Made by a program: the position numbers and the translations under genes
Shown here: positions 1-64,000 of the stretch, piece by piece
Position numbering within the stretch: position 1 is the stretch's first letter
Layout: every line of letters starts with the position of its first letter
NCBI GenBank assembly: GCA_964016885.1
Contig: OZ024743.1
Coordinates: 260,648,001 to 260,712,000 of the forward strand
Direction: 5' to 3'
From: Eledone cirrhosa
Lineage: Eukaryota
Length of the DNA stretch: 64,000 nucleotides
Notes under the pieces: model-generated
The model's input: only the letters and a program-made list of their open reading frames with translations
The model's database searches: none
What the model was told of the DNA's origin: nothing

Positions 1-3000
1 AACCTAAACAGAGGCAAGAACAAATATACACACAAACATCTGAAATCACAGACACCGCACTCACAACAAACACAGACACAACCGAAACAACACCACCAAA
101 ACCATCACCACCACAGCCACGCAAACAAATAAAATCACACCAACAAAACATACAAAACTTTGTGCTCGCCAGGAGGGCAAACAAGGAACTGATGGCCCTC
201 GTAGCACGAAGTGAAAATATACAAAAAGAGGGGGAAACTTTTAAATCGAGCACATTTCGCGTGCCGGAAGATTTGGTTCTGGTGCGAATGTCGCTCGACA
301 TATTCAAAGAAATACGAGACAGCTTTCCTCGGGACGTGGGACCCCAAACGTAAAACCCACTTCAAGACTTTTAAAGGGGTTCCCAAAAGAAACCCCATCA
401 ACTATGGAGGTCGAACAACCCGACCTTCACAAGAGCCCGGAAGGTAAGTAAACCTTTCCTCTCTCTCTTTTTAACCTGCCAACATGGCCGTATTAAGAGT
501 AGGATGTTTAAATATTCGAGGCCTGGGATCGTCCTGGAAGCAGGGTCACCTGCTCAACGACCTCAGGTCTCTAGAAATGGATGTAATTGCCGTCAGCGAG
601 ACCAGGATTTCCGACACGCGCGCACTAGCCCCCATTTTCGACGACTATCAGATCATTGCATCTGTTAGCCGGCCGAGAATGGGAGGCGGGGTGGCAGTGC
701 TGTTTAGAAAAGGCCTGGATCTCGAGGTAAGGTCGATCTTCCGGGACCCGGACGTGAACAATAACGAAGGTGGTGCCTTTAGACTGGTGGCCGTCTATGC
801 TCCTACTGGGGCAGGACAGCCGGACTTCTTTAAACGCCTGAAAGCCTTTCTGGGCACGTCTCGCCCTTTACTGTTAGCGGGGGGGGGCTGGAACGGATCT
901 TAGACGCACGCTGGGACCTGTGGGAGTATCCGATAGGAGCAGGGGGTGCAAAAGCCTCAAGAACCTGATCAGCCAGTTCTAACTCTCTGACGGGTACCGA
1001 CTAGATTTCCCTAATGCGCCAGTGTGGACCTGGGCTAACCGCATAGGGTCATCTAGATCGTATATAGACAGGATATTCATTATGTAAATAGACAGAAATA
1101 GTGTAAGCTGTCCACGTTTTAAAACGGTCGCCTATTCAGATCACAAGTTTGTGATCTGTATGGTCGACCTAGATAAGACGCGTAGGTTAGGACCTGGTTA
1201 CTGGAGCTAAACATGTCATTTCCGGCACGTAAGGCTCACAAGGACCAGGTCAACAATTTAGTTAAGAAAAGGTTGACAGGGGGAGTCGTCAACAATAGAT
1301 GGGGGGGGGTCTCAAAAGAGAGATGAGAGTAATGTCGATAGAGTTTAGCAAAGAAGTAGCGTTAGAGAAAAATAGAAAGGAGGGAGAGTTGTAGATAAGT
1401 TAGACGAGGCTATTGGTAATGGCATTGCAACTGACGTGCTAACGGCGAGAATGGCATTAGACCATTTCTTCAATGCGAAACACGAAGGTTGCATTGTCAG
1501 AGCTAAGGCGCGTGCTCTGAGAAACAAGGGAACCAAAGCTCTTTGACGGACCGAGACAGACACGAGCTGAGCGATTCCAAGCAGATGTGTGAGGCCTTTT
1601 GCCAACACTTTGATCGGTTGTTCGCGGGAAGTGGCGGGTCAGAGATGGTGGCGGACTTCAGTCCCTACCTCGATGGCTTGCCGCAACTCTCGACGGCTGA
1701 CGCTGGGCGCTGCGAAAGGCCGATTACTTCAGCCGAGATTCAGGATGCCCTTGTCGGCTGCATGAGGCGCAAGTCACCCGGTTTGGATGGTCTGCCCTAC
1801 GAGCTTTATGTAAATATGCCAGACTTGTTCTCCAATCTGCTCGAAGCCTTCTACTGCAACTGGCAGCAAAACGGGAGTATTCCCAGTTCTGTGAGCCGGG
1901 GCGTAGTGACGCTGATAAGGAAAGACGAGAACAAGAGGGACACATTAGACAATTTCAGGCCCATAACTCTGCTCAACACAGAGTTTAAGATTTTAGCCAG
2001 GGTGTTAGCGAAGAGGTTGGCGCTTGTCGTCGGGGATTTGGTTGGGGAGGCGCAAACTTGCGCAATCCCAACCAGGTCCATACACGACAACCTCCACCTA
2101 ATGAGATACATCATAGAGAGGGTAGGGTGTAAACCTGGCGTCGGTGGGGCTCTGATCAATTTAGATCAATCGAAAGCATTCTATAGGGTCGACCATCGGT
2201 ACCTGAGGCTGTCCTCAAGGCGGCTGGCTTCGGCCCCATCTTCAGAAGCTGGATCGCTGCAATGCACAGCGACACCTGCTCGATGGTCAAAATTAATGGC
2301 CACCTCTCGGAACCGTTTCAGGTCTCCCGATCGCTCCGTCAAGGGTGCCCTCTCCTCCCTTCTGTACGTATTGATTCTCGAGCCTTTACTGCAGAAGCTG
2401 GAACTGTTGCAGGGCATCCCGCTCGAACCGGGACGCGGAAAGGTTGTGTCGGCTTATGCGGACGACATCACCGTGATGGTGTCGGACACCTCACAAATCG
2501 AGGTGGTCGGCAACTTATTGGAGGAATATGAAAGGTTGACGGGAGCAAAATTTAACCCGGAAAAGTCGGTGGGCTTGCAACTCGGCACCTGGAGAGGCAA
2601 GTCCATGCCGTCCAACAGCGTCGTTAGGCGCTGGACGGACGGACCAGTAAAGTTGCTAGGGGTTTGGTTCGGGCCAGACCTCCAGGTGGATAAGAATTGG
2701 GACGAGGTGACGGACAGGGTAGCCAGTCTCACCCAGAAATGGGCTGGGATGAAGCTATCACTAAAAGGTCGGGCGGAGGTGGCGAACGTGTACATCGCGT
2801 CCGTCATCTACTACCGTCTGACCGTCGTCCCTTGCCCCCGTTCGCGCCTCGCCATCTTGGAGCGGCTACTCTTCAAATTCTTGTGGAGGGGTCAGGTTCC
2901 GCTGGTGAGGCGGTCCATCTGCTGCCAGCACCCTCTACGTGGAGGGCTGGGCATGCCGTGGCTAATGATGCGCAGGCACGCGCTGAGGCTGCGGCATCTC

Positions 3001-4062
3001 CAGATATTCTGCGTAAACGGTGAACAGGTGTGGTCGCCGTTTGTCAGACGGGCCTTTCCGCGGCTCGTTTCTTTGACTGAGCTGCAGTCCTGGGTCAAGA
3101 AGAGACCGAGACTGAGTGACTGGCATCTGGAGTGTTGCCAGGCACTCACTGCCTTCTACCAGGCGGGCAATACGGTCAGTGGAACTTCCACTCTCGAGTT
3201 CTATAGAGGATTAGTGGTGGGCAAGTGCGACGACGCACTCGGAGCGGCTCTGGGAGTCAACGAAGTCGAACTAACCAGTCTGTTCCGGAGGACTTTCGAG
3301 CCGGGGACGATGGATAATTTCCCAAAATCCCTCGCTTGGCAGTGCTACCGGGCGGCACTGCCGGTTCGAGATAAACTCTACAGGCACGGAAGTGCTGTCA
3401 GACGGACCTGCCCGAGATGCGCGCAGAGCGCCGAAACCATTCTGCACGAACTCGTCCAGTGTCCGTGCATTACTGACTTGTGGAGTTATGTTGAGCAGCT
3501 GTTGTCGCGTGTAGAACGGATCCGGCTATCGGCCGAGTCCATAGTGAAGATCGACCCGCCGCCTTCTTTTGGCCAGGAAGGGCAGGTAATTTTCCTGTCT
3601 GGTGGCAGTAGCGAAAAAGGTTGTATGGTGGACGGGGTTGAAAGGACTGAAGACAGACACTTTTCTCTATGGCAAATCCCTCATGATCTTTTTCAAGTTT
3701 CACTTGGAAAGGAAGGTGAGGGTGGAGAGAGAAGTGCTGCCCCCCAGTACATTTGCTGAAAGGTGGGTGAATGTGGCGAGAATGGCCCGTGTGAGTGGGC
3801 CTACTCAGGTCATGAAGCTGTAGGTGGGTAAATTTGAGGAGAGAGGTGCCCTTCCAGGGTGCTCTCGAAGCGTCGGGTCGTTCAGGATTGGTGGGGGTAC
3901 CTGAGCGAACTCTGGGTGGTCATCCCCCCTATTGGGGAATTTTTTCTTGTTATAATTTTAGTGTTACTTTGTTATTGTTTACTCGATTTTTCTGTAAAAC
4001 CCCAATGTCCCAGTCTTTTGTATTGTCCCCTATATGTCGGCCCTTGTGGCCAATAAATGAAA

Positions 4063-4094
<32 letters not shown>
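1..4094 (+). mobile_element. L1/Tx1-clade LINE, family A, decayed copy (5' end outside window)
   Basis: End of ORF1 (1-447), then APE-RT-zinc finger ORF2 broken by stops, frameshifts and deletions (484-3823), 3' UTR with AATAAA and an (ATT)n tail ending at about 4094. Homologous to the intact ORF2 at 6449-9868 and closely related to 41290-46329. Confidence 0.92.
484..3823 (+). pseudogene. Disrupted LINE ORF2 (APE endonuclease, reverse transcriptase, C-terminal Cys/His finger)
   Basis: GCLNIRGL and VIAVSETR (APE); KSPGLDGLP, FRPITLLN, LDQSKAF, AYADDIT (RT); CPRC...ETILH...C. Split across several frames. Confidence 0.92.
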
Positions 4095-4307
4095 GAATGC
4101 CATGGTTGACGGAGGCTCGGCTCTGTAAGGTATAGTAGTTTTTAACCGTTAAAACAATTGTAAATTGTTTAAAACTTGAACCAAATTGTTGATAAAGACA
4201 CCCTCCTCCTCGTGAGAGGGGTCTTTCTGTCCGTTATTTGGCCCTTCGGGGTTAAATAACCAGTTATTGGGGTTTTGTACCCAAAATTTCATTTTAAACA
4301 AAAAAAC

Positions 4308-6369
4308 ATGGCTACGAAAAAGAAATTTCATACGTCACTCCCACTCATTCCGTCTTCTTCTTCCTCAATCATCACTACAGCAGAGAGAAGATTGTCTCTC
4401 TCCCTCCCTTCTTTAAATGTGTCTCTCTCCCTCCCTTCTCTTTCGCAAGCGACGAAAGAAAAGAAAAGTCTCGTGCAAAGCGTGCAAGGTTTCTCCACGA
4501 CGACGACGACAGCGACGAAACAGGTGTGCGGGAAATACGAAAACCCAGTTCATTCGTCTGACGTCAGGAATAATAGCAGTAGCAGCCGTAATAACAACAG
4601 CAACAGTGACAATGAAAACAACAGTAGCAGCCGCAACAGCATCACCAGCAGCATAAACAACAACAGCATTAGCAGCAGCAACACCAACAACAACCACAGC
4701 AACAGCGGCGGAGGCAGTAGTCGTAGTACCTGCAGCAACAACAAAAGTACCAGCAGCTCTGACGGCAACAACAACAGCAGAGAAAAACCAATCTCATTTG
4801 CAGGTATTGCGAAAAACTTGGAAACAATCCTCATAACAAATGAGGAATTAGAGGAAGCGAAGAAGATGGTGACAAAGAACGGACACCGAGCAATCTGCAA
4901 GGCAGCGGAAAAATTTTTCGAAACCCAAGAGCACTGTACAGTCACGTACCGTACAGTAAGTACAAAATCCCGTAGGGTGGAAAGAGCCACAGAGGCCCAA
5001 ATACAAAAAGCCTTGGGGTCTGTGTGGCAGCGGAAAACGCACATCACCCGAGGCAAAAAATATGCCACCGTAGACGTACTTTTTGCCACACCCCAGGAGG
5101 CAAAGGCCCAATCAGTAGTGACCCTAAGGAGCGAGGAAATGGTGTTGGTGCCCTCCTACTGCGGGCAAAAAATTGTGAGGGTCAAACTGACCCACGTCCC
5201 CCCCCCCCCCCCCCGGAATGACCCCTTCTTGGCTGGCCGCGTCTGTCCTCGTCGGAATCGAGGACAAAACAACTGTACTGCAAGTACAGAAAAAAGTAAG
5301 AGAAGATTGGGTCGGCTCCTCCATTGAGATGCTAATCCAAACCAACCAGGAGTGCATCGAAGCTATCCCGGATGTGATAGACTTCGATAACGGCACTCAA
5401 CTGCCCATAAGTGTTGAGGGCAAACGCCCGAAATGCTTTCGCTGTGGATCGAAAACTCACCTCAGGGCCTTCTGCAACGAGAAGACCCTGAGAAAGGAGA
5501 AAACCCCCCTCCTTCCGAATCCGGCTCCACGGCTACCAGCAACAGGACAAGCGGCAACCAGGAACGATAGGTCCGTGGCACCCATACCCACTCCACGGAA
5601 ATCAAAAACAGCAGCAGCAGTGGAAATATTAACAACAACAACAGCAATACCAAATGCAGCTGCAACAGAGACTCCAGTGCAAACATCACCAACAACAACA
5701 AGTGAAAGAGTGGAGCTGGTACCCCTCCCCGACCTCACAGAATCAGACATGGAGTGTGAGGTGGGAGAGGGATGGCAAAAGGTCGCAAGAAGGCACAAAC
5801 GCAGAAGCAGCGCATCGTCGCCTTTGAAAAGGGAGGAAAGAAATGAGAAAAGGGTAAAGTCTACTGCAAAGAGACCCACAGCAGCAACACCACCAACACC
5901 ATCACCACCCACACCAGCACCACCATCACCACCGGCGACAACCCCACCGCCAACAACACCTTCAACACCACCACCACAAGCACCAACATCGCAAACACAA
6001 CAACAAAACACACACACCCAGCAACAACGACAAGAAAATAGCAGAACCACACCCCACCCCCAGAAAAACAAATGCACGGCAATAAACACACACAACAAGA
6101 AACTAATGACTTACATAATTGAACACACAGACATTTCACAACAGGACTACATAATACCAGCACCAATCAAAACGCCAACTAACATAAGACTGCTAAAAAT
6201 AGCACAGAAACAATACACAAACATTAAAACGAAATTCCCCAACGCAGTTGGTGATTTCAGGGACCTAGGAGGAACCATCAATCGAAGAGTATATTCAGAC
6301 ATTCTCTTAGAAGAGCCGACGACCAGCCGAAGGGACGATTCAACGTCCCTTCACCAGACGATCAAGTGA
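4308..6369 (+). CDS. LINE ORF1 (gag-like, CCHC zinc knuckle), frameshifted at a C17 run
   Basis: ATG at 4308 in AACATGG context; Ser/Asn-rich N-terminus; CFRCGSKTHLRAFC knuckle; Pro/Thr-rich C-terminus. The frame changes at the homopolymer 5198-5214. Confidence 0.85.
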
Positions 6370-6448
6370 AAAGGGATGTAAAAACCATCCCTCCTCTACC
6401 AAAAGTACGGTAAGTGGTCTTTCCCATCTTTTCCACTCTATTTTAAAC

Positions 6449-9400
6449 ATGACCTCACTCAGAATAGGCAGCATAAATGCGCGTGGCTTGGGGTCGTCAT
6501 GGAAGCAGGGTCACCTGCTCAACGACCTCAGGTCACTAAACATAGATGTAGTGGCCATCAGCGAGACCAGAATCTCCGAAGCACGGGCCTTCGCACCGAT
6601 CTTCGGCGGCTACGATGTGTACGCATCTCCCAGCCGTCCTGGATCCGGTGGAGGAGTTGCTGTACTTTTTCGGAGAGGTTTGGATCTCGCCATACGGGCC
6701 ATCTTCCTGGACCCAGAGGGTAAGCTGGTGGTGCTGGACGTGACCAGCGGAGACGGGCAAGCTTTCAGGCTAGTGGCCGTCTATGCCCCGACAGGAGCAG
6801 GGCGGCCTGATTTCTTCCGGCGTCTGGAGACCTTTCTTGGAACGTCCCGCTCTTTAGTGTTAGTGGGCGACTGGAACGGGATCTTAGATGCACGCTGGGA
6901 CTGTGTGGGATTAGCGGATAGGGGTGGAGGGTGCAAGAGCCTCACCAACCTGCTCAGGCGTTTTGAACTGTCTGACAGGTACCGATTGGATTTCCCGAAT
7001 GTGCCAATGTGGACTTGGACAAACCGCATAGGGTCATCCAGATCATATCTAGATAGAGTATTTTGTAGGGAAATAGATAGGTCTAGCATAGGCTGTCCAC
7101 AATTCAAGATAGTCAGCTACACGGACCACAAATTCGTGATCTGTGTGCTTGACTTAGATAGGCTTCATAGACGAGGACCCGACTACTGGAAGCTAAACGC
7201 GTCCTTACCAGCGCGCAAGGCCTACAGAGACCGGATTAGCGAACTAGTTAAGCGGGCGTTGATGGGGGCCATCGTCAACAACAAGTGGTGGTTTGCTCTG
7301 AAAAGAGCGATTAGAATAGAATCGATTAGATTTAGTAAGGCTTTAGCAATAGAGAAAAATAGAGCAGAGGGAGAACTAGTTAGAAAATTAGACGAGGCGC
7401 TTAGCAAAGGCATTGCGACCGACGTGCTTGCGGCGAAATTGGCCCTTGACCAATTCTTCAATGCAAAGCACGAAGGCTGCATTGTCAGAGCAAGGGTGCG
7501 TGCTCTCAGACACGAGGGGACGAAAGCCGTTCAATGGGCCCGAGTGGCGGAGGCGCGTCGTGGCAACAAAGCCACGATCCGGTCTTTGGTGGACCACGAC
7601 GGGCGCATGCTACTCGATCCCGGGCAAATGTGTGAAGCTTTTCAGCGACACTTCGCTCAGCTGTTCGGGGGCAGCGGTGGGCCGGGTAGAGGGATGGACT
7701 TTAGTGTCTACCTCGACGGACTGCCGCGGCTCTCGGCCACTGAGGCGAAGTGTTGCGAAAAGCCGATAACAGCCGCTGAAGTAAGGGAGGCAATGACTGG
7801 CTGCACAAGGGGTAAATCGCCTGGTTTGGATGGTCTGCCCTATGAACTTTACGTACAGATGCCAGACTTGTTCGGAGGCCTCTTGGCGGACGTCTACTGC
7901 AACTGGCAACAGAACGGGAGAATTCCCAGTTCTGTGAGCCGAGGAGCGGTGGCACTGCTGAGAAAGGATCCGAACAAGGGGGATAACATAGAAAATTTCC
8001 GGCCCATAACTCTGCTAAACACAGAGTTTAAGATTTTGGCCAAGGTGCTAGCAAAGAGGTTGGCGCTTGTCGTTGGTGGTCTGGTGGGAGAGGCGCAGAC
8101 ATGCGCCATTCCCGACAGATCCATCCACGACAACCTCCACCTCATGCGATACATCGTAAAGAGGGTAGCTAGGGAACCTGGCACGGGTGGGTCCTTGATC
8201 AATTTAGATCAGTCGAAAGCTTTCGATAGGGTCGACCATCGTTACCTAGCGGCAGTCCTGAGGGCGGCTGGCTTTGGGCCCGTCTTCAGAGGCTGGATCG
8301 CTGCCATGCACAGCGACATCTGCTCTGTGGTGAGAGTGAACGGTCACCTGTCGGAACCGTTCAACATCATGCGCTCGGTCCGCCAAGGATGTCCCCTCTC
8401 GTCCCTCTTGTACGTATTGACTCTCGAGCCATTACTGCACAAACTGGAGACGTTGAGGGGGGTCCCGCGCGAACTAGGATGCGGAAGATCCGTATCAGCA
8501 TATGCGGACGATGTCACCGTAGTGGTGTCGAACGCCAAACACATCGAGGCGATCGGCACTACACTAAGAGAATACGAAGCGGTGACAGGAGCAATGATCA
8601 ACCAGGAAAAGTCAGTGGGCCTGCAGCTCGGCACCTGGAGAGGCAGGTCCATGCCGTCCAACAGCGTCGTCGGACGCTGGACGGACGGACCGGTTAAATT
8701 GCTAGGGGTCTGGTTCGGTCCGGACCTCCAGACGGACAAAAACTGGGACGAGGTGACGAGCAGGGTGGCTTCTCTCACCCAGAAATGGGCCGAGAGGAAG
8801 CTATCCCTGAAAGGTCGAGCGGAGGTGGCTAACGCGTACATCGCGTCCGTCATCTGCTACCGCCTGACCGTCGTACCTTGTCCTAAGCCTCGCCTGACTG
8901 TGCTGGAGCGTTTGCTCTTTCGCTTTTTGTGGAAGGGACGCGCTCCGATGGTCAGGCGGTCCATCTGTTGTCAACACCCGCTACGTGGAGGGCTGGGCAT
9001 GCCGTGGCTGATGATGCGCAGGCACGCGCTCAGGCTACGACATCTCCACCTCTTCCTCGACGGTGATCAGGTGTGGTCGCCGTTTGCTAGACGCGTGTTT
9101 CCCCAGCTCGTTTCCTTGACGGAGCTGCAGTCCTGGGTCAAGCGAAGACCGAGAGGGAGCGCCTGGAGACTGGAATGTCTTCAGGCGCTCACAGCCCTCG
9201 ACCAATCGGGCAATGTCATCGGTGGAAACTCCACCTCGGCGTTCTATAGAGGATTAGTGGAGGGGAAGAGCGACGACGTACTTGGGGAAACTCTAGGCGT
9301 CGACGAAAATCAACTAGCCAATCTCTTCGGAAGAACTTTCGGGCCAGGGCCTATGGACAACTTCCAGAAATCTCTGGCCTGGCAGTGCTACCGAGGAGCC

Positions 9401-9868
9401 TTGCCAGTTCGGGATAAACTCTACAGGCATGGAGGTGCCGTCAGCCGGGCATGTCCGAGATGCGCGCAGGGCGACGAAACCGTCCTGCACGCACTCGTCC
9501 AGTGTCCGAAAATTGCTGACTTGTGGGTTTATGTCGAACACCTGCTGTCGCGTTTAGGACGGATCCGGCTATCATCTGAGTCCATCGTGAGGATTGCCCC
9601 GCCCTCCTCCTTTAGCCGGGAAGGGCAGGCAGTTTTTATCTGCCTGGTGGCCATGGCGAAAGAGATAGTATGGTGGACACGTTTGAAAGGGCTGAAGACG
9701 AGCACTTACCTCTTCGGTGATGCTCTGATTGACTTTTTCAAATTTCATTTGAAAAGGAAAATCAGAGTAGAGAGGGAAGTGCTCTCTTCCCAGCATTTTG
9801 TTGAAAGATGGGTGAGAGAAGCAAGAATGGCCCGAGTGAATGGGCCTACTCTGAGCATATATCTGTAA
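6449..9868 (+). CDS. LINE ORF2: APE endonuclease, reverse transcriptase, zinc finger (1139 aa, intact)
   Basis: SINARGL, ISETR, VGDWN, SYLDR, YTDH; KSPGLDGLP, FRPITLLNTEFKILAK, LDQSKAFDRVDH, VRQGCPLS, AYADDVT; GGLGMP; CPRC...ETVLHALVQC. Confidence 0.97.
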   Translation: MTSLRIGSINARGLGSSWKQGHLLNDLRSLNIDVVAISETRISEARAFAPIFGGYDVYASPSRPGSGGGVAVLFRRGLDLAIRAIFLDPEGKLVVLDVTSGDGQAFRLVAVYAPTGAGRPDFFRRLETFLGTSRSLVLVGDWNGILDARWDCVGLADRGGGCKSLTNLLRRFELSDRYRLDFPNVPMWTWTNRIGSSRSYLDRVFCREIDRSSIGCPQFKIVSYTDHKFVICVLDLDRLHRRGPDYWKLNASLPARKAYRDRISELVKRALMGAIVNNKWWFALKRAIRIESIRFSKALAIEKNRAEGELVRKLDEALSKGIATDVLAAKLALDQFFNAKHEGCIVRARVRALRHEGTKAVQWARVAEARRGNKATIRSLVDHDGRMLLDPGQMCEAFQRHFAQLFGGSGGPGRGMDFSVYLDGLPRLSATEAKCCEKPITAAEVREAMTGCTRGKSPGLDGLPYELYVQMPDLFGGLLADVYCNWQQNGRIPSSVSRGAVALLRKDPNKGDNIENFRPITLLNTEFKILAKVLAKRLALVVGGLVGEAQTCAIPDRSIHDNLHLMRYIVKRVAREPGTGGSLINLDQSKAFDRVDHRYLAAVLRAAGFGPVFRGWIAAMHSDICSVVRVNGHLSEPFNIMRSVRQGCPLSSLLYVLTLEPLLHKLETLRGVPRELGCGRSVSAYADDVTVVVSNAKHIEAIGTTLREYEAVTGAMINQEKSVGLQLGTWRGRSMPSNSVVGRWTDGPVKLLGVWFGPDLQTDKNWDEVTSRVASLTQKWAERKLSLKGRAEVANAYIASVICYRLTVVPCPKPRLTVLERLLFRFLWKGRAPMVRRSICCQHPLRGGLGMPWLMMRRHALRLRHLHLFLDGDQVWSPFARRVFPQLVSLTELQSWVKRRPRGSAWRLECLQALTALDQSGNVIGGNSTSAFYRGLVEGKSDDVLGETLGVDENQLANLFGRTFGPGPMDNFQKSLAWQCYRGALPVRDKLYRHGGAVSRACPRCAQGDETVLHALVQCPKIADLWVYVEHLLSRLGRIRLSSESIVRIAPPSSFSREGQAVFICLVAMAKEIVWWTRLKGLKTSTYLFGDALIDFFKFHLKRKIRVEREVLSSQHFVERWVREARMARVNGPTLSIYL

Positions 9869-10115
9869 ATTAAAGGTGGAAAACTGGGAGAGGGCACTTG
9901 CCTTGGTGGTCAGGGTCATTGTGGCTTTTTACTGGGCTTTCTCCACAAATGTCCCTCCGAAGTCTCCCCCCTATTGGGGAATTTTTCATTGTTATTTTTG
10001 TTACATCCTCTGTTTTTGTTTTTTACACGCAGAAATGCCCATTTGTACCGTCCTGCATTGTCCTGCACTGTCCTTAATGTCTACTTTATGTAAACCCTTG
10101 TGGTTAATAAAGAAA

Positions 10116-10158
<43 letters not shown>

Positions 10159-10350
10159 GTGGATTGGCAGTATCGGTAGAGGGTCGGACGCTATACTTCG
10201 ACGCATAGAGTTACGGCCCTTGCCATTCTGAGTTCAAATACCGCCGAGGTTAACTTTGCCTTGCATCCTTACGGGGTCGATAAAATAAAGTACTAGTAAT
10301 GCACTGGGTATTTTCTGGCCTTGTGCCAAGTGTAGAAACAATTATTATTA
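10159..10350 (+). mobile_element. tRNA-derived SINE with (ATT)n tail
   Basis: A-box-like TGGCAGTATCGG, B-box-like GAGTTCAAATACC, body CCGAGGTTAACTTTGCC...GGGGTCGATAAAATAAAGTAC. Near-identical copies at 46347-46551 and 33131-33250. Confidence 0.85.
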
Positions 10351-10384
10351 GTAGTAGTAGTGGTAGTAGTAGTAGTAGTATCAA

Positions 10385-10530
10385 TTTTTAAGTTTTGTAC
10401 AAGACCAGAAATGTGTGGGGGGTGGGGGGAAAGTCGATTATATCGACCCCAGTGTTTCTCTGTATCGACCTCTGAATGATGAAAGGAAAAGTTGGCCTCG
10501 GCAATATTTGAACTCAGAGTGTAAAGGGCA
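10385..10530 (-). mobile_element. Older related SINE fragment
   Basis: Reverse complement contains CTGAGTTCAAATATTGCCGAGGCCAACTTTTCCTTTCATC and CACTGGGGTCGAT, similar to the SINE body. Confidence 0.65.
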
Positions 10531-10669
10531 GAACAAATATCGATTCTCTCGATTCTCTACCCTAGACTGCTACTTTTATCTTATCAGACCCCTGAAAAGA
10601 TTTAAAATATCATGAAGTTGCCTCCGACTGTGTTTGATCTCAGCACTTAGAGATACGGAATATTCTGTC

Positions 10670-11200
10670 CTACGCTTTACATACCTCGAGGCCGTTTTCA
10701 CGTGTGATAGAAGGCAAGAGACTGAATTAAATCCAGGATTTGCTGTAGCTGGTGCAATAATGTGCCAGTTTCAGCATTCGGTCATCAAAAGAAGGAAGGT
10801 AGCTGTGAAATTAAAATGCACTATCTTCAATTCGATGTTCATACGCACCCTTACTTGTATTCATTAATCTTGGGTAATGACCGAAAGAATACAATCGTGA
10901 ATACAATCTGCCGAAATGGGGTTCCTCCGGAAGGATCTTTGGAGTAACGTTATTCGATAGCGTGTGTAGCTTAACGATCAGAGTCACTCCTGGTAGATCC
11001 ATACTAATGACATGTGGTTAGGATCGTTACGGAAAGAATCGTGGAACAAATTTTACGGGCAAATCCAGCCGGCAGGAAGCTTTGAAGTAAACCAAGTGTA
11101 AGATGGTTGGTATCATTTGGAGACCCATCCGGATTGTTTGTAGAAGGTTGCTCGCAATAAGACCGTTTGGAATGCGTATTTGAGGTTTCTGTTTATACGA
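10670..11200 (+). pseudogene. RTE-clade LINE 3' fragment, decayed
   Basis: Across stops it reads ...IKRRKVAVKLKCTIFNSMFIRTLTC..SWVMTERIQS.IQSAEMGFLR...HVVR...QILRANPAGR, typical of the RTE post-RT region. Confidence 0.7.
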
Positions 11201-11489
11201 CCTCTCTTTCATAAATAAGTGAGTGAAGCAGAAGTTTTAATGATGCTATCAATTCACCGGCTAGGACACGTAAATTGTGCCTATTTAATAATAGCGTACG
11301 ATGAAACATTAGCTTGTTTTGATCATTTATATTGCTCAAATATCCCGAGTTTATGGTAGACCAAGATGTTGCTCAGAGAGATCGAATCTTAAATTAGATA
11401 ATAAACGCCTTAAGTATATATCTATCTTTGCACCCATATTGAGTTTGAAGTTCTACACTTGGCATATTAAATTAGAAAATCACAGCTAA

Positions 11490-11670
11490 CTGGATTGGCA
11501 GAATCGTTAAAGAGTCGTACAAATTTCCTTTCGGAAATAGTTCTACTTATGTTGAAGTTAACTTTGCATTTCAGCTTTCTGGAGTTCAATAAAAGAAGTA
11601 CCAGTACTGGGGGTAGGATAATTCACAGATACCTACTCGCAACAAATTTCGGGGTCTTGTGTCTCTTAAT
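11490..11670 (+). mobile_element. Degenerate SINE copy
   Basis: TGGATTGGCAGAATCGTTA...TTAACTTTGCATTTCA...AAGTACCAGTACTGGG resembles the 10159 SINE. Confidence 0.55.
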
Positions 11671-25292: not shown

Positions 25293-25307
25293 CATATATA
25301 TATATAC

Positions 25308-25444
<137 letters not shown>

Positions 25445-26659
25445 CGGAGGGAGAGTGAGAGAGAGAGAGAGAGACAGACAGAGAATATCTGTTGACATGA
25501 CAGTGTTGAGCTTTACATATACTGACATGTATGGTAACATTAAGAGAAACCTATCGAAAAGTGATGGTAAAGGCAAAGACCAGAAAACGTCTCGACAAAT
25601 GACAAAGCAACCATACTCTAGAATGTTCCAATGAACGCAGACACGAACATCATAACCAATCGAGCAAATACTGAGTCAAAGACCACAAAGAAAAATATGC
25701 CTTCTAAATGACGTATCACCCCATACAAATAAATGGAGAAATTATCAAAATATAAAGATCTGGAAAGAGAGATAATCCGAATGTAGATAACGAAAACAGA
25801 AACAAGCTCTTGGACATATTATGTAACCTACTGTTAATACAATAGAAATTATAACACCAACACTGCACACACCCAAGACCCGCACATTTGGCCTCGGTAA
25901 TGCAGTGACAGCTCGCAAAGAAGATTAGAATACTAATGATTTCGAATTTAGGCACAAAGCCTGAATTGGTAAAAAAATATTAAATCGACTCCAGTACATG
26001 ACTGGTGCGTTATTTTGTCGGCCTAGGAAGGATAAAAGATAGGCGTTGACTTAATAGGGCGTAAAGGGCCGTAACTCTCTGCCGCGAAGTATGGTGTCCG
26101 ACTCATTGCCCTGGCTTCTGATTTAGGCACAAGGCCAACAATTTTGGGAAGAAGAAGAAATTTGGGAAGTCAGACACATATATGTGTGTGGGTGTGTGGA
26201 TGTGAGTATTGTAGAATATTATCCGGCAAAAATGACGTGGATTATATCTGACCTTTATAGATTTATGTGTAGGGTCGATTATAGAGAGATACTTAGATAG
26301 CGATACGATAGGACTGGCCACAGTATGCCATCACAGAGTGTGAGAGAGAGGAAGATATCAAGGCACACAGTTGCTCACATTACCACTTACCAAACAAATC
26401 TACGAATCAATACAGATCGAACCTTGAGCTGAGCAAGAGTAAAACGCGCATCACTATTCATCACTACTCAATAAACGTAATGAAGACATAATAAATAGTC
26501 CTTTTTATTATATATATATATATATATATATTCATTAGTTAAGCAAAACAAGACCACAAATTTCACAAGGAAGACATTTTTAAAAGATTGTCAACATATT
26601 TTAGTTTGATGTAAGGAATGTAGAGAATAATAATAATAATATTAATAATAATAATGTCC

Positions 26660-26778
26660 GTTTACAATTGTTTCGCTACTCCATATAATATTTCTGGATC
26701 AGATGACTATATATCATTATTGATCTGGTTCAGTTGAAAATAATTAACATATTTAAAAACAGAGCGGCTCATCGGAAC
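26660..26778 (-). ncRNA. Hammerhead-like ribozyme with extended stem II (PLE3)
   Basis: GUU-CCGAUGA-GCCGCUC...about 80 nt...GAGUAGC-GAAAC-AAUU-GUA-AAC. Confidence 0.55.
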
Positions 26779-27179
26779 TTCAAAGGAATATAAATTAAAA
26801 TAAGGAGAGAATGTTACATAATATAATGTTCCATATATTCGTATTTCACTATGGTGTCCTGGTTGTATCAGTTGTCTTCCATAATCAAGCAGTATTCATC
26901 TGTCGAGGCTGCATTGTGTGAGATCTGCCTATGAGTAACAAGATGGCTGCCAAAGGACATTTTTACCTTACTAATTAGAGGGTGGTTTCAGGGGAAGTAA
27001 CTCCTCGGGAGATTAGAAATTGTGGGTAGTTTATAGTTGAGTGCTAATTTTTAAATTTTTTAATTGAGAGACAATGTAGGGAGGTAACTTATAATTATCT
27101 GAGTTAGTTATAGCTATTTAACTTATTAGCTACAAGTAAAAATGGGGCTAGATGACTATGTTGGGTCAAATATTCGATT

Positions 27180-29007
27180 GGCGAAGGAATTAGCCCTTCG
27201 ATGTTGACAGCTAATAGTTACCCCCGTTATATCGTTAATCGGTAGAGGTCGTGATAGAGTTATGTAATATGCTTCGATAATACAGAGATCACAAGATTTT
27301 CTTCGTCCATTGAACGGTTGGGCCCTAGCCACGATATCCCATTTTAGTGAGTGTTCAATGTTGCTTAATTTAAGGTTTTTAATGAGCCTAGCTAGAGATG
27401 TCGAACATCTGTAACTAGGGTCTCGGAAGGAAAAAGAGTGCGCGTTATAGCGTACCTTAAAAGGGTTAGAGGTAGACCCGATATAAGAGGTGGTATTCGA
27501 AGCAGTTTTAACAGTGCACCTATAGACTATGTTGGGTGTCAGGCAGTGTCCATTTAATGGGCATGCATTAGGGTAACGGCAGTTGCAGTTGCTTCTGCGG
27601 TTAGTGAGAGTAGGGTAGTTTAACCTAAGCGGGTGGTCAGTGCTAGAAGGATTAGATGGGGAGGTGTGCTACTAGAGTAATTATTGGTGTAGTGGCGTGG
27701 TGTATTTGATAGGGGTGGTGGTACCGCGGTGTGGGAGTTATACTGTCTTAGTTTATGATGGTTACTGAATGCGATGTGGCTAGCTAGGTTAGGTGTTGTG
27801 GAGAATGAGATTTTAATGTTATTTTTATTAAAGAGTTTGTAATATCTATGGTTGGGGGGGGGGTTAGATAGGATAGAGAAGAAGCGTTTAGTGGCTAGAT
27901 TAGATGAGAATGGGGGGTTAAGCCAGGTGATATTTCTAGGTCTATTCCTTCTAGGGTTCTAGTGGAGTTGGTAGGGGCCTTCCTATGGTTATTATTACCT
28001 GGGGATTTGTTATTTGTCATCCCATTTCTCATTCCTATTCTAGGGTTGATTTTTAGTTTGCTACTTGGAGTGGGGAGCAGGCCGCTGCCACCATTAAACT
28101 TCCCTGTATAGGTGCTGATACTGCTAAAATTCCGGCGAATCTGGCTATATGCTAATGTATTTCTTGTTCTAGTGTTAAGTTTATTATGGTGAATTGCTGT
28201 GTTATGGCATTTAGGTATGTAGTAAATGGATTGTTCATAACCAGATTCAGAAAGAGCCTTATTATAATATTGTGCATGGTTTATAAATATCTCCTCATTT
28301 GCTGATAGCATGGAGATCCTATACGAGATAGATTTGATTACAGCTCTGATGACTGCCGGTGGGTGGTTAGAGTGTGGGCTAATATATGTGAGTATTTCAC
28401 CTGGTTTATGGTAAGGGTAATATAGGTTATTGTTGAGATCCAGGGTGACGTCTAAGAAGTTTACTACTTTATGGTTCGGCTCGATGGTGATAGATAGACC
28501 GTTATTTTTAAAGAATCTATGTAATTGTTTTCTTAGCAAACCAATGCCCCGATTAGTGCAATTGTGGACTGCAAATAGGGCGTCGTCTTTGTATATTCCG
28601 CCTTGCAAGGGTTGGATTTCTGCTCTGATGTTATGTAATAGGTAAATTCCAACTAAATCGGTGATTTGTGCAGAGTCACTTGAGCCCATCGTGATGTCAA
28701 AGTTGTCTGTTCTATCTTTTCTAGTCCAGAGTGCTCCGTTGAATTCAATGATAGTCTGCCTAGCCATAAGTATGATGTTAATCTCATTATTGATTATGTC
28801 CGAGTTGGTGCTGGCTAGAGTTAATGCTTTGTTGGGCAGTTCCGGGGTTATTGAAGCGTAATAGCTGTCGATGTCAAATTGGATGAACCTCATAGATTGC
28901 TTGGACCTTAGATCGGAGAACCATCTAATGACTTGGCCGGTGTTGGACCACAACTTGTAGGTGATATCATCCCGTAGCCCAGGGATTATCCTATCAAGGA
29001 TGTTCTT
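27180..29007 (-). pseudogene. PLE3 RT plus GIY-YIG, 5'-truncated and frameshifted
   Basis: Motifs as listed for PLE3; the first roughly 27 aa of the listed 397-aa ORF come from the inverted arm. Confidence 0.85.
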
Positions 29008-29381
29008 ACTGAACCAGATCAATAATGATATATAGTCATCTGATCCAGAAATATTATATGGAGTAGCGAAACAATTGTAAACGGACATTATTATTATTAA
29101 TATTATTATTATTATTCTCTACATTCCTTACATCAAACTAAAATATGTTGACAATCTTTTAAAAATGTCTTCCTTGTGAAATTTGTGGTCTTGTTTCGCT
29201 TAACTAATGAATATTTCCAGCTCTGCGCGCTTAACTTCTGCATGAACCCAGCCACATAGCTGCTTTCTACTGCATATTGCACACTGAGCACATGCTTTTA
29301 CGCTTTGGCTTCTAACTAATTCACCAATCTCTCCTCTCCTATCTCCATCTCTCTCTTTAAGATTGGTTACTCTTGAACTAA

Positions 29382-29421
<40 letters not shown>

Positions 29422-29755
29422 CCAAGTAAATTAGTGTCGAACCTGAAGATGTATACATTATACCGTATCTCTCCTTTTTTATAGTATATATGTATATATA
29501 TATATATATATGTGTGTGTATATATAAATATAATTATAAATTCAGCGAGAATCGCATTTCGGCAGGTAGAAAAAGCGAAACGTAACGGAAATTCCGAGTC
29601 ATGCAGGCAAGCGCTCCATAGTCTAAAAGACTAGAGCAATAAACATATGTTATAAAGGCCATACAAACTGAGAAGGCGGTCAAGAAGCTATAGACCACTT
29701 AAGCCAAAAAACAAGTCAAGCTAAACAGGTCAGACAAAATAAATGACATAATCAT

Positions 29756-29848
<93 letters not shown>

Positions 29849-30240
29849 CAGATAGATATAACAAACCTGGACCCCTGGAATTGATGGTAAAATCCAGTAC
29901 AGGGTTTCTGCGACACCTAAATCAATATTACTTTCTGCTTAAAACAATAAGCTTTTGGTATAATTGTCGAACAAGGGTTATCACGTTATCAACAGGTATT
30001 TTGTTCTGCACCAGTATTGTGGATGACAGAGTGCTCCGTAAAAGCACATGTGTAAATCACAGGGGAAAACCCCCAGATTTTGCAAATGAATTCAGTATGT
30101 GTAAATCATGCAAAAAATTGCATAAATAGCACAAATCGAATAAGCACTCAACCGAGTAGTTTTTATACAATTAATATGTCAATAGAATTATTAACATGTT
30201 AATTGTAAGACTCGGGAGATTAATACAAATATAAATTATT

Positions 30241-30386
<146 letters not shown>

Positions 30387-30788
30387 GAGAGGGAGAAAGA
30401 GAGAGAGGAGAGAGAAGCTGTATGATCTATTATATAACTAGCGATTAAATAGAACCATGAATGAATAAATGTAATGCGTAGAAATGTTATTGCAACACGT
30501 GCAATATTAAGGTAACATACGTTTACGATTGTTGATTCTGTATCTGTGGACCTATAGAGAGTATGTATTACCAATTGACTTGCAACATGTGTGACTCTAT
30601 TGCAGTTGTTTACGAGGAGAAAACAATCACATCAACGCTGGCGAAAGCTACGAAAACCCCTGCTACGACAATTCAGTACACACAAGCACACACATACACA
30701 CAAACACACACATAAACACATACCAGAAAAACATACATGCATACACATAGATCCATATATATGTATATACATATATACACACACACAT

Positions 30789-31554
30789 TGATTCTTTTTG
30801 AATTGAGTTTGAATTATTTTTCCCACATCTTACGTTAACTATTTTCCCATTTTGACGCTATAGTCACTTATATATTATGGAATACTGTTGGCTTCTTGCT
30901 GCAATAATTTCTATACTTTACATTTATATATCTATACTCGGATTTCTTTCCTAGAGTGCTTAAATTATTTGTGACTAATCCCAGTATTTAAAAAAAAAAC
31001 CGCGATAATATTGCTTTTTGCTGAACTCCTTATTGTAGAGTTTTTTTCGGAATGTTTTTGACTGTTGTTTCATGTAAACAAACATTCGTCTCATTCTGAC
31101 GTCACCAGCCCTGTTTTTCCACATGTGTGTTTTATTTTCATAATCACGCATGATGTTAAACTAGCCTGCTTTTAAATTCCCTTTTTGGCATATTAATCAG
31201 TGAGATTTTGGTTATCGTGTTGAGCTCTGCTGAGGATCGAATTCCAACCGTGATCATCCTCACTGAAAGTTTTCGTGAAATAGTCTTTGCAAGACTATAC
31301 AGAGCGTTTGTAGTTGTTCCAAATTGAAGAATGAGTATTTTATACTTTATTTTATCATGAGTTAAGGCTCTATTGATTTTTCCCTGGATTTCACTAAATT
31401 CTGTTGGATAAATCTATATCCTGATTCTTTTTGAATTGAGTTTGAATTATTTTAACCACATCTTACGTTAACTATTTTCCCATTTTGACGCTATAGTCAC
31501 TTATATATTATAGAATACCGTTGGCTTCTTGCTGCAATAATTTCTATACTTTTC

Positions 31555-31562
<8 letters not shown>
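30789..31562 (+). mobile_element. Retrozyme-like element R1: 633-bp unit plus about 140-bp terminal direct repeat, internal HHR
   Basis: 30789-30930 is repeated at 31422-31562; HHR at 31224-31305; no ORF; ends in (TA)n. Confidence 0.75.
31224..31305 (+). ncRNA. Type I hammerhead ribozyme (R1)
   Basis: GCUCUG-CUGAGGA-U-CGAA...UUCG-U-GAAA-UAGUCUU(UGC)AAGACUA-UA-CAGAGC. Confidence 0.75.
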
Positions 31563-31615
<53 letters not shown>

Positions 31616-31618
<3 letters not shown>

Positions 31619-31835
31619 TTGTTTTGCAAGGCTTTTGATATGAAATCGTGTGTCGAAACAAATATTGTTATACTTGGGGAGGGTCATATTGTAATAATAT
31701 TGCCAGAAATAATAACAGAACACACTCACTGTTTGGTTGGATTTCGCTTCTTTATCTTTTATATCTCCATAGTTAATTTATTTGGCAATCAATGTTTATC
31801 ATTGATTGACTAACGGTTAAAAATACAGTTCTAAA
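31616..31835 (-). mobile_element. Solo 3'-terminal fragment of the PLE1/PLE4 family, including the tail
   Basis: TGAAATCGTGTGTCGAAACA.ATATTGTTATACTTGGGGAGGGTCAT...AACAGAACACACTCACTGTTTGGTTGG matches the reverse complement of about 53880-54105. Confidence 0.85.
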
Positions 31836-31864
31836 TATATAACTCCTATATAACTCCTATATAA

Positions 31865-32399
31865 TTCCTAACTCAATATATACCTTTGATATATTCGGCT
31901 CCGTTAATTTGTTGAGCTATTTCAAATGTCGAATAAACCTGGCTGCTATTTTTTTAGTCGTGTGGGTTTGTGAGACGCGCTAGGACGCCATGTGCGCTAT
32001 TATTATTATATATGGCACACTGTTCAGTTTCTTAATATACTTAGAAGTGTCTAGAATAATTTATCACCCACTGATGAGCATAAATTGGTAATTCTATTCA
32101 CAATTAACATTGCGAAACGACAAGTTGTCTGGGTGATCGGTAGTTACCACAATTCCGGTTTGTATTTATTTTCTTGATTTTTTTCTTAAATTGAGACAAG
32201 CAAACCCAATTGTCTGTAGTTAGTATTCTTTCCATCTTAGCGAATCTGGTCCCTTACGATTTGAACACATATATGTATATATCTGTGTTCGTTTTTCTTT
32301 TATATTCTATTATAATAAACGGCTCTGAAATATCTCTTTCTTAGAGCTATTTTGTTGTAAGAGACTATCTTGAGTTCCTAACTCAATATATACCTTTGA
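31865..32399 (+). mobile_element. Retrozyme-like element R2: 510-bp unit plus 25-bp terminal direct repeat, internal HHR
   Basis: TTCCTAACTCAATATATACCTTTGA at 31865 and 32375; HHR at 32063-32137. Confidence 0.7.
32063..32137 (+). ncRNA. Canonical type I hammerhead ribozyme (R2), GUC site, predicted cleavage after 32129
   Basis: AUCACCCA-CUGAUGA-GCA...UGC-GAAAC-GAC(AA)GUU-GUC-UGGGUGAU; 8-bp stem I and complete core. Confidence 0.88.
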
Positions 32400-32400
32400 G

Positions 32401-32429
<29 letters not shown>

Positions 32430-32433
<4 letters not shown>

Positions 32434-33013
32434 AGTATATATACGTAAATACATATATGTATACAGACGTATAGTAATATGTATATATATACATACATGA
32501 ACACATATATATATGTACGTATGGTTTTACCGAGCATTTATTATAATGCTGGGTTTGTTTGTAAACTCACATCCCGAATTAAGCCGTACGGTGTTTGGCA
32601 ACCATCGTTGCCTTTTGTTCAACAGTGACAAAGGAACGATGTACTAGTTTCAAGCTTATTAGCTATCGTCAGCACGGTATACTTTCCTGCCAGATGATTG
32701 AACGTCTGAAAGTATATACTTTCCTTATGCATATTAACGGCTGAGCAGCCTAATTTGCATATCTAGTGAGTTAATCAGCCGGGCGCACCGAAAACGATAA
32801 ATGGAAAAAATGAAACGAAATTTCATTTCTCACTCTTAGTACGGCTGTTACTTAATTATAAGTATGTATACGTACATACATATATGTATACAGACGTACA
32901 GTAGTATGTATATATATACATAAATGCACATATATATATGTACGTATGGATTTACCGAGCATTTCTTATAATGCTCGGTTTGTTTGTAAACAAACATCCC
33001 GAATTAAGCCGTA
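32430..33013 (-). mobile_element. Retrozyme-like element R3: about 425-bp unit plus about 157-bp direct repeat, internal HHR
   Basis: 32430-32588 is repeated with divergence at 32857-33013; HHR at 32637-32676; a related fragment lies in opposite orientation at about 15780-15895. Confidence 0.7.
32637..32676 (-). ncRNA. Minimal hammerhead ribozyme (R3)
   Basis: CGUG-CUGACGA-U-AGCU(AAUA)AGCU-U-GAAA-CUAG-UA-CAUCG; palindromic CUAG in stem III. Confidence 0.72.
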
Positions 33014-33130
33014 TATTTTTTTTTTTATTATCATTATTTTCACTATTTGTACAAATATGCAACTTAACAATATTCTGCATATCCGCAATTGACAATGCAT
33101 TTAATGCTGAAACCGGTATTGTAAATAAAT

Positions 33131-33250
33131 TAATTGTTTCTGCGTTAGGCACAAGGCCAGCAATTACCCAGTGCATTACTGGTACTTTATTTTATCGACC
33201 CCGTAAGGATGAAAGGCAAAGTTAACCTCGGCGGGATTTGAACTCAGAAT
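33131..33250 (-). mobile_element. 5'-truncated copy of the (ATT)n-tailed SINE
   Basis: Nearly identical to the reverse complement of 46417-46536. Confidence 0.88.
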
Positions 33251-33386
33251 TCAAATTTCACTAAAAAAATCTCTTCAAAAATGTCTACAGAAAAAATCTT
33301 TTTCCTTTCTACTATTTGTTTATATATATATATATTAATAAAAATAATGAATAAAAACAAAGAAACTGTTCCTTATATTAAAAATT

Positions 33387-33529
33387 CATCATTTTACCAT
33401 CGTTTCTAGGATATATATGTTATATGTGTGTATTGGTATGTATATCATATAGATCTATGTAATAATTTTACAAACTATCAGAGGGAATATACATACCTAT
33501 ACATATATATGCTGTCTTCAGAAATAATG
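33387..33529 (-). ncRNA. Hammerhead ribozyme with very long stem II (PLE5)
   Basis: CAUUAUUU-CUGAAGA-[about 110-nt hairpin with AUAUAUAUGU/ACAUAUAUAU and GGUAUGUAUAU/AUAUACAUACC]-GAAAC-GAUG-GUA-AAAUGAUG; base of stem II is mismatched. Confidence 0.65.
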
Positions 33530-34793
33530 ATATTTGTTTATTGAAAAAAAACAACAAAGATTTAATATAATAGGTCTGTTTGGGAACAGGTTTTGAATTG
33601 ACCAATAGAAAAGTAGTAAGGGGTCAAGTTGATAGAATAGTAGTAGTAGAAATTTAATTTAGGGGTAGAGGAATGCAGACTTCAGTTTAGAATGGAAAGA
33701 GTATTTTGAATGAAAAGATTACTTTGGGGATGAAAATAGGTCAAGTCGGTGAAAGGTACACGAAAATTTGATGTTATTAAAGAATAATGCTAATGTTAAA
33801 ATCTAAGGAGAATAAAATTTTACGATAAATGTGTTAGTGAAAAATATCAAACTTATTTAAAAACATAAGGAATTTAGATCTATAAAAATAAATTAAATTA
33901 ATTTAATTGCTAGGTATATTTATAGGGATAAATTTATATTAATTCATATAGATATGATAAATAAGAGTTAGATGTTATTAAAGAATGTTGTTAAAAACGA
34001 AGGAAAACATTTTTTTTTGGGGGGGGGGGGGGTTAAATGTATTAGTGAGAAATGACAAGCTTATATAGATTACAAGGAATTTAGATTCATAACAGGAAAT
34101 TAAAATAATTTATATGTATACTTATTGGTATAAATTTTAGGAAAAGATAGCTGTAAAAGGGAAATAAAATTATGCAGTTCTTAGTAGTAGAATATTAATT
34201 ATAGGTTAACTAATTTTAAAAAAGTAATTATAATAATTTGTAAAATATAAGTGTATATTAATTAGGCTTATAATATTTGAAAGTTTTTCTAATTCTATGA
34301 TTGCACGATATAATTAATTCTTGTCGCTTATTTAATAGGATATCCTTAGATTTCATTATTTCAAAAAGTTCCTGGGAACATAATCTACATTCATATCTAT
34401 TATTTTGATAAGGGGTGGCCCTTTTGAGCACACTCCAGGTCAGGTTATAATCGATATTCTTTTTTCTATAATTATTAATTATATCAGCTAACGATGTTGT
34501 ATTAGCTAATGCGGCATTTTTAAAACTGTGTTTGTGGGTATTAAATCTTACTTTACATTTCTAACCTTTCATCTAACCAGGATATATTCGATAAAAATGC
34601 GACCTTTTATAACGAAGCTTTAGCTAGAAGCGGCCACAAAAACAAATTAGTATATATACCTTGCACCAATAATACTACAAACATACAACCCAATATTACC
34701 AACAAACACCAAATGAAATATACACACCTAAATGCCACTCACACTATGCCCCAAAAATACCAACTTAAAACTTAATTTCTCTACCTCTTCTAA

Positions 34794-35707
34794 TCTATAT
34801 ATATAAAACTGTGGTTGTCTGTCTGTCTATCGATTTTTGGCACACATCTCCTCTTAGAATCTCTCACGGAATTGCACCGAAATTGCTATACTTGTACATT
34901 GAGCGCTAGCGAAGACATCGGAAAAAAAAAATTTCAAATTCACCCACCCTATGTGACGAAATCGAATATAATGTATCGATTTTTGAGCGTAAGTTATCAG
35001 TTATTTCCCTTTGTTCTGTTTACATTGAGCGTCTTACGTAAAAAATTACGCTGGCTTTAACAGTTGTCGAGCCAGCAAAATATTGACCTGCAAAATTCAT
35101 CAGTTCGAACACTAAGCTTCCGTTTTGCTTCATTTCCATTTAAAAGCATTTTAAAACAATATTTTTACTTGAAAACAAGTCTATTTAAAGACTACGTAAA
35201 ACAAGCAAATATTTCGTCGTTAGGCGTGCAGACAGACAGTCGTGCAGACAGACAGTCGTGCAGAGAGGTGATATAGGCGTGCAGACAGACAGTCGTGCAG
35301 AGAGGTAATATAGGCGTGCAGACAGACAGTCGTGCAGAGAGGTGATATAGGCGTGCAGACAGACAGTCGTGCAGAGAGGTGATATAGGCGTGCAGACAAA
35401 CATAACTGATAATTTGGTTACGCTAATGTTTTTCTCTGCGTTGCAGTGTTTACATTTTCGATCTTTGTTAATAAATAACCAGTGCAGTTTCTATCCCCAG
35501 CATCCTCTTTTGTTATAACATTCGGGTTATCGTTATGTTTTCTTAACTTCATAAGGCATATTGTTGGTTGAGGGAATATTAATCAAAAACACCACATGCA
35601 AGTCTGCACAGTAGACACTACAGTTTTTAAGCCAAGAAAGAAACTTAACATTGTAACTTTAACACAGCTACTGAGCGACCCCGAGCAACGCCGGGCTTTA
35701 CTGCTAG
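34794..35707 (+). mobile_element. Non-autonomous Helitron H1 (914 bp) with internal 37-bp tandem repeats
   Basis: A|TCTATATATATAAAACTG...CCCGAGCAACGCCGGG...CTAG|T; unit TAGGCGTGCAGACAGACAGTCGTGCAGAGAGGTGATA in about 4 copies. Confidence 0.9.
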
Positions 35708-36507
35708 TATACAATATAATAACTTTCAAAAAACCATTCATCCTAATATTCCAATATATGTTAATAACAAAATTCCTAATAAACAGGCTAAAACACCTAA
35801 ATCAGTGAATCTAACTAAACATATGTGTAATAAAATCACTAATACTAATTCTCTTAGTAAACATCAGGATACATCGTATAAAAATAAAAAACAACATCGA
35901 AACCGTAATAGACGAGTTACTTGGTATAATGCTCCATTTAATCTACAAATTAAAGATAATATACCTAAAAAAATGTTTACTATCCTAGAGAAAAACTTCC
36001 CGCCAAACCATAAATACCATCAAATTTTAAATAGATCAACGGTCAAATTCTCCTACTCCACAACCAAAAATATACAACAAAATATAAGTGCCTACAATAC
36101 ATATAAATGTAAAAAAAAAACATGAATATACCACCAACACATAAAACTAACCATAATACTAAAATAAACCACAGCAAACCACCATCTCATTCACATACAA
36201 CAAGTCGAGAAAATTCCAAACCTAATTTGACTACCTCCCCTGATATAACATTCACGAAAGGTTGTAACTGTAGAAACAAAGCAAATTGGCCACTAAAAGG
36301 AAATTGCCTTATTAATTGCTTTATATAAATGTAAAATTAGCACTAAGGACCCAACTTATTCATATATAGGAGCTACTTCTAACCAATTTAAAATAAGATT
36401 TAATACCCATCGAAAAAATTTTGAATACATCTTATCTTTTCATGATATTTGGATTACATTGAGTTCTTCATATGGATTGGACACTACCGTATATTTTGGT
36501 AGATTTA

Positions 36508-36632
<125 letters not shown>

Positions 36633-36648
36633 ATACATATACATATAC

Positions 36649-36725
<77 letters not shown>

Positions 36726-37179
36726 AGGGGAGAGAGACAGACAGACACACAGACAGACAGAGAGAAAGAGAGACGGAAACAGAGACAGGCAGAGAGAGAA
36801 TTGTTAACGCAACCAGTGGAATAGGGATTCGTATATATACATATATATATATATTTACATGCCTATCAGTCTATAGTTATATATTTATGTATATTCCAAT
36901 ATATCTCTTTTCAGACAATACCAATAACAACAACAAAGGACAAAAGACATGAGCAATAGGCAGAATAATAGGTATATTGATTGAAGAAAGTCTTCTTAAT
37001 TTAGTGGATAGATGTTTGACTATGAATAAAATAAATATGGAAGGAAATTATTGTAAATGATTTAACCCAATATAAAATGAAATGTGACAATGGCAGGAGT
37101 GACAAGAGGGAGTAGGATATGTATGTATGTATGTGTGTATAATTATATTTATATATGTACGTGTGTGTGGGGAGGGGGG

Positions 37180-38345
37180 TGCATACTTGTATCCGAGCAG
37201 CAGCCGAGGAGATATGTAACGTCAGATTTGACGACATTGGATGGCAACAGGCCACTTTACCTGTCAGATATGGCGGCCCCGGTCTGTGGTCCCCGATCTC
37301 CCTGGCTTTGCCAGCGTTTCGTTCGTCGGTAACCTCATGCCGCGTCCTCGTCAGCATTGTTCTCCAAAACACAATAGAACCCTTTGTGATCAGGGAACGT
37401 GAGGCCGCTGTTGAGACGTGGGACCGGCTGGGCATTAGCCCTGTAGACGTCCTTCCTCCTTCTCCCCCTGCCGACATCAAGTCCCCCCAAAGCATTTGGG
37501 ATGCCATCCAGTGCAGCCTGGCCTCAGACAAGCTCAGGCGTCAACTTGACCGGCACCACCTTCCCTGTTTTCGTGCGGCCTCCAAACCCCACAGTGGTGC
37601 CTGGCTCCATGCCTTGCCCTCCTTCTCCACTGACACGCAGCTGGTTAACAATAGCCTGCGCATTGGCGTTTCCTTGAGGCTTGGCCTCCGGATCTGCGAG
37701 CCACACCAATGTTGCTGTGCATCCACCGTGGACTCTTTCGGCCTCTACCCGCTTTCTTGTAGTCACAGTGCCGGCCGCCTTCCACGCTATGTTGCGCTCA
37801 AAGAGGTCATAAAGCATTGCTTGGACGCTGCAGTCGTCCCTTCCCAGCTCGAGCCGATGGGGCTGTACCTAAGGGACGGCAAAAGGCCAGATGGTATGAC
37901 CATCTTCCCGTTTCGTGGTGGCAAACTCCTCGTCTGGGATGCCACTTGCACCGACACTTTCTCCAGCCGAAACCTGGTGCAGTTTGCGACTGACCCAGGT
38001 TCTGCTGCACATCGGGCTGAGGAGGCCAAAGTCTCCAAATACCGGTCGCTCTTCGATAGATTTGCGATCGTACCCTTGGCAGTGGAGACTTCTGGTGTCC
38101 TCGGCCCTAGAGCTACCTTCCTACTCTCCACCATAGGTGCTGAGCTGCCCAACAGCAGGTGTGAGCCTCGCGAGTTGGAATGGCTCTTCCAGCACGTCTC
38201 TCTTACCGTCCTCCGAGGAAACACTTCCTCCATTCTGTCCGCTGGGTCTGTGAGGAGGCCATCAATATGATTGACTGACTTGTCATTTTATCATGTACTT
38301 TTTATATATCTATATCTGTCCGACACCATATGTCACTGAAATACA
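37180..38345 (+). mobile_element. 5'-truncated CRE-like non-LTR retrotransposon with restriction-like endonuclease
   Basis: ORF to 38270: QATLPVRYGGPG, SGAWLHALP, LRLG..IC..HQCCC, KRPDG...LLVWDAT, AAHRAEEAKVSKY, VPLAVETSG. Confidence 0.85.
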
Positions 38346-38352
38346 AACTCAC

Positions 38353-38416
<64 letters not shown>

Positions 38417-38566
38417 TATATACATTGGACGGATAGGTGTCCTCATCTTGTTTTGTTAACACAACGTTTCCGCTGATGTACTCTCCATGGTAGATATAAG
38501 AATAGCGGTAGCATAGGGGATGAACTAACGTGTAGGCACAACCCGGGAGGGAAACCTGACCCAGAA

Positions 38567-38613
<47 letters not shown>

Positions 38614-38624
38614 TTACTACTACA

Positions 38625-39340
38625 CACAGACGACGGAATGGAACACTGTCTAGGACTATTACTTGGTTTAACAGTGTTAATAATACGGTGTTAATAATAC
38701 GGCGTGTTAATAACACGCCGTATTCGAAGCATGTATGCAGCAATGTACCAGACCTCTTCTTCAGAGCATTGGACGAGTGCTTCCCGCCGTCGAACAGGTG
38801 CCACAGGATATCCAACCGCCACACAGTGAAGTTCTTCTTCTCCACCGCACTTAACATGGCAGACTATATGGCCAAAACCAATGCGGGGAAGTTGGGGAAA
38901 TTCGACCGCCAACTACCGCAGGCGACCGACGATCATGGGGGACCGGGAGAACCACAAGGAGGCAGGGTCACCAACTATGGCCCAGTCCCCACAGTAGCCG
39001 ATCAACCTGTGGAAGACACACTGGTCGACTACCAGGTGGCACTGAATGACAAAAAGGATCCCACCGCACCGGCAGAACAACACCCAGAGAATCGGAACAA
39101 CGCCGCAATAAGGCCAGGACACCGCGTAAGGAATGAGCAGCATACAGCCCGAACATGCAACTGCCGAGTGGGCACACAATGCTCTCTGCAGGGAAGATGC
39201 CTAACGAAGGGCATCGTCTATAAATGTGTGGTAACTCGCACAACACCAAGCGTACCTACATCGGCGCAGCATCTACGACATTTAAATCGAGGTTGTACAA
39301 TCACACGAACTCTTTCAAGGACCGGAGCAAGAGACACTCC
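38625..39340 (+). pseudogene. PLE C-terminal (GIY-YIG) fragment, same type as PLE3 and PLE5
   Basis: RTITWFN...PYS...FPP...NRHTVKF.FST..N...CNCR...CSLQGRCL..GIVYKC, frameshift, YIGA.STTFKSRLYNHTNSF. Confidence 0.82.
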
Positions 39341-40248
39341 ACTCTCCGCATGGGTACCTCCGGATGTCCCCACCGAGAACCATGCGGGGAAGCGGACGTC
39401 AGTTGTGGTGGAAGCGCGGACCCACGGGATCTACACCATACCTTGATGACTATGTATGCCCTATGGCACAGGTCGACACACTCTATGCTGCACATTTGAC
39501 TATGTACCTTATCTTAAACACCGCCGTCGCAGTAGCCAGGGCACGGCAGTTCAGTTTCCATGGGTATATTCAATCCCGTATCACACATCACTAAAACCCT
39601 CTATTTCAGCCACAGTAACATACTCCGTTACAAACTGTTCCTCCGTACTCCCTGCATATATATTATGTTATGTAGTGTGTGTATTTTCTCTACGTATTCC
39701 ATTATGTAACACTTTATGTATTTTTTCATGTACACCCTCATGTGTATTTTTATATATTTTTATGGTTTAAGTATACCCTTTGCATTGTTTCTATGAGCTT
39801 CCCATATGTAGTTTTGTTTATAAGGTTTCTGTACGTGGATTATTTCACGTTAGCACCATAATGCCAACATGTGCATCAAAGTGTGTCTGCCTATACGTAT
39901 ATACAGCTATGCTAGGTGCATTCTTTGACATATTCCACATATGTACGTTTTTTGTATTTTTTACGTAATATTTCTTTGTGCACTCCCTGATGTACAGCAT
40001 CCTATGCATGTTTCTATGCACTTTCTAAATATTTTTGTACAGTTTATTTTCATATGTGTGTGTGTGTGGGTGTGTGTCTATGTGTGAGTGCGTGCGTGTG
40101 CATACGCTCATATATATGTATATGTATGTATGTGTGTGTGTGTGTATATGAGTAGGCCTGACTGACTGCATAGGTACGCGCGTGTATATGTACGTGTGTG
40201 TATTTATGGGTGCGCATATGTGTGTGTATGTATATACATATGTGTAAA

Positions 40249-40283
<35 letters not shown>

Positions 40284-40916
40284 GGGACTGTGTATGGATA
40301 GATATGTGTATATATGTGGGTCCCGTATGTGTACGTGTGTGCGTATGTCTGTGTATAAATATACCTATATATGAGAGGTGAAGATATATATGTACATGTG
40401 TGAACGCAAGCTCTATATGTGTGTGTGTATGTATGTCTGCACAGTTAAGTGTGAGATCAATGGCTCGGAATGTCTGCATATGTGTGAACAACGTGTGTGT
40501 GGGGGGGGTATATGTGTAGGGCGACGGGCAAGCCAGGGAAGGGCAAGACAGTTCATAACACCTCTCCTACACATAGCAGTAATTTCTGGCGACGTGATTG
40601 GGGTGAGTGACAAATCACGCCTGAATGGAAATTGTCAGTGGGCAGATTTGAATGGTCAAACACACAGATGACGTCTCGAACTATCAACCGATCGGAGCGC
40701 CGCGCAAACAGGATGATGGCACGTGATAGAAATTCTACGGGTCGGAATCAAGCAGAAAGAGGATTTGCTTCGAAATCACTAGACGTATCTGAGGAACTTG
40801 CGAATCCAGAGTCAGGTTCGATCCACAAACAGATCGCACCTCGAGCTGTTCGCCGGAGAAACAATTGTAATACTTAATAAATTGTGTTCCGATGCATCAC
40901 TGATTTTTCGTTTTCC

Positions 40917-40957
<41 letters not shown>

Positions 40958-40969
<12 letters not shown>

Positions 40970-41206
40970 ATAGCTTTCACCGTATTTTTAACTAAAGGAA
41001 TTTTAGCTTGATAATGGGGTTTAGAACCCTCAGATAAATGGAAAAAGATGAGTATTGATGTACATACGTCAATACTCATCTTTTTCCATTTATCTGAGGG
41101 TTCTAAACCCCATTATCAAGCTAAAATTCCTTTAGTTAAAAATACGGTGAAAGCTATATATTTTCTAATTTCAAACTCGCTCACTGTTTCAAAACATACT
41201 TACTTG

Positions 41207-41207
<1 letters not shown>
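40958..41207. repeat. Near-perfect palindrome (arms of about 105 bp, centre 41063-41064) plus tail; relative of the 271-bp tRNA-bearing repeat
   Basis: 40958-41062 mirrors 41065-41169; the right arm extends about 38 nt further; (TA)n both sides; shares TACGTCAATACTCATCTTTTTCCATTT with 56263 onward. Confidence 0.88.
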
Positions 41208-41263
<56 letters not shown>

Positions 41264-41289
41264 TATATGTGTGGGGGTGCATGTGTCTA

Positions 41290-44200
41290 TATGTCACCCA
41301 CCTTTGCAGCGGCCGCAGCGAAAACAAAGCGCTTCTCCAATGTAGATATCAGCGATAAGGAACAACAGTTGGCCCAGGCGTGGAGGTTATTTAAACGAGA
41401 AAAATCCTGGGCCAACCTAACCATCCCGGACGAGGCAATAGCAGCCATGCAAAGGAGGACGGTGTACTTTCGATGCATTTGAGTGCAAACACGCAAAGTG
41501 GAACTCGCCAGCCAAGCAGAAGTCGAGGTGCTTTAAAGTCCATCGGAAGTGACATCGAGTACAAAGCAAGAGCCAAGCAGTTCGGAACCATCTCGGTACT
41601 ATTCAAAACCGAGGCCCTTGCTATTAAGCACTCGGTTACCCCCTGAAGAAAGGAACGCATTATCATGCACCCGTCCTACATGGGAAAAAGGACAGTAAAG
41701 GTCGGCATTCGCAGGATCCCACCAGGAATGAACATATGGTGACTCCTGGGATGCGTAATCGAGGAGGGAACAGACACTACCCTCCTAGATATCAAAAAGA
41801 CACAGAGAGAGGACTGGTCCGGAATGGATTTGGGGATTCTTCTCCAAATAAAACCAGAGGACGTTAACAACATCCCGGATTTTGGCCGCCTGCAGGACGG
41901 GACAACAATCCAATTAATCACTGAGGGAGGACGGCCCCACTGTTTCGTCTGCGGGGAAGCAACGCATCTGCAAGCCTTCTGCCCTGAGCTCAAAAATGCA
42001 GGGGTTCACAAACCTCCTTTGTTGTCAACGCCAGTATCAGCACGGAAAGCTGCACTACCACCACCACCAAAACAACAAGGACACGGGTAACCCCAACATC
42101 AAAAACGCCGGACCACCACCACCAGCACCAAAACCAACCCAAGGGGAAAACGAGGAAAGCTCTCCCACTCCCCTTACCCCTCCAATTATACACATAGACA
42201 AAACCATAAATGCACACATAGACACAGATGCACTCACAGTCATAGACCCTTTGTCTTCCAGCAGTGAAGATGAAGGAAAACCCAAAAAGTGCAAAAAAAC
42301 AAAAGAGAAAACTCACAAAAAAGCCCCCACAAAACACAAAAACATACACAACAAAAAATACAGACACCACTAACGCAAATACTTCCCCATTAACATCAAC
42401 ACCAGCATCAACATCAACACCAACCCCACAACCTAAACAAACACAAGAACAAATAAACACACAGACACCTGAAATTGCAGACACCACATCTACAACACAG
42501 ACATACCCGAAACAACACCACCAAAACCATCACCAAAGAAATAAAACGACACCAACAAAACATTAAAAACTTCGTGCTTGTCAGAAGGGCCAACAAGGAA
42601 TTGAAGGCCCTCTTAGCACGAATCGAGGACATTCAAACAGAGGAAGAGATCTTTGAATTGAGCACACTTTGCGTGCCAGAAGATTTGTTTCACAACACCC
42701 CGGGAGGTAAGTAAACCTTTTCTCTCTCTTTTAGCTTGCCAACATGGCCTTATTAAGAGTAGAAAGTTTTAATGTCGTGGCTTGGGGTCACCCTGGAAGC
42801 AGGGTCACCTGCTCAACGACCTCAGGTCTCTGGAAATGGATGTGATTGCCGTCAGTGAGACCAGGATTTCCGACACGCGCGAACAAGCCCCCATTTTCGA
42901 CGACTATCAGATTTTCGCATCTGTTAGCAGGCCGGGAATGGGAGGTGGGGTAGCAGTACTGTTTAGGAAAGGCCTGGATCTCGAGGTAAGGTCAATCTTC
43001 CGGGACCCGGACGGTAAGTTGGTGGTCCTGGATGTAAGCAATAGCGAAGGTGGTGCCTTTAGACTGCTGGCCGTCTACACTCCTACTGGGGCCGGACGAC
43101 CGGACTTCTTTAGGCGCCTGGAAACCTTTCTGGGTACGTCTCGCCCTTTACTGTTAGCGGGGGACTGGAACGGTATCTTAGACGCACGCTGGGATTGTGT
43201 GGGAGTAGCTGATAGGAGCGGGGGTTGCAAATCCTCAAGCACCTAATCAGCCAGTTCCAACTGCCTGACAGGTACCGACTAGATTTCCCCAATGCGTCAA
43301 TGTGGACGTGGATCAACCGCATAGAGTCATCTAGATCGTATATAGACGGGATCTTCAATAGGAAAATAGATAAAAATGGTGTAGGCTGCCCACTTTTTAA
43401 AACGGTCACCTATTCATATCACAAATTTGTGATTTGTATAGTCGACCTAGATAAAACGCGTACATTAGGACCTGGTTACTGGAAGCTGAACATGTCATTT
43501 CCGGCACGTAAGGCTTACAGGGATCGAGTCAACAATTTAGTTAACAAAAAGTTGATCGTCAACAACATGGTGGAGGGCTCTCAAAAGAGAGATTAGAGTA
43601 ACTTCGATAGGGTTCAGCAAAGAACTAGCGTTAGAGAAAAATAGAAAGGAGGGGGAGCTGGTAGATAAGTTCGACGAGGCTATTTGTAGTGGCATTGTAA
43701 CGGACGTGGTAGCGCTGAGAATGGCATTAGACCATTTCTTCAATGCGAAACACGAAGGTTGCATTGTCAGAACTAAGGCGCGTGCGCTGAGAAACGAGGG
43801 AACCAGAGATGTTCGATGGGTCCGCGTGGCGGAGGCGCAGCATGGTAATAAAACCACAATTCGGTCTTTGGCGGACCGAGACGGGCACGGGATAAGCGAT
43901 TCCAAGCGGATGTGTGAAGCCTTTCTCCAGCATTTTGTTCAGTTGTTCGGGGAGAGTGGAGGGTCAGAGACAGTAGTGAACTTCAGTCCCTACCTTGACG
44001 GCTTGCCGCGCATCTCGACGGTCGACGCTGAGCGCTGCGAAAGGCCGGTTACTTCAGCCGAAATTCAGGATGCCCTTGTCGGCTGCATGAAGCGCAAGTC
44101 ATCCAGTCGCCCGTATTTTCTCTTGTAATCTTAATTGAATTATTCCATTTCTCTTGGCATGCCAGCTCAACCTCTGTTAATAAATAATGTAAAACCAAGC

Positions 44201-46329
44201 TAAAGTCGTTGTTGATATTCCTATCATATCTCTCTACCAAACCTGGTTCCTCGTGGCGACATTACAACTCTCTAAAATACTTCTCCGTTAAATTGGAATT
44301 TACATCTTCAAACAAATTGGTGGCAACACATCTTACACCAAAGGCGCTTGTCGTCGAGAATTTGGTTGGAGAGCGTAAACTTGCGCAATCCCAACCAGGT
44401 CCATACACGACAACCTCCACCTCATGCGGTACATCCTAGAGAGGGTAGGGTGTAAACCTGGCTTCGGTGGGGCATTGATCGATTTAGATCAATCGAAAGC
44501 ATGCGATAGGGTCGACCATCGGTTTCTGGAGGCTTTCCTCAAAGCAGCTGGCTTCGGCCCTATCCCCAGAAGCTGGATCGCAACAATGCACAGCGGCATC
44601 TGCTCGGTGGTCAAGGTTAATGACCACCTCTCGGAACCGTTTCGGCTCTCCCGAACGGTCCGTCAAGGATGCCCTCTCTCTTCCCTTCTGTACGTATTGA
44701 CTCTCGAGCCTTTACTGCAGAAGCTGGAGCTGTTGCAGGGCATCTCGCTCGAACCGGGACGTGGAAAGGCTGTCGGCTTATGCGGACGACATTACCGTGG
44801 TGGTTTCAGACACCTCGGAAATCGTGGTGGTCGGCACCCTATTGAAGGAATATGAAAGGTTGACAGGAGCCAAACTTAACCCGGAAAAGTCGGCACCTGG
44901 AGAGGCAAGTCCATGCCATCCAACAGCGTCGTTGGGCGCTGGACTGACGGACCGGTAAAGTTGATCGGGGTTTGGTTCGGGCCAGACCTCCAGGTGGAAG
45001 AGAATTGGGACGAGGTAACGAGCAGGGTAGCCAGTCACACCCAAAAATCGGCTGCGAGGAGGTGGCGAATGCGCATATCGCGTCCGTCATTTACTACCGC
45101 CTGACAGTCGTGCCTTTCCCCCGTCCGCGCCTCGCCAAGTTGGAACGGCTCCTCTTCAAATTCTTGTGGAGAGAACAAGTCTTTGGTGAGGCGGTCTATC
45201 TGCTGCCAGCACCCTCTACGCGGAGGGCTGGGCGTGGCTAATGATATGCAGACATGCGCTGAGGCTGCGACATCTCCAGATATTCTGCCTAAACGTTGAA
45301 CAGGTGTGGTAGCCGTTTATCAGACGGGTGACTGGCACCTGGAATGCTGCCAGGCACTCACTGCCCTCTACCAAGCGGGCAATGCGATCAGTGGAACTTC
45401 CACTCTCGAGTTCTATAGAGGATTAGTGGTGGGAAAGTGCGATGACGCAGTCGGAGAAGCTTTGGGCCTCGACGAAGTCGAACTGACCAGTCTGTTCCAG
45501 AAGACTTTCGAGCCGGGGACGATGGACAATTTCCAGAAATCCCTCGCTTGGCAGTGCTACCGGGAGGCACTGCCGATTCGGGATAAACTCTACAGGCACG
45601 GAAGTGCTGTCAGACGGACTTGCCAGAGATGCACACAGAGCGACGAAACCGTTCTGCACGCACTTGTCCAATGTCCGTGCATTACTGACTTGTGGAGTTA
45701 TGTCGAACAGCTATTGTCGCGTGTAGAACGGATCCGACTATCGATCGAGTCCATAGTGAATATCGACCCGCCGCCTTCCTTTGACCAGGAAGAGCAAGCA
45801 ATTTTCCTCTGTCTGGTGGCAGTTGTGAAATATACAGATTGAAAGGACTGAAGACAGACACTTTTCTCTTCGGCCAATCCCTCGTCAACTTCTTCAAGTT
45901 TCACCTAGAAAGGAAAGTGAGGGTGGAGAGAGAAGTGCTTCCCCCAGTACATTTGCTAAAAGGTGGATGAATGTGGCGAGAATGGCCCGTGTGAATGGGC
46001 CTACTCTGACCATGCGCCTATAGGCTAGCTAATTTGAGGAGGAGAGGAAGAGAGGGGTTCTCTGCCCGGGTATCCTAGAAGCGCAGGGTGGTTCAGGATT
46101 GGTGGGGTACCTGAGTCACCCCCTGAGACCCCCCCCCATAGGGAAATTTATATTGTTATATTTATGCATAGTTTATTTTATATTTCTATATCTTCATTGT
46201 TAAATTAGTCTTGCCAGTGTGCACTTCTACTCTACGTTATTGTAAACCCCCACTGTCCCTGTTTTTGTATTGTACCCTACATGTTGGCCCTTGTGGCCAA
46301 TAAATGAAATCATTATTATTATTATTATT
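41290..46329 (+). mobile_element. L1/Tx1-clade LINE, family A, decayed copy C
   Basis: Broken ORF1 with CFVCGEATHLQAFC; broken ORF2 from ATG 42744 to about 46023; 3' end GGCCCTTGTGGCCAATAAATGAAATC(ATT)n identical to copy A. Confidence 0.92.
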
Positions 46330-46346
46330 GGCGGTGGATTATTATA

Positions 46347-46551
46347 GGCGGTGGATTGGCAGTATTGGTAGAGGGTCGGACGCCATGCTTTGACGCATAG
46401 AGTTACGGCCCTTGCCATTCTGAGTTCAAATCCCGCCGAGGTTAACTTTGCCTTTCATCCTTACGGGGTCGATAAAATAAAGTACCAGTAATACACTGGG
46501 TATTTGCTGGCCTTGTGCCTAACGTAGAAACAATTATTATTATTATTATTA
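46347..46551 (+). mobile_element. Full-length tRNA-derived SINE with (ATT)n tail
   Basis: GGCGGTGGATTGGCAGTATTGGTAGA...GAGTTCAAATCCC...GGCCTTGTGCCTAACGTAGAAACA(ATT)n. Confidence 0.88.
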
Positions 46552-47475
46552 GAACATATAAAGCAGCACACAGACATTACGGACAAAAATTACTACACCC
46601 CACCAACACCAAGAACTTTCCCGAAAAATATAAACATTATTGAAATTAAAATAGAACATTATAAACATTTAAAAGAAAAATTCCCCAACGCAGTTGGAGA
46701 CTTCAGAGGGTCAGTTACTAAAAGGATATATACCGACATCATCTTGGAGACACCCATGACCAGCCAAAGGGACGGTTCAACTGTCCCTTTCCCACGCGAT
46801 CAGGGTAGGTGATCCTTTCTCATTTACTTCATTCCTCACCCAACATGGCCTTACTTAGAATAGGCAGTATAAATGAACGTGGCCTGGGGGTCATCTTGGA
46901 AGCAGGGCCACCTGCTCAACGATCTCAGGTCACTAAACATAGATGTGGTGGCCATCAGCGAGACCAGAATTTCCGAAGCACGAGACTTCGCACAGATCTT
47001 CGGCGGCTACGTGTACGCATCTCCCAGCCGTCCGGGAGCGGGGGGAGGAGTTGCTGTGCTTTTTCGGAGCGGTTTGGATCTCGCCATACGGGCCATCTTC
47101 CTGGACCCAGAAGGTAAGTTGGTGGTGATGGACGTGACCAGCGGAGACGGGCAAGCTTTCAGGCTAGTGGCCGTCTATGCCCAGACAGGAGCAGAGCGGC
47201 CTGATTTCTTCCTGCGTCTGAAGACCTTTCTTGAAACGTTCCACTCTTTAGTGTTAGTGGACGACTGGAACGGGATCTTAGATGCACGCTGGGACTGTGT
47301 GGGATTAGCGGATAGGGGAGGAGAGTGCAAGAGCCTCACCAACCTGCTCAGGTGTTTTGAACTGTCTGACAGGTACCGATTGGGTTTCCCGAATGTGCCA
47401 ATGTCGACTTGGACATCCAGATCATATCTAGATAGAGTATTTTGTAGGGAAATAGATAGGTCTAGCATAGGCTGT
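46552..47475 (+). mobile_element. L1/Tx1-clade LINE, family B-like fragment D (end of ORF1 plus APE)
   Basis: KFPNAVGDFR of ORF1, then ORF2 from ATG 46845 closely matching 6449-7096; truncated at both ends. Confidence 0.9.
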
Positions 47476-47568
47476 GCGAAAAGTAGAAAAAATTATCCGA
47501 CTATATTGTAGTCAAAATAGAGAGAGAGAAAGAGATAGTGGTTGTGAGAGAGTAAATTGAAAGACACC

Positions 47569-47600
<32 letters not shown>

Positions 47601-47606
<6 letters not shown>

Positions 47607-48414
47607 CACAGCTTATGCTGAAAGAATAACTATGTTGCTTGTGTTTATTTCCATCTTCGGTTAGCTTCCCCCTGTGTTGTTTAAATGTCTCACTCGCTTT
47701 ACGCGTTTCTATTGTCCTAATAACTTATTTTAGTTATTATCGCTCCAACGTGAGGTATATGATTTTTAATGCGATGAAATACCCATGATCGTTTGGTAAA
47801 TCACTGATGAGGGACTCATTTTATAACATGTTATCCATGTGCAACCAGCAGTATTCTTCTCACCCATATTTTTCATATATTTACCCAAACTGCAATTCTG
47901 TGTTTCTCTCTTTCTCTCTTACTGCTCCCTCGTTCTCTCTGTTTCTCTTACTTTCTTTCGTCCCCTCTTCCATGTCAGTTAACTCTTTCTCTCTACTGAC
48001 CTCTTCCTCGCACTCCCACTCACTCAGTCCCAGTTTCTCCCCTTCTTTCTTCCTCCCGTTCGCTGAGAAAACGGTTTTCATTCTTTCTAACACCGGATTC
48101 ACTAGCGAAAGGTCTGTTTTCAGACTCGCTCATATATTCACACAGCTTATGCTGAAAGAATAACTATGTTGCTTGTGTTTATTTCCATCTTCGGTTAGCT
48201 TCCCCCTGTGTTGTTTAAATGCCTCACTCGCTTTACGCGTTTCTATTGTCCTAATAACTTATTTTAGTTATTATCGCTCCAACGTGAGGTATATGATTTT
48301 TAATGCGATGAAATACCCATGATCGTTTGGTAAATCACTGATGAGGGACTCATTTTATAACATGTTATCCATGTGCAACTAGCAGTATTCTTCTCACCCA
48401 TATTTTTCATATAT
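47601..48414. mobile_element. Partial-tandem non-coding element R4: 534-bp unit plus 280-bp direct repeat in (TA)n
   Basis: 47601-47880 is repeated at 48135-48414 with two mismatches seen; no convincing HHR. Confidence 0.8.
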
Positions 48415-48469
48415 ATCTATATATATATTAATTCAAAATATTAATATAGACATTCACGTAATCAAAATA

Positions 48470-48535
48470 TATTTTATTATATATATTGCGGAGGTACTGT
48501 GCTGTTTTTTCAGTACGTCCTCATCAGATAAAATA
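48470..48535 (-). ncRNA. Hammerhead ribozyme relic (GAAA changed to GCAA)
   Basis: UAUUUUAU-CUGAUGA-GGA-C-GUACUG...CAGUAC-C-UCC-GCAA-UAUAUA-UA-AUAAAAUA. Confidence 0.65.
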
Positions 48536-48652
48536 CATAAATTGATGTATGACATACCTCAACTGTGCTGATGGTTCAATTCCAGTCTTGGAATTATATA
48601 TATATATATATATATATATAGGTTTCTCTCTCTCTCTATATATATATATATA

Positions 48653-48716
<64 letters not shown>

Positions 48717-48735
48717 CATATATATATATATATAT

Positions 48736-48803
<68 letters not shown>

Positions 48804-49009
48804 GTTTATATATATATATATACAAACATATATAGACATGTATATACTGATATTACAGGAAGATCTGTAGTTGTTTGATGTGATCACTTTATCGCATATG
48901 AAATCATGGTAGTTGCTTCAGTAACACACAGAGGCACAAACTTATAAACACGCACAAACACCTACATTTACACATATACACACATGCACACACACACAGA
49001 GCCAGAAGG

Positions 49010-49176
49010 CTCATCATGGCGTGATGCGAGTGAGAGTACAAGACTTCGCCCTAGACAGGACACCAGTCCATCGCAGGATTAAAGCCCCAGCTATTGCTGG
49101 TACTCATTTTCAGCTGAGTATACTGGAGCAACGTGAAATGAAGTATTTTGCTCAAGAACACAACACGCAACCCAGG
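49010..49176 (-). mobile_element. SINE relic with conserved-core-type central domain
   Basis: Reverse complement GTGTTGTGTTCTTGAGCAAAATACTT...CTCAGCTGAAAATGAGTACC...CCTGCGATGGACTGG, resembling SINE core domains from memory. Confidence 0.55.
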
Positions 49177-49214
49177 AATTTAGGAGTTTGTCAACAGGTC
49201 AGACATCTTAGTGT

Positions 49215-49290
<76 letters not shown>

Positions 49291-49534
49291 TATGGAATAC
49301 TGTTAGCTTCTCGCTACAACAATTTCTATACTTTTCATTTATATATATATATATATATACATACATATATATCTACACTAAGATGTATGACCTGTTGACA
49401 AACTCCTAACTCCTTTGTTGAATGTGTGTGTATATATATATATATATGTATGTGTGTGTATATATGTATGTATATGTATATATATATCTCAGTCGTTGCG
49501 ACCAGATTTCAAGACAGCAACAACAACTACAACT

Positions 49535-49638
<104 letters not shown>

Positions 49639-49852
49639 ATATTTGGGGAGGGTCATATTTGCGTAATATTGCCAGAATTAATAACAGAACACACTCACTG
49701 TTTGGTTGGTTTTCGCTTCTCGCTGTCTTTTATATATATATATCTGCGATCTAACTTACTCGGTCCTCAATGTTGCCATTGACTGACCGGCGGTCAAAAA
49801 TAATACAGATACAATATAGACACAAACACATATATATAGTTTACATAATTTA

Positions 49853-49890
49853 CATAAATCTTTCGTTGCACATCTGCAACATCGTCAGTG
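49853..49890 (-). ncRNA. Minimal hammerhead ribozyme (PLE4 left arm)
   Basis: Reverse complement of 53802-53839. Confidence 0.68.
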
Positions 49891-50150
49891 GTGTTATATT
49901 CATTGTTCCTCCTGTTGTGTTGTATGTCTACGCCATTTTTTTTTGTTCAGTCTGTCTATATATTTATTTATTTATTTGCTTGTTTGTTTATCTTATTTTA
50001 TTTTGTCTTCTTTGCGCATGCGTTTGCGTGTGTGTATAGTGTGATGTGTGACTAGTGTGTATAGTGTTGTGTCTGCTGGGTGACTAGTGTGTGTTTATGT
50101 GCTTGTGTATGTATTTATTTATCTTATTTTATTTTATTTTATTTACTTAT

Positions 50151-52757
50151 TTATACTTCTCTTAGGTCAGTGTTGTTTGTTTGGGTGTTGTTGTTGTTCC
50201 ACTCATTCTTTCTGTTTAGCTTTGGTCTTCTAATTTCTATTTCACTGGCCTCTCTGATTTGCCTATCTGCTGGGTCATTCCTATGTTTAGATATTATTCT
50301 AATTTCTATGTTGTCTATGTTACCGTCATGTTGTTGTCTAGCATGTTCGTATAGTACTGACCCGTTTTTTCGTCCTTTTAGTTCCCCCCAGTGTTGGTCT
50401 ATCCTTTCACCTATGCTACGAGCTGTCTCACCTATGTATGTTGTTGTCATGTTTCTGCAAGTACCCTCTGTACATCTTATGCTATAGACTACGTTTCTAG
50501 TTTTACAGTTTATCCGGGGGTTCACCTTACAAATGATACATTTCCTATTGGTACAGTGGGTTTTCTTAAAAGGGTAGGTTTTGCTGATCAGGGATTTTAT
50601 GGTGGTTCCTGGCTTTTCTACCACCTTTATTTTTAAGTGGGTCTTTCTCAGGGCCTTTCTACACTGGTTAGCTAATTTCCCTCCAGGGATGGCGTCCACA
50701 AACATGACACTCTGATATCTCTGGTTGTCGTACCATGATGTGGCCTTCCCTATCTTATGTCTAGCCCTATCTAAGCTATTCCATGATTTGCTCCTGTATA
50801 GTGGGCAAATTCCTTTCATGTCCAGTTCTATGAGGGTCTTATACTTTTCCATGGCTCCTTCGTATACTCTGACTCTGTCTCTTTGGTTGTAGCCAGAGAA
50901 CTGCATGCGGTTGATGAAGTGTTGGATGTGTCCTTCCATTTCTGTTGGGTCGCACATGCTGGACACATTCTTCATCACTCGTACCAAATCTGCGATCAGA
51001 ATATTAAACTTAGCACTACTGGACATTGCTGAGTTTTTGAGTATCAGGTATTTGGAGGCCATGGGTTTAGCATAGTGTGAGTGGAGAATTTGGGCTCTCT
51101 CGTCTATAGTGTTAATCCAGAGTTCTGTGTCTAATACAGGTAGTCTATTGTTAGGGTGTTTGGAAGGGAAGTCTATAGTTACAGTTATACTCTGGTGTAT
51201 GGAATTAGCTATCTGCTGGATGCTTTCCATCGTGCTACGTTCTAAATCAAACTTGTTAGTACTCTCTAGTGGGGGTGTTCTTATAACTATATTGATATCG
51301 TCTACATAACGAGAGTACATGATGAGGTCTATGGAGCTTTCATTAAGGAGATCTTTAAGTCTCCTTTCCCACCATACCATGAAAAGGTTGGCAACATCAC
51401 CAGCTATGCTGACGCCGATGGCTGCTCCCTCATTTTGGGTGTAGATTTTCTCATTGAACTTAAATATGTGGCCCTTTAGGGTAGTTTTGATACTAGCCCC
51501 TATTGCATGTGCGACCATTTTTCTTACCTGATCAGTGTTTTGGGGGGTCCGTATAGCTTTGGTCCACCCAATCCACCTTCCTATGGGAGTCTTTTTAGCC
51601 ATTGAGGTTATGGTGGGGGGTCTACCTCTTATAGGTCTACTAGGGCAGAAACATCTAAGGTCATGGCTGTCTAGGTAGTCAGTGTCGTAGGTAAGTCTAA
51701 GTAGGAGGCCCAGTTCGTCTGTGTCGACGTCGCAGAACTCCACCTCACTCTCAATGATCATCTCCACACATCTTTTCACAGCAAAATCAATGTTAATGGA
51801 TGGGTACAGTGACACCACATCCATGCTGCCTATTATGCAGTTGGATAGGCTCCTGTTTTTGTTGCACTCACTGATTCTGCTGAGGAGGTCCTCTGTACTT
51901 TCACATACATCTGGGGACATCTTGATTATGGGGCGTATAACCATTGAGAGGAAGTAGGAGATCCTGTAGTTGCTAGCTATATTAGCTCCGCATACGGGTC
52001 TTGTTGGTGGTCCTGTTGTCGGGTCGTCGACTGTCTTGTGGTCCTTGCGGAGCCCATACAAGGGTGGTATGCCATTGTTAGACGCCTGGAAGTTGTTGGC
52101 AGTGCGTCTGCTTGGCTTTAGGATGTCAGTCCACATCATCATGTGAGCGTTGAGGATTTTTTCTCTCCCATCGTGTGTTAGTTGTGCAACTTCGCTCGTG
52201 TTGGTGATGTGGGGTTGCATTGCCTCGATGTAGTTCGGCATGCTATCTATTGACATCCTACCAGACTTATCTGTGGGTAGACACACTACCTCACCATCCC
52301 TTGTGCGCTGCTTGAGGCTAACCAAGCCTTCTACAGGTTTTATCCCAAGTTGTTGGGCCTCTGGTCTGCTCTGTCTCATAGTGTACCTGTCTACTACTTG
52401 TCTAATCTTATTTCTAGCTATGGTGAACTGTGCCTCCGTCTCGTCATCTATTTGCTGTGGTATGCAAACTCTTTTATTAAAGGGTAACCTCGTAGGATAG
52501 ATATTACCCATCTTATATGTTTTGTCAGCTGGGTTGAAAAATAGTTTCTCTAAGGGGTTGTCGTTATTTCTATCGTCATAGTTGTGTGTGTTGCTATTAT
52601 TGTTATCATGGTGGTTGTTGTTGTTTCTATCATTAGCATTAATATTATTATTGTTATGATTGCTAGATGTATTGTTGTTTACTTCACCGTTATTGTTGTT
52701 GTTGTTACTGCTATTTCTACCATTGTGGTTGTTGCTATTATTATGTTTCTTGTTTTT
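50151..52757 (-). CDS. PLE reverse transcriptase plus GIY-YIG endonuclease, uninterrupted frame but 5'-truncated
   Basis: LPTDKSG, PPLYGLRKDHK, RPVCGA, SMDVVSLYPSI, QNEGAAIG, RYVDDI, LPVLD, YAKP; NVVYSIRC...YIGETARSIGERIDQH...RQIREA...PKLN. Confidence 0.9.
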   Translation of the reverse strand, partial: KNKKHNNSNNHNGRNSSNNNNNNGEVNNNTSSNHNNNNINANDRNNNNHHDNNNSNTHNYDDRNNDNPLEKLFFNPADKTYKMGNIYPTRLPFNKRVCIPQQIDDETEAQFTIARNKIRQVVDRYTMRQSRPEAQQLGIKPVEGLVSLKQRTRDGEVVCLPTDKSGRMSIDSMPNYIEAMQPHITNTSEVAQLTHDGREKILNAHMMMWTDILKPSRRTANNFQASNNGIPPLYGLRKDHKTVDDPTTGPPTRPVCGANIASNYRISYFLSMVIRPIIKMSPDVCESTEDLLSRISECNKNRSLSNCIIGSMDVVSLYPSINIDFAVKRCVEMIIESEVEFCDVDTDELGLLLRLTYDTDYLDSHDLRCFCPSRPIRGRPPTITSMAKKTPIGRWIGWTKAIRTPQNTDQVRKMVAHAIGASIKTTLKGHIFKFNEKIYTQNEGAAIGVSIAGDVANLFMVWWERRLKDLLNESSIDLIMYSRYVDDINIVIRTPPLESTNKFDLERSTMESIQQIANSIHQSITVTIDFPSKHPNNRLPVLDTELWINTIDERAQILHSHYAKPMASKYLILKNSAMSSSAKFNILIADLVRVMKNVSSMCDPTEMEGHIQHFINRMQFSGYNQRDRVRVYEGAMEKYKTLIELDMKGICPLYRSKSWNSLDRARHKIGKATSWYDNQRYQSVMFVDAIPGGKLANQCRKALRKTHLKIKVVEKPGTTIKSLISKTYPFKKTHCTNRKCIICKVNPRINCKTRNVVYSIRCTEGTCRNMTTTYIGETARSIGERIDQHWGELKGRKNGSVLYEHARQQHDGNIDNIEIRIISKHRNDPADRQIREASEIEIRRPKLNRKNEWNNNNTQTNNTDLREV

Positions 52758-52800
52758 AATAAGATTAGACAAGTAGTAGACAGGTACACTATGAGACAGG

Positions 52801-53541
52801 TACAACCAAAGAGACAGAGTCAGAGTATACGAAGGAGCCATGGAAAAGTATAAGACCCTCATAGAACTGGACATGAAAGGAATTTGCCCACTATACAGGA
52901 GCAAATCATGGAATAGCTTAGATAGGGCTAGACATAAGATAGGGAAGGCCACATCATGGTACGACAACCAGAGATATCAGAGTGTCATGTTTGTGGACGC
53001 CACCCCTGGAGGGAAATTAGCTAACCAGTGTAGAAAGGCCCTGAGAAAGACCCACTTAAAAATAAAGGTGGTAGAAAAGCCAGGAACCACCATAAAATCC
53101 CTGATCAGCAAAACCTACCCTTTTAAGAAAACCCACTGTACCAATAGGAAATGTATCATTTGTAAGGTGAACCCCCGGATAAACTGTAAAACTAGAAACG
53201 TAGTCTATAGCATAAGATGTACAGAGGGTACTTGCAGAAACATGACAACAACATACATAGGTGAGACAGCTCGTAGCATAGGTGAAAGGATAGACCAACA
53301 CTGGGGGGAACTAAAAGGACGAAAAAACGGGTCAGTACTATACGAACATGCTAGACAACAACATGACGGTAACATAGACAACATAGAAATTAGAATAATA
53401 TCTAAACATAGGAATGACCCAGCAGATAGGCAAATCAGAGAGGCCAGTGAAATAGAAATTAGAAGACCAAAGCTAAACAGAAAGAATGAGTGGAACAACA
53501 ACAACACCCAAACAAACAACACTGACCTAAGAGAAGTATAA
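52801..53541 (+). pseudogene. Inverted duplicate of the PLE4 GIY-YIG region (233-aa ORF from 52840)
   Basis: Matches the C-terminus of the minus-strand ORF except DATP versus DAIP. Confidence 0.9.
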
Positions 53542-53801
53542 ATAAGTAAATAAAATAAAATAAAATAAGATAAATAAATACATACACAAGCACATAAACA
53601 CACACTAGTCACCCAGCAGACACAACACTATACACACTAGTCACACATCACACTATACACACACGCAAACGCATGCGCAAAGAAGACAAAATAAAATAAG
53701 ATAAACAAACAAGCAAATAAATAAATAAATATATAGACAGACTGAACAAAAAAAAATGGCGTAGACATACAACACAACAGGAGGAACAATGAATATAACA
53801 C

Positions 53802-53839
53802 CACTGACGATGTTGCAGATGTGCAACGAAAGATTTATG
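53802..53839 (+). ncRNA. Minimal hammerhead ribozyme (PLE4 right arm)
   Basis: CA-CUGACGA-U-GUUGCA(GAUG)UGCAAC-GAAA-GAUU-UA-UG; stem I is short. Confidence 0.68.
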
Positions 53840-54101
53840 TAAATTATGTAAACTATATATATGTGTTTGTGTCTATATTGTATCTGTATTATTTTTGACC
53901 GCCGGTCAGTCAATAGCAACATTGAGGACCGAGTAAGTTAGATCGCAGATATATATATATAAAAGACAGCGAGAAGCGAAAACCAACCAAACAGTGAGTG
54001 TGTTCTGTTATTAATTCTGGCAATATTACGCAAATATGACCCTCCCCAAATATAACAATATCTGTTTCGACACACGATTTCATATAAAAAACCTCGCAAA
54101 A

Positions 54102-54175
<74 letters not shown>

Positions 54176-54196
54176 TCGATGCGACCAGACTTCAAC

Positions 54197-54522
54197 ACAG
54201 CAACAACAACAACTACAACAACAACAGCAACTACAAAAATAACGACAGCAACAACAACAACAACAACAGCAACAGCAACAACAACAACAACAGCAACAAC
54301 ACCATTGTCTGCAGCAGCAGCAGCAGCAGCAGCAGTGAAATGAACAACAACAACGGCAGCAGCAGCAGCAATAACAACAACAACAACAACAACAACAACA
54401 ACGACGACAACAACAACTGCCACCACCATCACCATCACTGACACCATCCACCACCTTCACCACCACCACCACCACCACCACCACCACCATCACCATCACT
54501 GACACTATCCACCACCATCACC
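54197..54522. repeat. Compound (CAA)n/(CAG)n/(CAC)n triplet repeat
   Basis: Read directly. Confidence 0.92.
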
Positions 54523-54738
54523 AGCGATCAGGCCTTAGAAACAACTATAATACTAAATAACTATTCTGTTCTTGGCAGCGATTGTCCCAGCGCATTGCTG
54601 GTGCCTTGTTTTGGGGCCCGGAGAGTGGAGAGCCGTTGCTCTTTGCTGTAAAGCAAACAATTATTATTATTATATAAAAACTGAACTGGAAAAGTCAACA
54701 GTGACATGATTTTGATTTTGTATCAGTACTGACGATAA

Positions 54739-55647
54739 TCTATATATATAAAACTGTGGTTGTCAGTCTGTCTATCGATTTTTGGCACACATCTCCTCTT
54801 AGAATCTCTCACGGAATTGCACCGAAATTGTTATACTTGTACATTGAGCCCTAGCGAAGCCATCGGAAAAAAATATTTCAAATTGACCCACCCTATCTGA
54901 CGAAATCGAATATAATGTGTCGATTTTTGAGCGTAAGTTATCAGTTATTTCCCTTTGTTCTGTTTACATTGAGCGTCTTACGTAAACAATTACGCTGGCT
55001 TTCTCAGCGTTTAAAATGACATTAACACAATACACGAACAGTTGTCGAGCCAGCAAAATATTGACCTGCAAAATTCATCAGTTCGAACACTAAGCTTCCG
55101 TTTTGCTTCATTTCCATTTAAAAGCATTTTAAAACAATATTTTTACTTGAAAACAAGTCTATTTAAAGACTACGTAAAACAAGCAAATATTTCGTCGTTA
55201 GGCCTGCAGACAGACAATCGTGCAGACAGACAGTCGTGCAGAGAGGTGATATAGGCGTGCAGACAGACAGTCGTGCAGAGAGGTGATATAGGCGTGCAGA
55301 CAGATAGTCGTGCAGAGAGGTGATATAGGCGTGCAGACAGACATAACTGATAATTTGGTTACGCTAATGTTTTTCTCTGCGTTGCAGTGTTTACATTTTC
55401 GATCTTTGTTAATAAATAACCAGTGCAGTTTCTATCCCCAGCATCCTCTTTTGTTATAACATTCGGGCTATCGTTATGTTTTCTTAACTTCATAAGGCAT
55501 ATTGTTGGTTGAGGGAATATTAATCAAAAACACCACATGCAAGTCTGCACAGTAGACACTACAGTTTTTAAGCCAAGAAAGAAACTTAACATTGTAACTT
55601 TAACACAGCTACTGAGCGACCCCGAGCAACGCCGGGCTTTACTGCTA

Positions 55648-55648
<1 letters not shown>
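54739..55648 (+). mobile_element. Non-autonomous Helitron H1, third copy
   Basis: A|TC...hairpin...CTAG|T; one fewer 37-bp unit than 34794-35707. Confidence 0.9.
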
Positions 55649-55730
<82 letters not shown>

Positions 55731-55871
55731 AGAATATTTTCGAAACAGCGAGTGGGTTTGAAATTATTAGAAATGTAAGCTATCGCCGTATTTTGACTAA
55801 AGAAATTAAAGATATTATTTAGCCTGATAGTAGAGTTAAGAACCCTCGGAGAAATGGAAAAAGATGAGTAT

Positions 55872-55943
55872 TGACGTACATGGGAGTCCCACCCACATCT
55901 TTGGTTATCCGGACCACTGTGCTACCATTTACACCAACACATC
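55872..55943 (-). pseudogene. tRNA-like sequence with mutated T loop
   Basis: Same as 56198-56269 but TTCGA is changed to TGGGA. Confidence 0.7.
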
Positions 55944-56197
55944 ACCCGTCTTTTTCCATTCAAATTAGAAGCTATAAACTTAGCGACTGTAATGTCAAGT
56001 AAGAATATTTTCGAAACAGCGAGTGGGTTTGAAATTATTAGAAATGTAAGCTATCGCCGTATTTTGACTAAAGAAATTAAAGAAATTATTTAGCCTCATA
56101 GTGGGGTTAAGAACCCTCGGAGAAATGGAAAAATAATCTTACTTGACATTACAGTCGCTAAGTTTATAGCTTCTAATTTGAATGGAAAAAGACGGGT

Positions 56198-56269
56198 GAT
56201 GTGTTGGTGTAAATGGTAGCACAGTGGTCCGGATAACCAAAGATGTGGGTTCGACTCCCATGTACGTCA
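56198..56269 (+). tRNA. tRNA-like cloverleaf (anticodon position GGA), probably not a decoding tRNA
   Basis: Acceptor GATGTGT/GTACGTC plus A; D arm GTGT/GCAC; anticodon arm TGGT-CCGGATA-ACCA; T arm GTGGG-TTCGACT-CCCAT; TTTTT about 10 nt downstream. C at position 33 and a short variable loop are atypical for tRNA-Ser. Confidence 0.7.
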
Positions 56270-56539
56270 ATACTCATCTTTTTCCATTTCTCCGCGGCTT
56301 CTTAACCCCACTATCAGGCTAAATAATTTCTTTAATTTCTTTAGTCAAAATACGGCGATAGCTTACATTTCTAATAATATATATATATATATATATGGTG
56401 TGTGTTTTTTGTATGCATGAGTGTTGGTGTGTGAGTGGCGTGTGTGTTTGTATGCATGAGTGTTGGTGTTTGAGTGAGTGTGTGTGTGTCTGCTGTGAGT
56501 GTCAATAATTGTGTTTTTTTTTGGGGGGGGGGGTTATGA

Positions 56540-59500
56540 CCATGCTGTAAAATAGAGAGGTAGAGAGGGCCCATGAGTCCAGTAAGACATGCTCTATGGT
56601 GCTGGTGTCACAAATAAAAGCACCCAGTCCATGCTGTAAAGTGGCGCTGGTGTTAGGAAGGGCATCCAACCAGTTTATCAATGCCAAAATGATTATAAGC
56701 ACAGCAACAAGTATATAGGAACAACAAAAATATGAAGACATCGCATCTCAGAGTTGCAACACTTAATAATGTTGGCACTCTCACAGGTAGATCTGCTGAA
56801 ATAGCGAAGATGCTGGAGAGAAGGCATGTGCTGCGTGCAAGAGGTAAGATAGAGAGGTGCCTCTGCGAGACTAGTCGCAGGCAAACATCTTAGCTATAAG
56901 CTTTTCTGGGTAGGTAAGGATGATGGGTTAGGGGGAGTAGGCATTTTCCTGGCTGAGAGATGGATCAATAAGACAATAGAGGTAGTTCGAGTTAGTAATC
57001 GAATAATTAAGCTTATATTAGTTGTAGGCCAGAGACTACTGACAATCATCTCTGTTTATGCTCTCCAAGCAGGCCTAGGCAAAGAAGAGAAAGACTGCTT
57101 TTACGAGCAACTCTTACAAACAACCGCAATGTCAGAGGACTGAGACATCGTTATGCTAGCAGGGAACTTCAATGGTCATGTTGGACAGCTCCAGGATGGT
57201 TACACTGGGGTACATGGTAGGCACGGTTACGGCTCAAGAAATGAAGAAGGAGTGAGACTTCTTGAATTTTGTGATGCAAGTACACTGACTCTTTGCAACA
57301 CTAACCTCCAGAAAACTGTCAACCACCTAATAACCTACAAATCAGACGAGCACATAAGCCAGATTGACTTCTTACTAGTTAGGCAGCGGGACAGGCAGGT
57401 GGTGTCAAATACCAAGGCATACCCAGGGGAAGAATGTACCCCACAGCATAGGTTAGTCGTTAGTGATATCTCAGTAAGCAAGAGATGGAATGAGACATAC
57501 AGGAAGGTGTGGAGAAGAAAGGTCTGGAAGCTAAAAGACCTTTCACTAAAATACAAATTTAGGAAAGCCCTTCAAGATGTGTATGACGAAAAAGAAGACG
57601 ATTTAGAGACGTATGACAGATAATAACTGGAATTTCTTACGTGACAACTTACTGCAGGCTACTGATGAAACTTGTGGCTGGAGCAGAGCTCCTACCAGAC
57701 AAAGAGTGACCTGGTGGTGGAACAGCTCAGTAGATAAGGTCATTAGAGACAAAAGACTAGCATGGAAGGCTTGGAGAAAGGGTGGGAGTAGAGAAGGATA
57801 TACAGCCGCTAAGAGAGAAGCTAGACGTCAGGTGTACTTAGCACGCAGGGAGGTGAGAGTAGGAGGTTTGCCAATGTTCTGCGACGGGAAGATCAGAGGC
57901 GTGCGGTGTTCTACATTGCAAAGCAGTGTGTCAATGCAAATCAGGATGTTGTTGGAGATAAATGCGTCCGGAATGATGCCGGTGTACTTAGTGTCACGAA
58001 TGATCAGAAAAAAGAGGCCTGGAAATGTCATTATGAGAGACTGGTGAATGTGGAGAACGAATGGGAGAGAGAGATATTACCCTCAGTAGGTCCGATAGAG
58101 GGACCAGCTATTGAGATTGACGAATATAGGGTCCAAGAGGCAATTAAGGAAATGAAAAATGGTAAGGCTGCTGGATTGTCGGGGATAGTTGGTGAGATGC
58201 TGAAGGCATCAGGGGACGTAGGCACTAAACTGGTTGCACGCATCATCAATCAGGCTATATATGGTGGTGTCATACTCAAAGACTGGTGCAACAGTATTCT
58301 CATAAATTGCTACAAAGGTAAAGGGGATGCTCTGGAGAGGAGCAATTATAGGGGCATAAAGCTGATGGATCAGGTTATGAAAGTGGTAGAAAGGATATTA
58401 GCACAACTAATTAGAGAAAGGGTCAAACTAGATGAGATTCAGTTTGGTTTTGTGCCTGGGAAGAGTACAACAGATGCCCTCTTCTTGGTGAGACAATTAC
58501 AAGAGAGGTTCTTAGAGAAGAATAAGCCACTATACTTAGCCTTTGTTGACCTAGAGAAGGCCTTTGATAGGGTACCCCGATCTGTCATCTGGTAGTCCCT
58601 AAGGAAACTAGGTGTTGAGGAATGGCTTGTGAGGACAATGCAAACTTTGTGCAGAGGTGTTGTCAGTAAAGTCAGGGTAGGAATGGAGTTTAGTGAGGAA
58701 TTTCAGATACAAGTGGGAGTACATCAAGGTTCGGTCCTCAGCCCTCTCTTGTTCATTATAATCCTCGAAGCCATAACAGAGGAGTTTAAGACTGGCTGTC
58801 CATGGGAACTTCTCTATGCTGACGATCTGGTTCTTATAGCAGAATCAGTAGAGGAGCTAGAGAATAAATTCTGGGTATGGAAACAGCAGTTGGAAGCAAG
58901 AGGACTGAAAGTGAACCTAACTAAGGCAAAAGTGTTGATGAGTAGAAAAGAGGACAAAACTCTGATTCTGTTAGGGAAATGGCCATGTTCGATAAGCAGA
59001 AAAGGAACTGGCATAAATTCTATAAAATGCACACAATGCAGATCCTGGGTACACAAGAGATGTAGTGGGATAGCAGGCAAACTAACAGGTAGGGTGAAAT
59101 ACATATGCAGTAGATGTACAGGGAAATTAGACAGTAGAAGTCGCATTGATAGACACATTTTTTCAAATGCAGTCGGCTGCTATAGAAGTGGTGGATAGCT
59201 TCCGGTACCTAGGAGATCAGATTAGCATGAGAGTGGGGTGTTCCGAGGCCATAGTATCTAGAATAAGGACGGGTTGGAAGAATTTTAGAGAGCTGCTTCC
59301 TCTGCTAACGAAGAAGGGTTTCTCCCTGCGTACGAAAGGCCGGTTATATGATGCCTGTGTGAGGAGCGCGGTGCTGCATGGTAGTGAGACATGGGCAGCA
59401 ACTGCAGAGGATATGCAACGGCTGGAGAGAAATGAGGCAAGCATGCTCCGTTGGATGTGCAATGTCAATGTGCGTGAACGACCCAGCCTGAATGTGTTGA

Positions 59501-59820
59501 GAGAGAAACTGTGTCTGATAGGGATAGAATGTAGTGTGCGAGAGAGGAGACTGAGGTGGTATGGACATGTGATGCGCATGGAGGATGACCGATGGGTGAA
59601 GAAGTGCCAGGAAATGCCAGTTGAAGGACGACGTGGTAGAGGTAGATCACGAAAAAACATGAGAGGTGGTGGTGAGAACAGAACTCAGATCGCTGAAGCT
59701 CACGGTGGAGATGACGAAGGATCGTGACAAGTTGAGAGGTGCTGTGCTGAATAAGACCCGTCCCACCCTTGCATGCAGGGAAAAGCAGACGTAAAATGAT
59801 GATGATGATGATGATGATGA

Positions 59821-59824
<4 letters not shown>
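56540..59824 (+). mobile_element. RTE-clade LINE, near full length, decayed, (GAT)n tail
   Basis: From ATG 56732: LRVATLN, CVQE, GNFNGHVG, IDF, PQH (APE); YKGKGD..NYRGIKL, QFGF.PGKSTTDA, FVDLEKAFDRV, GVHQGSVLSP, LYADDL; LHGSETW, RRLRWYGHV. Stops and frameshifts throughout; 5' boundary approximate. Confidence 0.92.
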
Positions 59825-59855
<31 letters not shown>

Positions 59856-59990
59856 TAATTTTCTTTTTATTTGCCACCAGGGCATCAAAAAGTGGGACAA
59901 GTACAATGGGGGGAGTTTACATGAAAAGGCGTCCTCAATAAGGAGGAGGCAATAACAAAGTATAAAAATAAAATAAAATAATATATATAA

Positions 59991-60024
<34 letters not shown>

Positions 60025-60442
60025 GGGCATACATTCAGACAGACACGCAGACGGGTGCACATGCACACACCGAGCTTCTTTCTTTCCATTTCTCTCACAC
60101 ACACTACCATTCTCTCTCTCTCTCACTCTCTCTCTCTCTCTTCCTCTCTCTCTCTCTCTCTCTCGCTCTCTCTCTCTCTCTCCCTCTCTCTCTGTATATG
60201 ACTCTTATTAACAATTTACTCTCAGTGTCATCTCTTTGGTAACAGATGTGTGCTTTTTATGACTGCTTTATGTTCTCGTATACAACCACACGAACATACA
60301 CATATACTCCGGTGTGCACACATACACACATATGTTTATACACCAGTGTGCATAAATACACATTATATATATATACTTACACGCTCACCTACAAGCGTTT
60401 ATATATATTCCCACACATTTTTTGCACGTACGCACACACAAA

Positions 60443-60501
<59 letters not shown>

Positions 60502-60615
60502 GTACACTTATGCAAGTACTTTGCATATACAATCACATGTGTATATAAAAAGGGATATATACATATAATTATATACTTATGGTAATATAATCCACTGTCA
60601 CCCTGCCACACACTT

Positions 60616-60653
<38 letters not shown>

Positions 60654-60749
60654 GCACACACACGCACACATATATATATATGTGTATATATATATACATA
60701 TATACACTATGCATTTCTATTTTGACTCCTTTCCCCTTATATATATTCA

Positions 60750-60801
<52 letters not shown>

Positions 60802-61161
60802 CGACAGTGGTGGGGTGAGTGATATCTATCTATGTATCTCCTTTCAGCCACACCCCATTGTTAAACCACCACTACCATCACCGCCGCCAACACCACCACC
60901 ACTACCACCACCACCACCGCCGTCGCCCAGTTTACATTTATAACTATTGATATATTTTTAAGTATTCATCATAAACTATGTAATTACATTACATAGTTTA
61001 TATGTATGAATATATTACATATATTTCGATGTATATGTATGTATGTATATATGTTAGTATACTTTTATATATATATATATATAATATACATATATAAATA
61101 TAAATATACCTTCCATATGCTGTACCGATTGTGTTGTTATTTCTATTTAACTTTTACATAC

Positions 61162-61277
<116 letters not shown>

Positions 61278-61430
61278 AAGAGAGAGAAAGCGAGAAAGAG
61301 AGATATGTATGTATACATATATACATATATACATGTGTGTGTGTGTGTTTATGTTTAAGCATTTATAAATTCATTATAATATTTTCCCAGTGAAAAGTTA
61401 TAGAGTTCTACATTATATTTATATATATAC

Positions 61431-61955
61431 GCGGGTTGTTGGTTCAATCCCGTTGTATGGCACTTGGCTTGGTTAAATATCTTCTACTATATCATCAGTT
61501 TCACCAATGCCTGTCCATGAAAATTGGTAGAAGGTAACTAATGTGTGTGTGTGTGTGTGCGTGTCGGTTTATGTATGTGTGTGTTCGTGTCGGCTTATGT
61601 GTGTGTGTATATGTGTGTGCGTGTGTGAGTGCGTGTGTGTGTGTGTGCGTGTCGGTTTATGTGTGTGTGTGTGCGTGCGTGAGCGCGTGTGTGTGTTCTT
61701 GTCGGCTTATGTGTGTGTGCGTGCGTGCGTTAGCGCGCGTGTGTGTGTGTGTGTGTGCGTGCGTGAGCGCGTGTGTATTCGTGTCGGCTTATGTGTGTGT
61801 GTGTATACCGTAACATAGCGGTTCTACACAGAAGATATAGATGAAATAACTTCTAGATTTTAAAAAATAACGTTCTTTGATTGATATGATCGACATAATC
61901 AAGCAAGTGCAACAGCATGGCCACTCTCTCATTACTGAAAGCAGTAAAAGAATAA
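61431..61955 (+). mobile_element. Old SINE with internal (GT)-rich expansion
   Basis: B-box-like GGTTCAATCCC at the start; 3' end CAGCATGGCC...TGAAAGCAGTAAAAGAATAA is also seen at about 13370-13410. Confidence 0.5.
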
Positions 61956-62446
61956 CAAAATCAATGTTTTCTATTTAGATGAGAAAAATAAAATTTAATG
62001 TTTAAATCTTTAATATATCATTATTATTACCATTATTGTTGTTGTTGTAGTTGTAGTTGTTGTTGTTATTATTATTATCATTATTTAACCAGCTGTCGCA
62101 ATTCTCTCCCCTGCTTTCTCTTTTTCCATCTCTTAAAATCTCTCACTCACACCCTCTCTCTATTGCTAGCTTTTTCTCTATATAACTTCAGCTGTGTTTC
62201 TTACAATATTTGTGTCTCCCTATCTCTTGTCTTTTCCTCCTTTTTCTTTGCCTTTTATTATTAGTTTCTATTGCATGATACTTTTACTGTCTTTTCCTTT
62301 TCTCTTTTATTTCCTTTCATTTTTTTTTCTAGTTATTTTTGTTATATCTTTTGTGTTTCCTTGTTTGTCTCAAACTCCCCCACCCCGCTTTCTATCCAAC
62401 GCTTATCTCATCTGTCTATTTATTTACGTATCTACCTATCTATGTA

Positions 62447-62485
<39 letters not shown>

Positions 62486-62527
62486 TTTTTATTTATAACT
62501 TTATGCATTCATCTAACTTCTAACTTA

Positions 62528-62570
<43 letters not shown>

Positions 62571-62616
62571 AGAGAGAGAGAGAGGTATATACACATACAT
62601 TTAAACATACATACAT

Positions 62617-62659
<43 letters not shown>

Positions 62660-62677
62660 CATATAGACACACACATA

Positions 62678-62713
62678 TCTTCTGATAAAGGACTAGTGTC
62701 CGAGACGTTAAGA
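62678..62713 (+). ncRNA. Degenerate hammerhead, same family as 25167
   Basis: UCUU-CUGAUAA-A-GGAC(UAGU)GUCC-GAGA-CG-UU-AAGA. Confidence 0.55.
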
Positions 62714-62774
62714 CTATCTTCCTGCTATTTCAAGCGTTAAATCAATATATATCTTCATTGTTTTGTTATTTAGG

Positions 62775-62830
<56 letters not shown>

Positions 62831-62857
62831 CATAATATACACACATATATATACACA

Positions 62858-63037
62858 CACATACATACATACATACATACATACATACATACATACATAC
62901 ATACATACATACATACATACATACATACATACATACATACATACATACATACATACATACATACATACATACATACATACATACATACATACATACATAC
63001 ATACATACATACATACATACATACATACATACATACA
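62858..63037. repeat. (CATA)n microsatellite
   Basis: Read directly. Confidence 0.97.
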
Positions 63038-63039
63038 TG

Positions 63040-63295
63040 TCTATGCCTTATATATTATGGATGCATCTGTGCTGGAAGGTGTTCATAATAGAGAGTCCAT
63101 TGCTAGAACAGAAGTCTTGTATGGCCTCTCCATTCGCATTTAGATCGGGGTGGCCATTCCTTCTAATCACTCCTTTCACACCAGGTCGTCAGTGCCAACA
63201 TGTGCATTGAAGTCTCCCATCATGATATATGACTCAATCATAACTACATCTAACGCTGCAGTGACTTCATCAAGCACCTGTATTCGGGCTTCTTC
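63040..63295 (-). pseudogene. RTE-type APE endonuclease fragment
   Basis: IMMGDFNAHVG...GVIRRNGHPDLNANG...DFCSSNGLSIMNTF. Confidence 0.8.
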
Positions 63296-63314
63296 TATAT
63301 AAATATAACATATA

Positions 63315-63826
63315 CTAGCCGAATTACCCGCGCCTTGCTGCGTTTCAGACTTTTTTTTTTTTTTGTAAGAAAATGATGATTTTAAACCAGTGATATAATT
63401 TATGGAGAAAAACTCTGCATTTCAATATTACTCAATGTAAAATGTAATGCATGAAAAATTGGAAAACATTATTTTTTGTAATATATCAAATCAAAATTAT
63501 GTTATTAAATCTTATTCTTATTTTGTTTCTTGTACATAATTTTTTTCAAAATATCAATTCAATACTTTTGTGAATAGGCATCATATCTTGTCATTTATCT
63601 ATGATTTAAATTTCATATAAATCGAAGGGAAACATTTTTCAGCGGGGGCTTGTGCCGCTGGGGAACCCTTTGATTAAAATGCAATATACTTATCTAAGTA
63701 CCCTGGGCAATGTAGTTTCAGAATATATATGGTTATGGGGTCCTATCTCCAAAACCATAGGAGGAGTTTGTGAACAAAGAAACAAACAAACAAACAGACA
63801 GACAGGAATACAACTTTATATATAGA
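63315..63826 (-). mobile_element. Non-autonomous Helitron, family H2
   Basis: Minus strand A|TCTATATATAAAGTTG...(GTCT/GTTT)n...CGCAGCAAGGCGCG hairpin...GGCTAG|T. Confidence 0.78.
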
Positions 63827-64000
63827 TGTTTATATAGTGGGTTGCTCAGTTCTTTAAAGACATTTGCATGAATTTAGTAAAAGGCATATAATTCATGAAA
63901 GAAGAGATTTATTTTCAGTAGAATTGGCATGAATAATTTTGGCGCTCGTCTTGACTCATCTAATCAATGAATCTGCCGTTAGCATCGACAACCACTTCAA

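What the first reader, a model, noticed from the sequence alone, without database searches (positions are those of the whole stretch)
30789..33013. Three dissimilar retrozyme-like elements side by side, each a partial tandem with one hammerhead
Seen: R1 (633-bp unit, about 140-bp repeat), R2 (510-bp unit, 25-bp repeat) and R3 (about 425-bp unit, about 157-bp repeat, opposite strand) are non-coding, next to (TA)n, and each holds one HHR in the non-duplicated part. Established: animal non-LTR retrozymes are HHR-processed small circular RNAs thought to use PLE machinery. Inference: 'more than one unit, less than two' is the expected product of reverse transcribing a circular or multimeric RNA. 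These units are longer than the typical few hundred nt and may be new families.
Basis: partly seen in the sequence, partly recalled or inferred. Interest (0 to 1): 0.75.

Follow-up and report, generated by a model that had tools for sequence, protein, structure and literature searches.

The report
Hammerhead retrozyme copies clustered in TA repeats
Three unrelated, non-coding, high-copy repeat families that each carry a hammerhead-ribozyme motif sit side by side because all of them insert into (TA)n microsatellites; they are likely copied in by the Penelope-like retrotransposon enzymes of this genome, so they are new members of a known class (animal retrozymes), not a new kind of element.

Summary
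R1 (633-nt unit), R2 (510) and R3 (427, minus strand) are partial tandems, mutually dissimilar, non-coding, 32-34% GC, and abut (TA)n. Each has one type I hammerhead motif. A fourth insertion was missed: a 150-nt 3' fragment of a Penelope-like element (PLE) at 31615-31764.

Each family gave 3207-4209 first-look candidates in the 3.0-Gb genome. Copies share a fixed 3' end followed by (TA)n, and their 5' ends vary. An R1 sample seeded on the 3' end ran from 0.19 to 1.64 units (median 0.61), so "between one and two units" is one point on a 5'-truncation series. R2 and R3 often form head-to-head inverted pairs and have two alternative 3' ends at TA-rich patches.

The window also holds an autonomous PLE (RT plus C-terminal GIY-YIG) with the same (TA)n flanks and an inverted 5' copy. 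Its family is very abundant and nearly identical between copies.

Best reading: non-autonomous hammerhead retroelements (non-LTR retrozymes), likely mobilised by PLE enzymes through target-primed reverse transcription on an RNA longer than one unit. Whether that RNA is circular is not shown. No run on record as RNA was listed.

Verdict: new members of a known kind, of moderate interest.

The parts
30789..31557 (+). R1 copy. It is 1.21 units of a 633-nt unit, 5'-truncated, and its 3' end reads ...CTTTTCATT before (TA)n.
   Evidence: The same 3' end is seen in 28 of 29 chains of the 3'-seeded sample.
31224..31305 (+). R1 type I hammerhead motif. Helix I is GCUCUG/CAGAGC. The core is CUGAGGA. Helix II spans 40 nt, with a U.U closing a CGAA/UUCG stem. 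After GAAA, helix III has 8 bp (A15.1-U16.1 plus UAGUCUU/AAGACUA). The predicted cut is after UA, before C31300.
   Evidence: The core is intact in 29 of 38 distinct copies, and the N7 column is split G16/C10/T11/A1.
31558..31614 (.). (TA)n tract shared tail-to-tail by R1 (+) and the PLE fragment (-).
31615..31764 (-). 5'-truncated 3'-terminal fragment of the autonomous PLE family.
   Evidence: 91.5% identity over a 212-nt alignment (which includes TA) to the PLE 3' region; this stretch is not part of R2.
31765..31864 (.). Unassigned 100-nt spacer. Part of it recurs elsewhere in the genome.
   Evidence: query positions 172-226 matched one other place at 95%.
31865..32404 (+). R2 copy. It is 1.06 units of a 510-nt unit, and its 3' end reads ...ACCTTTGAGATAT before (TA)n.
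32063..32137 (+). R2 type I hammerhead motif. Helix I is AUCACCCA/UGGGUGAU (8 bp). The core is CUGAUGA. Helix II spans 36 nt (GC/GC base plus AAUUG/CAAUU). After GAAA, helix III has 4 bp with a CAAG loop. The predicted cut is GUC|U before 32130.
   Evidence: (the minimum-free-energy fold shows helices I and III). The core is intact in 25 of 34 distinct copies. Most copies have a 5-bp helix III; the window copy carries a 7-nt deletion there.
32405..32429 (.). (TA)n tract shared tail-to-tail by R2 (+) and R3 (-). Its borders are uncertain by a few nt.
32430..33013 (-). R3 copy. It is 1.37 units of a 427-nt unit, and its 3' end reads ...ACGTATATATACTTATA before (TA)n.
32636..32678 (-). R3 type I hammerhead motif of the dimer-prone animal kind. 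Helix I is ACCGUG/CAUCGU here (5 of 6 pairs); the commonest form among copies is ACGGUG/CAUCGU (6 of 6). The core is CUGACGA. Helix II is AGCU/AGCU closed by U.U. After GAAA, helix III is 1 bp with the palindromic loop CUAG. The predicted cut is after UA.
   Evidence: The core is intact in 34 of 45 distinct copies. Pair 16-52 occurs as GU in 31 copies, UG in 6 and AU in 5.
49661..54133 (-). Autonomous PLE, the candidate source of the enzymes. It is not part of the finding's coordinates. The open frame runs 50151-52976 (941 aa). The 3' region carries a minimal hammerhead-like core at 49861-49888. An inverted copy of the 3' region lies at 53541-54133. (TA)n flanks both sides.

Best explanation
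R1, R2 and R3 are copies of three unrelated families of non-coding, hammerhead-bearing retroelements (animal non-LTR retrozymes) that insert into (TA)n microsatellites and are likely mobilised by the reverse transcriptase-endonuclease of Penelope-like elements.

Shown by the sequence:
- Each family has thousands of dispersed candidates.
- Copies have a fixed 3' end followed by (TA)n and a variable 5' end.
- Copy lengths run continuously from a fifth of a unit to several units.
- R2 and R3 often occur as head-to-head inverted pairs.
- The three lie side by side, together with a fourth PLE fragment, because successive insertions used the same TA tracts. R1 and the PLE fragment are tail-to-tail on one tract, and R2 and R3 on the next.

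Inferred mechanism:
1. A tandem master copy is transcribed into RNA longer than one unit. The hammerheads would cut it into unit-length RNAs that can be ligated into circles.
2. A PLE endonuclease nicks a (TA)n target. The freed TA end anneals to a UA-rich patch inside the RNA, which would explain the fixed, and in R2, R3 and the PLE alternative, 3' ends.
3. Reverse transcription runs 5'-ward for a variable distance across unit borders.
4. Because (TA)n is its own reverse complement, both nicked strands can prime, which would give the inverted pairs.

The template was continuous across the ribozyme cut site, so it was either an uncut multimer or a religated circle. The genome data do not tell which.
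For: Copy number and identity:
- First-look candidates numbered 3207 (R1), 3951 (R2) and 4209 (R3), with 40 scored each.
- Full-length scored matches other than the window itself were 93-96%, 87-94% and 84-94% identical to the window copy.

Ends and flanks, R1:
- In the full-unit-seeded sample, 17 of 18 chains share one 3' position.
- In the 3'-seeded sample, 28 of 29 chains do.
- In the 3'-seeded sample the 3' flank is a TA run in 24 of 29 chains and the 5' flank in 15 of 29.
- Lengths there are 0.19-1.64 units.

Ends and flanks, R2 and R3:
- R2: of 38 chains, 19 end at unit position 510 and 12 at 420-423. Both ends are followed by (TA)n. There are 12 head-to-head pairs in 24 loci.
- R3: of 42 chains, 28 end at position 427. 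A second end lies near position 60, and there are 11 head-to-head pairs in 24 loci.

Template continuity:
- 23 of 28 unique R1 elements span the predicted cleavage site.
- None starts unambiguously at it; two start 4-6 nt upstream.

Hammerheads:
- The descriptor gave 5 hits in the window against 0.025 per simulated window.
- The core is intact in 29 of 38 (R1), 25 of 34 (R2) and 34 of 45 (R3) distinct copies. The free core position N7 is the least conserved core column in R1.
- Each family has one or two pairs with changes on both sides: 3, 5 and 6 cells. Shuffles reached the covariation score in 3, 11 and 1 of 500.

PLE link:
- The 941-aa frame has a weak RVT_1 match.
- It carries a C-x4-C-x2-C linker and a VVYSI...TYIGET motif.
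- Its C-terminus aligns at E=2e-6 with a neighbouring frame that has a sub-threshold Pfam GIY-YIG match (E=1.9e-4, 22.1 bits against a 22.6-bit cut-off).
- It is flanked by (TA)n on both sides and has an inverted copy of its 3' region upstream.
- 39605 first-look candidates were found. All 150 scored copies are 99-100% identical in protein, and 149 have no stop.
- Of 14 PLE copies whose flank I printed, 12 are followed by TA-rich sequence.

Literature:
- Partial tandems, inverted 5'-truncated copies and (TA)n bias are described for PLEs (PMC8557442, passages).
- The retrozyme-PLE link is proposed in PMC7229834 (passages) and in bioRxiv 10.64898/2026.07.22.740005 (abstract, Results section and passages).
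Against: - No Rfam hammerhead model matched, even at E<=10. The motifs rest on a descriptor I wrote after seeing them.
- Helix II is atypical. It spans 36-40 nt in R1 and R2, and a U.U closes the stem in R1 and R3.
- Covariation is thin, amounting to one or two events per family among related copies.
- No sequence similarity links R1-R3 to either PLE in the window, so no partner is identified.
- The abundant PLE family is much younger (99-100% protein identity) than the R copies (84-96% DNA identity).
- R1 shows no head-to-head pairs in 18 plus 27 loci, unlike R2 and R3.
- Target-site duplications cannot be read inside TA runs.
- No evidence on expression or on circles was obtained.
- Samples are small (18-29 loci per set) and drawn from the best-scoring candidates only.
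Confidence: 0.78

Rival explanations
1. Circular-template reading. The DNA copies are made by rolling-circle reverse transcription of hammerhead-cut, ligated, unit-length circular RNAs. Copies longer than one unit are laps round the circle.
For: - Copies exceed one unit, up to 2.85 units in R1 and 6.4 in R3.
- The 3' ends lie inside the unit, 211-266 nt 3' of the predicted cut site. They are not at an RNA end set by cleavage.
- 23 of 28 R1 copies are continuous across the cut site.
- Unit-length circles fold more stably than shuffles, with z of -2.3, -3.7 and -5.8 against 25 mononucleotide shuffles each.
- Circles of such repeats are shown in other animals (PMC7229834, passages).
Against: - Uncut multimeric transcripts of tandem masters explain the same facts.
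- The autonomous 4-kb PLE forms the same inverted structure here, and partial tandems are described for PLEs (PMC8557442, passages), without any small circle.
- One R1 array has an A-B-A pattern: units two apart are 98.8% alike and neighbours 95.7-95.8%. This argues against a single-unit circle in that case.
- The two R1 repeats in the window are only 96% alike, no closer than different copies are to each other.
- No RNA data were available.
Confidence: 0.3
2. The hammerheads are relics. The families descend from PLE terminal repeats and spread as plain read-through RNAs. The ribozyme plays no part in their copying.
For: - About a quarter of the sampled distinct copies have a broken core: 9 of 38, 9 of 34 and 11 of 45.
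- Helix II is atypical and no Rfam model matched.
- No copy starts unambiguously at the cleavage site.
- Craig et al. note that some PLE clades thrive without hammerheads (PMC8557442, passages).
Against: - Three unrelated families each keep a complete motif.
- The commonest letters among copies restore the pairs that single copies have lost (R3 helix I).
- Both-sided changes keep pairs in all three families.
- In R1 the one free core position varies while its neighbours do not.
Confidence: 0.2
3. SINE-like elements mobilised by a LINE, not a PLE. The (TA)n would be a LINE-type microsatellite tail, and the inverted pairs ordinary twin priming.
For: - LINEs with RT and an apurinic-type endonuclease are present in the window at 1507-3759 and 6311-9868.
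- Fixed 3' ends with 5' truncation also fit LINE-driven copying.
Against: - (TA)n is on the 5' side too, in 15 of 29 R1 chains. It is therefore a target, not only a tail.
- Rfam found no tRNA, 5S or 7SL head in the region.
- Hammerheads, multi-unit copies and inverted 5' pieces are PLE traits.
- The co-resident PLE shows the same flanks.
- I did not compare the R 3' ends with LINE 3' ends genome-wide.
Confidence: 0.07
4. Ordinary satellite DNA, spread by unequal crossing-over and segmental duplication without an RNA step.
For: Some loci hold arrays of 3-6 units, and one R3 array spans about 5.7 kb.
Against: - There are thousands of dispersed candidates on many contigs with unrelated flanks.
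- All share the same 3' end but have different 5' ends, and they are embedded in TA runs.
Confidence: 0.03

Closest known systems
Animal non-LTR retrozymes (Cervera & de la Pena 2020, PMC7229834; coral, mussel, axolotl)
   Same: - Non-coding, low-GC repeats in tandem, with one type I hammerhead per unit.
- There are no LTR, PBS or PPT features.
- R3 has the classic 1-bp helix III with a palindromic loop.
- A U.U at the base of helix II is also reported for one axolotl motif (passages).
   Different: - Units are longer than the 150-450 bp quoted there, though within the 51-972 bp of the 2026 preprint.
- Helix II in R1 and R2 carries 36-40 nt.
- Most copies here are dispersed, 5'-truncated pieces in (TA)n, not long arrays.
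- Circular RNA is not shown here.
Penelope-like elements, canonical C-terminal EN+ clades with the CX2-5CxxC linker (Neptune-type), and their pseudo-LTR hammerheads (PMC8557442; PMC4209133)
   Same: - Partial tandems, inverted 5'-truncated copies and insertion bias for (TA)n.
- A hammerhead lies in the repeated terminal part.
   Different: - R1-R3 encode nothing and share no sequence with the two PLEs in this window.
- Their hammerheads have real helices I and III, unlike the minimal PLE motif.
- The extra nucleotide after CUGANGA reported for the minimal motif is seen here at 49861-49888 and 22391-22437.
Non-autonomous Chlamys elements such as MRC1 of Chlamydomonas (PMC8557442, passage)
   Same: Non-coding elements that form pseudo-LTRs and multicopy head-to-tail insertions using PLE machinery.
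   Different: - Those share their 3' ends with autonomous families and mostly lack hammerheads.
- Here no shared 3' end was found, and hammerheads are present.
Plant LTR retrozymes (PMC4918200; search listing and abstract only)
   Same: Non-autonomous, hammerhead-bearing, and expressed as circular RNA in plants.
   Different: As contrasted in PMC7229834 (passages), the plant elements have:
- type III hammerheads;
- PBS and PPT motifs and 4-bp duplications;
- GC above 55%.
That they sit in true LTRs (abstract of PMC9695139) and use Ty3/gypsy machinery is from the listing and recall. None of this applies here.

Membership tests
Hammerhead ribozyme, type I | Conserved core CUGANGA ... GAAA ... 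U-H, with helices I, II and III in type I order | tested here: met
   - one hit each in R1, R2 and R3.
- The reversed sequence gave 0 hits, and 200 simulated windows gave 5 hits in all.
- The descriptor was written after the candidates were seen.
Hammerhead ribozyme, type I | Match to a curated Rfam hammerhead covariance model | tested here: not met
   - Searches (gathering score, whole window; E<=10, 30000-34000) gave no hammerhead family.
- The likely causes are the 36-40 nt helix II and the U.U closures. That is my inference.
Hammerhead ribozyme, type I | Pairs kept by compensatory change across copies | tested here: inconclusive
   - one or two pairs per family change on both sides, in 6, 5 and 3 cells.
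- Shuffles reached the covariation score in 1, 11 and 3 of 500.
- The copies are related, so these are few events.
Hammerhead ribozyme, type I | Self-cleavage at the predicted site | not testable with these tools
   This needs in vitro transcription.
Animal non-LTR retrozyme | Tandem, non-coding, low-GC units of a few hundred nt, each with a type I hammerhead, and no LTR, PBS or PPT | tested here: met
   - GC is 0.32-0.34 and the longest frames are 85, 49 and 59 aa.
- Multi-unit copies carry one motif per unit.
- PBS and PPT were not searched for explicitly.
Animal non-LTR retrozyme | Expression as unit-length linear and circular RNA | not testable with these tools
   No run on record as RNA was listed.
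Non-autonomous derivative of a Penelope-like element | PLE-type insertion anatomy: 5' truncation, partial tandems, inverted 5' copies and microsatellite targets | tested here: met
   -.
- Inverted pairs are seen in R2 (12) and R3 (11) but not in R1 (0).
Non-autonomous derivative of a Penelope-like element | Sequence similarity to the terminal region of an autonomous PLE | tested here: not met
   - no match to the window, which holds two PLEs.
- 85 of 95 R loci have no PLE coding sequence nearby.
- Other PLE families of this genome were not tested.
Plant-type LTR retrozyme | Type III hammerheads within long terminal repeats of fixed length | tested here: not met
   - The motifs are type I and lie outside the duplicated parts.
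- The repeat length varies from copy to copy.
tRNA-, 5S- or 7SL-derived SINE | A head derived from a small RNA gene | tested here: not met
   no such Rfam match in 30000-34000.

The most novel reading that the evidence does not exclude
These copies are the genomic footprint of reverse transcription that starts inside an RNA with no usable 3' end, namely a hammerhead-made circle. The nicked (TA)n target anneals to a UA-rich patch and so sets the 3' end of the DNA copy, and the enzyme then laps the circle. That would be the first sequence-level evidence of how animal retrozyme circles get back into DNA. It would also explain why PLE-type elements favour TA repeats, have alternative 3' ends, and form inverted pairs.
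Probability: 0.25. Interest if true: 0.7.

Novelty: new member of a known kind. Interest (0 to 1): 0.38.

Why it matters
Animal retrozymes are known mainly as tandem repeats that give circular RNAs. How they are copied back into DNA is still conjecture. Here three unrelated hammerhead families show a clear insertion footprint: a fixed 3' end, graded 5' truncation, (TA)n on both sides and inverted pairs. That footprint matches an autonomous Penelope-like element in the same window. This supports the proposed dependence on PLE enzymes and offers a tractable system, with thousands of candidates per family and an apparently very recent PLE burst. It does not add a new class of element.

Tried and rejected
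- Rfam at gathering score and at E<=10 gave no hammerhead. The listed hits are microRNA-like matches to TA/CA repeats, which I take as chance.
- My first strict scan, which required at least 3 contiguous pairs at the very ends of helix II, found only R2. I replaced it with the descriptor.
- The look-up of sequencing runs: no RNA holder listed. It returned four runs of unknown kind from one study, kept as contigs.
I did not use the second call, because contigs of unknown kind cannot show RNA ends or circles.
- I tested whether 5' ends pile up at the ribozyme cut site, as run-off on cleaved linear monomers would give. They do not.
- I tested whether the repeated parts within one insertion are more alike than different copies are. 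Results were mixed, so this says nothing either way about a circular template.
- Counts of the two alternative PLE 3' ends are unreliable, because the query ended in (TA)n. I dropped them.
- phmmer of the PLE protein against PDB sequences found nothing at E<=0.01. Pfam found no GIY-YIG in its last 200 aa even at E<=5.
- The search of earlier findings held nothing for this genome.
- I did not try to name the organism.
Full report
**What is there**

The window is G000:C4:260648001-260712000 of a 3.0-Gb, 1796-contig genome rich in simple repeats. The three partial tandems are real (for the R3 total):
- R1: 30789-30936 repeats at 31422-31569 (148 nt, 96%, period 633).
- R2: 31865-31894 repeats at 32375-32404 (30 nt, 97%, period 510).
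- R3: 32430-32588 repeats at 32857-33013 (159 nt at 92%, period 425-427).

The elements are 32-34% GC. Their longest stop-to-stop frames are 85, 49 and 59 aa. They share only short TA-rich matches with each other. TA runs lie at 31558-31614 and about 32405-32433.

**Hammerheads**

Rfam reported no hammerhead, either at gathering score over the window or at E<=10 over 30000-34000.

By hand, and then with a type I descriptor, I found one motif in each element. The descriptor required:
- 6-nt helix I arms with at least 5 pairs;
- the core CUGANGA;
- a helix II of at least 3 bp, allowing one free base on each side;
- GAAA, then a helix III insert of 2-25 nt, then U-H.

The hits were:
- R1 31224-31305 (+);
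- R2 32065-32135 (+);
- R3 32678-32636 (-);
- two minimal PLE-type motifs at 22391-22437 (+) and 20758-20712 (-).

The reversed sequence gave none. Two hundred first-order Markov windows gave 5 hits in all. The descriptor was written after I had seen the candidates, so these odds are optimistic.

The three motifs differ in build:
- R1 has a stable 8-bp helix III and a 40-nt helix II.
- R2 has a 4-bp helix III (5 bp in most copies) and a 36-nt helix II.
- R3 has the classic animal form, a 1-bp helix III capped by the palindromic loop CUAG, which the literature links to action as dimers (PMC4209133, passages).

The U.U at the base of helix II in R1 and R3 has a published parallel in one axolotl motif (PMC7229834, passages).

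**Support from other copies** (distinct copies aligned)

| Family | Core intact | Pair changed on both sides | Shuffles reaching the covariation score |
|---|---|---|---|
| R1 | 29 of 38 | AU 23, GU 4, UA 2 | 3 of 500 |
| R2 | 25 of 34 | AU 17, GC 5 | 11 of 500 |
| R3 | 34 of 45 | GU 31, UG 6, AU 5 | 1 of 500 |

- In R1 the free core position N7 is split G16/C10/T11/A1, while its neighbours are kept.
- The window's R3 copy carries a C-C mismatch that the commonest form does not have.
- This is real but thin support. The copies are related, so the events are few.

**The families genome-wide**

| Family | First-look candidates (40 scored each) | Identity of full-length scored matches to the window copy |
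|---|---|---|
| R1 | 3207 | 93-96% |
| R2 | 3951 | 87-94% |
| R3 | 4209 | 84-94% |

These are not copy numbers.

R1:
- In the full-unit sample, 17 of 18 chains end at the same position (...CTTTTCATT) and then run into (TA)n. Their 5' starts are scattered.
- That sample can only contain long copies, so I reseeded with the last 120 nt.
- In the reseeded sample, 28 of 29 chains end at the same 3' position.
- Lengths run from 0.19 to 1.64 units, median 0.61, and 6 of 29 exceed one unit.
- The 3' flank is a TA run in 24 of 29 chains and the 5' flank in 15 of 29.

So the window's 1.21 units is one point on a truncation series.

R2:
- Of 38 chains, 19 end at unit position 510 and 12 at 420-423. Both ends precede (TA)n.
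- 24 loci hold 12 head-to-head inverted pairs.

R3:
- Of 42 chains, 28 end at position 427. A second end lies near position 60, again before (TA)n.
- There are 11 head-to-head pairs, and arrays reach 6.4 units.

R1 shows no inverted pairs in either sample.

**What the ends say about the template**

- The fixed 3' ends lie 211-266 nt 3' of the predicted cut sites. They are therefore not RNA ends made by the ribozyme.
- 23 of 28 unique R1 elements run across the cut site. None starts unambiguously at it, and two start 4-6 nt upstream.
- Cleaved linear monomers were therefore not the usual template. It was an uncut multimer or a religated circle.
- One array shows units two apart at 98.8% identity and neighbours at 95.7-95.8%. 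Another shows neighbours at 98.6-98.9%, and a third shows no pattern. This does not settle the question.

**A fourth insertion and the likely enzyme source**

Window 31615-31764 is not R2. It is the reverse complement of the 3' end of a PLE (91.5% over an alignment that includes TA; one search shows it is not repeated with R2).

That PLE lies at 49661-54133 on the minus strand:
- It has a 941-aa open frame with a weak RVT_1 match.
- It carries a C-x4-C-x2-C linker and a VVYSI...TYIGET motif.
- Its C-terminus aligns at E=2e-6 with the neighbouring frame 23355-24254, which has a sub-threshold Pfam GIY-YIG match (E=1.9e-4, 22.1 bits against a 22.6-bit cut-off).
- Pfam itself finds no GIY-YIG in its last 200 aa.
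- It has (TA)n on both sides, an inverted copy of its 3' region upstream, and two different 3' end points in the two copies.
- Its family gave 39605 first-look candidates. All 150 scored copies are 99-100% identical in protein, and 149 are without a stop.
- Of 14 copies whose flank I printed, 12 are followed by TA-rich sequence, and two abut R3.

The layout of the finding is therefore R1(+) > (TA)n < PLE fragment(-), then a 100-nt unassigned spacer, then R2(+) > (TA)n < R3(-). These are successive hits on the same TA tracts.

**Not UTRs of long PLEs**

R1-R3 have no similarity to the PLEs of the window. 85 of 95 R loci show no PLE coding sequence within 1.5 kb. Where it occurs, its position and strand vary.

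**Comparison with what is known**

- Partial tandems, inverted 5'-truncated copies and (TA)n bias are described for PLEs, including clades with the CX2-5CxxC linker. Non-autonomous PLE-type elements are described in Chlamydomonas (PMC8557442, passages).
- Animal repeats with type I hammerheads were named non-LTR retrozymes and shown to give circular RNAs (PMC7229834, passages).
- A 2026 preprint ties them to PLE terminal repeats and reports consensus lengths of 51-972 bp (10.64898/2026.07.22.740005; abstract, Results section and passages).
- In the passages I read, and in two full-text searches, I saw no account of fixed 3' ends, alternative TA-patch ends or inverted pairs for retrozymes themselves. 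I did not read these papers in full, and the preprint's supplements are closed.

**Verdict**

The retrozyme reading is supported at the level of DNA anatomy and motif. The circle-template inference remains open. These are new members of a known kind.

Noticed in passing
window 49661-54133 (-): An autonomous Penelope-like element with a 941-aa open frame. Its family gave 39605 first-look candidates in the genome, and all 150 scored copies are 99-100% identical in protein over 250 aa, 149 without a stop. This looks like a very recent, very large burst.
   Followed up: partly
window 20712-20758 (-) and 22391-22437 (+): An inverted pair of identical minimal hammerhead motifs (CUGAAGA, an extra G, a 6-bp helix II, GAAA, a 4-nt loop). 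The same motif appears in the flank of an R1 copy elsewhere (L013). It probably marks the head-to-head arms of another PLE-type family.
   Followed up: no
window 23355-24254 (-): A 299-aa frame with a Pfam GIY-YIG match (E=1.9e-4, just under the curated cut-off). It is a second, different PLE family, only 29% identical to the first over the endonuclease.
   Followed up: partly
whole window: CTGANGA-N(4-34)-GAAA occurs 13 times against 2.78 expected, and 0 of 100 shuffles reach 13. The matches include 25171, 37317, and 49861 paired with 53804. Hammerhead-like cores are common here beyond the three elements.
   Followed up: partly
L019 (same place as L005), G000:C1:124529016-124530798: An R1 array whose units two apart are 98.8% alike while neighbours are 95.7-95.8% alike (an A-B-A pattern). 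This suggests a template or array with a two-unit period.
   Followed up: partly
window 18737-18791 (+), 49290-49338 (+), 15837-15895 (+): Further short pieces in the window: two R1 3'-terminal stubs of about 50 nt, and a 59-nt R3 piece.
   Followed up: no
window 1507-3759, 6311-9868, 46873-47511, 57825-59198 (+): LINE-type frames (RVT_1, zf-RVT, Exo_endo_phos; one with a PHD finger). The window is largely mobile-element sequence.
   Followed up: no
window 55872-55943 (-) and 56198-56269 (+): Two tRNA matches above the Rfam gathering score, about 250 nt apart on opposite strands.
   Followed up: no
L078 (G000:C3:202407903-202411022): An R1 copy (+) lies about 40 nt from a 5'-truncated PLE coding piece on the opposite strand, head to head. 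This could be a mixed inverted pair made from two different templates, or it could be chance.
   Followed up: no
window 31765-31864: A 100-nt stretch between the PLE fragment and R2 that belongs to neither. Part of it recurs next to an R2 copy on another contig.
   Followed up: no

Follow-up and report, generated by a model that had tools for sequence, protein, structure and literature searches.

A dispersed tRNA-bearing tandem repeat family of Eledone cirrhosa with a Penelope-like footprint and a possible link to tRNA splicing

Metazoan non-LTR retrozymes are built of units of 150-450 bp, have been proposed to be mobilised by Penelope-like elements (PLEs) and form circles that are closed by RtcB, some of their hammerheads being dimer-only (PMC7229834, Cervera and de la Pena 2020, in the part of that paper available to us). 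PLE insertions, according to the available sections of PMC8557442, can be recognised by partial tandems, a truncated copy in inverted orientation, a tail of 30-40 nt and insertion into (TA)n; the same sections describe Naiads as having no canonical hammerheads and as targeting (TA)n. In the accessible text of PMC11167929 the PLE tail is tied to two internal RT start sites. In the tRNA introns of flies the proximal pair is conserved as C-G, the bulge as 3 nt and the distance between that C and the 5' cut as 6 nt, and a fully paired helix lowered the yield of tricRNAs in flies (PMC6614914, excerpt). As stated in the available part of the review PMC10485636, no human mRNA target of the tRNA splicing endonuclease (TSEN) is known.

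Here we analyse a locus in a 64,000-nucleotide stretch of Eledone cirrhosa DNA (assembly GCA_964016885.1, contig OZ024743.1, positions 260,648,001 to 260,712,000; hereafter the window), the features of which are collected in Table 1. An earlier note on this DNA had described a repeat with an internal cloverleaf, arranged as 1.5 tandem units plus an inverted unit with the 3' ends outward in (TA)n, and this arrangement was confirmed. The direct repeat 55728-55862/55999-56133 has a spacing of 271 and an identity of 97%, the inverted arms 55763-56011/56130-56378 are 97% complementary, and (TA)n flanks the locus on both sides. The left arm ends in TCTTAC and the right arm, which ends in CTAATAAT, is 35 nt shorter, the very difference that had been estimated. 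Against the Rfam gathering cut-off of 29 bits the tRNA-like fold on the + strand scores 42.4; the - strand copy, with its damaged T-loop, also lies above the cut-off, and ARAGORN calls the former and not the latter. The complementary flanks that clasp the tRNA proved longer than first described, pairing over 17 positions with one mismatch and one G.U as a prolongation of the acceptor stem. A T5 run (TTTTT, 56279-56283) lies within the 3' clasp strand. The locus is without poly(A), and the lack of poly(A), TSD and hammerhead claimed for it was borne out both here and in the copy census described below. We number positions from the first tRNA base (t1 = 56198).

Table 1. Positions in the window of the parts of the tRNA-bearing locus and of a second locus of the family
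Feature	Position	Strand	Remark
(TA)n target microsatellite, left	55649..55727	.	
Long arm, 1.5 units, t82 via unit junction to t216	55728..56133	-	3' end outward into (TA)n
tRNA-like module, damaged T-loop copy	55872..55943	-	34.2 bits
Helix P3, 3' strand	55745..55751	-	long arms only; between two 3'-end classes
Inverted short arm, end at t181 (CTAATAAT)	56137..56378	+	35 nt short of long arm
5' clasp strand	56181..56197	+	G at 56194 = position -4, commonest single 5' end near tRNA start
tRNA-like cloverleaf	56198..56269	+	non-working tRNA: C33, T37 in anticodon loop
Anticodon-loop bases 32-35 CCGG, self-complementary	56229..56232	+	predicted central helix of bulge-helix-bulge
Predicted cut	between 56234 and 56235	+	
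T-loop TTCGACT, A58 at 56254	56250..56256	+	most copies 5'-truncated just 3' of A58
3' clasp strand with T5 run	56272..56288	+	
Hairpin P2	56317..56346	+	stem kept in subfamilies A-D, loop variable
Helix P3, 5' strand	56352..56358	+	one pair C-G in A, U-A in B and C
(TA)n target microsatellite, right	56379..56396	.	
Second family locus, subfamily B	40957..41210	.	two arms joined in T-arm, no whole tRNA

The (TA)n tract to the left of the tRNA-bearing locus is abutted by a repeat (54736-55650, with similar stretches at 34791-35718 and 19973-20440) that has a GC-rich hairpin, a CTAGT end and an internal 37-bp tandem and that may be a non-autonomous Helitron. Motifs read by eye label 6311-9868 as a long open LINE-type ORF2 (1,185 aa from stop to stop) and 57144-59727 as a broken RTE-like ORF. 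The window also holds four PLE insertions with inverted arms (49543-54172, 20615-22534, 22731-24918 and 26528-29214); by eye, the arms of the window PLEs differ by about 42-46 nt, and two of the four have minimal hammerhead cores 130-290 nt before their 3' ends. Among four ORFs near the locus we found weak matches below the Pfam cut-offs, two to GIY-YIG and one to RT. Outside the window, many loci of the genome (L014, L183, L290 and L002, for example) are flanked by short palindromic PLE 3' remnants of several families, with hammerhead-like cores, nested in the (TA)n tracts of those loci.

The locus belongs to a family of at least 4,700 arms in four subfamilies, A-D, as found by exact-pattern search of the whole genome. 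Exact 22-25-mers, which take in A, B and D, C not being counted by patterns, matched 2,450 arms of A, 1,975 of B and 339 of D genome-wide. Since these thousands of exact matches stand against 0 for reversed controls, the repeat is a family and not a chance occurrence. The natural units of the subfamilies measure 271, 260, 290 and 291 nt, and they are short, low in GC, non-coding and tandem, as the definition of non-LTR retrozymes asks. Subfamily B includes copies that are 99% identical, and D copies have 84-87% identity to the query copy. Two tRNA modules stand in tandem at 187 places in the genome; the first 100 of these 187 matches include satellite-like head-to-tail arrays on C28 at about 19.44-19.63 Mb (subfamily C) and on C4 at 61.010-61.012 Mb (L543-L546), which are possibly source loci or the product of secondary amplification. 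Most loci are dispersed and not clustered, arm lengths vary without the fixed terminal inverted repeats of a MITE, and the copies do not occur in arrays only, as those of a satellite would. The earlier note had named LINE-type tails with TSDs and a want of tandem or inverted forms, or a satellite or MITE identity, as grounds for giving up its reading; what we found is that tandem and inverted forms dominate and that most loci are dispersed despite the two arrays.

The module itself is not that of a functional tRNA gene, with C, T or G at position 33, T at position 37 in A-C and a variable anticodon; in C the acceptor stem is distorted. Subfamilies A-C carry both the A and the B box, and D has T at position 58 in 63/68 copies. 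A search with RF00005 for the parent tRNA scored 63 candidates and returned 16, none of them close (best alignment score 41 of about 72). L281, L282 and L284 are genuine-looking tRNA-Thr genes, L282 and L284 lying in a cluster with decayed copies. Ten of the 16 matches belong to an unrelated repeat of about 1.7 kb (L283 and L285-L293, at about 1173-2860 in the oriented loci), the copies of which are 91-95% identical; it has one tRNA-like module with a varying anticodon and CTGGCAA or CCGGCAA loops, partly complementary flanks and an internal inverted repeat.

Copies were collected as the earlier note had suggested, and in the sample taken from them end points, flanks and arm pairing agree with a PLE footprint. 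The sample was drawn from the first 100 listed places per pattern with a few of these places left out, and comprised 84 loci of A and 76 of B, those of both subfamilies all on C1, and 50 of D on C1-C2; removal of duplicates left 150 A and B loci for the footprint census. In this A/B sample 99/150 loci are inverted with the 3' ends outward, 0 with the 3' ends inward, and 51 have a single orientation. A long and a short arm are combined in 89/99 inverted loci (expected share 0.50, p 1.6e-17), and in 77 of these 89 the arms are offset by 30-57 nt, with a mode at 35-37. The 3' ends are internal and discrete (t163, t171, t179-181 and t215-220 in A; t155-158, t170 and t204-211 in B), both classes flank the 3' strand of helix P3, and 232/249 enter (TA)n or (CA)n. 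The 5' ends are variable, and 10/94 arms of A and 20/92 of B exceed one unit. There is no LINE-type 3' tail in the sampled copies and no real TSD, the 3/51 single-orientation loci that were flagged each showing a microsatellite word. Partial tandems, inverted copies with outward 3' ends, a 30-40-nt tail and (TA)n targets match the description of PLEs in the available sections of PMC8557442, and the long and short arms match the two RT start sites of PMC11167929, which argues for mobilisation of the PLE type; read from this footprint, the enzyme is very probably that of a PLE, and the copy census thus upholds what had been proposed from the single locus. A partner PLE sharing the 3' end was sought among the window PLEs and 30 of the 150 listed GIY-YIG loci, a sample outside which most PLE families of the genome and the Naiads lie, and none was found (best E 0.16). 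Short word matches to the tails of window PLEs and to the 3' end of Naiad_Obim, seen by eye, were judged to be chance.

No CTGAnGA hammerhead motif occurs on either strand of the four natural units and no ribozyme family was matched in Rfam scans, so the type I hammerhead that each unit of a non-LTR retrozyme should have is absent. In B a CTGAGG...GAAA stretch resembles a hammerhead, but neither stem I nor stem II could be made out by eye and a motif search gave no core. There is good support for regarding the family as a PLE-type element that is non-autonomous, bears a tRNA module and has no ribozyme.

Units in tandem join without a seam, and arms are up to about three units long. Tandem units share 4.3 (A) and 1.3 (B) rare variants per kb and inverted arms 2.7 and 1.8, against 0.23 and 0.15 for random pairs, a 9-18-fold excess of the tandem units over the random pairs. 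This sharing weakly suggests that one sequence was copied repeatedly; three loci supply 23/28 of the shared rare variants in A, and gene conversion could be their source. The copy census supports the idea of a multimeric or circular template, put forward in the earlier note. Both clasp strands have 2 extra nt in D, and where purines change in the 5' strand G.U pairs are preserved, so that the clasp probably forms in RNA extending across the unit junction. Helix P3 has one double-sided change, from C-G to U-A. The cloverleaf pairs hold in 95.7% of cells, the changes being one-sided, and covariation within the cloverleaf is not above that of shuffles (175/500). T5 runs, one of which the earlier note had held against simple Pol III transcription, are found in every subfamily. 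Together with the loss of the B-box A58 from D, they argue that the tRNA is not accounted for by a Pol III promoter alone.

Away from the tRNA, 5' stops form a background of about 5-10% of arms per 15 nt. At t54-69, just 3' of A58, stop 49/66 arms of A and 39/67 of B (88/133 together), and only 8/41 of D (p 1.9e-7 against A and B). The peak in A and B coincides with the CATG palindrome where inverted arms join; D keeps both CATG and the T-stem, with T in the place of A58. Just 3' of G9, at t10-24, stops are found in 11/23 cases in D against 3/39 in A and B (p 4.6e-4). Of 78 arm pairs 40 are informative, and in 38 of these the two arms either both stop or both pass (p 1.6e-8). The tRNA modifications m1A58 and m1G9 block RT. 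The T-arm stop is consistent with an obstacle on the RNA template itself, for which m1A58 is the simplest candidate, with m1G9 possible in D, and m1A58 is in our view the probable cause, but a looser T-loop fold, the age of D or a different RT could also produce the pattern. Misincorporation at A58 is not clearly raised in A (5/190 against 81/3,041) or in B (6/122 against 40/2,016).

Another cluster of 5' ends lies at the tRNA start, where 54/142 tRNA-containing arms begin between -9 and +10. Exactly at -4 begin 11/142, all of subfamily A, and at -1 begin 10, while none begins at -10 to -21; by intervals, 24/142 start at -2 to +3 and 17 at -3 to -6. Many 5' ends keep 1-6 leader bases. With its pile-up at -4 and not at +1, this cluster is compatible with a Pol III start or with stalling at the clasp, but not with RNase P. 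The role of Pol III promoter that the earlier note had considered for the tRNA is plausible as a start in subfamily A only. At the RNase Z site, t70-84, 5' ends are not in excess (7/73, 6/73 and 0/41), and they do not pile up at position 38. Apparent clusters at -31 and -41 were an artefact of aligning subfamily C to A/B references. A minor cluster inside the anticodon loop (t31-34 in B, at L146, L223, L227, L238 and others; t32-33 in D) recurs on the second pass and could reflect stalling where the palindromic helix forms or a modified C32.

Bases 32-35 of the anticodon loop read CCGG in most copies of A and D, CTGG in C and older A/B copies and CGCG in younger B copies, and one dimer has CTAG in both units. 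In a sample not selected on the loop, 59/76 loops are self-pairing (CTGG 34, CGCG 18, CCGG 6); those that are not are scattered, and CTGA (5) needs independent origins on the tree. In a tree calculated without the loop the CGCG copies fall together (93/92) within the CTGG copies, with a bootstrap that had not settled. CGCG represents a two-base change relative to CTGG, and among the 256 tetramers CCGG ranks 1st in duplex gain (-9.1 kcal/mol), CGCG 2nd (-8.3) and CTGG 14th. Weak loops are not significantly enriched among double-tRNA copies (p 0.09), and no subfamily chimera breaking at 37/38 was seen by eye among 149 copies. Since a real tRNA-Thr gene (L282, loop CTAG) and the unrelated, non-tandem repeat (CCGG and CTGG loops) of the same genome are also self-complementary at 32-35, the palindrome may be inherited, and the case for it therefore rests largely on one double change.

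When two such loops pair, a 4-bp helix is predicted between two 3-base bulges (36-38). The predicted fold of a two-unit RNA is nested, the clasp joining unit 1 to unit 2 and the tRNAs swapping halves. This swapped fold is the free minimum for dimer L410 and is lower in energy in 12/14 in-register natural dimers (median -2.3 kcal/mol), a set taken from the first 30 of the 187 matches after 5 out-of-register dimers had been dropped. Other foldings favoured the swap in 5/6 in-register dimers and in 6/11 doubled units; longer stretches folded without the register filter favoured it in 3/12 natural dimers, and the probability of the central helix exceeded 0.5 in only 3/11. The energy margin of the swap is small and depends on the stretch folded. 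The swapped dimer, as predicted, presents the features of a TSEN substrate (a proximal C-G pair, 3-nt bulges and a tRNA body), and its geometry would match that of fly tRNA introns with C32-G35 as the proximal pair.

We tentatively propose that the family is a dispersed, non-coding tandem element of 260-291 bases which a Penelope-like reverse transcriptase would copy from an RNA circle that TSEN may excise from a two-unit transcript and RtcB close. A locus with two tandem tRNA modules would be transcribed, and the 3' clasp of unit 1 is predicted by folding to pair with the 5' clasp of unit 2, so that the tRNAs would swap halves and bases 32-35 of both loops would form the 4-bp helix flanked by the 3-base bulges. 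TSEN would then cleave each unit at 37/38, and with the two bulges cleaved precisely one unit would come free, its ends joinable by RtcB like those of retrozyme monomers; RtcB would circularise it. A PLE protein, to judge from the footprint, would prime internally around helix P3, at two sites with 30-57 nt between them, and insert into (TA)n. RT mostly stops at the T-loop, likely at m1A58, which would give short dead copies, and the remaining templates would be read through to regenerate multimers. The window locus, with one tRNA per arm, would under this splicing model be a dead copy. Speaking against such cutting are the lack of a 5'-end pile-up at position 38 and of chimeras broken at 37/38, and the lower yield that a fully paired helix gave in flies. 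Should the proposal hold, which we rate at somewhat less than even, a class of retroelement would hijack host tRNA splicing, with excision of one unit by TSEN and circularisation by RtcB replacing the hammerhead, and its truncations would record m1A58 and possibly m1G9. The earlier suggestion that a tRNA stands where retrozymes have a ribozyme may hold by way of the tRNA splicing endonuclease rather than of RNase P/Z.

Nearly as likely as a circle made by TSEN and RtcB is that linear multimers serve as templates unprocessed, the tRNA of the PLE-mobilised element being an internal Pol III promoter or a passenger of Pol II read-through, as in Sm-alpha without its hammerhead or in Cassandra and Helenus without LTRs. 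Such a reading is possible: G(-4), the start of 11/142 tRNA-containing arms, is a purine that follows a pyrimidine and lies 11 nt ahead of the A box, with no starts at -10 to -21, and these -4 ends cannot come from a circle. Locus L170, which begins at -5 in one unit and ends at t217 in the following one, would be a self-renewing dimer, the 187 double-tRNA tandems are possible sources, and PAc inserts from uncleaved RNA in vitro (PMC11167929, accessible text). However, Pol III would have to read through the T5 runs, D amplified despite the missing B-box A58, and the -4 peak is confined to A and could be a stall at the clasp helix. Unprocessed templates also leave the kept palindrome, the clasp and the sharing of rare variants between units unexplained. 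The same palindrome data would be accommodated if the loop paired two RNAs for a dimeric PLE RT and nothing was cut, and both the predicted dimeric state of PAc (PMC11167929, in the part available) and the predominance of two-armed insertions would agree with such a kissing dimer. We nevertheless consider it unlikely, as the two arms look like copies of a single template and insertions with two arms are also made by ordinary PLEs, which have no tRNA.

The release of unit-length RNA at the tRNA ends by RNase P and/or RNase Z, as imagined in the earlier note, could account for the whole cloverleaf being kept and for the arms with starts between -2 and +3, some of these perhaps being +1 ends that microhomology has blurred. 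We found it unsupported and regard it as improbable, given that t70-84 shows no peak, that many ends keep leader bases, 17 arms starting at -3 to -6 and 11 exactly at -4, that leader and trailer are paired by the clasp and that the acceptor stem is distorted in C. Still less probable is a self-cleaving ribozyme of an unrecognised kind, in the non-tRNA part or at the T-loop, that makes the RNA ends and of which the T-arm cluster would be the real RNA 5' end. Hairpins P1-P3 are conserved and this cluster is sharp and linked to the template, but Rfam yielded no ribozyme match, the sense strand has no hammerhead core, and the cluster weakens without A58 and shifts next to G9 (11/23 against 3/39). 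That the family is not mobilised by a PLE at all, being an ordinary SINE, MITE or satellite, seems to us very hard to credit: the satellite-like arrays on C28 and C4 and the want of a partner among the PLEs sampled would fit, but the variable 5' ends, fixed internal 3' ends, long and short inverted arms, lack of tail and TSD and dispersed loci speak against it.

We found no description of such a family, nor of the use of TSEN by a retroelement, in a search of full-text literature that had subscription papers, Dfam and Repbase outside its range. According to one partly available source there are 893 recently active unclassified SINE families in O. vulgaris, and the present family may already be catalogued as an unclassified SINE in Dfam, Repbase or the repeat library of PMC13282606. 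Our results extend the known cargo of PLEs to ribozyme-free, tRNA-bearing elements, and the pairs of long and short arms display two-site PLE priming in vivo in thousands of copies. If the splicing model were true, circular RNA would arise in a new way, animal TSEN would have a substrate other than tRNA, and tRNA splicing would be put to selfish use. Whether or not that model holds, the contrast between copies with and without A58 suggests that RNA modifications can be read from the truncations of retrocopies.

Ohshima and Okada are said to have described tRNA-derived SINE families from octopus in 1994. Such SINEs resemble the present family in their head with A and B boxes, and some copies of the family start just before the tRNA; however, the family has no LINE-type tail or TSD and is tandem and inverted, and it is by structure, not by sequence comparison, that it is set apart from the octopus families. 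The TRIMp3 elements Cassandra, Helenus and Ajax likewise have a sequence derived from a small RNA inside a repeated non-autonomous unit, but they are LTR elements with PBS and TSDs (PMC10886601, available part), whereas here the 5' ends are variable, TSDs are lacking and the footprint is that of a PLE. Chlamys PLEs such as MRC1 share with it non-autonomy, partial tandems and the PLE footprint; they also share 3' sequence with an autonomous PLE, which the present family does not do with those sampled, and no tRNA module is described for them in the available sections of PMC8557442. The tricRNAs (PMC6614914 and PMC10485636, as far as their available text goes) are alike in the C-G proximal pair, the 3-nt bulge at the 3' site, the cut after 37 and the use of TSEN and RtcB, all predicted for the present case, but arise from an intron in one tRNA gene, whereas here the intron would be a whole unit of a mobile element between two intron-less tRNA look-alikes. 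Sm-alpha of Schistosoma has a Pol III-type promoter inside a tandem unit as well and needs at least two copies to propagate; it differs in its active hammerhead, of which the present family has none (PMC6765202, accessible part). In metazoan non-LTR retrozymes we find the same non-coding, low-GC tandem units, in dimers to long arrays, but a hammerhead in the place of the tRNA-like module, and circles that are demonstrated where ours are proposed (PMC7229834, part available). While it fails the hammerhead test that defines both, the family works like a retrozyme or Sm-alpha.
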